Assembly (NCBI RefSeq): GCF_039654945.1
Contig: NW_027361700.1
Span: forward strand, 8,618,001-8,682,000
Direction of reading: 5' to 3'
Source: Dendrobates tinctorius
Taxonomy: Eukaryota
Length of the DNA: 64,000 bases
This document shows positions 1 to 64,000 of the stretch, piece after piece. Position numbers and translations under genes: made by a program. The notes beneath the pieces were generated by a model, which saw only the letters and a list, made by a program, of their open reading frames with translations, was not told where the DNA came from and ran no database searches. Each line of letters opens with the position of its first letter. The stretch's first letter is position 1.

Positions 1-1213
1 TCAGACTAACTTAATTTCCTTCTATGACAGAATCACCTACAGGGTGGACCATGCAAATGCTGTAGATATAGCATATCTTGACTTCAGCAAAGCATTTGAC
101 AAAGTATCTCACACAATCCTTATTGAAAAAATGACTAAGTATGGAATGGACAAGGCAACTTTTAGGAGGATTCATTTTTGGCTTAGTGATGGGACCCAAA
201 GAGTGGTCATAAATGGCTGCACATCCAGTTGGAAGTTTGTCTCATGTGGGGTACCAAAGGGCTCTGTCCTGGGCTCTGTATTGTTCAACATCGTTATCAA
301 TGATTTAAATGAAGGAATTGAGGGTAAACTGATTAAATTTGCTGATGACACAAAGGTAGGAGGGATAGCTAATACTAGAGAAGAGAGAGAGAGGATTCAA
401 AAAGATATAAATAAACTGGAGCAGTGGGCAGCAGCTAAGAATGGTTTTTAACAGGGGAACATGCAAAGTACTACATCTGGGCAATAAAAATGAAAAAAGC
501 ATATACAGAATGGGAGGAATAGGGCTAAGCAACAGCACATGTGAAAAAGACTTGGGTATACTAATAGATCATAAACTGAACATGAATCAACAGTGTGATG
601 CAGCAGCAAAAAAGGAAAATGCAATTCTGAGATGTATTAACAGAAGCATACAGTCTAGATCATGCAAATTCATTATTGCCCTCTACTCCTCTTTGGTCAG
701 ACCTCATCTGAAATACTGTGTCCAGTTTTGGGCCCCACATTTTAAAAAAAGACATCAACAAACTGGAGCAAGTTCAGAGAAGAGAAACCAGAATAGTGAC
801 CGGTCTGCAAACCATGTCCTATGAGGAACTGTTACAGAATTTAGGAATGTTTAGCTTGCAAAAAAGAAGACTGAGAGGAGACTTAATAGCTGTCTACAAA
901 TATCTCAAGGGCTGTCACATTGTAGAAGGATCATCTCTATTCTCATTTGCACAAGGAAAGACTAGAAGCAATGGGATTAAACTGAATGTGAGGAGACACA
1001 GGTTAGATATTAGAAAAAAACTTTTTGACAGAGTGATCAATGAGTGGAGCAGGCTGCCATGAGAGGTCGTGAGTTCTACTTCAATAGAAGTCTTCAAACA
1101 GAGGCTGGACATACATCTGTCTGGGATGATTTAGTGAATCCTGCTTTGAGCAGGGGGTTGGACCAGATGATCCAGGAGGTCCCTTCCAACTCTTACCATT
1201 CTATGATTCTATA
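1..1213 (+). mobile_element. CR1 LINE, 3' part of ORF2 (reverse transcriptase), frameshifted
   Basis: ORFs 44-451, 441-824 and 718-1062 carry YLDFSKAFDKV, GVPKGSVLG, KFADDTK and LEQVQRR motifs. The fragment ends in a CR1-type ATTCTATG short-repeat tail near 1198-1213. Confidence 0.93.
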
Positions 1214-1214
1214 T

Positions 1215-1760
1215 GCCCGTACTAGGAATATACATTTAATACAAAAAATAATTACAAATATGAAAATTAAAAAAAATAATTATTAGCAGAAGAATGACGG
1301 ACCAAAGGAAGAGAAATAAAAAAATAAATAATTATGATCACATAAATAAGGCCCCAAGATAATTCATGCAGAAGGGAATTGTACAAGGAATTAAGTATCA
1401 TAAAAAAGTGTAAAATCCCAAAAGGGGTTAAATATGCACAAATAATTGCACTGAAATAAATCCAAAAAGAGGGAGTATATACCAGAGATCAGCGCCCAGT
1501 GATAGTGAAAATAAAAACAAAAAAGCAGCCCCAAAAAAATATGGATGTGAAAAGGTGAAAAATCACAAGTGCAGAAACAATTAAAGTGCGTAAGTGCAGA
1601 GCACAAATGTAAGGGCAATGAAGCACAATAAAGTGCTTAATGTGGAGAAACAGAGATGGAGGAACAATATAAAAGGGGCCTGTACCTTTACGAGCCACCG
1701 GTCCTAGTACAGCGCACACCCCCACATGCATTTCGGAATGAAATTCCTTTGTTCTGACTA
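1215..1760 (-). mobile_element. Probable Penelope-like element (pLTR) fragment with a degenerate hammerhead core
   Basis: Minus strand near 1720-1755 reads GAACAAAGGAATTTCATTCCGAAATGCATGTGGGGG (GGAAT/ATTCC stem followed by GAAA), then a long T-rich tract. Confidence 0.4.
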
Positions 1761-1768
1761 ATTCCTAC

Positions 1769-3164
1769 TTTCCAGGACGTCCTTCCTGACAGCACCACCA
1801 GGAGAAATACCAAATAACTCCTGCTAGGGCGGGATCACTGGTTGGAGGACTTTCCTCCCAAAGGCCATCTGTTGATTTGACAGAACGTCCAACCTATAAT
1901 GTCTGCAAAAAGTTTCTCTTCTTTTCCTCAGGAAGCACTATAGAGGAACCCTTGCCTTCTCACGTGTCAGAATTAGAATAGCAAAACAACTCTCCTTCCT
2001 CTGAGCTTGGGTCCACGTTCTATCGGGGTCTCTTAGGTCAACAGGACTGGGACGGCATTAGAGCAGAAACTGTGTTCTGTACCACTTCCCTAATCATGGT
2101 TTTTATGCTGGTTATCCATATGGCATGCTCTTTTAAGTAATTTGGTAAAGCAATCCTCACAGAGCTTTTTATCATAGCTCTCCGGAAATCTGACATTACA
2201 TATGGCACATCTATTAGCTTCCTTTTGGACGCTGAGGTGGACCGCCTACGTGTCTCTTTGTCCTAAAACACAATATACAAAAAGACCCCTGTAGCTACTT
2301 GGATCTAGGGCAAGTAAGGTGACTTAATACGCTTTACTCACATGATCCAAGGATGGCTCTAAGGACTGGACGTCAGAACGGCTAGCACTCTCCATAGTAA
2401 GGTAGGAGTGCTGCCAGCTGTCCCTCACCCTTAAGTAGTCCACCTTACATGGATTCAGGACATCTGATTAGTCAGCCTTCTGAGACCCTGTTGCTGCCAA
2501 TTCCAGTTAATGTGTGACCTTTGACAGTATTGTGCGTGCTTCGCCTGGAATGCATGCTAGAACACAGGAGAACACCGGTATCTGGCACCATCTTTCTGGC
2601 TAGTCACATGATCCCCTGCGTACATGCCCCCGGAAGCCGTGTCACAAGCATGCCCACCAATGACGTGTTGTGCTGGAAATTTGCCCAGGAGCGCACGCTG
2701 TCAGCCAGAAACCAACCCCGGTGCCTAGACATGGAACTGGCAGCTGACACCAAGAGCCCCTTGGAGACGAATACAGCTAGTCCCAGGAGCACACAGCTTG
2801 ACCAGACTCTGAGAGACCCTCAGGGTATCAGCATGATAACGGAAGCAAGCCCGCTGGACATGGCCTTCAAAGCCCAGAGCCCTCTAGAGAGGGATATGGC
2901 TATGCCCGTGAGCCCCCAGTTCAGCCGGATACTGATGGACTCCTTTAAAAAGAACTTCAGTGAGGCTCCAAGGTATGCACAGCCTATTCAGAGAACCTTC
3001 GCACGTGTGTTCCTCTTCCACGTCTGTGCCTGATAGGAACAAGAAAAACACTGAAAGGGGGTGGTAGGGAGGGACTATTTAACCTCTTCTGTGTTCTTGT
3101 CCCTACCAAGGATAAGAAGGACTACCTCATCCTGTTGGTGCTGTCAGGAGGGACGTTCTGGAAA
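1769..3164 (-). mobile_element. Internally deleted DIRS1-type (tyrosine recombinase) retrotransposon
   Basis: About 35-bp inverted termini (TTTCCAGGACGTCCTTCCTGACAGCACCA at 1769; TGGTGCTGTCAGGAGGGACGTTCTGGAAA ending 3164). Minus strand 1913-1824 translates TFCRHYRLDVLSNQQMAFGRKVLQPVIPP* (recombinase C-terminus). About 2220-2130 gives CAICNVRFPESYDKKLCEDC (gag-like CxxC..CxxC). Confidence 0.8.
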
Positions 3165-3909
3165 AAGAGACTATATTCTTGCTATGTGTTTATTTACAAT
3201 ATAACTATAGGACTAGCAATGGATAGGTGTCTTATAGGCACCTCTCCATTAGTAATTCTAGGGCTTGATGTCACCTGGCAATACAAAGGTGACATCAACC
3301 CCACAAATACGAACCCCACTTGCCACCACTACAGGGCAAGTGGGAGGAGCCGGGCAAAGCATCAGAATTGGGGCATCTAATAGATGCACCTTTTCTGGGT
3401 GGCTGAGGGCTGCTATTTTTAGACTGGGGAGCCTTGGCCCCTTACCAGCCTGAGAATACCAACCCCCAGCTGTCTGTTTTAGCTTGGCTGGTTGTCAAAA
3501 ATGGAGAGGACTACATGCCGTTTTCTTTTATTATTCATTTAAATAATTAAAAATACAGCATTGGGACCCTTCTATTCTTGATAACCACCCTTGCTGAAGC
3601 TGAGAATTGCAGCCCCAAGCTGTGAGTTTGCCTGGATGGTTATCAAAAATACAGGGGAACTCTCATCATTTTTTTTTTATTTATTTACAGCACAGAAGCC
3701 AGCTAATGAATACTTCCATCAGCAACTCCTGCTCTCACTGTTATTAGCAGCAGCAGGCGTGGGATAATGGGAGCAGTAGTTTCATTAGCCAACACCAGTG
3801 ACCGGAGGTAAACTTTATACCTCCGATCACAGTCTTTTGACAGCGTGGGAACCGCGTCTGTCTGACTGGCGGTGATGATTTTACCACAGATCAGAAGCAG
3901 TGTTTGCAA

Positions 3910-4386
3910 CTAGATTATTCCCCTGTTTGAGGAAGCCCGATAGGTGAAACAGCGCTGTCGGGGTATGGCTGGGTAACACAGATCTCTGGGTTATGACACT
4001 TTTGGTGTAAGTTACTATGTCTTATTTTGTAACAATATTCTGTTTAATCATGTATTGGTATTCAGATCGAGTTACCAGCACTGGTATATGTTCATATGGG
4101 AACGCTCTGTTAAAATACTATGCAGCTTTTGCACAGTGCACTTTATTTTATGCTGCTATAGAGATTTATGCATTTGTGAGTGCCCCTATAATTCATGCTG
4201 CAGAAAGTACACAATGCACTTTATTATTATTTTTTGCTGCTATTTTGTATTGTAGACCAGTGCTGAGATTATAGCTATGGACATTTAATGATACATATGA
4301 AAGCACTTATATTTATTTTGCAGCACTTGCACTATGCACTTCATTTTTTTGCTGCTATTTTTGATTATAGACAAGTGCAGCATGTG
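3910..4386 (+). mobile_element. Penelope-like pLTR fragment with a minimal hammerhead-like motif; interrupted by the hAT element and resuming at about 14432-14720
   Basis: CCCCTGTTTGAGGAAGCCCGATAGGTGAAACAGCGCTGTCGGGG at about 3920-3963. The T-rich low-complexity body continues after the hAT TSD and has AATAAA near 14671. Confidence 0.5.
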
Positions 4387-4617
4387 GTTATCATTAGAGT
4401 TGAGCGAAACGGGTCGAAAAATTTCAAAAGTCTCCGACTTTTGGCAAAGTCGGGTTTCATGAAACGAAACCTGACCCTAGGATGAGGTCGGCCACGAGGT
4501 CGGCGACTTACGCGCCAAAGTCGCGTTTCATAAGTTTGTTTTGCGCTCTTTTTCAGCCAATCAGGATCTCCGGATGGCTCCTTGGACACGACCAAGCAAA
4601 TCCCGGAAGGTCTCTTG

Positions 4618-4779
4618 AGCAAAGGTAATAGGTTTTTGACAACTATGAGTGACAATTACCTTTCACAGCTAATTCAGGACCCAACAAGAGGGGGGGCACT
4701 GCCACACCTAATATTAACCAACAGGCCAGACCGCATATCAAATATAAGGGTTGGGGGTCACTTGGGTAATAGTGATTAC
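4618..4779 (+). pseudogene. CR1 APE-endonuclease fragment enclosed between the two hAT left ends
   Basis: Translates SKGNRFLTTMSDNYLSQLIQDPTRGGALPHLILTNRPDRISNIRVGGHLGNSDY, homologous to the CR1 peptide in ORF 36762-37298 of this window (QKGNRFLLIAKNNYLSQLMQNPTRGAALLDLILSNRPDRI...GHLGNSDH). Confidence 0.9.
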
Positions 4780-4939
4780 TAGAGTTGAGCGAAACGGGTC
4801 AAAAAATTTCAAAAGTCGCCGACTTTGGGCAAAGTCGGGTTTCATGAAACGAAACCCGACCCTAGGATGAGGTCGGCCACGAGGTCGGCGACTTACGCGC
4901 CAAAGTCGCGTTTCAAAAGTTTGTTTTGCGCTCTTTTTC

Positions 4940-5090
4940 GGCCAATCAGGATCCACGGACACTGTGGGCAACGTGATGACATAGGCAGGGGTCACCACCA
5001 TCTTTCAGAAGGGCATGCAAGTGATTGGCTTGCTTTGGTGGGCGTCACAGGGGGTATAAAAGGGCGTGCACGCCGACCGCCATCTTACTT
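4940..5090 (+). promoter_or_regulatory. Putative Pol II promoter of the hAT transposase
   Basis: CCAAT (about 4942), ATTGG (about 5024), TATAAAAG at 5055 and a YY1-like CGCCATCTT at about 5078, in canonical order. Motif inference only. Confidence 0.5.
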
Positions 5091-5157
5091 CTGCCGATCT
5101 CAGTATAGGGAGAGGTTGCTGCTGATTCTGTAGGGAGAGCGTTAGGCAGGGAAGAAG

Positions 5158-5568
5158 ACAAAAAAACTGCTTCTGCTGCTAGCAATTTGGCCTGCACAAC
5201 ACACCAGTCACTGTGTGTGCAGTGCAAGGGGAGGCTATATAGTAGTGTATCAGTGGTGTTGGTTGTTGGGCTGCCTTCTAAGGCTTCCTGACATTCCTGC
5301 ATTGCTGTTTACCCACTGCTCCGCAAACTGCTTTTTTAAAAGCAATCCCAATTTTTTTTTTTGTCCTGCTGAGAAGAAAAAAAAACTGCTTCTGCTGCTA
5401 GCGATTTGGCCTGCACAACACACCAGTCACTGTGTGTGCAGTGCAAGGTGAGGCTATATTGTGGTGTATCAGTGGTGTTGGTTGTTGGGCTGCCTTTTAA
5501 GGCTTCCTGACAGGCTGGCATTGCTGTTTACCCACTGCTCTGCAAACTGCTTTTTTAAAAGCAATCCA
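5158..5568. repeat. Two-copy direct repeat, period about 220 bp, inside the hAT element
   Basis: AAAAAAACTGCTTCTGCTGCTAGC...TTTTTAAAAGCAATCC occurs at about 5161 and again at about 5380. Confidence 0.85.
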
Positions 5569-8040
5569 ATCTCCCTTATCCTCTAGTCACTTTTGTCACA
5601 GCTGTGCCATCGAACCTGTGACATAGCGCTCAGATATCAGTGGCCCTCACACAATCCAAAAGTGTCCAGTGTCCACAAGTGTCTGCAGAAATTCAAAATC
5701 TCCCTTATCCTCTAGTCACTTTGGTCACAGCTGTGCCATCGAGCCTGTCACATAGCGCTCAGATATTCATTGGGCCTCACACAATCCAAAAGTGTCCAGT
5801 GTCCACAAGTGTGTGCAGAAATTCAAAATTTCCCTTATCCTCTAGTCACTTTGGTCACAGCTGTGCCATCGAGCCTGTCACATAGCGCTCAGATATTCAT
5901 TGGGCCTCACACAATCCAAAAGTGTCCAGTGTCCACAAGTGTGTGCAGAAATTCAAAATCTCCCTTATCCTCTAGTCACTTTGGTCACAGCTGTGCCATC
6001 GAGCCTGTCACATAGCGCTCAGATATTCATTGGGTCTCACACAATCCAAAAGTGTCCAGTGTCCACAAGTGTGTGCAGAAATTCAAAATCTCCCTTATCC
6101 TCTCGTCACTTTTGTCACAGCTGTGCCATCGAGCCTGTGACATAGCGCTCAGATATCAGTGGCCCTCACACAATCCAAAAGTGTCCAGTGTCCACAAGTG
6201 TCTGCAGAAATTCAAAATCTCCCTTATCCTCTAGTCACTTTGGTCACAGCTGTGCCATCGAGCCTGTCACATAGCGCTCAGATATTCATTGGGCCTCACA
6301 CAATCCAAAAGTGTCCAGTGTCCACAAGTGTGTGCAGAAATTCAAAATCTCCCTTATCCTCTAGTCACTTTGGTCACAGCTGTGCCATCGAGCCTGTCAC
6401 ATAGCGCTCAGATATTCATTGGGCCTCACACAATCCAAAAGTGTCCAGTGTCCACAAGTGTGTGCAGAAATTCAAAATCTCCCTTATCCTCTAGTCACTT
6501 TGGTCACAGCTGTGCCATCGAGCCTGTCACATAGCGCTCAGATATTCATTGGGCCTCACACAATCCAAAAGTGTCCAGTGTCCACAAGTGTCTGCAGAAA
6601 TTCAAAATCTCCCTTATCCTCTAGTCACTTTGGTCACAGCTGTGCCATCGAGCCTGTCACATAGCGCTCAGATATTCATTGGGTCTCACACAATCCAAAA
6701 GTGTCCAGTGTCCACAAGTGTGTGCAGAAATTCAAAATCTCCCTTATCCTCTAGTCACTTTGGTCACAGCTGTGCCATCGAGCCTGTCACATAGCGCTCA
6801 GATATTCATTGGGTCTCACACAATCCAAAAGTGTCCAGTGTCCACAAGTGTGTGCAGAAATTCAAAATCTCCCTTATCCTCTAGTCACTTTGGTCACAGC
6901 TGTGCCATCGAGCCTGTCACATAGCGCTCAGATATTCATTTGGCCTCACACAATCCAAAAGTGTCCAGTGTCCACAAGTGTGTGCAGAAATTCAAAATCT
7001 CCCTTATCCTCTAGTCACTTTGGTCACAGCTGTGCCATCGAGCCTGTGACATAGCGCTCAGATATCAGTGGCCCTCACACAATCCAAAAGTGTCCAGTGT
7101 CCACAAGTGTCTGCAGAAATTCAAAATCTCCCTTATCCTCTAGTCACTTTGGTCACAGCTGTGCCATCGAGCCTGTCACATAGCGCTCAGATATTCATTG
7201 GGCCTCACACAATCCAAAAGTGTCCAGTGTCCACAAGTGTGTGCAGAAATTCAAAATCTCCCTTATCCTCTAGTCACTTTGGTCACAGCTGTGCCATCGA
7301 GCCTGTGACATAGCGCTCAGATATCAGTGGCCCTCACACAATCCAAAAGTGTCCACAAGTGTCTGCAGAAATTCAAAATCTCCCTTATCCTCTAGTCACT
7401 TTGGTCACAGCTGTGCCATCGAGCCTGTCACATAGCGCTCAGATATTCATTGGGCCTCACACAATCCAAAAGTGTCCAGTGTCCACAAGTGTGTGCAGAA
7501 ATTCAAAATCTCCCTTATCCTCTAGTCACTTTGGTCACAGCTGTGCCATCGAGCCTGTCACATAGCGCTCAGATATTCATTGGGCCTCACACAATCCAAA
7601 AGTGTCCAGTGTCCACAAGTGTGTGCAGAAATTCAAAATCTCCCTTATCCTCTAGTCACTTTTGTCACAGCTGTGCCATCGAGCCTGTGACATAGCGCTC
7701 AGATATCAGTGGGCCTCACACAATCCAAAAGTGTCCAGTGTCCACAAGTGTCTGCAGAAATTCAAAATCTCCCTTATCCTCTAGTCACTTTGGTCACAGC
7801 TGTGCCATCGAGCCTGTCATATAGCGCTCAGATATTCATTGGGTCTCACACAATCCAAAAGTGTCCAGTGTCCACAAGTGTGTGCAGAAATTCAAAATCT
7901 CCCTTATCCTCTCGTCACTTTTGTCACAGCTGTGCCATCGAGCCTGTCACATAGCGCTCAGATATCAGTGGGCCTCACACAATCCAAAAGTGTCCAGTGT
8001 CCACAAGTGTCTGCAGAAATTCAAAATCTCCCCTGTCCTA
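5568..8040. repeat. 130-bp tandem array, about 19 copies, upstream of the transposase
   Basis: Unit AATCTCCCTTATCCTCTAGTCACTTTGGTCACAGCTGTGCCATCGAGCCTGTCACATAGCGCTCAGATATTCATTGGGCCTCACACAATCCAAAAGTGTCCAGTGTCCACAAGTGTGTGCAGAAATTCAA. It has 129- and 130-bp variants, and one unit has an 8-bp deletion (about 7350). Confidence 0.97.
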
Positions 8041-8108
8041 TAGACACCTTGTACCTTGTTTTACATTACTATATAGTTTGTTGGATTTTGTCTACATTTC
8101 TACCAAAA

Positions 8109-11100
8109 ATGAGGAAGGCTGGTGGAAGAGGCCGTGGAATTGGGCGGGGGTTGGCAGCTGGTAATGATGGTGTTGGTGGTGTATCTGATGGTAGTGGCAA
8201 AAGCAAAATAGGACCGAATGCAGGAGGTGTTGAGCCTGCGTCATCGTCTGGCTACATAAGGCCTCGAATGCTTAGTTTTCTAGGAGTTGGCAAACCGCTT
8301 TTAAAGCCAGAGCATCAGGAAAAAGTTTTGTCTTACATTGCTGACTCAGCCTCCAGCTCTATCGCCTCCTCTTCTTCAGTTGTAAAAAGTAAAAGCACTG
8401 AGTCGTCATTGGAGGCTCATGTTCATGAACCACACCTTTCCTTGTGTCCTTCACCCCAACCAAGATTGAAGGATGACGCAGGCCATACTACTGATTACTC
8501 CATGGAGCTGTTTTCACATACCATGCCTGGATTATCAAGTCAAATGGTGAATTACCCAGGCCAAGATGAATCTGACATGGAGTGCACTGATGCACAGCCG
8601 CTGATGGATGATTCTGTTGGTACATTCACTCAGAGCACTACATTGTCCTCGCAGTGTACAGAGCCAGATTCTGACCCTGATGAGACTCAGGTGCCCCTTC
8701 CCGCACACTATACCACCATACACGGTGACACAGAGGAAGGTGCACATGACATAGAAGAGGAGGTGATGGATGACCCAGTTGTTGACCCAGATTGGCATCC
8801 ATTGGTGGAAAAGGGTGCTGCTTCCAATAGTTCAGATGAGGAGCATCCACAGCAGACATCGACATCGCAACAGCTGTTATCTGGCAGGCCCGGAGCACTC
8901 CAAAGACAGGTTCCAAACATCAAAAGAGTTGCTGGACAGCTTGTCCAGAGGGTCAAAAGATCACAGCGTGCTAGGCCGCAAAATGTCTGCCAAAGTAGGA
9001 AGAGTGCAGTGTGGCACTTTTTTGACCAAAATCCTCATGATCAGGCCAAGGTTATCTGTAAGAAGTGCGCAAAGACCTTTAGCCGAGGGAAAAATCTGAA
9101 AAATTTGAATACCAGTTGCATGCTTAGACATTTAACCAGCATGCACTTGCAAGCGTGGACACAACACCAAACCTCAAGTGCCACATGTGCAACTGATCAC
9201 AACGAAGGTAGTCAGCAACGCTACATTGTTTCCCCCACTGTAAGCCCACCGGTTAGCACAGCAGCAAATGTTGAGGTGTCGTTGCAAGGCCACAGCAGTC
9301 AGGGAATCCCACTGTTATATCAACGAAAGACTGATTCTAGGCCATCAGAAAGAACACCAACTCCATCACCATCATCAACCCTCTCTCAGTCCGCCCTGTC
9401 CACCGCTACTTCCACCATATGCAGCTCTCAAGTCCAGCTCAACCTCCCAGACACTATGAGTAGGTCAAGAAAGTACTCAGTCTCTCATCCGCGTACACTG
9501 GGTTTGAACGCCCACATTGCCAAACTAATCTTGTTTGAGATGATGCCCTTTCGGTTGGTGGAAAGCACAGCTTTCCGCGAACTCATGGCCTATGCAGTAC
9601 CACGCTATGACCTACCCAGTCGCCACTTCTTCTCTCGCAAAGCCATCCCAGCCCTCCACCATCATGTGAAAGACCGCATTGTCCATGCACTCAAGCAGTC
9701 AGTGAGCGGAAAGGTGCACCTCACAACTGATGCATGGTCCAGTCGGCATGGCCAGGGCCGTTACGTGTCCATCACTGCGCACTGGGTTAATGTGGTGGAT
9801 GCAGGGTCCACAGGGGACAGCGGTGGTGGGACAGTGCTGCCTAGCCCACGGTATAGGAAACAGTTGGCTGTAGGCGTTCGACCCTCCTCCTCCTCCAGAA
9901 GCGAAAGCTCGTCCACAGAGCGCAGTCGTACGAGCACTCCATCTGCAGCTGCCACTGTTGCACACGATGTGTCCCCCTATCGAGCAGCTAGTGGAAAGCG
10001 TCAGCAGGCTGTGTTGCAGATGATGTGTTTGGGCAACAGACACACCGCCGAGGTGCTGGCCGAGTACTTGAAGCGACAAACTGAGTCATGGCTGGGCAGT
10101 GTACATCTTGAGGCAGGCAAGGTAGTTAGTGATAACGGCCGTAATTTTGTGGCAGCCATAGCCCTTTCAAAACTCAGCCATATACCTTGCTTGGCTCACA
10201 CCTTGAACCTGGTGGTGCAGTGCTTCCTCAAAAATTATCCGGAGTTAACAGCCCTGCTCCAGAAGGTGCGAAGACTGTGTGCGCACATCCGCCGGTCGCC
10301 TGTACACTCCGTTCTTATGCAGAAGCTGCAGCGATTGCTCCACCTTCCCAACCACTGCCTCATTATCGACATTGCAACAAGGTGGAACTCCACCCTGCAC
10401 ATGGTGGAGCGGCTGTGCGAGCAGAGGCAGGCCATAATGCATTTGTGGGAGGATACACGGCCAGGCACTTTGAGAGCAGACATGGAGTTGACAGGTGTGC
10501 AGTGGTCGAAGCTGAAAGACCTCTGTAAAGTCCTTCAGTGTTTTGAGGAATGCACACGGCTGGTAAGCGCAGACAACGCCATCCTAAGCATGAGCATCCC
10601 ACTTATGTGTCTGCTCATGCAAACTTTGACGCACCTTAAGGAGCAGGCGTCTGCAGCCAATGTTGATGAGGAGGAAGAGGAGGAGGGAATCCTTGATGAC
10701 ATTCAGCCATTGTCTGCTCAGGGACCTCTCCTGGACGAGGTGGAGGAAGAAGAGGAGGAGGAGGAGGATGATGGGGATGATTACTTAGGGGAGGAGGATG
10801 CATCTCGTGGGGCTAGTGAAAATGTTGGTGTGGCAAGGTCTGGTACAGGGTTTGTGCGTGACTGGAGGGATGTGGATTTGCCAGAAAGTGCTCCTCCAAC
10901 CAGCACTCGCAGTGCATCATTGACACCGGGAACATTGGCCCACATGTCAGATTATGCCTTGCAGATCCTAAAAAGGGACCCACGCATTGCCAAAATGATG
11001 AACGATGACGACTACTGGTTGGCCAGCATCCTGGATCCACGCTATAAAGGCAAATTACAAAACATCATGCCACAGGAGAACCTTGACCTAATATTGGCTA

Positions 11101-11642
11101 ATAAACAAGCAACTCTGGTAAATCGGTTGCTTGAGGCATTCCCAGCACACAGCAGCGGTGATGGTTCTCACACGAGCCGTACGGGCCAGGGGCAGCTTGG
11201 CAGAGGTGTTCGTGGTGCACACAGCAGAAGTGGCGTTGGAGACAGGGGTTTCATGACAATGTTGTGGACTGATTTTTCAAGTACCGCTCACACAACTGGT
11301 AATACTGCATCGATGGAAAGTGACAGGAGACAGCAGTTGTCAACTATGGTTACAAACTACTTTTCCTCCCATATCGATGTTCTCCCACACAGGTCATTCC
11401 CCTTTGACTATTGGGCCGCTAAACTGGACACCTGGCCTGAATTGGCACAATATGCCTTACAGGAGCTCGCTTGCCCAGCTGCAAGTGTGCTATCGGAAAG
11501 AGTCTTCAGTGCAGCTGGATCAATCCTGACAGAAAAAAGGACCCGTCTGTCAACCCAAAATGTGGATGATCTAACCTTCATTAAAATGAACCACGCATGG
11601 GTGTCCAAGGATTTTGTCCCACCTTCCCCTGATGACACATAG
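8109..11642 (+). CDS. hAT transposase (BED zinc finger, RNase H-like DDE core, hAT C-terminal dimerisation domain), 1177 aa
   Basis: The first ATG of the long ORF is at 8109 (MRKAGG). BED finger SAVWHFF..ICKKC..MLRHLTSMH. Catalytic and conserved motifs LTTDAWSS, VSDNGRN, CLAHTLNLVV, TRWNS, LDPRYK, ACPAASVLSERVFS. No stops or frameshifts. Confidence 0.95.
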   Translation: MRKAGGRGRGIGRGLAAGNDGVGGVSDGSGKSKIGPNAGGVEPASSSGYIRPRMLSFLGVGKPLLKPEHQEKVLSYIADSASSSIASSSSVVKSKSTESSLEAHVHEPHLSLCPSPQPRLKDDAGHTTDYSMELFSHTMPGLSSQMVNYPGQDESDMECTDAQPLMDDSVGTFTQSTTLSSQCTEPDSDPDETQVPLPAHYTTIHGDTEEGAHDIEEEVMDDPVVDPDWHPLVEKGAASNSSDEEHPQQTSTSQQLLSGRPGALQRQVPNIKRVAGQLVQRVKRSQRARPQNVCQSRKSAVWHFFDQNPHDQAKVICKKCAKTFSRGKNLKNLNTSCMLRHLTSMHLQAWTQHQTSSATCATDHNEGSQQRYIVSPTVSPPVSTAANVEVSLQGHSSQGIPLLYQRKTDSRPSERTPTPSPSSTLSQSALSTATSTICSSQVQLNLPDTMSRSRKYSVSHPRTLGLNAHIAKLILFEMMPFRLVESTAFRELMAYAVPRYDLPSRHFFSRKAIPALHHHVKDRIVHALKQSVSGKVHLTTDAWSSRHGQGRYVSITAHWVNVVDAGSTGDSGGGTVLPSPRYRKQLAVGVRPSSSSRSESSSTERSRTSTPSAAATVAHDVSPYRAASGKRQQAVLQMMCLGNRHTAEVLAEYLKRQTESWLGSVHLEAGKVVSDNGRNFVAAIALSKLSHIPCLAHTLNLVVQCFLKNYPELTALLQKVRRLCAHIRRSPVHSVLMQKLQRLLHLPNHCLIIDIATRWNSTLHMVERLCEQRQAIMHLWEDTRPGTLRADMELTGVQWSKLKDLCKVLQCFEECTRLVSADNAILSMSIPLMCLLMQTLTHLKEQASAANVDEEEEEEGILDDIQPLSAQGPLLDEVEEEEEEEEDDGDDYLGEEDASRGASENVGVARSGTGFVRDWRDVDLPESAPPTSTRSASLTPGTLAHMSDYALQILKRDPRIAKMMNDDDYWLASILDPRYKGKLQNIMPQENLDLILANKQATLVNRLLEAFPAHSSGDGSHTSRTGQGQLGRGVRGAHSRSGVGDRGFMTMLWTDFSSTAHTTGNTASMESDRRQQLSTMVTNYFSSHIDVLPHRSFPFDYWAAKLDTWPELAQYALQELACPAASVLSERVFSAAGSILTEKRTRLSTQNVDDLTFIKMNHAWVSKDFVPPSPDDT

Positions 11643-12060
11643 GGTGACAGAAAAATGGCTTGCTTTGGTCCACCTCTTCCTGGGACTTGACCTATTTCAC
11701 CTTTTGCATCAGCTGAATGTCCAACATCAATATATGCCACTTTCTAAAACTCCCTAACTGTGCTGCCTCCCCCCCATGGCCGGGGTCACCACCTAGCGCA
11801 CGACACCGTGCGAGTGCCGTTGCCCTGGACAGGTGGGTAGGCCGACTCTTGGGCGCGGGCACTGGCACAGGGTCCTTCATAGTGCAATCAAGTGTCTCTG
11901 ATGGTGGTGGTGCACACCCGCCGTCAGACACACCGCCGTACTATGAGGGGCCCAGTGCCAGTACCGACGCCCACGAGTGGGCCCCCCTTGCTTGGGCAGG
12001 GCCCCAGCATTTGCAATCTTTACCTCTCCCTGCTCCTCCGCTGTGTAGTCTGGGCCGTCA

Positions 12061-12595
12061 AATCCATACTGTGCCTGACACTGTCTGAGCCTGCCTCCTG
12101 ATGTATAGACATATATTTTGAATGTGTACGCTATCCATACATGTTATCTGGGGATACGGTACCCTTTCTAACCTTTGTGCAATCACGTGCAATCCATACT
12201 GGGCCTAACACCGTCTGAGCCTGCCTCCTGATGTATAGACATATATTTTTTAAATGTGTACGCTATCCATACATGTTATCCGGGGAAACGGTACCCTTTC
12301 TAACCTTTGTGCAATCACGTGCAATCCATACTGGGCCTAACACCGTCTGAGCCTGCCTCCTGATGTATAGACATATATTTTGAATGTGTACGCTATTCAT
12401 ACATGTTATCTGGGGATACGGTACCCTTTCTAACCTTTGTGCAATCACGTGCAATCCATACTGGGCCTAACACCGTCTGAGCCTGCCTCCTGATGTATAG
12501 ACATATATTTTGAATGTGTACGCTATCCATACATGTTATCTGGGGATACGGTACCCTTTCTCACCTTTGTGCAATCACGTGTAATCCATACTGGG
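12061..12595. repeat. Second 130-bp tandem array (about 4.1 copies) downstream of the transposase
   Basis: AATCCATACT recurs at 12061, 12191, 12323, 12453 and 12583 (spacings 130, 132, 130, 130). The sequence is unrelated to the upstream array. Confidence 0.95.
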
Positions 12596-12705
12596 CGTGA
12601 GAACGGCTGGCGAGCTGTTAAGCAAGCTACAGCACCTGTGGTTTGCACACGCAAGTTTTTCATTTTTTCAGGAATGACGGTTAGGCCTAATTCCGGAACT
12701 GCGGT

Positions 12706-13182
12706 TGACCTGCACTTACTGGGAAATCATTGTTCGCGGGTAATAATTGTAATCAGTGATTTCCATCACTAACGTTGTTCAGCGGGTTATCTGCACCTGT
12801 AAGCGACAAACGCTGGCCTTTTCAGTGTAGCGCACATGCAGCCACGGACATGTAAGGGCATGACACACCAGTTATTGGCCAATCTCATGTGTCAGAGCCT
12901 CACGAGTCCCTCTAGTAAGCCGGACTCGGACCGCGGGGCATGACGGAGTCTCGTTCGTTAACGGAATTAAGCTTGCAATGTGTGCATCTGTTCTGTAGCT
13001 GGCATGGTTGAGGTTTCCCAGGTGGAGTCGAATTTAACCGTAGGCTCCACTCCTGGTGGTGCCCTTCTGGACATTCCTTTAAGGTTCAGCTTTGCAACCA
13101 TACTGCCCACGTAAAACAAACACTTTGCCTTCATGAACGCTGTTTGGAGGGTCATGACTCGTGGGAATAACGCCGCCCAATC
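12706..13182 (-). pseudogene. Diverged 18S rRNA fragment (3' half) carried inside the hAT element
   Basis: The plus strand matches the reverse complement of conserved 18S motifs in colinear order: GCACTTACTGGGAA, TCAGTGTAGCGC, TAAGGGCAT, GAGTCTCGTTCGTTA.CGGAATTAA, GGCTCCACTCCTGGTGGTGCCCTTC, CAGCTTTGCAACCATACT, GGGAATAACGCCGCC. It has many substitutions and an internal deletion near 12970. Confidence 0.9.
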
Positions 13183-14744
13183 AGTTAACCTGCTAGAGAG
13201 ATCGTTCGTTGCTCCCAAGCATGACATCACACTCCCTAGGAAGAAGGTAATGCCACTGTGGCGACCGTACTCCTGGGGGCGACACAAGTGCACTGATGCC
13301 CAGCCACTGCTCGATGAATCTGCTGGTACATTGACCCAGACCACTACATTCCCCTCGCACGCTACACGACCTGAATCTGACCCTGATGAAACTCAGGTTA
13401 CCCTTCCCATATACAGTTCCATCTTACACGGTGACAAAGAGGAAGCTGCAGATGAAAGTGCAGGTTCGGCCCACCCGCCATCAGACACACCACCGTACTA
13501 TCAGGGGCCCTGTGCCAGTGCCGTCGCCAACGAGTGGGCCCCCCCTGCTTGCTCAGGATCACAGCACTTGCAAAGTTGAAATACTGTGCAGTGAGATGGA
13601 AGATGGGGACGACGAGGAGTCCAGACAAGTACAGGGATTCCATAGCGAGGAGACTTATTTGATTGTTTTCAATGTTGGGACAGTAATTTTTGGGGAGCAC
13701 TATACTCTGGAGAATGATAGATGGGGCCCACCATACACTGGAACATTCCAAAGGTGGACATCAGACACTGGAGCAGCATTTACAGGGCCCATTATACACT
13801 AGAGCATTAAAAATGGGGCCCATTATGTTTGGAGCATTATTTGGGCCCATAAGACAGTGGAGCTTCATCCATGGGGACCAACATATACTGTAGCATTATG
13901 TGGAGCTCATCATATACTGTTTCAAACATTATATGGGACCAATGATTCTGTATGGAGAAATAGATGGGCCTTGTCATGAGATGTAAAAAGTGAGGTATTT
14001 TTCATTGTACTATACCGCTATTTCTCTGCCGTATCGGAGCATGATGAGTTGTGGTATGTGTTAAAGGGGCGCTCTTTCGCCCAGGGCACATGAAAACCTG
14101 CAGCCAGCCCTCCCCCCCCACAACTTTAGCCAAATAACCCCCATTTTTCAGTGCGTAATTTGTATTATGAAGTTAATTAAGGTTGACAAGCTTAAGTAAG
14201 AAGAATTGATGCTTTTGGCATTCAAATGGACACTGTAGGTGTGTTTCCTGTCCTCCTCTCACTGCCGACTTTTATTCCCCATTGACTTACATTGGGTTTC
14301 GTGTTTCGGGACGACCCCGACTTTTCCCTATAATCGGACGATCTTGCTCGACCCGACTTTTGGAAAAGTCGGGTTTCACGAAACGAAACGTGACCCTAAA
14401 AAACCAAAAGTCGCTCAACTCTAGTTATCATTAATCTTGTGAAATTTTTTCATGGATACAACTCTGGAATATATGAGGATTTTGTGATGATGGCATTTTG
14501 CACTATGCACTTTAAATTTTGTTATTGCTAATATATTTCATATTATGTGAATTTGTTTTTCGGAGGACATTGTTACAGTTGATATTACTTTCACCAGCTT
14601 TTTTTGTAACCAGCTTTTTCTTCCCCGATGAGGATTACTTGTTTGTTGAGTTCATGTTTTTAATGTTATGAATAAAATTATTTTTTATCCATTTCTTTGC
14701 CTCTGTATCCCTATTCATTCAATGGGGATTTTGCTAATATAGAT

Positions 14745-15160
14745 TATTACAAGGGATGGAAGGCCTCTCATATGATGAAAAATGGGGCTTGTTTAGCATA
14801 GAAAAAAAGACGCCTCAGAGGAGATCTCATTTGTATGTATAAATATATGTGTGGCCAGTACCAAGGACTGGCGCATGACTTATTTCTTCCAAAGACCATA
14901 CTGAGGACCAGGGGGCACTCATTACGGGTGGAAGAAAGGTGATTCCGGCAGATAAACAGGAAAAGGTTCTTTACAGTTAGAGCAGTCAGACTGTGGAGAG
15001 GTAGTAATGACGGACACTATGACAGCTTTTAAAAAAAGGCTGGACAATTTTCTTGATACACAAGATATAGTTAAATTAGTGACAAAATGTACATTTGGTG
15101 GTGAAAGGTTGAACTCGATGCGATGGACTTAGGCCTTTTCTCAACCTATTTAACCATGTA
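14745..15160 (+). mobile_element. CR1 LINE 3' fragment
   Basis: Degenerate translation GLFSIEK.RRLRGDLICMYKY...RGHSLRVEE...FFTVRAVRLW, followed by a 3' UTR. Confidence 0.85.
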
Positions 15161-15186
15161 TACAGGACAACAGAAGCTGTACTGTG

Positions 15187-15218
<32 letters not shown>

Positions 15219-15406
15219 AAAAAAAAATTTTTAAAAAAGGGCAGCATTACCAAACTTATACAGTTGGTTCAGAACCTATTCAGCAGTGTCCAAACAACCG
15301 AGTTAAGAAATCAAGAAAAATAGGCAGCACTCCAAATTAAATGTGAAAAAAGGCTGCCACCTGAGGATCAGTAAAGTATCCGCTTTTTTCACATTTAATT
15401 TGGAGT

Positions 15407-15577
15407 NNNNNNNNNNNNNNNNNNNNNNNNNNNNNNNNNNNNNNNNNNNNNNNNNNNNNNNNNNNNNNNNNNNNNNNNNNNNNNNNNNNNNNNNNNNNNN
15501 NNNNNNNNNNNNNNNNNNNNNNNNNNNNNNNNNNNNNNNNNNNNNNNNNNNNNNNNNNNNNNNNNNNNNNNNNNNNN
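15407..15577. other. Assembly gap (171 N)
   Basis: Run of N characters. Confidence 1.
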
Positions 15578-16564
15578 TGTCAGTCCTGTAAGTCCCTTTT
15601 AATGATAAGGTGATGACTAAATTCAACCTTCAGACCATTCTGTTCTACTAACTATGCATGGATTGATACAGTATGTACCTAAAGCAATAAAACTGACCAG
15701 TTTACATTATCTTAAAGGGGATCTCCTAGAATGTGATAAAAATTGACCTTGTCACATTTCATACTGCAACCCATCCTTGTCAGGAGTCATCAGTATACTC
15801 CATGCTGACTATTTAGTAGGTGAAACATCCTGAATATCTTTCTATTTACCAATATAAATTAAAATTACCGAAAGCAATAAATAGAAATGGAGGGGAAAAA
15901 TGAGAAGGGAAGTGCGTTGTCCATAAAACCTTAGGGATTAAATAACACATTTCTATATGCGGTAAAATATGCCAGAGAGGCTATCATTAATTTTTCCATA
16001 TATAATAGAAATGGCAAAATACACAGAGCTAAGTTTATTTTGGGCACTGATGTACTTTTCTCCCATTAAAAATAAATTAATCAGCAAATTCCTACACAGT
16101 TAAGCCCTCTTTCTGTAAATATAACACAGCTGTAATGCATTACAAGGTGAGATTGCTCGAAATTTACTTTAGAATGCGTTACACATAAGTAGGTTCTCTG
16201 CAGCTACCCTTGCAACAAAAGCATGTTAAATAAACTGAGAAAATTCTGTTTGCTTTGTAATGTTTTGAAAGAAGTGGGATATACCTTACACTTATAAAGT
16301 TTCTTTATATGACTCATTTTATAAGATGTTAAAGTGAGGAAGTTTGGCTTGGAAAACAGAATTAACAAAATTGCGTTCTGTCGACTCAAAACCAACCTGT
16401 TTCTGTGTGCTCTCAAAAAAAAAAATCCATGGCGGTCGACAAATGTTCACACAGATATTTCCAAATGTGCTGTGTTCTCAAAGGAAAGATATACTGTGAA
16501 ATTAAAAATGTGCACTCTGAAAAGCACAACATTCCTGCTTTAAAAAGGTTAAAAAAAAAAATAT

Positions 16565-16680
16565 TTGTTTTTATTTATTTTACTCATTTATATAGCGTCA
16601 TTAATTCCACAGCGCTTTACAGACATTATTATCACTGTCCCTGATGGGGCTCACAATCTACATTCCCTATCAGTAGGTCT
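16565..16680 (-). mobile_element. L2-tailed SINE/L2 3'-end fragment (related copies at about 38980-39080 and 46880-46935)
   Basis: Shared TTTATATAGCG..ATT.ATTCCACAGCGCTTTACAG motif at three places in the window. Confidence 0.55.
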
Positions 16681-17599
16681 TTGCTGATTTCATGCTGAAT
16701 TAATTTAATAAAGCAAACATTATATGTGTTATGTAAACTATGATTACACTGAAGATCAGAGTTGTCTTGTTAATTAGCAAGGAAAATTCATTCCTTTTTG
16801 CACTATTTTTACAAGTTTTTCTTTAAATTATTTGTGCAAGCAAAGATAAGAAATGTTAATATATCTTATTACTAAAAATGCTTCTTCCTACACTCATAAG
16901 ATATCCTCTTTCCCCTACATTGATCAATCACTGATTTCACTGACAAAAATTTGTCCTCAGTGAGGCAAAGATGATAAATGATCAGTTTCACTGAATGGTC
17001 AGGTTACAGCTGCTGTACATAGGAAAGAGACACACAAAAGGAACAAAAGGATTGCATAAGACTTGTAAATCTTAAATCAATCCACTGTTAGTCAAACTCT
17101 CCACAAATGGAGAAAATTCAGGATTAGTGCTACTCTCCCAAGGAGTGAGCAATCTTTTAAGACTGTATAAAAAGAGGAGAACCCCATATTGACTACACCA
17201 TTAGCCTCATCAAATGCTAAGCCTGATGTGGTGGCTTAGAATTGGATGACAATATTGTTCACATCATACTAACAACTGGCGCTCTAATTGGTAGACTAAC
17301 ATGACTGAATTGGTAAGTTACCTCTACAAGCTCATCCTTGGACTCTTGTTTTTTGCTACTTTTGAATATACAGGTTCAAAATGCCTCAATTTTAAATTCT
17401 GTGAATATGACTTCTCAAAACACTGTGACAAAAATACAAATGGGAAGTGTGACAACTCATCAATGATGATCACATAAATGCATGTAGGATCATTACAGAC
17501 CCCCCAAAATTATCTTTTTTTAAGGGACATGTCAAATTCTGTGACAACTAGGTATGATGCTCATTATAATGGCATATCATGACGTCCTTTACATCTTAT

Positions 17600-17960
17600 A
17601 TTTATGTGGTATGATTGGTTAACTCTCTCCATAGCTGTGATTGGCATCCCTGAGTAGGTGGTCACTTCCTGCACCCTTGGTACGGGCTTCAATATTGGTT
17701 TATATGCATATGTAAAGGCTATATAAAGGGTCGTGTCTGGCTGGCCGCCATTCATGCCATTGTCCCATCCACTGATGATGACGCATATGCGGTGAAACAT
17801 TTTGGGGGTCACTTAGTGATGACACCCCAGGGTGCCAACTAATTAAAGCATACAGCAGGAAGTTTCTCATAAACTGTTTAAATATAAGGCAGTTTAGACA
17901 CTTTTTATTATCAATGCCCTGTATGTATTTTAGTCAATTTAATAAAAGTTAAGTCTTATA
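17600..17960 (+). mobile_element. Penelope-like pLTR fragment with a hammerhead-like core
   Basis: CCCATCCA-CTGATGA-TGACGCATATGCGGT-GAAAC-ATTTTGGGGG at about 17764-17808; AATAAA at 17941. Confidence 0.5.
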
Positions 17961-17984
17961 GCTTGTCAAGAGTGGGATCCAATA

Positions 17985-18980
17985 AAGGGTTCTGCCCTTT
18001 TTGTACAATTTGAATATATCCCACCCAAGTCCTTTCCTTTTTGCCCTTTGTTTATTTCTAATTCTTTTAAGACTGCTCCAAAATCACAAGTCAAGAGGTA
18101 TGACTTACTGAATACTCTGCAAATTGCAAAAAAAACAACTATGTTCATGTGTCTACTATTAGAAAACCACTGAACAAGAATGGTGATCAAGAACACCACT
18201 AAAGAACATAACAATTGTCCAAAAAAACAGTGTGGATCATCTCCCCAGACCAGGAGACTATGGATGTTCCACAAAGTCCTAAGAAAATGATTTATAGATA
18301 GATGAGACAAAAGTGGAAGTATTTAGCACAAATGCTTGGAGGAAAAAAAAAATGGATACCAGTATAAGATCTCCATTCCTATTGTGAAACATGATGGAGG
18401 GAGCTCATGGTTTGAGGGTGCCTTGCTCGGTGCTTTGAGATAGTTTAAGAAGCAAAAAATTCAAGCATATATCAAAACATTTTACGTAAGAACAGCAGTA
18501 CATGACCTGAAGCTGAAAAGATATTGGATGATGCAATAGGACAATGACTGAGAGCATGCAACTAAAGAGTGGTGGAAAATGAAGAGGATTTGTTATTTTT
18601 TGTGATCCCAAAAGGTGCTGTACACTCAAGGCAACCCAAAAATACTGACTAGTTGAAACATATTTGCAGGGAGAAATTATTCAAAGTTCCTCCTCAATAT
18701 TGTGCAAATCTTACTTGCAATTACAGGAAACATATGAAAAAAGTTATTACTATCAAAGTGGGATCTACAGGGTCACTTACTTTGTTTCCTTGCACAGTAG
18801 ATGTTTAGCCAGTGTGCTCAACAATAGACATGAAAAGTACAACTGTTTTTATGTTATTAGTTTAATTATATTGTGTTTGTTGACAACTGTGATTTAGTTA
18901 ACACCCAGAACAGATTTATTAGCAATAAATTCAAAAATTTAAGCAATTCCAGAGGGTTCACTTACTTTTTCTTGCTACTA
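17985..18980 (+). mobile_element. Heavily decayed Tc1-like element
   Basis: Remnants of DETKVEVF (about 18301), VKH.GGS..MV.GC (about 18383) and MQ.DND (about 18530). Boundaries are approximate. Confidence 0.7.
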
Positions 18981-19726
18981 TAATGGAAACACACCCCTAG
19001 TGCTCTTTTAGCACTTCAAAGTCCTCACTTTCCTGCAGTTGTGCCGTTTCAGCAATGTCAATACTACTGTTCATGGTGAGTAATGACAATGCTGTGAAAC
19101 ATGCAGGCTGAAGCCAATGAGCGGCTGCTTTTTAGCTGCAGCTCATCAATATTCCATTAGGACGGAATTCTGCTTTGACTAACAATTAAATGCTGCAGCT
19201 GATGAGCGGCCGCCCATTGACTGCAGCCGGCAGGTGATAAAACAATAGACGGCACTCATCAGGAACAGCAGCACCGCTACCATAGTAACATAACGGGAGG
19301 TGAGTATACATTGCTTTTATTTTAATTAGGGCCGTGAGTTGATTAAGCTGGAGTTGTCAGTGGACAATCCCTTTAAGAAGAAAAAGTTTGAATGTCTAGT
19401 TTATAAACAGGACAGACATGTCTAGAGTAGAAACAAATGGTGAAAATTTCTAACATACAAATAAATGACAGGAAGGAAGGAGAAATAGAGGTGAACAAGG
19501 CAGTAGTAAATGTTTGCACATCAAGCACCACTTCACCATATTTTATTCTTTCATTTTAGCACTGGAGTGGTGCCACTAGTGTAAATTCCCTGACCCTAGA
19601 TTTATACTTACCATTCATTGTCCTCAGCCCTTCCCACACCGCCATCTTATTATTGCAACTTCTCACTGACCAGCAGAGTACAACCTTCAGAAGGTGACAA
19701 GAGCGGCGCCAATAACAGATGAAGAC

Positions 19727-20027
19727 TTGTTATGAGAGAGTATACTCGTTGCTCGGGTTTTCCTGAGCATGCTCGGGTGATCGAGTATTTTGGCGTGCTC
19801 AGAGATTTAGTGTTTGTCAACACAGCTGCATGATTTGTGGCTGCTAGACAGGCTTAATACATGTGGGGATTGCCTGTTAGGAATTCCACACATGTATTCA
19901 GGCTGTCTAGCAGCCACAAATAATGCAGCTGTGTCAACAAACACTAAATCTCCAAGCACGCCAAAATACTCGATCACCCGAGCATGCTCAGGAAAGCCCG
20001 AACAACGAGTATACTCGCTCATCACTA
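19727..20027. mobile_element. Palindromic hAT MITE (301 bp)
   Basis: Near-perfect fold-back over its whole length, right terminus TCGCTCATCACTA, 8-bp TSD ATGAAGAC (19719-19726 and 20028-20035). Confidence 0.9.
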
Positions 20028-20899
20028 ATGAAGACGATGACTGGTGACAATAATGTTAGGTGCAGTCGAGATTAATTGCACCACTTCAGGGCTGCACTAA
20101 CTAAAAGCGCTGAAGTGGTACTTTTAGTGAAAGGGTGACCAAAAACAGTTCTCCTAAAGGGCATTATAGGCTGCAGTAATTACAAGTAAACAAGGCACAA
20201 GCTACTAACAGGAAATATTGCATAGAAGAAAATTTCTGAGCTTGTCTAAGGCTATGTACACATTTGCGTTGGGAACCCTTTTTTCTGTTATGCTATAGGT
20301 GGACAGATGGGTCACAAAACTAAGGCTGGTTTCACACTAGCGTTTTATCGCGCAGCGCATCGTGCGCTATCGGGCGCACGTGCAATGGTACCCTATCTTT
20401 AAAACGGCGGGCACAGTGTCAAGCGATTCCACGCGCTCATCAGCATTTTCGTGCGCTGCACATTTTCCAGGTGTGCGCCCTGATGCTACATGTTGCATTT
20501 TTTGTTCCGCCCAACCTCGTTAAAAAATCGCGCACATGTGCGCATGTAATGCGCAAAAAAATAACATTACAGTCTATGGGGTGGCTGGCATGCGCGTGGT
20601 CGTGCGCTCATCACCGCTTTTAGCGTGCACGCTATTTTAGAGTAAACCATGTCTAGACACTGGTTTAAACCACCCCCTACACAAGCAACATTGTTTGGGA
20701 GGAGTGTAGATAAAAGGTGTCTGCACAGTCAGACCACTTACTCTACAGACAGCCTGGAAGAGACCAGACAGACTTGAACAAAGAAGAGCCACAATGATAC
20801 AAGCTGCAGCAGCCAAAATGTGAGTATTCTTCAACATAATGTCTTCCTGTCCTTTCAAATTCATTATGCACTAATGTTTTTTTTTGTTTAAATTCCAGC

Positions 20900-23800
20900 A
20901 TGTCTTCTGGATCGGAATATTCTCCATCCCAACAAGAACTGGCCCAAGCAGAGCGTGAGGTGAGTAATCTCGCTGCCTTTGGGTAAGTATAGCTGCCTCT
21001 ACAAATGTGTAATAATTTTTTTCTTTACAGACATCATCATCGGACCCGGCAAGTGAGGCGGAACAGCGGGAGCAGCCTAGCCAAGTCCCGGCGAGGAGAC
21101 GGATTGTAAGTATATAGTTTTTCAATGTCCCTTTCTTTTTTAATTTATTTTTTCTCTTCCTTTTTTCTGTCCTTTTTTTCATCTTCTATCTTGCTTCTTT
21201 TATTTCTATTTTTCTATATTTTTCATTCTCCAAAATTTCCAAGATTATAATTTTTTTCTAGGTTCCACAATGGGATGAAGGCTGTTGTGAGTTCATTTTC
21301 CCCTTCACCATTGAGGTCTGATGAACTCCCTCTGTTGGTGAAGGAAGGTAGTGAGGCTGATTACCAAGCACCTGAGCAGGATGATGATGACTGGGTGACT
21401 GGAATTGCTGACTGGATATAAGGCAGCCGACACCCTTCTGCCTTGCTGGTGATTTCTCAGAGGGATTCTAGGAGACCAGTCTGATTCCTGCTCCTCAAAA
21501 GCTAAGTTTTCTGCTCTGCTTTTTGCATTTGTGTTTTGGTTTTGTTTTGCCTTGTTTTTTCTGGATTTCTGCCATTCCCTGCTGGGGTGAGCTGAATTCC
21601 TTTTTTCTTTGTCTTCAGAAAATACCTGAGGACTGATATAGTCTTTTTGAAGCCTAGCGTCTTCAGGGCTTTTTTCCCTATCAGTCTGTTGGCTCTTGTT
21701 TTGATAGGGTTTTGGCGGATTGCAGACTGCAGCTTTTCTATCCTGTCCTATTTAGTTAGCTTGGGCCCCATCATTTGCTCAGCCTATCTTTCTATCTGTG
21801 TGAGTGTTTTTTCATCTTACTTCACCGTCATTATATGTTGGGGGCTGCCTATTGCTTTGGAGTCTGCTCTGGGGCAGTTTAGATTTCCCTTTGTGTCTTT
21901 AGGCTATTTAGTTCTCCGGCTGTGATCGAGGGGTCTAGGGAACCGTAGGAACCCCCCACGGCTACTGCTAGTTGTTGTTGATAGGTTCAGGGGTCTGCAA
22001 TCCGATAGCTGCCAGCTTCTCTGGACTTAGCTAGTATTTCTGTTTTTGCCTCCTACGGGACTCATTCATAACAGAAGGCATTTACTTGGACAATGAGCAC
22101 CTGATCCACCTGGTCCAGGCACGTGTCCCATTGTGGGACAGCCGTGACCATCAGAACAAGGACCCTGTGGTGACCCGGCAGCTCTGGAATGAGGTGGATG
22201 CAGCGATGATGGATGGCTGGGACAGCGCCTCTCCAACTTCCAAAAAGGCGTTTAGTAAGTATTTCCATGCTCTGTGATGCCGCATTGACTCTTGCTCCTG
22301 ATGATACTGGTGTGTTTCTTGCAAGATATATTCTTGCATGAAACACAAGTGTCCTCAGGATCAACAGTGACTGCATTGTGTATTGTAATGCTGTATTGAT
22401 CATGCTTTCACTCTTGCTCCTGATGATACTGGTGTGTTTCTTGCAAGACATATTCTTGCAGGAAACACAACAGTGTCCTCAGGATCAATAGTGAATGCAT
22501 TGTCTATTGAATTCTTTTGTGATGCCGCATTGAATGTTTGCCAAGTTCACTCAGGTGTGTGTGATGATACAGATGTTGCCATCAGTCATTGTATAACGTT
22601 TTTTCTTTGTTTTTTCAACAGTGAACAAAGTCCGCACACGTTGGCACTCGATGAAGGACAGCTTCAACACTGATGTTCGTGCTGAGGGACAGGTTCGCAG
22701 TGGTTCATTGGCAAGGACTAGAAGAAAATACCACTATCATCGCGAATTGGCATTCCTAAGACCAGTCCATGCCACCAGAGCGTAAGTATTATAAAAATAT
22801 ATATTTTTTAATAAGATGTGCTTTTCTATTCCATAGCTGATGCTTCTTGTAAATGCATGATAGTAATGGTTTTCTTTTCTTTTCACAGCACCTGGAGCAG
22901 CACCCTGCAACCTGTCCCTGGAGCGGGGTCCTTCATCGATTAACCTTGGACCTGTCGCAGCCATCCGACAGCCAGGAAGCATCTTGCAGGTCAGGAACAT
23001 GGACAGCTGGTGACCAGGAAGCTGATCAATCAGGTGTTCCCTTGTCCCAGGTCTCTGCCACTGGTTATGCGGGCACTTCCCACCAGTGGCAGAAGGCCTC
23101 GGACAGGCCTGTCTTGCCCAAGTTCATGCACTTGAGCGAGGCCTTTCATGCCAGCCTCAAGTCGCTGTCAGACAGAGTGCAAAGCGGTTTTTCACTCATA
23201 GAATGCAATTTTACCCATATGGAACACCGCTTCCACTCTGTCAACCAGCACCTTGACCATCTGGAGGTCGACCTCAACAGACCAGTGCACCATTTTTTCA
23301 GTAAAATTGAACGGGGCATGGCGGAACACCTTAGTCCTGAGCAACAGCTGAGTGTGTTGCAGGCCTGCAACACTGCTTACTTGCAGGCTATGCAGCAGAA
23401 TAGGTACGTGCAGCAGTCAGTGGTGTCATTTCCAACAGTGCCACCACTGACTCGCTACATCTCACTACCGACTTCTGCATACCACTGCACGGCCACCTGC
23501 ATTCCTAGCCAAGCCGGACACCACTACACCACACCAATGCCGAGTGCTGCTGGACACTCCACCCCCGCCACCACCATGGCAAGCGCTGCTCCTGTCTGGA
23601 GCACCGCCACCGGACCACCATCTTGGAGCAACGCCACCGCAGAACCTGCTTGGGCCACCGCCACCACTCATCATTATTCAAGGAGCACCGCCACCACTCC
23701 TCATCATAGGAGCACTGCCACCACTTCTCCTCCTAGGAGCACTGCCACCACTCCTCATCATAGGAGCACCGCCACTTCTCCTAGGAGCACTGCCACTTCT

Positions 23801-24206
23801 CCGAGGAGAACCAACACCACTTCTCCTTATAGGAGCACCACCACTTCTAGGAGCACCGCCATTGCCGAGCATCAGAGGGGTGACCCACATTCCCTCTTTT
23901 ACCCATCAAGGCCACAGTCCAGCAGCTCAAGGCAGTCAAGCAATGTAAGGCGGTCACACGGTGGAAGTCGGTCCAGGCAGGAGACTCCAGCCACAAAGAA
24001 GCAAAAAAAACCAAAAGACTTTGTTTGTCCCTCCCCCCTCTCCTCCTGATGTGTCTCAACCTGCCTCCAGTTCCATCCCTGAGCTCCCTTCCCCCAGTAC
24101 TTTTGTTGCCTCTTCCCCTAGAACCCCTTCCTCAACTTCCAGCCGTTCCTCATCACTCCACACCCTCAAAGTATCCCAATCTTCTCCCAAACATCATTCA
24201 CAATAA
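20900..24206 (+). pseudogene. Harbinger Myb/SANT (MADF) DNA-binding protein gene, spliced and disrupted
   Basis: GT-AG exons 20900-20959, 21031-21105, 21262-22254 (split by the LTR), 22622-22781 and 22889 onward keep phase. They give LDNEHLIHLVQARVPLWDSRD..LWNEV and NKVRTRWHSMKDSF..KYHYHRELAFL. There is a frameshift near 22925 and a Thr/Ser/Pro-rich repeat tail. Confidence 0.85.
21283..22073. mobile_element. Solo LTR (791 bp) inserted in the MADF exon
   Basis: TGTTGTGA...TCATAACA inverted termini, flanked by GAAGGC on both sides. Removing it restores the frame VPQWDEG-IYLDNEH. Confidence 0.88.
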
Positions 24207-24455
24207 AAAATTTGATTTTTTTTTTTTGTTTAAAAATAAATGTGCAATTCTGCTTTCACAAAATACGGTTTCATTAATGTGACTTTCGCTGCCTACACAC
24301 ACTGCGCCGTACACTTTGCGTTTTTGACACCACATAGCTCCATTACTGACACGTTTCTTGTATCAGTCTTGGAGATATGTGTAGTCAAAAACACATGACT
24401 TGTATTTTCACCACCAGTCTCTTCAGTCTGCTAATATTGCACAGACTGAATAGAG

Positions 24456-24617
24456 CAGGGTTCCCCAACTCCAGTCCTCAAGGCCCACCGACAGATCATG
24501 TTTTCAGGATTTCCTTTGTATTGCTCAGGTGATAATTGCTTCACCTGTGCAATACAAAGGAAATCCTGAAAAAATGATCTATTGGTGGGCCTTGAGGACT
24601 GGAGTTGGGGAACCCAG
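24456..24617. mobile_element. Palindromic hAT MITE, copy 1 (rearranged context)
   Basis: CAGGGTTCCCCAACTCCAGTCCTCAAGG...CCTTGAGGACTGGAGTTGGGGAACCCAG. Confidence 0.88.
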
Positions 24618-24822
24618 CTCTATTCAGTCTGTGCAATATTAGCAGACTGAAGAGACTGATGGTGAAAATACAAGTCAGAGATTAGCGTTTTTGACACCAC
24701 ATAGCTCCATTACTGACACATGTTTCTTGTGTCAGTATTGGAGATGTGTAGTCAAAAACACATGACTAGTATTTTCACCACCAGTCTCTTCAGTCTGCTA
24801 ATATTGCACAGACTGAATAGAG

Positions 24823-24984
24823 CAGGGTTCCCCAACTCCAGTCCTCAAGGCCCACCAACAGATCATGTTTTCAGGATTTCCTTTGTATTGCTTAGGTGAT
24901 AATTGCTTCACCTGTGCAATACAAAGGAAATCCTGAAAACATGATCTGTTGGTGGGCCTTGAGGACTGGAGTTGGGGAACCCTG
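24823..24984. mobile_element. Palindromic hAT MITE, copy 2
   Basis: Same 162-bp fold-back; 8-bp TSD GAATAGAG / GAAAAGAG (1 mismatch). Confidence 0.9.
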
Positions 24985-25849
24985 GAAAAGAGGATGGTGT
25001 TGAGTGCAAGGCATATCTATTGTTACCTTGCCAGGTATCCTAAAAAGTTAATTGACTATGGTGTTTTTTTACCATCATCATTTAACTATTTGAGAGACAA
25101 GGCAAGGGGATTCTAGATATACCTTGTAATTAGCCACATCCTCTATTCAGTGTGTGTTGAATAAACTGATGACATGATGGGGAAAATACACGTCATATGT
25201 ACAATACCCAGGCCTTGTATCATAACTATCACACCTGGGCAGGTGAATACACATGAGTTTTAACCTGCAGCGTCGCTTCAGTCTGCATTTATTTCAAGCA
25301 GACTGTAGTGATGCTGCAATTTAACTCATATGTGTATTCTCCTGCCCATGTGTGATAACTTTCTGAAGTCGGGATGCGTTTGTTTGTGCGTCCTCACTTC
25401 AGCATGACACCAGGCCTGGGTATTGTAGAACTTGTATAAACTTTATTATGTCTCCAGTCTGCGTTCAAACTCAAGCCACAGTGATGATTCTACAAATAAT
25501 ATTAATAGTCACAGGGTAATGTGTCATAAAGAGTGACGGATGCTAGTCATCCCCAAACCACCATTTGTAACATCAGGCCATGTGTCACAAATATTAGTTG
25601 TATTATCTCCACCGTCACTAAAAACTGAACACAAACTGTAGAGATGATAAAGGTCATACAACTTATGTGTGTGTTTGTATAGTCACCTGGTCAGGAGTAC
25701 TATTAAATTCATGATGCACAAAACACAGCATCATGAATTCACTGGTACACCTGGGCAGTTGATTATTGTATTGGAGTGTAAAAAGACAGAGTGCACTCGG
25801 TACAGGTATCAAAACAGGTTATAATTAACGTACACACAAGAAAACATTT

Positions 25850-27289
25850 TTACACCATTTGATCTTGCCATTCCACCCGTCCTACATCTGAGTTGAAGTA
25901 GGCCGCAAATTGGTCCCTCGTTTGGCCAACTTCAACGGATGACCTGAGAGGGTGCTGAGTAAATTCAGGCAATGGGTAAGGAGATGCATCGAGTTCAAAG
26001 TTCAGGTGCTCTCTAGCCATCACAAAATTATGTAGAACCACACAGGCCTTCACCACCTCATCCACTGTTTCCAGTTTCAGATTAATGGCTGTGCCGAGAA
26101 TGCGCCATCTGGTGACAAGTATACCAAAGGCACACTCTACAGTTCTTCTGGCCCTGGTCAGCCTGTAATTGAAATTTTTTTTGGTGTGGTCCAAGTCCTG
26201 GCTGGAGTAGGGTTTGAGCAGGTTTTGGTACATCTGGAATGCCTCATCCCCAACCATTACAAATGGCTGTGGCAGACCTTCGGTGTTGGGAAGAGGCCAT
26301 GGCATGGGGAAATTGAACAGGTTGCCATACAACCTCCAGCCCATGTCCGAGTTCTTAAAAGCCTGGGAGTGATCCACTGCAGAAAACATACATACTGCAT
26401 CCGAAATGGCCATGAGTACTGTAGAAAACTACTTTTTGTAGTTATAGTACTCAGATCCAGTTCTTTTTGGTTTGATAATCCGGATGTCTTTCCCATCAAC
26501 CGCTCCCAAACAGTTGGGGAAATTGCAGACTGTCCAGAATTTTTCTGCTATTTCCATCCACTTTTCGGCGGTGGGCAGGGGTATAAATTCAGGACAGAGA
26601 ATGTTCCACAAAGCACGGCAGGTGTCCGCAACAAGTGCAGACAAGGTGGATATTCCAATCCGGTACTGGAAGTGGAGTGAAGAGAGGCTCTTTCCAGTAG
26701 CCAGGAATCTGGGAAACCAAGAAAATACAAAAATTAATATTTATGTATATGGATTTTTAAAACAAAAACAAAAATACATGGCATAAAAATATATCTGCAG
26801 CCTTTTGTTTACTACATGGCATAAAAATAATACTGCAGCCATTTGTTTACTACATGGCAGAACAATAATTCTGCCAGATTTGGAATAGTACATGACAAAA
26901 CAAAGAAACTTATGCAGGCATTGGTTTTGCAATACTACGTACCGTAATGTGACCAGGAGCCGCTCCTCAGGAGGAATCGCACTATGGAGCTGTGTGTCCT
27001 GGCTCCGTATGCCTTCTTGGACATGAGCAAGTAAATCACTGAAGCTTTGTTCAGACATCCGGGTATAATCAGTAAATTTCTCCGGGTTTGCCTGGAGCTC
27101 GCTGTAGAGGGTGTGGTACGATCCACGGCTCTCCCGGAGTTCAATAATCGGATGTATCCCCAAACTCGGCCGCTGCCGTCTTCGCTGTCTCTCTCTCTCC
27201 CTTTGTTGATGGCAAGCAACTGCATAAGCCTGAGCCATCCTGATGTCCAGATCCAAGTTGAAGTGAAAACTCTTCCAATGCAGATCCAT
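25850..27289 (-). pseudogene. Harbinger DDE transposase (HARBI1-like), two exons, frameshifted
   Basis: Exon 27289-26943 (..YTRMS..AIPPEERLLVTLR) splices GT-AG to 26708-25850 (FLATG.., NFPNCLGAVDGKDIRI, VGDEAF, FNYRLTRARRTVECAFGIL..RWRIL, ACVVLHNF). The frame breaks near 26430. Confidence 0.92.
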
Positions 27290-29054
27290 GTTTCACAAAG
27301 GAAAATGCAAGCAAATGTGAAGGATTCAGCTGTAAACAGGGTCTATATAAAGAATTCCCATAACACACGCCCACTGCTGTCCCATTGGTGGAGTCTGTTG
27401 CAATAATTTTTCAAGGATTTTCCTTCTGTGAAATGTGAGACCTAGACAACCCATGCGCATAAAAAACGCAAACGCATGGAAAAACGCTTGAAAACGCATA
27501 CAAACGCTGCGTTTTTTGTCATAATGCGCACGATGATGCGATGAAAAATTGCAGCATTTACAAGCGCTTGCATGCATTTTTTCGCATGCGTTTCATGTGC
27601 ACACGAAATGCTGTGCAAAACGGCGCAAGTGTGAAACTAGCCTAACACAAACTGAACACAACAAACTTTTTTGACCATACTGGCAGTCGTCTGGTCTGAA
27701 TAATTTTACTGGCACAATAGTAGAGCTGTTGTCCTATTTCTTCTTGTAGAAAATATGCAGTATGTGACAGAGGCACCTAAAGCACATGGGAAAGGAGATT
27801 AATGCCCAATTCCTCATGGCTGACATTTCACAAACCATTATTGATGAATAGTGTGCTGGAGAAAGATGTTACAAATTCATCAATAAATACTATCTTTCAG
27901 CTGCTGTTGTAAATTATGGTGAATTCGCCAGCGGCACTGGGCCAAGCCTCCTTCTTCCCCACTTTTTGCGTAAGTACAAGTTGTACAAAAATTTTGCAAC
28001 ATTTGAAATGTTTTTATGCTGGAATTCTGTTGCATAGTTGATGAATCAGTGCCTGGACTTGGACATCTAAATTTTACATTTGTCTGATAAAATAGCCACT
28101 AAGTTGTGAGTTTTGGATTATTTTAAAAGAGTTCATTGAGGCATAGTTAGGGTTTTGGTTCAGGAGGGTGAAGCTTCTGAGTGGGCTCCTAACCAGGTAA
28201 CCTTGATTACAACTGGGTGACGCACCCCAAAAGTGGATGTAGGAGAACCTCAGCAAATGACCGTGCTATTACTGAAAATAATCTACATACAAACACAAAC
28301 ATTGATATTACCGCCATTGGTAGATACCAGTCCTGCAGAACATATAACAGATCAAAGTACAGTTACAGATGGTGACTTACAGAGGATGTTCTTTCTGATG
28401 GAGTTGTTCACTTTTCCGGTCTTTTCCATCTGGCCCAGACCGACAGAACTTCTTCCACCCAGGATCTTCTACAGAGATTACAACAAAGACACATTTTACT
28501 TATCATATTTTCAGCACGTCACCATTTATTCCCAACCTGCACAAACTCCTCATCCTGCTCATACCTCAATGCTGCTGTTGTATGTGTCCCTATTACTGCA
28601 TCTGCTGTGTGGTTCTCTGTGCCCTCTAATTGCTAACGCAACTCTCTAGAATAGAACTATGCCGGGTGCAAGTGCCCTAGAAAACAGTGCCCACATTTTG
28701 CCCCCTGGGAAAGTAATAGTTCCCTGTGTGCTCTTTGATAGTCACAGTAACATGAGTTCCACTATAACAAGTGCCCATTTAACATTGAATAACGTCCCGA
28801 GTCTCCCCCCTGTACAGCTCCCCTATACACAGTATGATGCTCTCTTATACATAACATGATGCCTCCTCACTGTAATGTACCCCCACACAGTATACTGACC
28901 CCTTAGTCGCCCCCGAACTGATTCATAGCCCCAACACTGTGTGATGGCCCCTTCCCTGTAATCTCCACACAGTATGATGGCCTCCTAGATAGCCTCCATA
29001 TATATTATAAAGTACCAGATAGTCCTCAAATAAGTATAATGCACTCAGAGTAAA

Positions 29055-30261
29055 TCGTTAGCAAGGCCAAAAAAAGACATTTGTCCATCCAGTTCAGTCT
29101 ATGTTCCGTCAGAATAAATCCCCAGATCTACATCCTTCTAAAGAACCTAATAACTGTAAGATACAATATTGTTATGCTCGAGGAAGACATCCAGGCCTCT
29201 CTTGAACCCCTCGACTGAGTTCGCCATCACCACCTCCTCAGGCAAGGATTTCCAGATTCTCACTGCCCTAACAGTAAAGAATCTTCTTCTATGTTGGTGG
29301 AAAAACCTTCTCTCCTCCAGACACAGAGAATGCCCAATTGTGACCGTCACCTTCCTTGGTATAAACAGATCCTCGGAAAGATATTTGTATTGTCCCCTTA
29401 TATACTTATACATGTTTATTAGATAGCTCCTCAGTCGTCTTTTTTCTAGACTAAATATTCCTAATTTTACTAATCTCACTGGGTATTGTAGTTTCCCCAT
29501 CCTCTTTATTAATTTTGTTCCTCTCCTTTGTACTCACTCTATTTCTATTATATCCCTCCTGAGCACCGGTGCCCAAAACTGTACACAGTACTCCATGTGT
29601 GGTCTAACCAGGGTTTTGTACAGAGGCAGTATAATGCTCTCATCATGTGTATCCAGATCTCTTTTAATGCACCCCATGATCCTGTTTGCCTTGGCAGACG
29701 CTGCCTGACACTGGCTGCTCCAGGTAAGTTTATCATTAACTAGGATACCCAAGTCCTTCTCTATGTCAGATTTACCAAGTGGTTTCCCATTCAGTGTGTA
29801 ATGGTGATATTAATTCCTTCTTCCCATGTGTATAACCTCACATTTATCATTGTTAAACCACATCTGCCACCTTTTGGCCCAAGTTTCCAACTTATCCAGA
29901 TCCATCTGTAGTAGAATACTATCTTCTCATGTACTGACTGCTTTACATAGTTTTGTATCATCTGCAAATATCGATATTTTACTGTGAAAACCTTCTACCA
30001 AATCGTTAATAAATATGTTGAAGAAAGTAGCCAGTTACTTACCCGTTTACACACATTTTCCCCCAGACCCAGCATTCTCATTTTGTGTACCAACCTCTTG
30101 TGTGGCACAGTATAAAACTCACCTTGGTCCAGTCTATAATTCTTCATAAAAACGATTAGAATGGTTTCACAGGAGCGATTCCTCATAAACCCATGCTGAT
30201 ATGGAGTTAAACAGTTATTCTCATTGAGATAAACCAGAATAACATCCCTCAAAAACCCTTC
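29055..30261 (-). mobile_element. CR1 LINE 3' portion with internal deletions
   Basis: ORFs 29147-29500 and 29534-29752 (LEKRRLR, YKTLVRPHMEYCVQFWAP); QHGFMRNRSC near 30190. Confidence 0.9.
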
Positions 30262-30562
30262 ATCCCTTCCCATAGGTCTGTATAGTATCATGCACCAGAT
30301 AGTCCTCAATATAGTATAATGCACTCCCCATAAGCCTGTACAGCATAATGCATTCCCCATAGGCAGCCTGTATAGTGTAATGCACTCTCCATAGGCCTGT
30401 ATAGTATAAAGCACTCCCCATTGGCCTGTATAGTATAATGCACTCCCCCATAGGCAGCCTGTATAGTATAATGCATTCCCATTGGCAGCCTGTGTAGTAT
30501 AATGCATTCCCCATAGGCAGCCTGTATAGTATAATGCACCCCCATAGACAGCATCTATAGTA

Positions 30563-33548
30563 TACTGCTCAAAAAATAAAGGGAACACTAAGATACCACA
30601 TCGTAGATATCACTGAATGAAATATCGCAGCTGCAAATCTTTATTCATTACATAGTGGCATGCTTTGAGAACAAGAAAACATAAAAATGATCAATCTAAA
30701 TCAAAATTAATATCCCCTGGAGGTCTGGATACTCAAAATCAAAGTGGAAAATCAAATTACAGGCTGATCCAACTTCAGTGGAAATGCCCCGACAAGGAAG
30801 TGATGATCAGTAGTGTGTGTGGCCTCCACGTGCCTGTTTGACCTCCCTATGACACTTGGGCATGCTCCTGATGAGTCGGTGGATGTTGTCATGACGGATC
30901 TCCTCCCAGACCTGGACTAAAGCATCCGCCAACTCCTGGACAGTCTGTGGTGTAATGTGACTTTGGTGGACGAAGCGAGACATGATGTCCCAGATGTGCT
31001 CAATCGGATTCAGGTCTGGGGAATGGGCGGTACAGTCCATAGCTTCAGTGCCTTCATCTTACAGGAACTGCTGACACACTGCAGCCACATGAGGTCTGGC
31101 ATTGTCCTGCATTAGGAGGAACCCAGGGCCAACCACACCAGCATATGGTCTAACAAGGGGTCTGAGGATCTCATCTCGGTACCTAATGGCTGTAAGGCTA
31201 ACCCTGGTGAGCACACGGAGGGCTGTGCGGCCCTCCAAAGAAATGCCACCCCACACCATTACTGACCTACTGCCAAACCGATCATGCTGAAGGATGTTGC
31301 ATGCCAGACCAATGCCCAAACCCCATAACCTCCCTACTTAACATCACTGAAGGGGAGCTTGCTCATCTTCTCTCCAAATCGCACCTCACCACTTGTACAC
31401 TTGACCCTATCTCATCCCACCTCCTCCCCAACATCACCACCACTCTTATCCCATCTCTAACCCACCTCTTCAACCTATCACTAACTTCCGGTACCTTCCC
31501 TTCTGCTTTCAAGCATGCCACAATCACGCCTATCCTTAAAAAGCCAACCCTCGACCCAACAGCCATGTCCAGCTATCGCCCAATATTGCTGCTCCCATTT
31601 GCTTCCGAACTCCTGGAACAGCATGCCCATGCTGAACTTTCCTCCCACCTCTCCTCTAACTTGCTCTTTGACAATCTACAATCTGGTTTCCGTCCCCATC
31701 ATTCCACTGAGACAGCCCTGACCAAAATTACCAATGACCTACTTACAGCCAAAGCTAACAGACAATACTCTATACTCCTCCTTCTAGACCTGTCCTCTGC
31801 TTTCGACACAGTTGACCACTGCCTCCTACTACAGATCCTCTCCTCCGTTGGCATCAGACCTCGCCCTATCCTGGATCTCCTCATACCTTACCAACCGCAC
31901 ATTCAGCGTCTCCCACACTACCTCCTCATCCCACCCTCTCTCTGTTGGGAGTCCCCCAAGGCTCTGTTCTAGGACCCCTACTCTTCTCAATCTATACACT
32001 TGGCCTGGGGCAACTCAAAGTCCCATGGATTTCAGTACCACCTCTATGCCGATGATACTCATATCTACCTCTCTGGCCCAGACGTCACCTCTCTGCTGTC
32101 CAGAATCCCAGAGTGTCTATCAGCCATATCCTCCTTCTCCTCTCGCTTCCTCAAACTCAATGTGGACAAATCGGAACTGATCATCTTTCCCCCATCTCAC
32201 AGATCTTCCTTACCCAACCTATCTATAACAATTGACGACATCATGATTTCCCCCGTACCAGAGGTCCACTGCCTCGGAGTAACCCACTCTTCCCTGTTCT
32301 TCAATCCGCACATCCAAGCTCTCTCCACCTCCTGTCGCCTCCAGCTCAAAAATATTTCCAGAATCCATCCCTTCTTCAACCCTCATTCTAATAAAATGCT
32401 TGTGCATGCCCTCATCTCCCACCTCGACTATTGCAACATCCTTTTCTGTGGCCTCCCTGCTAACACCCTCGCACCTCTCCAGTCCATCCTTAACTCTGCC
32501 GCCCGACTAATTCATCTCTCCTCGCTACTCCTCCGCTTCTCCCCTCTGCAAATCTCTTCACTGGCTCCCATTCCCTCAGCGTATCCAATTCAATTTACTA
32601 ATACTGACCTACAAGGCCATCTATAACCTTTCTCCGCCTTATATCTCTGAACTAATCTCCCGATATCTTCCCTCACGTAATCTCCGGTCCTCCAAGACTT
32701 CTCCCGAATAGCCCGCATCCTCTGGAATTCTTTGCCCCAACACGTCCGACTATCAACCACAATCGGATCCTTCAGACGGAACCTGAGAACCCATCTCTTC
32801 AGGAAAGCTTACAGCCTGCAAAGATCCTCGCTGCCTCCTCACCACTACTGGAGCTACTGCCTCACCATCACTGGAGCTGCTGCAACCCCCAAACCTACTG
32901 TCTCCTTCCCCACTATCCTGTAGAACGTAAGCCCGAAAGGGCAGGGTCCTCTGTCCCTTCTATATCAGTCTGTGATTTTTAGTTTGTTTACTGTAAGTGA
33001 TATCTGTACTTTGTATGTTACCCCTGTTGCAGACAGCAGATCGCTCTCCATGGCGTCTCCAGACTCTGTAACATGTGCTCAGTGTGAACCTGCTTTCATC
33101 TGTGAAGAGCACAGGGCGCCAGTGGCGAATTTGCCAAACCTGGTGTTCTGTGGTAAATGCCAAGTGTCCTGCACGGTGTGAGGCTGTGAGCACAACCATC
33201 ATCTATGGACATCGAGCACTCAGGCCATCCTCATGGAGTCGATTTCTAACCGTTTGTGCAGACACATGCACATTTGTGGCCTGCTGGATGTCATTTTGCA
33301 GGGCTCTGGCAGTGCTCCTCCTGTTCCTCCTTGCACAAAGGCTGAGGTAGCAGTCTTGCTGCTGGGTTGTTGCCCTCCTACAGCCCCCTCCACGTCTCAT
33401 GGTGTACTGGTCTGTCTCCTGGTAGCGCCTCCAGCCTCTGGACACTATGCTGACAGACACAGCAAACCTTCTTGCCACAGCTCGCATTGATGTGCCATCC
33501 TGGAGGAGTTGCACTACCTGAGCAACTTTTGTGGGTTGTAGAGTCCGT
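30563..33548 (-). mobile_element. Tc1-like (DD34E) element, one end missing, split by an L2 insertion
   Basis: Terminus (T/C)ACTGCTCAAAAAATAAAGGGAACACT after TA. Minus-strand pieces give an HTH ([17 protein letters not shown]), LFTDESRF, VMVWGGIS, MQDNARPH and SPDLNPIEH. Confidence 0.9.
31302..33024 (+). mobile_element. L2-clade LINE fragment (reverse transcriptase)
   Basis: SYRPI.LLP, QSGFRPHHSTETAL, LLDLSSAFDTVDH, HLYADDTHIY and LDYCN motifs; flanked by a TGTTGCA duplication of Tc1 sequence (31295-31301 and 33025-33031). Confidence 0.92.
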
Positions 33549-34760
33549 CATAGGCAGCCAGTATAGTATAATGCACCCCCATAGGCAGCCTGTATAGTAT
33601 AATGAACCTAGATAAAAAAAAAATCCAATACTCACCTCTCCCCCTTGTTGTTATTGTTCCCAAAGTGCTCTGAGCGCCTACACATCTTCAGACAGCGGGC
33701 ACTGAGCACTGACATCATTGCAACCCCATCAGTGTCGGCGCTGTTGACGTCAGACACTGAGAGGGGGTGATGGGAGATGGAGCGTAACGCTCCTTCTCTC
33801 ATAAATGCGGTCAGCTGTATCGGCATCCAGCCGATACAGTTGAACCTGCGATGACGAGCGGGGGGCCCACTGATGATACAGGGCCCCCCACTGCCTCCTC
33901 AGGGGCCCTATAGCGGCCGGGTGGCAGAGCAGGGAGATCGATTCTCCATGCTCTGCCGCATAATGTAACTGTATCGGCACGATGTGCTCGCCGATAGTTA
34001 CATAGCCTAACTCCAGGTGGGACCCCTCAGAGCACGGGGCCCGGGGCCACAGCCCCCTCTGTAACTAAGCTACTGGTTCATTCTAATGAAATCCAAAATA
34101 CATCAGTTTCCCCAAGTGCTAAGGAGAAATTGGTAGAACTTCATGTAATAAATCTCTGCAAAGGTGATCTGACATTTTAGATGACCAAATTCTTTGAAGT
34201 TCCTACTGTAAAATGAATGATATAATGTGCTAAACAATCAAGTGCAGCTCATTAATGTTAATCAATGAATGATTAGAAAAAAGCTACACTAACATAGAGC
34301 CAGCTTGTGACTTCAGGATGTTACAATTACACAACTGCAAATCGTGCGTTTAAAAAGTCATTCTCTTTACTGTACAAGTTGTTTCATCCTGTAGAAACAC
34401 TAGGGTAATGAACATAAGCGTGTTTATTGCTTCTACATCTGGAAGGTCTCCAAGATCAGTCATTTTGGGATATGCTGACATCAATGTACCATGCTTCAAG
34501 GATGTGTGCTCTTTTTTCAATACGTGAATCAGTTTCTTGTATCTCATGAACAAAGAAACAAGGATTCATCTCCATTTTACATATAAACTCAGATAATTGG
34601 TATCACTAGGGGGGCTTCAGTTGCCTTTGGGTCCCAATGACTTAGTGGAACTTTTGCACCTCCTATCACATAAAAAAGCAATATGATAGCGATGGCAAGA
34701 CATCTTATGTGAAACGGTGCTGGTTATTAGATTAGTTATTGAGCCTCCGCCGACATCATA

Positions 34761-37700
34761 CATAGTAACATAGTTAGTAAGGCCGAAAAAAGACATTAGT
34801 CCATCCAGTTCAGCCTATAAAATTCTGTCAGAATAAATCCCCAGATCTACGTCCTTCTAAAGAACCTAACAATAACTGTAAGATACAATATTGTTACGCT
34901 CCAGGAAGACATCCAGGCCTCTCTTGAACCCTTCGACTGAGTTCGCCATCACCACCTCCTCAGGAAGGGAATTCCAGATTCTCACTGCCCTAACAGTAAA
35001 AAATCCTCTTCTATTTTGGTGGAAAAACCTTTTCTCCTCCAGACGCAGACCCCTTGTGACCATCACCTTCCTCGGTATAAACAGATCCTCGGAGAGATAT
35101 TTGTATTGTCTCCTTATATACTTATACATGGTTATTAGATCGCCCCTCAGTCGTCTTTTTTCTAGACTAAATAATCCTAATTTTGCTAATCTCTCTGGGT
35201 ATTGTAGTTCCCCCATCCCCTTTATTAATTTTGTTGCCCTCCTTTGTACCCGCTCTAGTTCCATTATATCCTTCCTGAGCACCGGTGCCCAAAACTGTAC
35301 ACAATACTCCATGTGCAGTCTAACTAGAGATTTGTACAGAGGCAGTATAATGCTCTCATCATGTGTATCCAGACCTCTTTTAATGCACCCCATGATCATG
35401 TTTGCCTTGGCAGCTGCTGCCTGGCACTAGCTGCTCCAGGTAAGTTTATCATTAACTAGGATCCCCAAGTCCTTCTCCATGCCAGATTTACCCAGTGGTT
35501 TACCGTTCAGTGTGTAATGGTGATATTGATTCCTTCTTCCCATGTGTATAACCTTACATTTATTAAACTGCATCTGCCACCTTTTGGCCCAAGTTCCCAA
35601 CTTATCCAGATCCATCTGTAGCAGAATACTATCTTCTCTTGTATTGACTGCTTTACATAGGTTTTGTATCATCTGCAAATATCGATATTTTACTGTGCAA
35701 ACCTTCTACCAGATCGTTAATAAAAATATGTTGAAGAGAATAGATCTCAACACCAACCCCTGCGGTACCCCACTGGTCACAGCGACCCAGTTAGAGAATA
35801 TATCATTTATAACCACCCTCTGCTTTCTATCACTAAGCCAGTTACTTACCCATTTACACACAATTTCCCCCAGACCCAGCATTCTCATTTTGTGTACCAA
35901 CCTCTTGTGTGGCACGGTATCAAACGCTTTGGAAAAATCAAGATATACCACATCCAATGACTCACCTTGGTCCAGTCTATAGCTTACCTCTTCATAAAAA
36001 CTGATTAGATTGGTTTGACAGGAGCGATTCCTCATAAACCCATGCTGATATGGAGTTAAACAGTTATTCTCATTGAGATACTCCAGAATAACATCCCTCA
36101 AACCCTTCAAATATTTTACCAACAATAGAGGTTAGACTTACTGGCCTATAATTTCCAAGTTCACTTTTAGAGCCCTTTTTGAATATTGGTACCACATTTG
36201 CTATGCGCCAGTCCTGTGGAACAGACCCCGTCGCTATAGAGTCTCTAAATATAAGAAATAATGGTTTGTCTATTACATTACTTAGTTCTCTTAGTACTCG
36301 TGGGTGTATGCCATCCGGACCCGGAGATTTATCTATTTTAATCTTATTCAGTCAGTTTTGCACCTCTTCTTGGGTTAGATTGGTGACCCTTAATATAGGG
36401 TTTTCTTTGTCTCTCGGCATTTCACCTAGCATTTTATTTTCCACCGTGAATACCGTGGAGAAGGTGTTTAATAGATTAGCTTTTTCCTCATCATCTACAA
36501 CCATACTTTCCTCACAACTTTTTAATGGGCCTACACTTTCACTTTTGATTCTTTTACTATTGATATAGTTGAAGAACAGCTTGGAACTAGTTTTACTCTC
36601 CTTAGCAATGTGCTTCTCTGTTTCCTTTTTGGCAGCTTTAATTATTTTTTTAGATAAAGAATTTTTCTCCTTATAGTTTTTTAGAGCTTCAACGGTGCCA
36701 TCCTGCTTTAGTAGTTTAAATGCTTTCTTTTTACTGTTAATTGCCCCTCTTACTTTTTTGTTTAGCCACATTGGGTTTTTCCTATTTCTTGTCCTTTTAT
36801 TCCCACAAGGTATAAACCGCTTACAGTGCCTATTAGGGATGTTCTTAAACATTTCACATTTATTTTCTGTATTCTTTTTCTGAGGACATTGTCCCAGTCA
36901 ACCAGATTAAGGGCATTTCTAAGCTGGTCAAACTTTGCCTTCCTAAAGTTCAGTGTTTTTGTGACTCTCCGACATGTCCCCCTAGCGAAAGGCAAGTGAA
37001 ATTGTACAATATTGTGGTCGCTATTGCCTAGATGCCCAACAACCTGCAGATTTGTTATTCTGTCAGGTCTGTTAGATAGTATTAGGTCTAAAAGTGCTGC
37101 TCCTCTGGTTGGATTCTGCATCAATTGTGAAAGATAATTATTCTTGGCTATTAGCAGAAACCTGTTGCCTTTTTGGGTTTCGCAGGTCTCTGTTTCCCAG
37201 TTAATATCCGGGTAGTTAAAGACCCCCATAACAAGTACCTCATTATGAGTTGCAGCCAGAGTTGAGCGACTTTGGTCGGATCGGGTTTCATGAAACAAAA
37301 TTTGTTTCAGATGAAACTGGTCCGACTAGGGCTAAAAAAAAAGTCGGCGTTTCGTCCAAAACCCGACCCCAATGCAAATCAATGGGGATTAAAAGTCGGC
37401 ATTGAGTGGATGAATGTCATCCGCTCAATGCCGACTTTTTTTTCCCATTGACTTGCATTGGGATCGGGTTTCGGACGAAACTCTGACTTTTTTTGCCCTA
37501 GTTGGACCAGTTTCATCTGAAACAAATTTTGTTTCATGAAACTGGTAATTCACACCGTGGTCCTGGAATCCGAATCCTTGTTGTCTGCACCATCGTCTTA
37601 GCCAGTTGTTCGCATCAAGGATCCTGTTCCATCTCCTGGTGCCATGCCCGTCTACTGGAAGGATAGAAGAAAAAACTACCTGTGCATCCAGTTCCTTTAC

Positions 37701-37832
37701 TTTCCTCCCCAACTCTTCAAAGTCCTTGCAGATTGTCGGTAGGTCCTTCCTTGCCATGTCATTGGTGCCAACATGTATCAGAAGAAATGGGTGGGCGTCC
37801 TTGGAACTGATGAGCTTTGGTATCCTATCGGA
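34761..37832 (-). mobile_element. Long CR1 LINE: end of ORF1 (SGNH esterase-like) plus most of ORF2, frameshifted
   Basis: 3' tail (TAACTATG-type) at 34761, RT motifs (YLDFSKAFDTVPH, SGVPQG), endonuclease end (GNSDH) and an ORF1 segment LIHVGTND...NNWLRRWC. Confidence 0.93.
37257..37542. mobile_element. Palindromic hAT MITE sharing the terminus of the 10-kb hAT; right TIR lost
   Basis: Starts CAGAGTTGAGCGA, contains TCGGGTTTCATGAAAC as in 4450-4465, and folds back around about 37412. Confidence 0.85.
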
Positions 37833-38482
37833 TAACAGCTGGTCGTCGGAGGTGCCGTGTCTCACCCCCCCACTGATCAGACATTGATGATCTATCTTAA
37901 GGAAAGGCCATCAATGTTTAAGTCCCTAAAAACCCCTTTAATGGAAATCTAGCACCAGTTTTTTTGCAATGTAATCTGTGAGCTGAGAAACTGATTCCAG
38001 CGATGTGTCTCTTGCTGGTCTGCATGTTATCATTTTGATACAATCCCCGTTTTCTCTGCAGTCCTCTAATTGCTGAGCCCTGTGTAACCCCAGACACACC
38101 ACTAATTGGTAGTGTTCTGTGTACACTGTACACTGACAGAAAGCTGCTAATCAGTGGTGGAGAGTAGTTAACTAAGAGGCATGAGACATCTAGCTCTGCA
38201 GCAGTGGTAATCCCCTGCTGACAATACTGATTTTATTGAAACAGCAACACAGCCCAGTAAGTGACACCTCACTGGAATCAGGCCCTACATCATGCTGCTC
38301 TCAGATTACATAGCAAAACATGCTAACAGATTCCCTTTTTAAATGTAAGATTGCTTATTACCCCCACCTCTCGAACCCCCCCCCCCAAAAAAAAAAAAAA
38401 TTCTTGTTCTGGAGCTCCTCCTTCTCAAGGCTTGGCAATGTAGCTAAGCAAAGAGCAAGAATGGCAAACATGTATTTGAAGC

Positions 38483-38485
<3 letters not shown>

Positions 38486-38530
<45 letters not shown>
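38486..38530. repeat. (TA)n microsatellite
   Basis: Direct observation. Confidence 0.95.
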
Positions 38531-38531
<1 letters not shown>

Positions 38532-39313
38532 TTGATCAGTAATTCTTATACTAAATGATCATAATTAATCAAAAATGTACTAAATGACTGCAATTTAATA
38601 CCACGTAGACATGGCATTTATAAGTATTTAATGAACATGTACAAATACTTCAAATATTAACTTTACAAACTATAGTATACATCTCTTTTTAAAAATAATG
38701 TTATATATAGTTTATATACCATAATTTACTCCTTATTCGGATCATTTTCTACAACATAATTACATATAAGTTATTCAATAACCAAACTTATCGCCTCTAA
38801 CAACTACTAGACAAAGAAAATATAGAAATACAGACAATGAGAGTACATTTGCACTTAATATTAGAATACGCAAAGAATAAAGAAATATATATACCCAAGC
38901 AATGACAAGTTGAGTTTGCTCATAGTGACCCATTAGATGATTTGCATCATCCTGGTCCAAATAACAGGTGATCTTACTGGTTTATTTATTTTACCTGCTT
39001 ATTTAGCGCCATTACTTTCCACGGCGCTTTGCAGGCATCATCATCACTGTCCCCATTGTGGCTCACAATCTAAATTCCCTATTATTATTTATGCATTTCT
39101 GAAGCACAATTAATTGCATGATACTATACCCTATCAGTATATCTTAGGAGTAACAGAATATATCTTTCGTGGAAAAAATAGAGATTTCTTTTCTGCTATT
39201 CCTTGTTGTTCTACATTCGACCTGTTAATATTTAGTCCTTCGTTTTAAATTGTCACATTAAAGGGATTCTGTCCTGAAGCATCATAGAAGCCATTGCATT
39301 GTGAACATTACTA

Positions 39314-40855
39314 CAGTGGCATGCAAACGTTTGGGCACCCCGGTTAAAGAAACTTTTATTGTGAACAGTTACACAAGTTGAGGGTGAAATGATCTCTAAA
39401 AGGCCTAAAGTTAAAGATGACACATTTCCTTTATATTTAAGCAAAAAAAAAAAAGTTTATATAAATTTTTGTTTTTTTAAAAATTACAAAAAGGGAAATG
39501 GGCCGATGCTAAGTTTTGGCACCCTTGTAGATTTGTGTGCTCAGATAACGTTGATCAAGGTTTTAGACATTAATTAGCCTTTTATGGTTATGGCTTGTTC
39601 ACTATCATCGTTAAGAAAGACCAGCTGATGCAAATTTCTCAGCTTTAACAAAAGAAAAAATCCATCTTCCACTAACCTTGTGTCAAAAACCAGCAGCCAT
39701 CGGTTCTTCTAAGCTGCTGCCTAGCACTCTGAAAATGGTGACGGATCACAAAACTGGAGAGGGCTATAATTAGAGAGCAAAGCATTTTCAAGTTGCCCTT
39801 TCCTCAGTTTTAAATGCAATTAAGAAATGGCAGCTAACAAACAGTGGAAGTCAAGATAAGGTCTGGAAAACCAAGCAAAATTTCAGTGACAACTGCTCAC
39901 AGGATTGCTAGAGAGGCAAATCAGAACCTCCAATTGACTGTAAAAGACCATCAGGAAAATTAGCAGACCCTGGAGTTGTGGTGCATTGTTCTACTGTTCA
40001 GAGACGCCTGCACCAATATGGCCTTCATGGAATAGTCATCAGAAAAAACCTCTCCTGCGTCCTCATCACAAAATTCATCATTAGAAGTATGCAAAAGAAC
40101 ATCTAAACAAGCCTGAGGCATTTTGGAAGTCATGCGGATCCATGAGGTTAAATTATAACTTTTTTTGGCCTCAAAAGGTATGTGTGGAGAAAAAAAGAGC
40201 ACAGAATATCAGGAAAAGAACATATCACCAACCATTAAGCATGGGGGTGGATCATTCTTTGGGGTTGTGTTGCAGCCAATGGCACGGGAACATTTCATGG
40301 GTAGAGAGAAGAACGGATTCAATGAAATTTCAACAAATTTTAGATGCAAAAACAATACAGTCTGTAAAGAAGCTGAAGTTGAAAAGAGGATGGCTTCTAC
40401 AAACAGATAATTATACTAAACAAAGGCCACCACAGTCTCGTGATCTGAACATCACTGAAATTCTGTGGCTAGACCTCAGAATAGCAGTGCATGCAAGGCA
40501 ACCCAGGAATCTCAGAGCTGGAAGCATTTTCCAATGAAGAATGGATGAAAATCCCTCAAACAAGAATTGAAAGACTGTTCTCTGGCTACAAAAAGCATTT
40601 ACAAGCTGTGACACTTTCAAAAGGCGGCGTTACTAGGTACTAACCATGTAAGATGCCCAAACTTTTCTGTCGGCCCATTTTCCTTTTTGAAATTTTTAAA
40701 ATGTGAAGGCTATATATGTATTTTTTTTGCCTACAATACAAAGTGAATAATTCATCTTTAACTTGAGGCCTTTTAATCATTCAATCTTCAAGTTGCTAAC
40801 TGTTCAAAATGACAAAAATTTTGACCACGGATGCCCAAACTTTTATATGCCACTG
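39314..40855 (+). mobile_element. Decayed full-length Tc1-like element
   Basis: TA-flanked TIRs CAGTGGCATGCAAACGTTTGGGCA and TGCCCAAACTTTTATATGCCACTG. Broken transposase (PTIKHGGGS, LQTDN, QSRDLNITEILW). Confidence 0.9.
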
Positions 40856-43800
40856 TATGGTCCTTAATCATAAACTAGGACCAATGTAGTCATGGGAAAC
40901 TCGCTGTAATAGTGGGGATCCACTGATTTTATGGGTTTTGGAAATTCCTGAAATTCATGTATGGATTAGATTTCTTTGATGTTTGAAATTTTCCAGCAAA
41001 ATATATACAAGAGTAGCTCTAACCAGCCAAACCATAGACCCATCTGTTCTTTCCCCTCATCAGTACATAGCAAGATACTGGTTGGAAGAATGAGATGATA
41101 ATGGTGCTCATATTTCAGTTTGAAGACTTATTTTCAAGGCAATGCTCCCTCCATGGGAAAAAATATGCAAAGTGCTAGTTGTATCCTTTCAATAAGAGCC
41201 AGCATCTACCTTCAGTGCTGTCTTACACTATCGTTCCTGGGCTGTCAATTTTTTTTTTTTTTTTTATAAGCACACAACACATAAACCCATAAAGTTTCAT
41301 TGATCCATACACGCATTAGTTTTAAAAACGGATCCATGTGTATGATCAGGGAGAGTCACAGGAGAGAAGTGCTATTCTGATCCATTTTACAGATTATAAT
41401 CTGCCATTAAAATCTATTGGGATCCGTTAAAAACGGCTAAAAACAAAAGACTTGGGCTTCTATTAATCAAGATCGGCGTTGCTTAGGCACATCTTGTTGA
41501 GGGGGCATGCTGGATTCAGAAGTGTCTGAATTGTTACATACTGCATGCATCTTAATGAATCAGGAGCGTTGCACAAGTGGCGTGCACTACAAAAATCCTA
41601 CTCCAGTCTCAGCTGGAGTAAGATTTGTTGCATTGTGAACTCTGTCGTTCGTCATGAATTTGATGAGAAGTGGTTACCACAACCTCGATCCACCCCAACT
41701 TTGTCGCAGCCTCAAGTGGCAACAAAATTTTAGGACATTTCCAAGCTTTTTATGGCAGAATACTGGTGTAAAAGCTTTGATGAATTGGGCCCATACTATT
41801 CTCCTTGTCAGGCTGCGTCCATCTCCATGATTTCAGCTCTGAGACCTAGATTACATCTATATTACAAGAGCTGAGCATGTGCCTATTTCATCCTGATAGG
41901 GGTTGACCATTCAGAATAAATGACATAACTACCCTGTGTCCATTAGTTCGTGTTTATTGCAGGTCTACAGGCAAACGCCATAAGAGCTGGGGTTAAATAG
42001 GTTTTTCTTTGCAGATTTTGATGCCATCAGTTGACTGCTAAAACTGTTTAAACCAGAATTCAATAGGTGAGAATTCAATAAGCTCCATGGATTCTCTCTC
42101 CAGATTATAGTGCACATGGCTCATAGACAATGGTTATACATGGAATTCTAACATGAGGTGTCATAACCTTATTCAACGCTGTCCTGCATTTCATAAATGT
42201 TTGTATAACCCCCTGTATATGCTCAAAAACCTTTTTAAGTTCTCCAGCGCTGTATGGTAATCCGGTCTGATGGGAATGGTTCGGGACCTCTCCTCCCGGC
42301 TCCTGCTCGCCATTCTCCTTCTTTAATTGATGTGGATGACGCCTTTTGTCATCCCCATTACCCGGCATAATCTTGCGCCTGCGCACAGAAACCACAGGTT
42401 CGCGCCTGCGCATTATGCTTTGCCTTACTGTGGGCAGACAAAAAAAAGGGCGCATGCGCCAGTAGTAGGGCACAACTTGGTCCACAGGCACAAGCCGTGA
42501 TTTCTGTGTGCAGGGACAAGATTTCACCCAGCAATATGGATGACGCAAGGCAATTAAAGAAGGAGCAGGGTAAGCAGAAGCCGGGGGAAGGGATGGAGTG
42601 GCCCAAAACCATGACCATCGTACAGGACCGACTCGATTAAAAAGGACTTAAACAGGTTTTTGGGAGGTATACAGGGGGAGTCAGGGGGTTATATACTCAT
42701 TTATAGCATGCTGCACCAGTGCTGAATAAGGTGATAGTTTAGTTGATATATGACAACACTTGTAACAGATTTCCTTTAAAGGGTTTTTCTGGATTCACAG
42801 TTAGTGTCCAAAGACTTGAATTTCTTTGAAAATAACAAAATCAACATTAGGGTCTCTGTAGCGTCTTCTCTCGGGTGCTGCTTGAGGTCTTTGATGACAT
42901 AGCTAACTGGACTCAGCAGTCACACAGAGGTAGACAGCAAATGAGTGCTAAGCCCAGTAATTAGCTGCAGTGGTAACATGTTGTATATGTCACTGTATCC
43001 ATGTAACAAATTAAACAGAGGAGGAGCTCAGATGTCCCTGAGCTAGTGGGTGAAGACTAGCTGCTGTGATGTCTTCTATACACAACACAGACACATGAGA
43101 GATTTCTGCTCTCCTGTCCCTATTTAGCACGTTCCAAAGCTAAAACAGTATAGAGGACATTACACAGCAGTGTAGCTGTGAAACCAGCAGCACCAGGCTG
43201 TGAGCATTGGTCTCATTCTGCTCCTCCATCCACTTTCCACAGACTTCAATGGGCAGCTGAAATCTGAGAAGGTATATGACAAAGTTTAAAATATCTGATT
43301 AATGTAGGCAAAATATGTTGTAACAGTGGCCATTTAACTTTGAAACCATAGATCATTTAAGAACTCTGATAAAATGAATTCAACTTTTAGAGGCTTTGTT
43401 TTTGCACATATCTGTTTATGTAAAGCACAAACTTGTGCAATGTACGAGCATTGTGGCGTATGCAAAAAAAAAGGCATTTTCACCATCACAAAAAGGCAGC
43501 TAACATTTTCATTAAAGACTTCTTCACCTTAGCCCAAAGGCTTTTCTGGAAATATGGCAGCTCTTCTGAGCAATCTCTATTCAGTTCATTGTCAGTGCAC
43601 TTAGAATACTGTATGGATTTTCTATTAACCTCTGACAATAGAGTAACAATAGAGTAAAACATCTATGAAACATATGTAGTGCTCCTGAACAGAAGGTTAG
43701 ACAACATACATCAAGCTCTACCGTGTCTTCTAGTTTGGTTGATAAAACCATCTTGCGGAATTAAACCATTTAGTTTCTTAAGTACAGAATACCCCAAAAT

Positions 43801-44417
43801 TTTGTCTTGTAGATGTGAAAATGAATGATTACTCTGTTCACACCCAAAGACATTAACATAACCATTAATGGTGCATAGGTTGCATTTGTTCTAGGTCCTG
43901 AGGCTTGAGGACATCAATTGATCCCTCTGCCCTATAAGACAATGGTGCAACCAGAATTTGCATGTGACAACCGTGAATGTCCAAGTAGCAATTCTGTTTC
44001 AGGACCCTTACACTATGCCTGAACGAATAGACTTGGAGACTACACATGATTCAGAGGTAGACAAAAGAAACTGTCAGACCTTGACCTCAATATAGAAGTC
44101 TAAAAAAATGAGTGCTAAGACATCTAAACAATAACATTTATTCCAAGAGTAGAAACCAATATTCTAGGTCAACATAATACAAAGATCTGCATTTCAGGAC
44201 CCCACCACCAATTCCCACTCCAAATAGGCCAACTGCATATTCTATGATGTTCTCATGGCATCTGTCAGTTCTGGATGAAGAGTAATAACTGTATCAAGGT
44301 CACAGTGCTATGGCGTAAAGAAATTTGGCAGAATATTTAAAGGGTTTGGACACTTTATTTTTATTATAACACATGTATTGGGAACACTATGTGTTATTGT
44401 TGCACTAACACCTCATT

Positions 44418-44696
44418 ATTACAAGTTCTCCTCCCTTGTTTTAGTACAACCTTCCTCACAGACTACACAGCTCTCCTTTTCTCATCATGGCCACTGGTGG
44501 AGGAGATTGCGGCCAGACCGGGCCATCAGCCTCCTCCAACTGAAATACAAGTCGGAAAGCGTTTTTTTTTTTTTAATTGGAGGAGACTGATGGCCCGGTT
44601 TGGTAACATGCTCCTCCACCGGCTGCCATGATGAGAACGAGAGCGGTGCAGTCTGTGAGGAAGGTTGTACTATCAGGTTGGTGAAGAACCTGTAAT
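44418..44696. repeat. Imperfect inverted repeat (MITE-like) just downstream of the UQCC1 stop codon
   Basis: Arms about 44418-44540 and 44576-44696 (e.g. GTACAACCTTCCTCACAGACT / AGTCTGTGAGGAAGGTTGTAC). Confidence 0.8.
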
Positions 44697-45017
44697 ACTT
44701 ATATATTACTAAGTGTCACAAAATACGGTCACAAACACATTTGTTAAAATGAAGATAAAGTGGCCGACGCTTTTAATACCATTGGGCCAGGTGTAGATTG
44801 CATAGTATACGAAACGCTGACTCTCCTGGCAAGAAAAGACTCAGTGGTCAAGTCCATAACATTTTACCTATTCCCTGAAAATTATGTAAACCATTCCAAA
44901 GAGCATAAACAAAATACTTTCTGTGTTTTTAACAATTTTCCACAAAGCATACTCGGTCTTCAGGGCTAGATACACCCCGTGCTATCCTCAAGAGATTCAC
45001 ATGGTCATCAACCAATT

Positions 45018-45152
45018 TTAAAGTCCTTCATCATTGTATGTTGGGGGACATGGCTTTAGGATGCTTTGAGGATCAGCCTCCACAAGGGGGCGCCAAGATA
45101 CTTCACCAGTTAAAAGAAGATCTTCTCCGTTCAGCGAATCCAGATATTGCAT
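45018..45152 (-). CDS. UQCC1: Ubiquinol-cytochrome c reductase complex assembly factor 1, last coding exon
   Basis: TTTTAG acceptor, then MQYLDSLNGEDLLLTGEVSWRPLVEADPQSILKPCPPTYNDEGL*. This matches the vertebrate UQCC1 C-terminus as I recall it (..GEDLLLTGEVSWRPLVE..PTYNDEGL). Phase 0, consistent with the upstream exon. Confidence 0.95.
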   Translation of the reverse strand: MQYLDSLNGEDLLLTGEVSWRPLVEADPQSILKPCPPTYNDEGL

Positions 45153-45515
45153 CTAAAACGTAAAATATAAAATAGGTGAACAGAGAGGTAACGTATCAGA
45201 TAAAGTGCTTCATCATCTGCAATGCAAATTATCATTACTGTTGAGCTGTAAATATTCAGGATGTTTCACCTACTAAATAGTCAGCATGGAGTATACTGAT
45301 GACTCCTGACAAGGATGGGTTGCAGTATGAAATGTGACAAGGTCAATTTTTATCACATTCTAGGAGATCCCCTTTAAGATAATGTAAACTGGTCAGTTTT
45401 ATTGCTTTAGGTATATATCAATCCATGCATAATAAGGAGAACAAAATGTTCTGAAGGTTGAATTTAGTCATCACCTTATCATTAAAATGGACTAACATAC
45501 ATCATACATCTTATG

Positions 45516-45519
<4 letters not shown>

Positions 45520-45596
<77 letters not shown>
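45520..45596. repeat. (TA)n(CA)n microsatellite
   Basis: Direct observation; it abuts a Tc1 end. Confidence 0.95.
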
Positions 45597-45598
<2 letters not shown>

Positions 45599-46150
45599 TG
45601 CTCAAAAAAAATAAAGGGCACACTAAAATACCACATTCTAGATATATCTGAATGAAATATTCCAGTTGCAAATTTTTATTCATTGCATAGTGGAATGTGT
45701 CCAGAACAATAAAACATAACATAAATCAAAATGAATATCCCATGCAGGTCTGGATTTGGAATGATACTCAAAATCAAAGCGGAAAATCAAATTACAGGCT
45801 GATCCAACTTCAGTGGAAATGCCTCATGACAAGAAAAGGATGCTCAGTATTGTGTGTGGCCTCCACGTGCCTGTATGACCTCCCTACTGTACAATGCCTG
45901 GGCATGAACCTGATGAGGCGGCGGATGGTCTCCTGAGGGATCTCCTCCCAGACCTTGACTAAAGCATCCGCCAACTCCTGGACAGTCTGTGGTGCAACGT
46001 GACGTTGGTGGATGGAGCGAGACATGATGTCCCAGATGTGCCCAAATCGGATTTAGGTCTGGGGAACGGGCGGGCCAGTCCATAGCTTCAATGCCTTCAT
46101 CTTGCAGGAACTGCTGACACACTCCAGCCACATGAGGGCTGGCATTGTCA
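45596..46150 (-). mobile_element. Tc1-like fragment, same family as 30563-33548
   Basis: Same terminus CACTGCTCAAAAAAAATAAAGGG; DNASPH and WPARSPDLNPI motifs. Confidence 0.88.
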
Positions 46151-46204
46151 GTATCTTGAAAGGGGAAACCACACATAAAAAATAGAAAATAAAAGGTACC
46201 CTAA

Positions 46205-46591
46205 AGGCCCCTTTACATTTAGCAATGCACCAGCGATCCCAACCACGATATGACCCGGTCAGGATTGCTGGTGCATCGCTAAATGGTCGCTAGTGAGCTG
46301 CCAAACAGGCAGATCTCAGCAGCGATGCAGCAGCTGTTGTTACTTACCTGTCAGACGTGGCGATGATGACATCCTCCGCCCGCGTCCACGCGTCGCTCGT
46401 CGGCGCCAGCAGGAAGCCGCCGACGAGAAATGGACCAGGCTGATCTTGCGCGATCACCGATAACCAGCGGGGGAGCTGGTCAGAGGTAAGTATCACATGT
46501 AGCGATATCGCTAGTGATATCGCTGCTGCGTCACAAAGTCGGTGACGCTTTAGCGATATTGCTAGCGATATCGCTATGTGTAAATCCCCCT
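46205..46591. mobile_element. Harbinger-type MITE
   Basis: TAA on both sides, termini AGGCCCCTTTACA / TGTAAATCCCCCT, many AGCGAT/ATCGCT subterminal repeats. Confidence 0.7.
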
Positions 46592-48126
46592 TAAGGTTTA
46601 AAAAAGGGTCTCAGAATGGTATATCAGACTAGAGAGTTATCTGATGGTTTTAGGTTAATCTGACCTCTCTCTGTGTTCTGCACATGGAATTTCTTGCATT
46701 GTGTTAAAATCACTTTACAATAAAGCTAGCATAATACTGTATGATACAAGCTAAGGTAACACAGTTCTGTCAGTGCTGCAATCATGGTTTCTAGGTGGCA
46801 AAGTGTAAAATTTTAACGGTACATATAAGATGACATACAACAGTACAGCTAACTGAATTACTTGACAAATAACAATAATCTTTATTTTTATATAGCGCTA
46901 ACATATTCCGCAGCGCTTTACAGTTTACACATTATCATGGATATGTATGTCATAGGTCATGTCCCAGCATTTGACGCGGACTCCGGCGCCAAGCCGTCAT
47001 CTTTTCAGGCACATGACAGCTAATCTGATCAGCTGTCATATGCCCCTAACAGCCACGGGTGTAATCGCGATCCATACATGGCTGTTAACATGTTAAATGC
47101 CAATGTCAATCTCCAATAGCGGCATTTAATATGTGTGCCCCTGAAGTGTGTCAAACTCTGCCCATCGGCACCCTGTCGCATGATCGCGGGACGCCGATGG
47201 GTTGACATGACAACTAGGGTCTGCAGATGACCCCCAATGCTTGTCACTACAGACATGCTATGAGCACCGCCATATGGCCGGCATTCCTAGCAGATGATTA
47301 TTGCTGCTCACATAGCAGGGCTTCAGCCTTGCTATGTGTAGCACAAGCGGCCAGTAGATCACAGCTATAAAAAAAAGACTATTGAAGCAAGTGAAAAGTT
47401 AAAAGTTTTTAAAAATATAGAAAGCGAAAATCACACCCCTTTTACACCACTCAAAATTAAATAATTGAAAAAAAAATACACATATCTGATATCGCTGCAT
47501 TCAGAAAAGCCCGATCTATCAAAATATGAAATAATTAATCCCATCGTTAAACGGCGTAACAAGAAAAAAATCAAAACGCCAGAATTACGTTTTTTGTGTG
47601 CTGCAACGTTGCATTAAAATGCAATAACAGGCGATAAAAACATTGCATCTACTCCAGATTAGTATGCAAAAAAAAGCCCTCAGCCAAAAGGGGAGCAAAA
47701 AATGAAAAATCCCAAGGTAGTGAAGGTGGTACAGAGCATCTGTTGGTAGGACCAATCCTCCTAAGTAGTCTGTATGGGCATGTAGTTCACAGAAAGCTGA
47801 ATAAAGTGAGATCTTGATATCTGTGATCAGATATCTTCTTCCAGATAAATCCACGCTTATCTTATATGTAAATGAGCTGTCAAGATCTATGGGCCAGATA
47901 CTGAACTGCAGATCTTATTTTTTAATAAAGAGGGCGATACCAGTGTGAGACATGTAACTATCACAGAACAGTAGAACTGAACTTTATCTCCTTAAGAACA
48001 CATTTTTTGCAGCTCTCACAGCTCTGCTGTATTGCAACCCTGTCTGTCTGTGAGATAGAAGCTGAAGTTGAGAGGAACCACTAAGGGAGGCTTGTGGTCC
48101 TCTCTGTTCCTCGACTTCCCCACATA

Positions 48127-49732
48127 CAGTGGGGCAAAAAAGTATTTAGTCAGTCAGCAATAGTGCAAGTTCCACCACTTAAAAAGATGAGAGGCGTCTG
48201 TAATTTACATCATAGGTAGACCTCAACTATGGGAGACAAACTGAGAAAAAAAAATCCAGAAAATCACATTGTCTGTTTTTTTTTCATTTTATTTGCATAT
48301 TATGGTGGAAAATAAGTATTTGGTCAGAAACAAGCAATCAAGATTTCTGGCTCTCACAGACCTGTAACTTCTTCTTTAAGAGTCTCCTCTTTCCTCCACT
48401 CATTACCTGTAGTAATGGCACCTGTTTAAACTTGTTATCAGTATAAAAAGACACCTGTGCACACCCTCAAACAGTCTGACTCCAAACTCCACGATGGTGA
48501 AGACCAAAGAGCTGTCAAAGGACACCAGAAACAAAATTGTAGCCCTGCACCAGGCTGGGAAGACTGAATCTGCAATAGCCAACCAGCTTGGAGTGAAGAA
48601 ATCAACTGTGGGAGCAATAATTAGAAAATGGAAGACATACAAGACCACTGATAATCTCCCTCGATCTGGTGCTCCACACAAAATCCCACCCCGTGGGGTC
48701 AGAATGATCACAAGAACGGTGAGCAAAAATCCCAGAACCACGCGGGGGGACCTAGTGAATGAACTGCAGAGAGCTGGGACCAATGTAACAAGGCCTACCA
48801 TAAGTAACACACTACGCCACCATGGACTCAGATCCTGCAGTGCCAGACGTGTCCCACTGCTTAAGCCTGTACATGTCCGGGCCCGTCTGAAGTTTGCTAG
48901 AGAGCATTTGGATGATCCAGAGGAGTTTTGGGAGAATGTCCTATGGTCTGATGAAACCAAACTGGAACTGTTTGGTAGAAACACAACTTGTCGTGTTTGG
49001 AGGAAAAAGAATACTGAGTTGCATCCATCAAACACCATACCTACTGTAAAGCATGGTGGTGGAAACATCATGCTTTGGGGCTGTTTCTCTGCAAAGGGGC
49101 CAGGACGACTGATCCGGGTACATGAAAGAATGAATGGGGCCATGTATCGTGAGATTTTGAGTGAAAACCTCCTTCCATCAGCAAGGGCATTGAAGATGAA
49201 ACGTGGCTGGGTCTTTCAACATGACAATGATCCAAAGCACACCGCCAGGGCAACGAAGGAGTGGCTTCGTAAGAAGCATTTCAAGGTCCTGGAGTGGCCT
49301 AGCCAGTCTCCAGATCTCAACCCTATAGAAAACCTTTGGAGGGAGTTGAAAGTCCGTGTTGCCAAGCGAAAAGCCAAAAACATCACTGCTCTAGAGGAGA
49401 TCTGCATGGAGGAATGGGCTAACATACCAACAACAGTGTGTGGCAACCTTGTGAAGACTTACAGAAAACGTTTGACCTCTGTCATTGCCAACAAAGGATA
49501 TATCACAAAGTATTGAGATGAAATTTTGTTTCTGACCAAATACTTATTTTCCACCATAATATGCAAATAAAATGAAAAGAAAACAGACAATGTGATTTTC
49601 TGGATTTTTTTTTCTCAGTTTGTCTCCCATAGTTGAGGTCTACCTATGATGTAAATTACAGACGCCTCTCATCTTTTTAAGTGGTGGAACTTGCACTATT
49701 GCTGACTGACTAAATACTTTTTTGCCCCACTG
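48127..49732 (+). mobile_element. Intact Tc1 element (1606 bp) with ~200-bp TIRs
   Basis: TA TSD; TIR CAGTGGGGCAAAAAAGTATTTAGTCAGTCAGC... almost perfectly mirrored at 49525-49732. Confidence 0.97.
48494..49516 (+). CDS. Tc1 transposase, DD34E, 340 aa
   Basis: Paired-like HTH N-terminus, [25 protein letters not shown] with 34 residues between the second D and the E; uninterrupted. Confidence 0.97.
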
Positions 49733-49782
49733 TATGTCGTTGTGACCTCCCCAGAGAAAAAGCAATGGGTCATACTGTACAT

Positions 49783-50044
49783 GAGCATTTAACCCCTTTG
49801 GGTCACTCCTCTCCTGCCCTAGGACTGAACCTAAATCCCCTCCGCTTGCCTCTAGCAGCTAAAACGTTCAAAACTTAAGATGGGTCACAACTCCTTAATA
49901 GATAGTCCTAGGGGAGCATTTAACCCCTTTGGGTCACTCCTCTCCTGCCCTAGGACTGAACCTAAATCCCCTCCGCTTGCCTCTAGCAGCTAAAACGTTC
50001 AAAACTTAAGATGGGTCACAACTCCTTAATAGATAGTCCTAGGG
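49783..50044. repeat. Perfect 131-bp tandem duplication
   Basis: GAGCATTTAACCCC...GATAGTCCTAGGG starts at 49783 and again at 49914. Confidence 0.95.
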
Positions 50045-51769
50045 AGGCAGTTTTGGCACCATCGGATACGTCCATATTCTCCTTATGAAATCATAGCTGC
50101 CTGAAGAAAGCAGACCACATGATATGGATCCACAGTGGGTCTTCCTTTATTAGTAAGTTGGTGGGGGTATGAATTCCTTCTTTGAAGCTGAAAAGCTGGG
50201 CCCCCTGCTGAGCAAGGTGTCTTGTTACAGCTGCACATTTTTCAGGATTATTGTAAGCTGTCAATAAATCCCCCCATCCTTCACACATGCCCATGTAGAC
50301 GGCTTAGGTGGGTTGACGCCCTTTAAAAGTTGGAAAATGCAGCTATCTTTTTAAAAAACTAAAGAAATAATATTTCACTGAGTAATCTGGAAGATTTTTG
50401 ATACATGCGAGAAAGAAAAACAATACCCATACAAACAAGACACCTATCTATAGACAGCTGTTTCATCAGAAAAGACAGGGTTCGTATTTGCTGGATGAGA
50501 TACCTTTTATGAAGTTCTGTAGCTCCCCTCTAGAAGGATGAATGCTGTCGCATTTATTTAGTTAGAACAGTTACGCTGCCTGGGATTCCCCAGGATGTCT
50601 CATCTGGTCGTCCAGTACCCTGTTCTACTGAAAAGGGGGACTGTGGGGGAAGGAACAGCTGTCTGGTTTGGGCATAAGAGTTTGACTCCCTTCAGGGGGA
50701 TAGTTCATTTGGATACATTTATTAAGAAAACTAATGGCGTTTTATGTCATTTGTCTTTTTGAAAAGAAGCTAGCAGCTAAGGACACATCTCCATGATTCT
50801 GAGCAACTTACTTTCCATCCAACATCCATCCACTTGGCAAATAAAGCATTTAACTACTCAAGGCTCCTTTAGATCATATTAATCTTTCAGGAGAGCTAAG
50901 TATTTCTAAGGGAACACAGAAGAAGCGGTGTGACATGTTAACTCACCTTTTCAGTAACTATTTCGTAACTATACTCACATTTTTGGTATTACCGGCTTCA
51001 AAATGCTTTATGCCTAAATTGAGGGACCAGGGCAATATATTTCTATGTATGCAGTACTATCCTAATTTATTTAGCTGTTTCATTGCGTACTTATGCAAGG
51101 GTAATGAAATACAAAAATGTATGTATATCCACAAAAGCTCTAAGGCAACCAATCACGTTAAACATGGAGTTCAGTCTGCAACATGCTAAAAAGTAACAGG
51201 AGATGAGGAAATGTATATTTGTGGGAAAATATTTAGTAGAACTAGTACAGGTAACTTATTCCTTTAAACCTCTGCTCATACTGGAGTGTCCAGTGGGCGA
51301 TCCTACTCAGTGAGTGATACCCTTCCTTATCCATATGAAGTCAATCACTAAGTAAACCACCCACTGGACTCTTAAGCCCCGAATGAACAGAGGTTTAAAT
51401 TAATAAATTAGTAGTTCAACTGAATCTTTTCTTTACAGATGGTGTTGGCAGCTTGGACTGCACTTTCAACAGTTAAAAATGAGAATTAGTAACTCGACAC
51501 AGTCTAAACAGGGTGTGACTGCAAAGTGAAATGACCCAAAGGGTAGATCTGTTTGAAATTAACAAAATCAGAATTACTTATCTACTGCAGCCCCAGTTCC
51601 ACCTTTTCAATGCTCCACACCAATCTCTGTTGACATGGCTGCACTGGTAATGTCCAGTAGACACCATTTGACCGTTGCAGGTCCATCATTGGACTTGGTG
51701 GTCATGTGCTGAAAACTTCAAAATAACCAATGAGCCCAAATGATTGGCTGTAGCAGTCACAAAGCCTAA

Positions 51770-52436
51770 AGGCCCCGTCACACGTAGCGATCTCGCTAGC
51801 GAGATCGCTGCTGAGTCACAAGTTTTGTGACACAACAGCGATCTCACCAGTGAGATCGCTGTGTGTGACAGCGATCAGCGACCGGTCCCCCTGCCGGTAT
51901 CGCTGATCGCTCTGGGAAATCTCTGGACATTTCTTTCGTCGCTGATCTCCCGCTGGCCAGCATGCATCGCTGCGTGTGACAGGCGGGAGACCAGCGATCA
52001 GCGATAAAATACTAAAAAAAAATAAAAAATATTGTTATTCTCACCTTCTGACGTCTCGCGCAGCATTCCCGCCTCTCTCCACGCTCCGGTCCCAGTAATC
52101 CTTTGCAAGAATGACCGCGAGACTTCGCGATCCGAGAACGGACGCCATCGCGGTAATTCTCGCAAAGGATTACTGGGACCGGAGCGTGGAGAGAGGCCGG
52201 ATGGCTGCGCGGGACGTCGGAAGGTGAGAATAACAATATTTTTTATTTTAATTCTATTTTTGACATTAATCAGCGCTGAACACAGCGATGCCACGCACGT
52301 GGAGTCGCTGTGCTAATCGCTGGTGAAGCGGTCTGTGTGACAGCTCACCAGCGATCATGTAGCGACACACCAGCGATCCTGATACGTTGATATCGTTGTC
52401 GGGATCGCTGGTAAGTCGCTATGTGTGACGGGGCCT
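51770..52436. mobile_element. Harbinger-type MITE with an internal palindrome
   Basis: TIRs AGGCCCCGTCACAC / GTGTGACGGGGCCT, TAA TSD, internal inverted repeat at about 52020-52250. Confidence 0.9.
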
Positions 52437-52741
52437 TAAGAGGGGGCATCGCCACTGCAGCTATGTCAACAAAGACCAGCAGGGATTAGTGGAGAGGTGA
52501 GGCCAAAGTGAATGTGACACCGATATTGTTATTTATAAACAGATGAAGATTTTGGTCATTTTGAAACTGGACACCTTCTTTAAGAAACAAACACAGAAAT
52601 GACAAGGACGATATTGTATTTTATACTCAAGTGTTGCCCAACCAGTGGCTTTTAAGCCACATATGACTCTTGGGATTACTGCATTTGGCATTAGTGATGT
52701 CATTAGTCTACACTGGCAAATCACTGAGAAGAGTAACATAG

Positions 52742-55237
52742 TGTCATGCCCGCCATGTCCGTTATGCCTGTCATGTCCGTTATACCTGTCATACCCGCCA
52801 TGTCCGTTATGCCTGTCATGTCCGTTATGCCTGTCATGCCCGCCATGTCTGTTATGCCGCATGACCCCTGGAGCAGTGTGCACATGCACCGAATTATCAT
52901 GCCTGCCATGTCTGATATGCCGCATGACTCCTGGAACAGTGTGCACGCGCGCCTTACCTCATGGCTGCACGCTGTTGCTAGGTAACCATCCGTCTCTGCT
53001 CTGATTCTGCAATCCTCTGTATTCCTGGAGCCCCTGATCATATGACCTTGCCTATGTTCCAGCACTGTCTGATTCTGCAATCCTCTATGTATTCCTGGAG
53101 CCCTGATCATGTGACCTTTCCTATGTTCCAGCACTGTCTGATTCTGCAATCCTCTATGTATTTCTGGAGCCCCTGATCATGTGACCTTCTCTATGGTTCA
53201 GCCCAGTCTGATCTAGCAACGCTCTCTATGATCCTGGAGGATCTGAGCCGGAAGTGCTTCCCTGGTCCTGACCCGGAACTGCAGGTGCTATGGTGCTATA
53301 TCTGACTGCCCCTTCCTATGGTCAGGGACTGAGTATATTGTTGCTTCCCTGCATGGCTGCTTGGTCTGCTTGGGCGCTCTCTGTATTCTGTGCCCCTGCA
53401 CTCTGCTCTGTAGTGCGTCTCTGCACAGGCTCTGTGCTTGCACTCTGCCTCTTGTTTCATGCCTTGTCTTGTGTTGTCTCTCGTGCCATGTTTTGTCTGT
53501 GTCATGCTTGGACTTGTAGTCCTTCCGATGTTCTCTGCTTTGGCATGTCTTGCCTTTGCTATGCTTTGCCTTGTGGTCCTTCCTACGTTCTCTGTCTTTG
53601 CTTGTTCTTTCTTGCTCTTACCTATGGTGCTCTGTTGTGCCTCCTGGCACATGCACCATTCCTCATTTCTGACCTATGGTGCTCTGTAGTGCCTCCTGGC
53701 ACACACACCATTCCTCCTCTCTTACCTCTAGTGCTCTCTTGCACATTTCCACACTAGTCTCAAGGTTCTCCCTTGACCCGGCTCTGGGCTTCGGCCTACG
53801 CTCCGCTGCTAACTCTGTTCTCGCTCTGACCTGGCTCTGTGTTTCTGCCTACGTTCCGCTCATTGTTCCGTACCCTGCCTAGCTTTGCCTTGTCTCTTCG
53901 TGTGCCCTTTGCATGCACCTGGCCTTCCTAGCCTCCTGCTTGTGCCTCAGCCGTGCCCGCCTGCTTGTGCCTCTGCCATGCTCGTCGGTCAGTGACAGCT
54001 GTGTCACCTGCTATGCCCCAGCCGGGTTCACTGGAGTCTTGCTCGCCTGTTTGTGCTGCAGCCCGACCAGCTAGCCAGTGCCCAGTCGTGCTCTCTGTGC
54101 TTCCTTGCACCTACGCTGTCTCTGCACTGTGCTCTCCGTGCTTCTCGCCCTCGCCTGCCCCGTGGCATACCTCCCCGTGCTTCTGTAAAAGTACGCGCAG
54201 GTCTTGCCATGTACACTGTCGTACCCTCTCGCTCGCACAGAGCCTGTACTCTGTCCCTGGCGTGTCCTCTGCACGTGCAGGACTCTGCTTTTAACCCTGA
54301 CCCTGGCGTGCCCTTATGCACACGCAGGACTCTGCCTTGAACCCTGACCATGGTGTGTCTCTCTGCACGCGCAGGACTCTGCCTTGAACCCTGACCCTGG
54401 CGTGCCCCTCTGCACACGCAGGACTCTGCCTTGAACTATGACCCTGGCGTGCCCTCTGCACGCGCAGGACTCTGCCTTGTCCCTAGTGCCTTGGCATGTC
54501 TCTACACACGCATACTGTCTTGTATGTTGAACTTTGAACCCTGGCGTGTTCCCTACACACGCACCGCGTATCGTACTTTGAACCTGGCGTGTCCCCTACA
54601 CACGCACCTTGCCTTGCACCTTGCCCTGGACCCTGGTGTGCCCCTAGCACGCACCCTGCCTGGAATCTTGCCTTGGACCTCGGCGTGTTCCCTAACACGC
54701 ACCATGCCTGGAGATCTGTCGTGCCTCCTTGCTTGTACCCTGGTTTGCCTGCTGGATTCCCGGAACCTGCCATCCCTGCCAGAGATCGTAAGCATGAAGT
54801 CTACAGCCTGACGCCCTGATCCCTGCCAGCTGCCCGGAGTCCGATGCCATCGTATCCTTGCCGGTAACCAGGCTTGCCTTCTAGCACGTACTATTCCATG
54901 GACCTTGGCGTGCCATGCACGCACCTTGCCGTGTTTGCTTGTTATCACGTTTTGCACTGAATGTTATCCTGAACTTGTCTTAATGAAGATACCTTGAACT
55001 TACGTCTTGTCTTGTTTCCTGCACGTCCTTGTTGTCAGACACTCGTACCTAGTGTCTACCTGAGCAGGCCGTCTGGTGCCAGCAGTCGTGGTGGCTCACC
55101 CCCTTGGTCTTGCCCCTGACACTCCCTGTATAGGGTGGTTCCTCACAAGGTCAGCTCGCCCTAGGTGGGTGGGTGCCACGACCCAGAGGGTCCACTCTAA
55201 AGAAAAAGTCGACTCAGCGTAAGCTGACCTCGTCACA
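52742..55237. mobile_element. Very long solo LTR-like element (2.5 kb) built largely of minisatellites
   Basis: TGTCATG...CGTCACA termini; 5-bp TSD CATAG/TATAG within a CR1 TAACATAG tail; internal tandem units of about 18, 58 and 43 bp. Confidence 0.7.
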
Positions 55238-55688
55238 TATAGTAACATAGTTAGCAAGACCGGAAAAAGACATTTGTCCATCCAGTTCAGCCTTTATTCC
55301 GTCAGAATAAATCCCCAGATCTACGTCCTTTAAAAGCAGGGGTCCCCAACCGCCGGTCCGCGGCCCAGCACCGGGCCGCTGCAGTGCCCTTGCCGGTCCG
55401 CGGACACAAGGGGAGCCAGGGGCGGTCAGTGGCGTAGCGGGGGCTGGGGCGGTGCGCAGCAATTCTTAAACTGCGTGTAGCGGCGGGCAGGGAGCGATCA
55501 AGCCGCTCCGCTGCCTGCAAGAGGGAATAGCAGGAGCGGAGCTGCAAGGACCCGTCCAGCTTCCTGCCCGCCGCCCGCGCTTCCTGTCTCTGACTGACAC
55601 AGAGAGGAGTGCGCCGCGGCCGCTGCTGTGTCAGAGCGAGGAAGCGCGGGCGATGCTGCGACAGGTGAGAGGAGAGAGGTGGTGTGTG

Positions 55689-55727
<39 letters not shown>

Positions 55728-56960
55728 CTGTCTGTCTGTGTTTGTGTAGGTGGAGCCTGGCCCTGGAGGAGATGGGACATGAGGAGAAGACCATGATGGG
55801 GAGAGAAGGCCATGAGGGGGTAATGGGAGAAGGCCATGAGGGGGTAATGGGAGAAGGCATTGATGGAAGTGATGGAGAGACGTCAGTGATGGGGTGAAGG
55901 CAATGATGGGGAGAAGGGAGTGATGGGGAGACTGCAGTGATGGGGTGAAGGCAATGACGGAGAGACGTCAGTGATGGGGTGAAGGCAATGATGGAAAGAT
56001 GGCAGTGATGGGGTGAAGGCAATGATGGGGAGAAGGGAGTGATGGGGTGAAGGCAATGATGGAGAGATGGCAGTGATGGGGAGAAGGGAGTGATGGGGTA
56101 ATGGAGCACTCATTCAAAACCTATGGTGAGTTGAGTCACATTATAAATGTTATTTAATTATAAGTATGCACTGCTACACTACAACCGTGTCCATAGCCCC
56201 ACCCCCTTATGACCAAAGCCCCGCCCCTGCCACACCTCCATCCCCACCCTGCCGGGCCATGGAAGAATGGTCTTGCTTGAAACCGGTCCCTGGTGCAAAA
56301 AAGGTTGGGGACCACTGTTCTAAAGAACCTAATCACTGTAAGATACAATATTGTTAAGCTCCAGGAAGACATCCAGGCCTCTCTTGAACCCCTCGACTGA
56401 GTTCGCCATCACCACCTCTTCAGGCAAGGAATTTCAGATTCTCACTGCCCTAACAGTAAAGAATCCTTTTCTATGTTGGTGGAAAAACCTTTTCTCCTCC
56501 AGACGCAGAGAATGCCCCCTTGTGACTGTCACCTTCCTTGGTATAAACAGATCCTCGGAGAGATATTTGTATTGTCCCCTTATATACATATACATGGTTA
56601 TTAGATGTCCCCTCAGTCGTCTTTTTTCTAGACTAAATAACCCTAATTTTGCTAATCTCCCTGGGTACGTAGTTCCCCCATCCCCTTTATTAATTTTGTT
56701 GCCCTCCTTTGTACTCGCTCTAGTTCCATTATATCCTTCCTGAGCACAAGTGCCCAAAACTGTACACAGTACTTCATGTGCGGACTAACCAGGGATTTGT
56801 ACAGAGGCAGTATAATGCTCTCATCATGCGTATCCAGACCTCTTAATGCACCCCATGATCCTGTTTGCCTTGGCAGCCGCTGCCTAGCACTGGCTGCTCC
56901 AGGTAAGTTTATCATTAACTAGGATCCCCAAGTCCTTCTCCATGTCAAATGTACCCAATA
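55238..56960 (-). mobile_element. CR1 LINE 3' fragment (same family as 29055 and 34761), interrupted by a hAT element
   Basis: Same 3' UTR and LEKRRLRG / CVQFWA motifs. Confidence 0.92.
55337..56317. mobile_element. Non-autonomous hAT (Charlie-like ends) containing (TG)n and a ~20-bp minisatellite
   Basis: CAGGGGTCCCCAACC...GGTTGGGGACCACTG; TSD TTTAAAAG/TTCTAAAG at a site that reads TTCTAAAG once in the other CR1 copies. Confidence 0.85.
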
Positions 56961-59759
56961 GTTTCCAACTGGGTCTTTATGATTTGATGATAACCTTTTC
57001 TGTATAATATTCAAAGTGGTTCAATGGCATCAGTTGTACATAAAAGTTGCTTATGACCTACAAAAAGTTGGGGATCTCTGCTTTGCACTTTATTATAACC
57101 CAAATATTTCAGGATGTTGCAATATATTTATATTGTCTGTGGTTTTGCTGCACTAGTTGCACAGAGGTAAAAACATAGTTGCTTTGTAGACTTTTAAAAA
57201 ATATCTTCAAAAACTATTAGTGATAAGTAGACATACATTATAATTTGGAAGCTACAGTTTTATTGCTTTTCTGCTACAGATTTCCAGTACTAGCCCATTA
57301 TCCAGAAATGTGACTTATAAATATGAACATGCCCCGATTAGAATGTCACTTTGTGTATATCTAGGCAAAGTATAGACTGGTGGCAACTCTACTGGAATCA
57401 ACCATCACCCAACCAACTCAATAACTCATGTCCGCAAGGTGCGCACGAGCTACACTAGGTCTCTGGAAGACGTCTGGTAGAATAACACTGCTTAGCATAC
57501 ATTGAGTGTCCCGAAGGTCTGGGAACTGTTTTCACCATGCTTGGCCTGTGTTCAGCCAGCAAAAGCACCAGTTCGCAGAGTGGCAGGAACACGGAGCAGC
57601 TGAATAAACAATGACATGTTAGAGAGAAGGTTGAAAAAAAAAAAAATTTCAATCTACTCTCAAGATCCTGCCTGTCCCGTACTTGTTAACACTGCTGTTC
57701 AAGCCCAATCTCACATAATCCATAATGAATACCTTGTGTTAAGAAAAAAAAAACTTTGGAAATTAAAACTTAGCATTTTTTTTTTTCGTAATGGATTTAC
57801 AAAAGCGAATTTTAAAAACCTTATTAAAAAGTACTAAATGATTCCAGCTCTTCTACAAGCCGGGGGAAGATCTGATGGCCACTTGTCGTGACTTTGAATA
57901 AGGAGGGTTAACTAGAGTTACACCTTCAGACTACTTATATATTTGGTAAATATCTCACAGAATCTATGAAAGGAAGAAGGAGTCATTTGGGAAAGGATTA
58001 CGTAACTCACAGGTGTTTCTGCAGACCCGTACAGTTCAGTCCATGCAGAAAAAGACATCATTAAAACCAAACCTTAGAAGGACCTACAAAATCCACATGA
58101 GACTAAACACTAAAACATTCTTTGGAATTGAAGGATTATTAAGCATGTCACAGTGGTGTTTATTTCGTTTAACAAGTTTCAGTCTAGCTACAAAGACCAA
58201 ACCACAGAAGACACTGATGTTGGAAACTCAAGCTTCGCTCCGCAAGATTTCGGTGAGGGTAGCGCACGAGCCTCCCCTGCGTCCTCAGCACATCCATATG
58301 CTAGCAATAACACACTAGACATTATTAAGAAATGCCCCTAGTGGGTTGTTTACTGCATGCCAACTTTATGTGTAATGTGTCTGCACAATAAAACATGGAG
58401 AAAGACTTAAGATCTATCTCCTGCACCGCTGTGAGTGTGACCAGCTGCTTTATATTAAAGCATGATAAACAGACTTTACAAATGTCTCTCATCGTTAGCT
58501 ACCAAGATAAGTAGCCAATATGCCCGCTTCTGATGCGAAATGATCTCATATTGAAAGTGAGCCTCTACTTACAGGGGTTGCCCCAAGTCAATCAGGAATG
58601 CACATGCAAACTTCCTGCTTGATGGTGACAGTGCGCTCTCAATTGAGTGACAGTTCACACCAGCGATATGGTTGAACTGCTGGCCCGAAGTGTAAGAGCT
58701 GCGATCCTTGCCAAGGAATCTAGCCACTGCTGATAGAGCTGGCCAGTAATTTAGGCAAGGCAAAATAAATTATGAAATAAAAAAAGCTCTTCCAATGTGG
58801 AAAACAAAAAGCATTTTTTTTTAATAAGAGGAAAACTGAAAAGTTGCTTGTTTTTACAAGCACTTTGCAATGTTACCCATTTACGATGATTAGAAAGCCC
58901 TTTAACATGTATAGTATAACATGGTTCTGAATCATGCTATTATATTAGAATTTGTGCACCTATAGGAAAAATATATGTCACTGGTAAATAAAACTAAAAA
59001 TGTTATAATTATATAAAAAAAATTATTAATAGATTTGATCAATATCGAAATTGACTAGATGTCTTAAATTGTGATCTGATCTCTCAAAAAGACTATACAA
59101 TACTCAAAGACCAATAACATTCAATTTATGAATAAGGATTATAACTATGATTGGTGAAAACGTGGGCTTATCACAACAGCATCCCTGCGTCCAACAACTC
59201 TGAACTACTTTAATTGTAAAACAATCTTTGAAAAGACATCCATCCGAAAAAAGCAACAGAAGTTTGTTGGATTTGTTCATACTACAATCAGTTTTATAGT
59301 CATCCGTCCTCTTCCTAAAGGCTTCGTTGGAAAAGCCCTATAAAGGGCATCTGTAATGCTATGTTCTGAAGTAGAAATTCTGTTTTCATGTTTCTCAAAG
59401 TGATTGTTTAAAAGATCATCTCTGTCCATTTGCTCTGTAAATATGGACATCATAGAGGGGGACAAGTCCCATTTATGACCACCCTATAATAGAACATGTG
59501 TATTAAATGTATGGAGACACAAAATTCTACACCCCTGCAAAACCAGCTGAGTATTTTACTATGCCCGTTACCAGGGAGTCAAATGATTCTGTATAGGAGC
59601 TGTAGACACACACCTATAGGAAATATGGAATCAAGACCATTTGCAAAGTTTCTTCATTATATCACAGCAAAGGTATGCAACAGCATATTATAAGTGAATT
59701 TCCGTAAACATGTGCTGTTTAAATAATGGACAATTACGGATCAGTTGTTATCTAACATA

Positions 59760-60927
59760 GAACCGGGGTGTGGAAAACCACACAAATCACGACTTCTAGA
59801 TCCAAATATTGCAACAAAGATAACTTTATTAAAGACCACAGACAGGAACAATGGGGGGGAGCATGTGCAGGGGACAATAAAGTGCAACAGTGCTGAAAGA
59901 CGCACCAAACCTGAAAAAAAATCGCACCAAACTCTATAAATAAATCAATTGCTGTAAACAGACAGTAAATGTAAATTTAAGTCATAGTGCCACATTGGTA
60001 TAATTCCTGGTAATGTTCATATATGCATTCTCAAACTTAATGCCCATGAGACAAACTCTAAAAAACTCAGCCCATAATACTGTCCCTTTTAAGGTATCCG
60101 TTAAAATTAAGGTAACCCCTCTGAGGATGATAAAGCAAATGCACATTATATTAATGCTAACCTAAATTATGGACAGGAAGGGTGATATAAAATCACCTAT
60201 CTCAGAATATGACCATCATGATATCCATTGTCCACATAGTATCGCAACGAAGTAGGACGAAGGAGCCTCGCTCCGAAACGCGTGTCGGGGAGACGCGCCG
60301 CCGGCCGGTCTGATCGCACCAGTGCCCATATAGGTAAAACGTCTATACCTTACTCTCCTTTTCCCCACATGGTAATGTTCTGCAGGAGCACACTAAGTAC
60401 TCTTATCTGTGGGGGTTGCGCATGTCTCATTTATAACTATATGCTCCCAACCATTATCCCTTGGCGATACTATGTGGACAATGGATATCATGATGGTCAT
60501 ATTCTGAGATAGGTGATTTTATATCACCCTTCCTGTCCCTAATTTAGGTTAGCATTAATATTATGTGCATTTGCTTTATCATCCTCAGAGGGGTTACCTT
60601 AATTTTAAGGGATACCTTAAAAGGGACAGACTAATGGGCTGAGTTTTTTAGCGTTTGTCTCATGGGCATTAAGTTTGAGAATGCATATATGAACATTACC
60701 GGCAATTATACCAATGTGGCACTATGACTTAAATTTACATTTACTGTCTGTTTACAGCAATTGATTTATTTATAAAGTTTGGTGCGTCTTTCAGCACTGT
60801 TGCACTTTATTGTCCCCTGCACATGCTCCCCCCCATTGTTCCTGTCTGTGGTCTTTAATAAAGTTATCTTTGTTGCAATATTTGGATCTAGAAGTCGTGA
60901 TTTGTGTGGTTTTCCACACCCTGGTTC
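59760..60927. repeat. Long inverted repeat (~480-bp arms, ~220-bp spacer), Penelope-like
   Basis: Arms 59760-60245 and 60464-60927 are nearly identical. The spacer contains GACGAAGGAGCCTCGCTCCGAAACGCGTGTC. Confidence 0.9.
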
Positions 60928-61673
60928 AAAGTTTCTTCATTTTAAAGAAGTTGTTGGACAACTCCTTGTCATAACCCATGCTTGGCCCTGATAAAATAAA
61001 AAAGCTTATACGGACCTTCCGTGCCGGTGCCATTCCAGCGGAGTTGGCATTCGCTCTCCCCGGGATTCTCATGCGGTTATGACATGTGAGCCTGGCACCC
61101 AATCAGAGCTGGCATCACTGGCCCCATCTTCTGCCGAACTGAACATAAACAGGAAGTCAGAGATCACCCGCAGCTCAGACTTCCTCTTCCTGTTCAATTC
61201 GACAAAAGGCGGGGACAGTGACGCCAGCGTTAACGCTGCATTTTTTCCACTGCCTTTTTGTATGCAGAAAATCTATTGCATTTAATAGTTCTAATCTTAG
61301 TAGATGTGAAACTCATGCCCATGGCGCATTAAAGACGCTGCAGTACATTACGTTTTTTTGGTGCATTTTTAGCTACCGGGAGACTGAAAAAATGCACATA
61401 AAAAAAATGAAAAATAAGAAAATGTAGAAAAATAGGGCTGTGGCAAATCTGCACCAAAATGCAGAAAAAAGCAAGAAAAATGAAATAACTAAAGAAAATT
61501 GTGGTGCAAGACAGGTGCAGAAAATAGGTAACATTTCTGCCTTGAAAACATGACCTAAGTAAAAAAAAAAAAATAGTGACTTGCGAAGGTGTACATATCA
61601 TTTTACATAACCTTGATTCATACCCCAGTTAAAATCACCTTTGGAAAAATATAAGAGGATTTGAGCAATTTAC

Positions 61674-61787
61674 CTGTTTGCGCACATATTCAACCATTAG
61701 CTCCAGTTGCCGGGGATCATCACACTTCATGTTGAAAAGATTACGCCAAATTGCAGAGGACAGGACACGATCATCAGATATAATCCC
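61674..61787 (-). CDS. UQCC1: UQCC1 penultimate coding exon (114 bp)
   Basis: TTTAG|GGG...CAG|GTAAAT boundaries; GIISDDRVLSSAIWRNLFNMKCDDPRQLELMVEYVRKQ (Cbp3/UQCC1 family, LA.A.WR..F motif region). Confidence 0.95.
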
Positions 61788-63701
61788 CTAAATCAGACAA
61801 AAAAAATATTAAAACTGCATTCATCAATAATGTTAATCAAGGATAATATCTGCAGAACCTACACCTACATTACCAACCATCCTACCTACAGAATTCAGCT
61901 GCACCTGATTTTATAAATCATATTTGTTATGAAAATTAATTCTGAAATATTAAAAAAAAAAAAATGGGGGGACTAATTAATGCTTCCTCAAAGGAGGAAA
62001 TAGAACACTCAAGTGTAAATGAGCTCAGTGCAGAAATACACATCAATATATAACGGGAAAATAAGGACAATCCAAGGGCAACTTAAATATATGAAAATCT
62101 ATTCAAACATCACTGACTTTCAAAATGCATGTCAGTGAGCTAAGCTAATAATTACGTAAAAATTGCCAATATATGTGCACGTTGTGCTCCAAAACAAAGT
62201 GCAATATGAAACAGTAAAACAGTCACATATAAAACAATCCAAGACTGCTATAATAGTAATCTGAAAACCTCAAAAAATGAGGGGAGGCATTTATTTGCCT
62301 TCAAGGGGTTAAATGACCAGAGTCCTCGTTTTTCAGCTATAAGCTGCGGCCACCGCCTTTCGGGGCTTATCTACAGCATTCTAGAATGTTGTAGATAAGC
62401 CTCTGATCCAACCAGAAAGATAAAAAAAGCAAGTTTTATTATACTCACCCGGGGGTGGTCCAGTCTGATGGGCGTCACAGGTCCGCTGCCTCCCATCTTC
62501 ATGTGATGTCGTCATCTTCTTTGCTTCGTGTCGCGGCTCCTGCGCAGGCGTACTGATTTGCCCTGTTGAGGGCAGAGCCAAGTACTGCAGTGCGCAGGGG
62601 CTGGGCCTCTCTGACCTTTCCAGGTGCCTGCGCACTGCAGTACTTTACTCTGCCCTCAACAGGGCAAATCAGTATCTCAGTATCATGTGCACTGAGAAAT
62701 CTGTAGTAGATCGCTATATACGAGTAGGCATGTCTCTGTCAGTGTGAATCCACAATGATGTACTGCAAAAAACGATAATCTTTCGTGCTGTGCAAAAGAT
62801 TATTTCACCTGATGAACGAGTTTCTTGCTTGTTCACAGGGCACCTGGCAGCCTGTTTACACGGAAAATAATTCTGCAATGCTCATTTTTAAGAATGTTCC
62901 TTTACGATTATCCATCAGTGTATAGTCAGCTTTAGAGCAGGGCCTTTTAAAGATTTTGTAGTGGAGATTCGGCCACACTTCCCTACCCCCACCCTGTTGC
63001 TGATTAGATGCCCTTTTGCCTGTGGGATTATCACATGTTCCTTTGTTCTGTTATAACCTCTTTAGTGCATACCATGGCATGGATAAGGGTTGTTGCTTGT
63101 ACGATCGCAATAATTGTCATATGCAGAATGGTGCCTCAATCCCCGGCATTCCATAATATACGTGTACTTCATGGCACGGCACACAATAGGGTTAATGATA
63201 AATATAGCATTATTTCGACAGCTCTTGGCGTTAGATCATACCTCATCATATCCAAATATGGATGCATAAAATATTTCTGTTAAAGCTTTTGTTGTGTTCT
63301 TCATTGTCACAGAATCAATCTGAAAAAAAAAAAATCATTTTATTATGCATGTAATGGAAAATCATCATAAACTCAGTGCTTGCGATTTTTAAACTGATAT
63401 ACGTTCAAAACTGGGTGTTTTCTTGACATCCTCCTGACTTGCAGCTGCTTTTCTTCTGCACCTAGGAAGGAGGGAGTGCTGATAGTTTTGTGTTATCAGA
63501 GTTTCGATGCGGTTTTATTCTAGATGTGCTTAGAAGGTGATAAACTTCCTCAGGAGACCACAACAGAAAAGATCAGAGCGGGCCACAGGCCGGAGGTTCC
63601 TCACCCCTGCTTTAACAAATAATATATATCAAATAAGACACATTGGGGCCGCGGCATATACATCACATAGTAGGCACTATAAATGTGCCCCTGCTAAGTA
63701 C

Positions 63702-63994
63702 TGTGTAATGGCCGTGTCTGACCGAACAGGGACATGGTCTGATCATACCGCAGCTCCTGGGCATGGGAGGAAGCAAAAGAGAGGATACAGACAGACTAGC
63801 AAGAAATCACAAATGATTCTTTCTTTGAGGTAAAATGTTGTTTATAAACAGGCAAGGGAAATGTTTTACCTCACAGAAAGAATCCGCTGTGATCCCCTGC
63901 TATAATGTCTATATTCTCTTTTGCTTCCTCCCCTGCCCAGGAGCTGTAGTATGATCAGACCATGTCCCTGTATGGTCAGACACGACCATTACAC
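63702..63994. mobile_element. Palindromic MITE (may extend beyond the window)
   Basis: Arms TGTAATGGCCGTGTCTGACC... / ...GGTCAGACACGACCATTACA around a centre near 63850. Confidence 0.7.
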
Positions 63995-64000
63995 ATGGGC

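Follow-up and report, generated by a model that had tools for sequence, protein, structure and literature searches.

A high-copy hAT transposon of a poison frog with two unrelated 130-bp tandem arrays, one in a putative AUG-free leader

The 64,000-nt stretch of DNA analysed here (the window) harbors a complete insertion of an autonomous Ac-like hAT DNA transposon, 10,029 bp in length (4395–14423), the intact transposase gene of which is flanked by two tandem arrays of unrelated units with the same 130-bp period. The upstream array lies within a 3.1-kb run devoid of ATG on the coding strand, and it is this run, together with its statistical significance, that is new here. The equal period of the two arrays is most likely a coincidence. 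The element belongs to a very high-copy, young family that was recently amplified in a dendrobatid poison frog and occurs in variants differing in their modules.

The element is framed by perfect terminal inverted repeats (TIRs) of 13 bp and by an 8-bp target-site duplication (TSD), GTTATCAT, yielding exactly the bounds given in an initial annotation of this DNA. The two TSD copies (4387–4394 and 14424–14431) consist of the same letters, with a T at position 2 and an A at position 7, as in the hAT target consensus nTnnnnAn. The outer left TIR, TAGAGTTGAGCGA (4395–4407, plus strand), is the perfect reverse complement of the right TIR (14411–14423, minus strand) and starts with YARNG, as do the short inverted ends of hAT elements. 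The outer left subterminal region (4395–4574, plus strand) carries the motifs CCGACTTT and AAAGTCGG, and the right one (14249–14410, plus strand) carries CCGACTTT at 14265, 14317, and 14353. Neither motif occurs beyond the outermost 200 bp or so of the two element ends, and the CCGACTTT repeats presumably mark the ends bound by the transposase. The left end is duplicated, in agreement with the initial annotation: 4387–4574 and 4772–4959 share 94% identity as internal repeat family D6, and the inner copy (4780–4959, plus strand) possesses its own complete TIR at 4780–4792. Given that the flank of this inner end, GTGATTAC, differs from the right TSD, the present insertion used the outer left end. 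Trapped between the two left ends is a filler (4575–4779, plus strand) with a 66-codon open frame (ORF 4582–4782), which we tentatively take to resemble the end of a LINE endonuclease (LINE/CR1); a Pfam search of the filler gave no significant match. Further inward, a 219-bp tandem repeat of 1.9 copies (5153–5567, plus strand; Tandem Repeats Finder, 94% matches), which is also internal repeat family D5, precedes the upstream array. Outside the element, the window contains a run of N at 15407–15577.

Between the two arrays lies the intact ORF reported initially (8109–11642, plus strand), which encodes 1177 residues without any stop codon. The protein contains a zf-BED domain at residues 299–346 (PF02892, 45.7 bits against a cut-off of 20.6) and a hAT dimerisation domain at residues 1091–1160 (PF05699, Dimer_Tnp_hAT, 44.9 bits against a cut-off of 21.4). 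Its sequence blocks are TTDAWSS at 539, SDNGRN at 673, CLAHTLNL at 694, TRWNST at 757, and SERVFS at 1129. The regions of the latter four align to Hermes across the D248, W319, and E572 blocks, and the first catalytic Asp, within TTDAWSS, was assigned solely by its motif. The protein start, MRKxGGRGRG, is conserved in Ranitomeya relatives, and a protein search found no record of exactly this protein. Compared with the majority letters of the family, the window copy has at least nine amino-acid replacements; the differences listed are nine non-synonymous and five synonymous ones, several of them changes from CpG to TpG, a pattern that reads as neutral decay.

Tandem Repeats Finder confirmed the approximately 19 upstream and 4 downstream copies of 130 bp noted initially. 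The upstream array, termed A (5568–8051, plus strand), comprises 19.2 copies with 96% matches and is also scored with a 389-bp higher-order period; it is built of two unit types, a 130-bp "a" and a 129-bp "b", and the higher-order period is partial. Its anchor words are spaced by 130 or 129 bp, apart from one unit of 122/123 bp, and its units share 97% mean pairwise identity. The downstream array, termed B (12061–12596, plus strand), consists of 4.1 copies with 95% matches, including one 132-bp unit, with anchor-word spacings of 130, 132, 130, and 130 bp and a mean pairwise identity of 96%.

The initial impression that the two units have no obvious sequence in common was borne out by Smith–Waterman and rotation tests against shuffles. 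The best local alignment of the doubled units in both orientations scored 19, compared with 16.2 ± 2.1 for dinucleotide shuffles, 56 of 500 of which reach this score, and the best ungapped rotation gave 47 identities over 130 positions against 47.1 expected. Shared 6-mers are slightly in excess (15 versus 7.8 ± 3.3, p about 0.03), and the shared words, partly read by eye, are not collinear but ordered differently in the two units. Neither array matches Rfam at E up to 1, and neither unit gives a fold signal on either strand (z-scores of –1.8 to +1.7); we thus rejected a structured-RNA or small-RNA origin of the units. The idea that they are copies of the presumed transposase-binding subterminal motif was likewise rejected, since CCGACTTT is absent from both arrays. 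Kinship of either unit with a perfect 131-bp tandem duplication in the same window, 35 kb away (49783–50044), was rejected as well, the sequences being unrelated. The two arrays start 6,493 bp (49.95 periods) apart, a near-integer to which we attach no meaning: about 11% of distances would by chance come as close as 7 bp to a multiple of the period.

Array A resides in a run of 3,094 nt (5016–8108, plus strand) that we propose as the 5′ leader of the transposase mRNA, with no ATG on the plus strand and 56 on the minus strand. No other ATG-free run in the window is as long, the second longest measuring 670 nt. The non-redundant 543 nt of the run contain no ATG against 9.0 ± 2.3 expected, and none of 5000 shuffles reaches zero; on the minus strand, the same joined 543 nt contain eight. 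All of the four independent leader segments lack ATG (P0 = 0.053, 0.02, 0.031, and 0.40). The run starts just before a TATA-like box, TATAAAAG (5055–5062, plus strand), which was read from the sequence together with TTACTTC, an Inr-like site located some 30 nt further downstream, and represents a putative promoter, and it ends at the conserved start codon at 8109. A distant relative, L001 (39% identical), also lacks ATG in the 684 nt preceding its start codon, against 8.9 ± 2.4 expected, with zero reached by none of 5000 shuffles and with 20 ATG on the minus strand. The upstream DNA of this relative displays no similarity to the window leader, and no tandem array was found in the 684 nt to which its contig extends; we regard it as an independent replicate of an ATG-free upstream region. 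Because the run is free of ATG all the way from the TATA-like box to the start codon, and because L001 likewise has an ATG-free upstream region, array A probably sits in the transposase mRNA leader. The ATG-free run also argues that this region belongs to the mature leader, and against splicing of array A; among the public-run contigs, no joint or loose end supports a splice across the array.

The DNA downstream of the gene is similarly composite. A long hairpin lies shortly behind the stop codon (about 11840–11985, plus strand; DNA fold –51.6 kcal/mol, z = –7.07), with weak palindromic miRNA-like Rfam matches on both strands, and array B is followed by a decayed antisense fragment of 18S rRNA (12677–13108, minus strand; Rfam RF01960, 90 bits, E = 1e-22, model positions 1118–1666). 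The hairpin and the rRNA cargo described initially are thus both real. Next come an old copy of the ORF segment 8581–8749 (13287–13455, plus strand; 80% identity, internal repeat family D7) and an old copy of the post-ORF segment 11912–12016 (13469–13573, plus strand; 86% identity, internal repeat family D9), a layout that suggests an internally deleted derivative.

In one DNA run, 94,033 contigs match the element, 27,280 of them at 99% or more; none of the runs containing the family is recorded as RNA. The contigs of run X7 differ from the window by about 0.7%, and long contigs about 99.3% alike were also found in other studies and under a second species label. Independent runs contain the junction at which array A starts as well as units of A and B; both arrays are homogeneous, lie inside the TIR/TSD frame, and have spread with the element. 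The array-to-ORF depth ratios in X7 and X15 are about those given by the element's own copy numbers, with contig depth, here and in every depth comparison among the public runs, being distinct from copy number. Variants without the 18S piece are abundant among the public-run contigs: three runs contain the joint 12637>13619, the contig depth of which is comparable to that of the long form in X7 and X15. In the latter two runs, loose ends at 12065/12067, at the start of array B, run into other sequence. Several contig joints skip about 1,550 bp, and some of these and of the joints of about 4,707 bp may be misplacements between the internal paralogues D7 and D9. In a third species (organism C), contig depth is high on the ORF and low on arrays A and B at a match threshold of 88% likeness, at which diverged non-coding DNA could be missed. 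This related species thus appears to possess the ORF but only small amounts of arrays A and B, and the low array depth suggests that the arrays are young rather than ancient. As judged from its sequences, the family is plausibly still active. The initial description as a modular, cargo-carrying, candidate active hAT therefore suits the family, given its intact ORF, perfect TIRs and TSD, near-identical contigs, and module variants; "candidate active" is less apt for the window copy, which has its replacements relative to the majority and a neutral pattern of change.

Taken as a whole, we consider it probable that the element is a cut-and-paste hAT transposon with patchwork non-coding DNA, an array A residing in an AUG-free leader, and an array period that coincides by chance. 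It would move by the ordinary hAT cut-and-paste mechanism, using a BED/DDE transposase, the 13-bp TIRs, the subterminal CCGACTTT repeats, and an 8-bp TSD. The non-coding patchwork of the element may have been put together through faulty gap repair, alternative end use, and local tandem duplication, a repair-based origin that would account for the doubled left end with foreign DNA, the 219-bp duplication, the two arrays, the old 18S fragment, and the remnants of an internally deleted copy. Array A would be an expansion inside the 3.1-kb AUG-free leader, which would extend from the TATA-box promoter to the conserved start codon; we propose that the array is tolerated, and stays without AUG, since ribosomes have to scan as far as the start codon of the transposase. 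Such a leader is harder to explain in that selection is expected to act weakly on features in cis when the transposase acts in trans. Array B would be a variable module in the 3′ trailer. The two arrays would have arisen independently from unrelated sequence, and the 130/130 layout would have passed to the whole family a single time, through a master copy. As all copies with this layout belong to one family, they count as a single evolutionary event and provide no replicates. For one pre-chosen pair of arrays, the a priori chance of an exact match of modal periods is roughly estimated at 0.2%–1%, assuming log-uniform periods of 20–500 bp. Despite these low odds, we accept coincidence, for the sole reason that the screen covered many elements and windows. 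Chance does produce near-equal periods, as exemplified by the 131-bp duplication that is unrelated to either array.

The initial annotation had instead suggested that the shared period may reflect a structural constraint, such as transpososome assembly, or a very old common origin, and neither proposal is supported. A constrained period could reflect phased chromatin, or spaced docking sites for a multimeric BED-domain transposase, which would aid transpososome assembly or protect the gene. In its favor, two arrays without sequence kinship, both in a single very successful family, have exactly the same modal period, and the period of array A is well kept, with all but one of 18 units measuring 129 or 130 bp. 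However, neither unit contains the subterminal motif found at both ends, a fold, or an RNA-family signal, and their common words are not collinear. The core of a nucleosome spans 147 bp, and 130 bp falls short of even one. Moreover, array B and its neighbouring modules, including the 18S piece, vary among abundant copies, relatives rich in ORF copies seem to lack both arrays as judged by contig depth, and L001 has its AUG-free 684 nt with no array in that part of the contig. With no independent replicates within one family, we hold such a constraint to be very unlikely. The same low credence goes to the broader proposal that the arrays in both untranslated regions are functional, tuning chromatin or the expression of the transposase, and that selection acts on their 130-bp unit length; were it true, the array architecture would contribute to the spread of the family. 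Descent of both arrays from one ancestral 130-bp array, diverged past recognition while concerted evolution kept the period, would explain the equal period and the slight excess of common 6- and 7-mers (p about 0.03). It is weakened by the lack of any alignment above shuffles in any orientation or rotation, by the different order of the common words, by much older internal duplicates that are still 80%–86% identical, and by the apparent youth of the arrays in view of their low depth in organism C, so that we regard it as extremely improbable.

Matching periods without function could also stem from a genome-wide mutational preference for tandem duplications of about 120–130 bp, for example a step length of replication or repair. 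The third unrelated repeat in the same window, of 131 bp, fits this idea, but the other arrays of the window have periods of 219, 141, 84, 69, 63, 54, 52, and 51 bp, and the sample is far too small for a peak; the preference is thus highly doubtful. A different role for array A alone would be that of promoter monomers resembling the 5′ monomers of mouse L1, with transcription starting within the units and the copy number setting expression. Array A indeed immediately precedes the ORF, at a distance of 58 bp from the ATG, and an array free of AUG on the sense strand is predicted by such monomers as well. Nevertheless, the TATA-like box and the Inr-like site are located upstream of the whole array, no TATA-like word occurs inside the array A unit, and the 684-nt AUG-free leader of L001 has no array, making a monomer promoter unlikely compared with an expansion inside the leader.

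Thus, the equal array period cannot be upheld as an indication of function, and the AUG-free leader with array A, echoed in a distant relative, is the more useful result. It leads to a simple testable rule on the kind of repeat that is tolerated upstream of the gene in an autonomous transposon, and strand-specific ATG-free runs that end at a start codon suggest a route to transposase leaders from sequence only. DNA transposons that look recently active are found in few vertebrates. With its length of 10 kb, its intact transposase, and near-identical contig pieces numbering tens of thousands, the hAT family of this poison-frog genome is therefore useful for work on genome gigantism, and perhaps also as a tool.

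The frog element is reminiscent of maize Ac/Ds and insect Hermes, with which it shares an 8-bp TSD of the form nTnnnnAn, a short TIR starting with TAG, subterminal regions of about 200 bp with a short repeated motif, and a transposase combining a BED-type zinc finger, a DDE core, and a hAT dimerisation domain at its C-terminus; further common features are a long untranslated leader, putative in the frog element, internally deleted and filler-carrying derivatives, and multiple-end structures (Ac/Ds: PMC3260210, PMC2921059). In contrast, the frog element resides in a vertebrate and is more than twice as long as Ac (10 kb versus 4.6 kb), its ORF is intron-free, its putative leader of 3.1 kb consists mostly of tandem repeats, and its trailer holds a second array and an 18S fragment. 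Internal tandem repeats able to seed satellites are found in Tetris of Drosophila virilis (PMC4079207), the DTC84 MITE of Donax trunculus also has internal tandem repeats (PMC3879986), and arrays can derive from retrotransposons (PMC7004042). As in elements of the Tetris and DTC84 type, homogeneous arrays lie within a mobile element, spread together with it, vary in copy number, and exhibit higher-order structure. The frog carrier differs in that it is autonomous, a hAT whose transposase is intact, and has two unrelated arrays, one per untranslated region; moreover, no free-standing array of either unit was found elsewhere in the 64,000-nt window, and seeding of free-standing satellites by these units is plausible in principle. 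Mouse L1 is a retrotransposon whose 5′ monomers constitute its promoter. It resembles the frog element in having tandem units of 100–200 bp directly upstream of the first ORF, within a 5′ region that is transcribed (putatively so in the frog element), whereas the frog element has a TATA-like box upstream of its array, and a promoter role of the frog units would be putative.

The hAT transposon occupies positions 4395–14423 of the window, exactly as the initial annotation had placed it, with a left TIR of TAGAGTTGAGCGA at 4395–4407, its perfect reverse complement at 14411–14423, and an 8-bp duplication, GTTATCAT, at 4387–4394 and 14424–14431. This duplication matches nTnnnnAn, the target consensus of the hAT superfamily. 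The left end is doubled, as also recognized previously: 4387–4574 and 4772–4959 are 94% identical, and 4395–4959 contains two full left ends in the same orientation, both with a TIR of their own. The target-site duplication shows that insertion used the outer one. The doubled end encloses 205 bp with an open frame resembling the end of a LINE endonuclease, a likeness that Pfam did not confirm. In Ac/Ds, multiple-end structures lead to alternative transposition and chromosome breaks. Between the two arrays, the transposase ORF (8109–11642) runs uninterrupted for the annotated 1177 aa. Pfam placed a zf-BED domain at aa 299–346 and the hAT C-terminal dimerisation domain at aa 1091–1160, both well over the cut-off. 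A search of solved structures aligned the ORF to Hermes transposase over three conserved blocks, pairing VVSDNGRNF, TRWNST and SERVFS with the D248, W319 and E572 blocks, respectively; the first aspartate block (TTDAWSS at aa 539, followed by ITAHW) is assigned by motif only. The element shows every defining feature of an Ac-like hAT that was tested. The nearest recorded proteins, at 57%–70% identity, come from Ranitomeya variabilis and R. imitator and are named 'ZBED4-like' or uncharacterised, which places the genome in a dendrobatid frog. Those proteins share the MRKxGGRGRG start, which identifies 8109 as the true start codon.

Tandem Repeats Finder recovered both 130-bp arrays. Array A, upstream of the ORF, spans 5568–8051 (19.2 copies, 96% matches), and a period of 389 bp scores as well as 130; array B, downstream, spans 12061–12596 (4.1 copies, 95% matches). 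Within an array, pairs of units are on average 97% (A) or 96% (B) identical. By anchor-word spacing, the units measure 130 or 129 bp in array A, except a single one of 122/123, and 130, 132, 130 and 130 bp in array B. Array A is a partial higher-order repeat of a 130-bp type 'a' and a 129-bp type 'b', arranged a a a b a a a a a a b a b a a b a b. We compared the two consensus units in both orientations, each doubled so that every rotation was covered, with dinucleotide shuffles as the control. The best local alignment scored 19 (shuffles 16.2 ± 2.1, with at least 19 in 56 of 500), and the best ungapped rotation gave 47 identities out of 130, with 47.1 expected. The units have 15 6-mers in common, a slight excess over 7.8 ± 3.3 (p about 0.03). 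The common words, including CAATCCA, differ in order between the units, and are thus no mark of a shared ancestor. By sequence, the units are unrelated, in agreement with the initial reading that they share nothing obvious; the very old common origin proposed alongside finds no alignment above shuffles in either orientation or at any rotation.

The plus strand stays free of ATG for 3,094 nt, from 5016 to 8108; the runner-up in the window is 670 nt. The run starts 39 nt ahead of a TATA-like box (TATAAAAG at 5055), with an Inr-like TTACTTC some 30 nt beyond the box, and terminates at the conserved start codon. A non-redundant test sequence of 543 nt, joining 5016–5152, one 219-bp unit, one array A unit and 8052–8108, has no ATG against 9.0 ± 2.3 in dinucleotide shuffles, none of 5,000 of which reached zero. 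ATG is missing from every part singly (P0 = 0.053, 0.02, 0.031 and 0.40), whereas the minus strand of the joined sequence has 8; among CpG-free trinucleotides, ATG is the only one missing. A 4.4-kb ENA contig carrying a hAT ORF 39% identical to ours (L001) shows the same pattern: its positions 1–684, all upstream of the start codon, have no ATG against 8.9 ± 2.4 (zero in 0 of 5,000 shuffles), and 20 on the minus strand. This upstream DNA has neither nucleotide similarity to the element's leader nor a tandem array. The contig is an independent replicate of the ATG-free region, and such leaders may be general in this hAT clade. We infer that the run is probably the transposase mRNA leader, with array A arising as an expansion of an AUG-free leader piece. 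The same pattern would also be given by promoter monomers, a run of which is present in mouse L1.

Behind the stop codon, a strong hairpin (about 11840–11985, z = –7.1) precedes array B. Then follow a decayed antisense 18S fragment (90 bits across 430 nt in Rfam), an old copy of ORF segment 8581–8749 (80% identity) and, beside it, one of post-ORF segment 11912–12016 (86% identity). The hairpin and the rRNA cargo were both part of the initial annotation and hold up. Together, the two segment copies are arranged like an internally deleted derivative, so the element looks chimeric, joining an autonomous copy to a deleted one across filler DNA. Such a chimera would be of the type that gap repair and filler capture produce in Ac/Ds (PMC3260210). 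The sole canonical poly(A) signal of the trailer is ATTAAA at 13806, which weakly suggests that array B may lie inside a long 3' UTR. A unit of about 45 nt, GGGGCCCA...ATACACTGGAGCA, recurs in four degenerate copies at 13686–13880, between the duplicated segments and the right subterminal region; the copies are unevenly spaced at 31, 61 and 58 bp start to start.

The window holds no second copy of the element, except a truncated MITE-like relative at 37258–37545. It begins CAGAGTTGAGCGACTTTGG, and its body is a palindrome around position 37400 that carries AAAGTCGG / CCGACTTT motifs. It matches 14249–14325 in either orientation (82%), and its right side showed no TIR. Family evidence came from contigs of public sequencing runs placed on 7700–13699. 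One DNA data set under the same organism label yielded 94,033 matching contigs, 27,280 of them 99% or more alike; the family is young and present in very many copies. Small runs, X7 (other studies) and X15 (a second organism label), have long contigs across the ORF, the 18S piece and the tail that differ from the window by about 0.7% (25 of 3,424 letters in X7). A joint 12637>13619, deleting the 18S piece and the duplicated segments, occurs in three runs; its depth in X7 and X15 is comparable to that of the long form. In these two runs, contigs also depart at 12065/12067, the start of array B, into sequence absent from the window. Several joints skip about 1,550 bp including array B and the 18S piece, and some of these joints may be misplacements between internal paralogous segments. 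Module variants are thus common, as expected of the modular family first proposed. In X17 (a third organism label), ORF bins are deep (8,000–86,000), array A bins reach only 900–2,500 and the two bins wholly within array B 220–340, although contig depth is not copy number and diverged non-coding DNA may miss the 88% threshold. A loose end with other sequence lies ahead of 8040. We read these X17 results only as a hint that the arrays were added in particular lineages. Where one letter predominates in the family (more than 90% of the depth in public run X1), the window copy has 20 listed differences from it, 14 within the ORF (9 non-synonymous, 5 synonymous), several being CpG to TpG. This pattern points to neutral decay since insertion, probably under methylation. 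The activity suggested initially stands for the family, a good candidate for having moved recently or for still moving; the window copy itself is an intact-looking, slightly decayed member.

All copies with the 130/130 layout belong to one family and count as one event. For one pre-chosen array pair, an exact period match is improbable (0.2%–1% by rough estimate), tempered by the pair having come from a screen of very many windows. We consider the structural constraint invoked in the initial annotation unlikely. The units lack shared ancestry and any common binding-type motif, neither matched an Rfam family at E up to 1, and their fold energies (two registers, both strands) gave z of –1.8 to +1.7, without sign of RNA structure. 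The subterminal motif CCGACTTT / AAAGTCGG is confined to about 200 bp from the element ends and absent from both arrays, which counts against them as extra docking sites like those of the ends. Array B is missing from some copies, relatives seem array-free, and 130 bp falls short of the nucleosome core. A genome-wide preference for unit lengths near 130 bp receives a similarly small share. As each test for a cause came back empty, the equal period is probably a coincidence. At 49783–50044, a 131-bp unit unrelated in sequence to either array is duplicated in tandem at 100% identity, which supports this reading as a control for chance near-equal periods.

Arrays of a 29–31-bp unit, TATAGTATAATGCA...CCCCATAG, lie 3 kb apart at 30310–30568 and 33549–33608 within a region of strong negative GC skew (28–36 kb), and may mark either end of a further element with repeats. 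The GC-rich stretch 52700–56100 (up to 58% GC) is dense with short-period arrays, of periods 17, 18, 24, 45, 47, 51, 52, 69 and 141, and contains the second-longest plus-strand ATG-free run (54984–55652).

Both the abundance of hAT elements in dendrobatid genomes and array-carrying transposons are already known. hAT elements are reported to make up 3.9% of the assembled Dendrobates tinctorius genome (PMC11152451), and Oophaga pumilio to have 255 Mb of low-divergence hAT (PMC6278860). Tandem arrays derived from retrotransposons have been described (PMC7004042). Maize Ac is known to have a long leader too, and a shortened version increased activity in Arabidopsis (PMC2921059). A leader that is AUG-free and filled by an array is the sole feature for which we found no description elsewhere. 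The element is otherwise reminiscent of Tetris (PMC4079207) and DTC84 (PMC3879986), in which internal tandem arrays are likewise carried and spread by a transposon.
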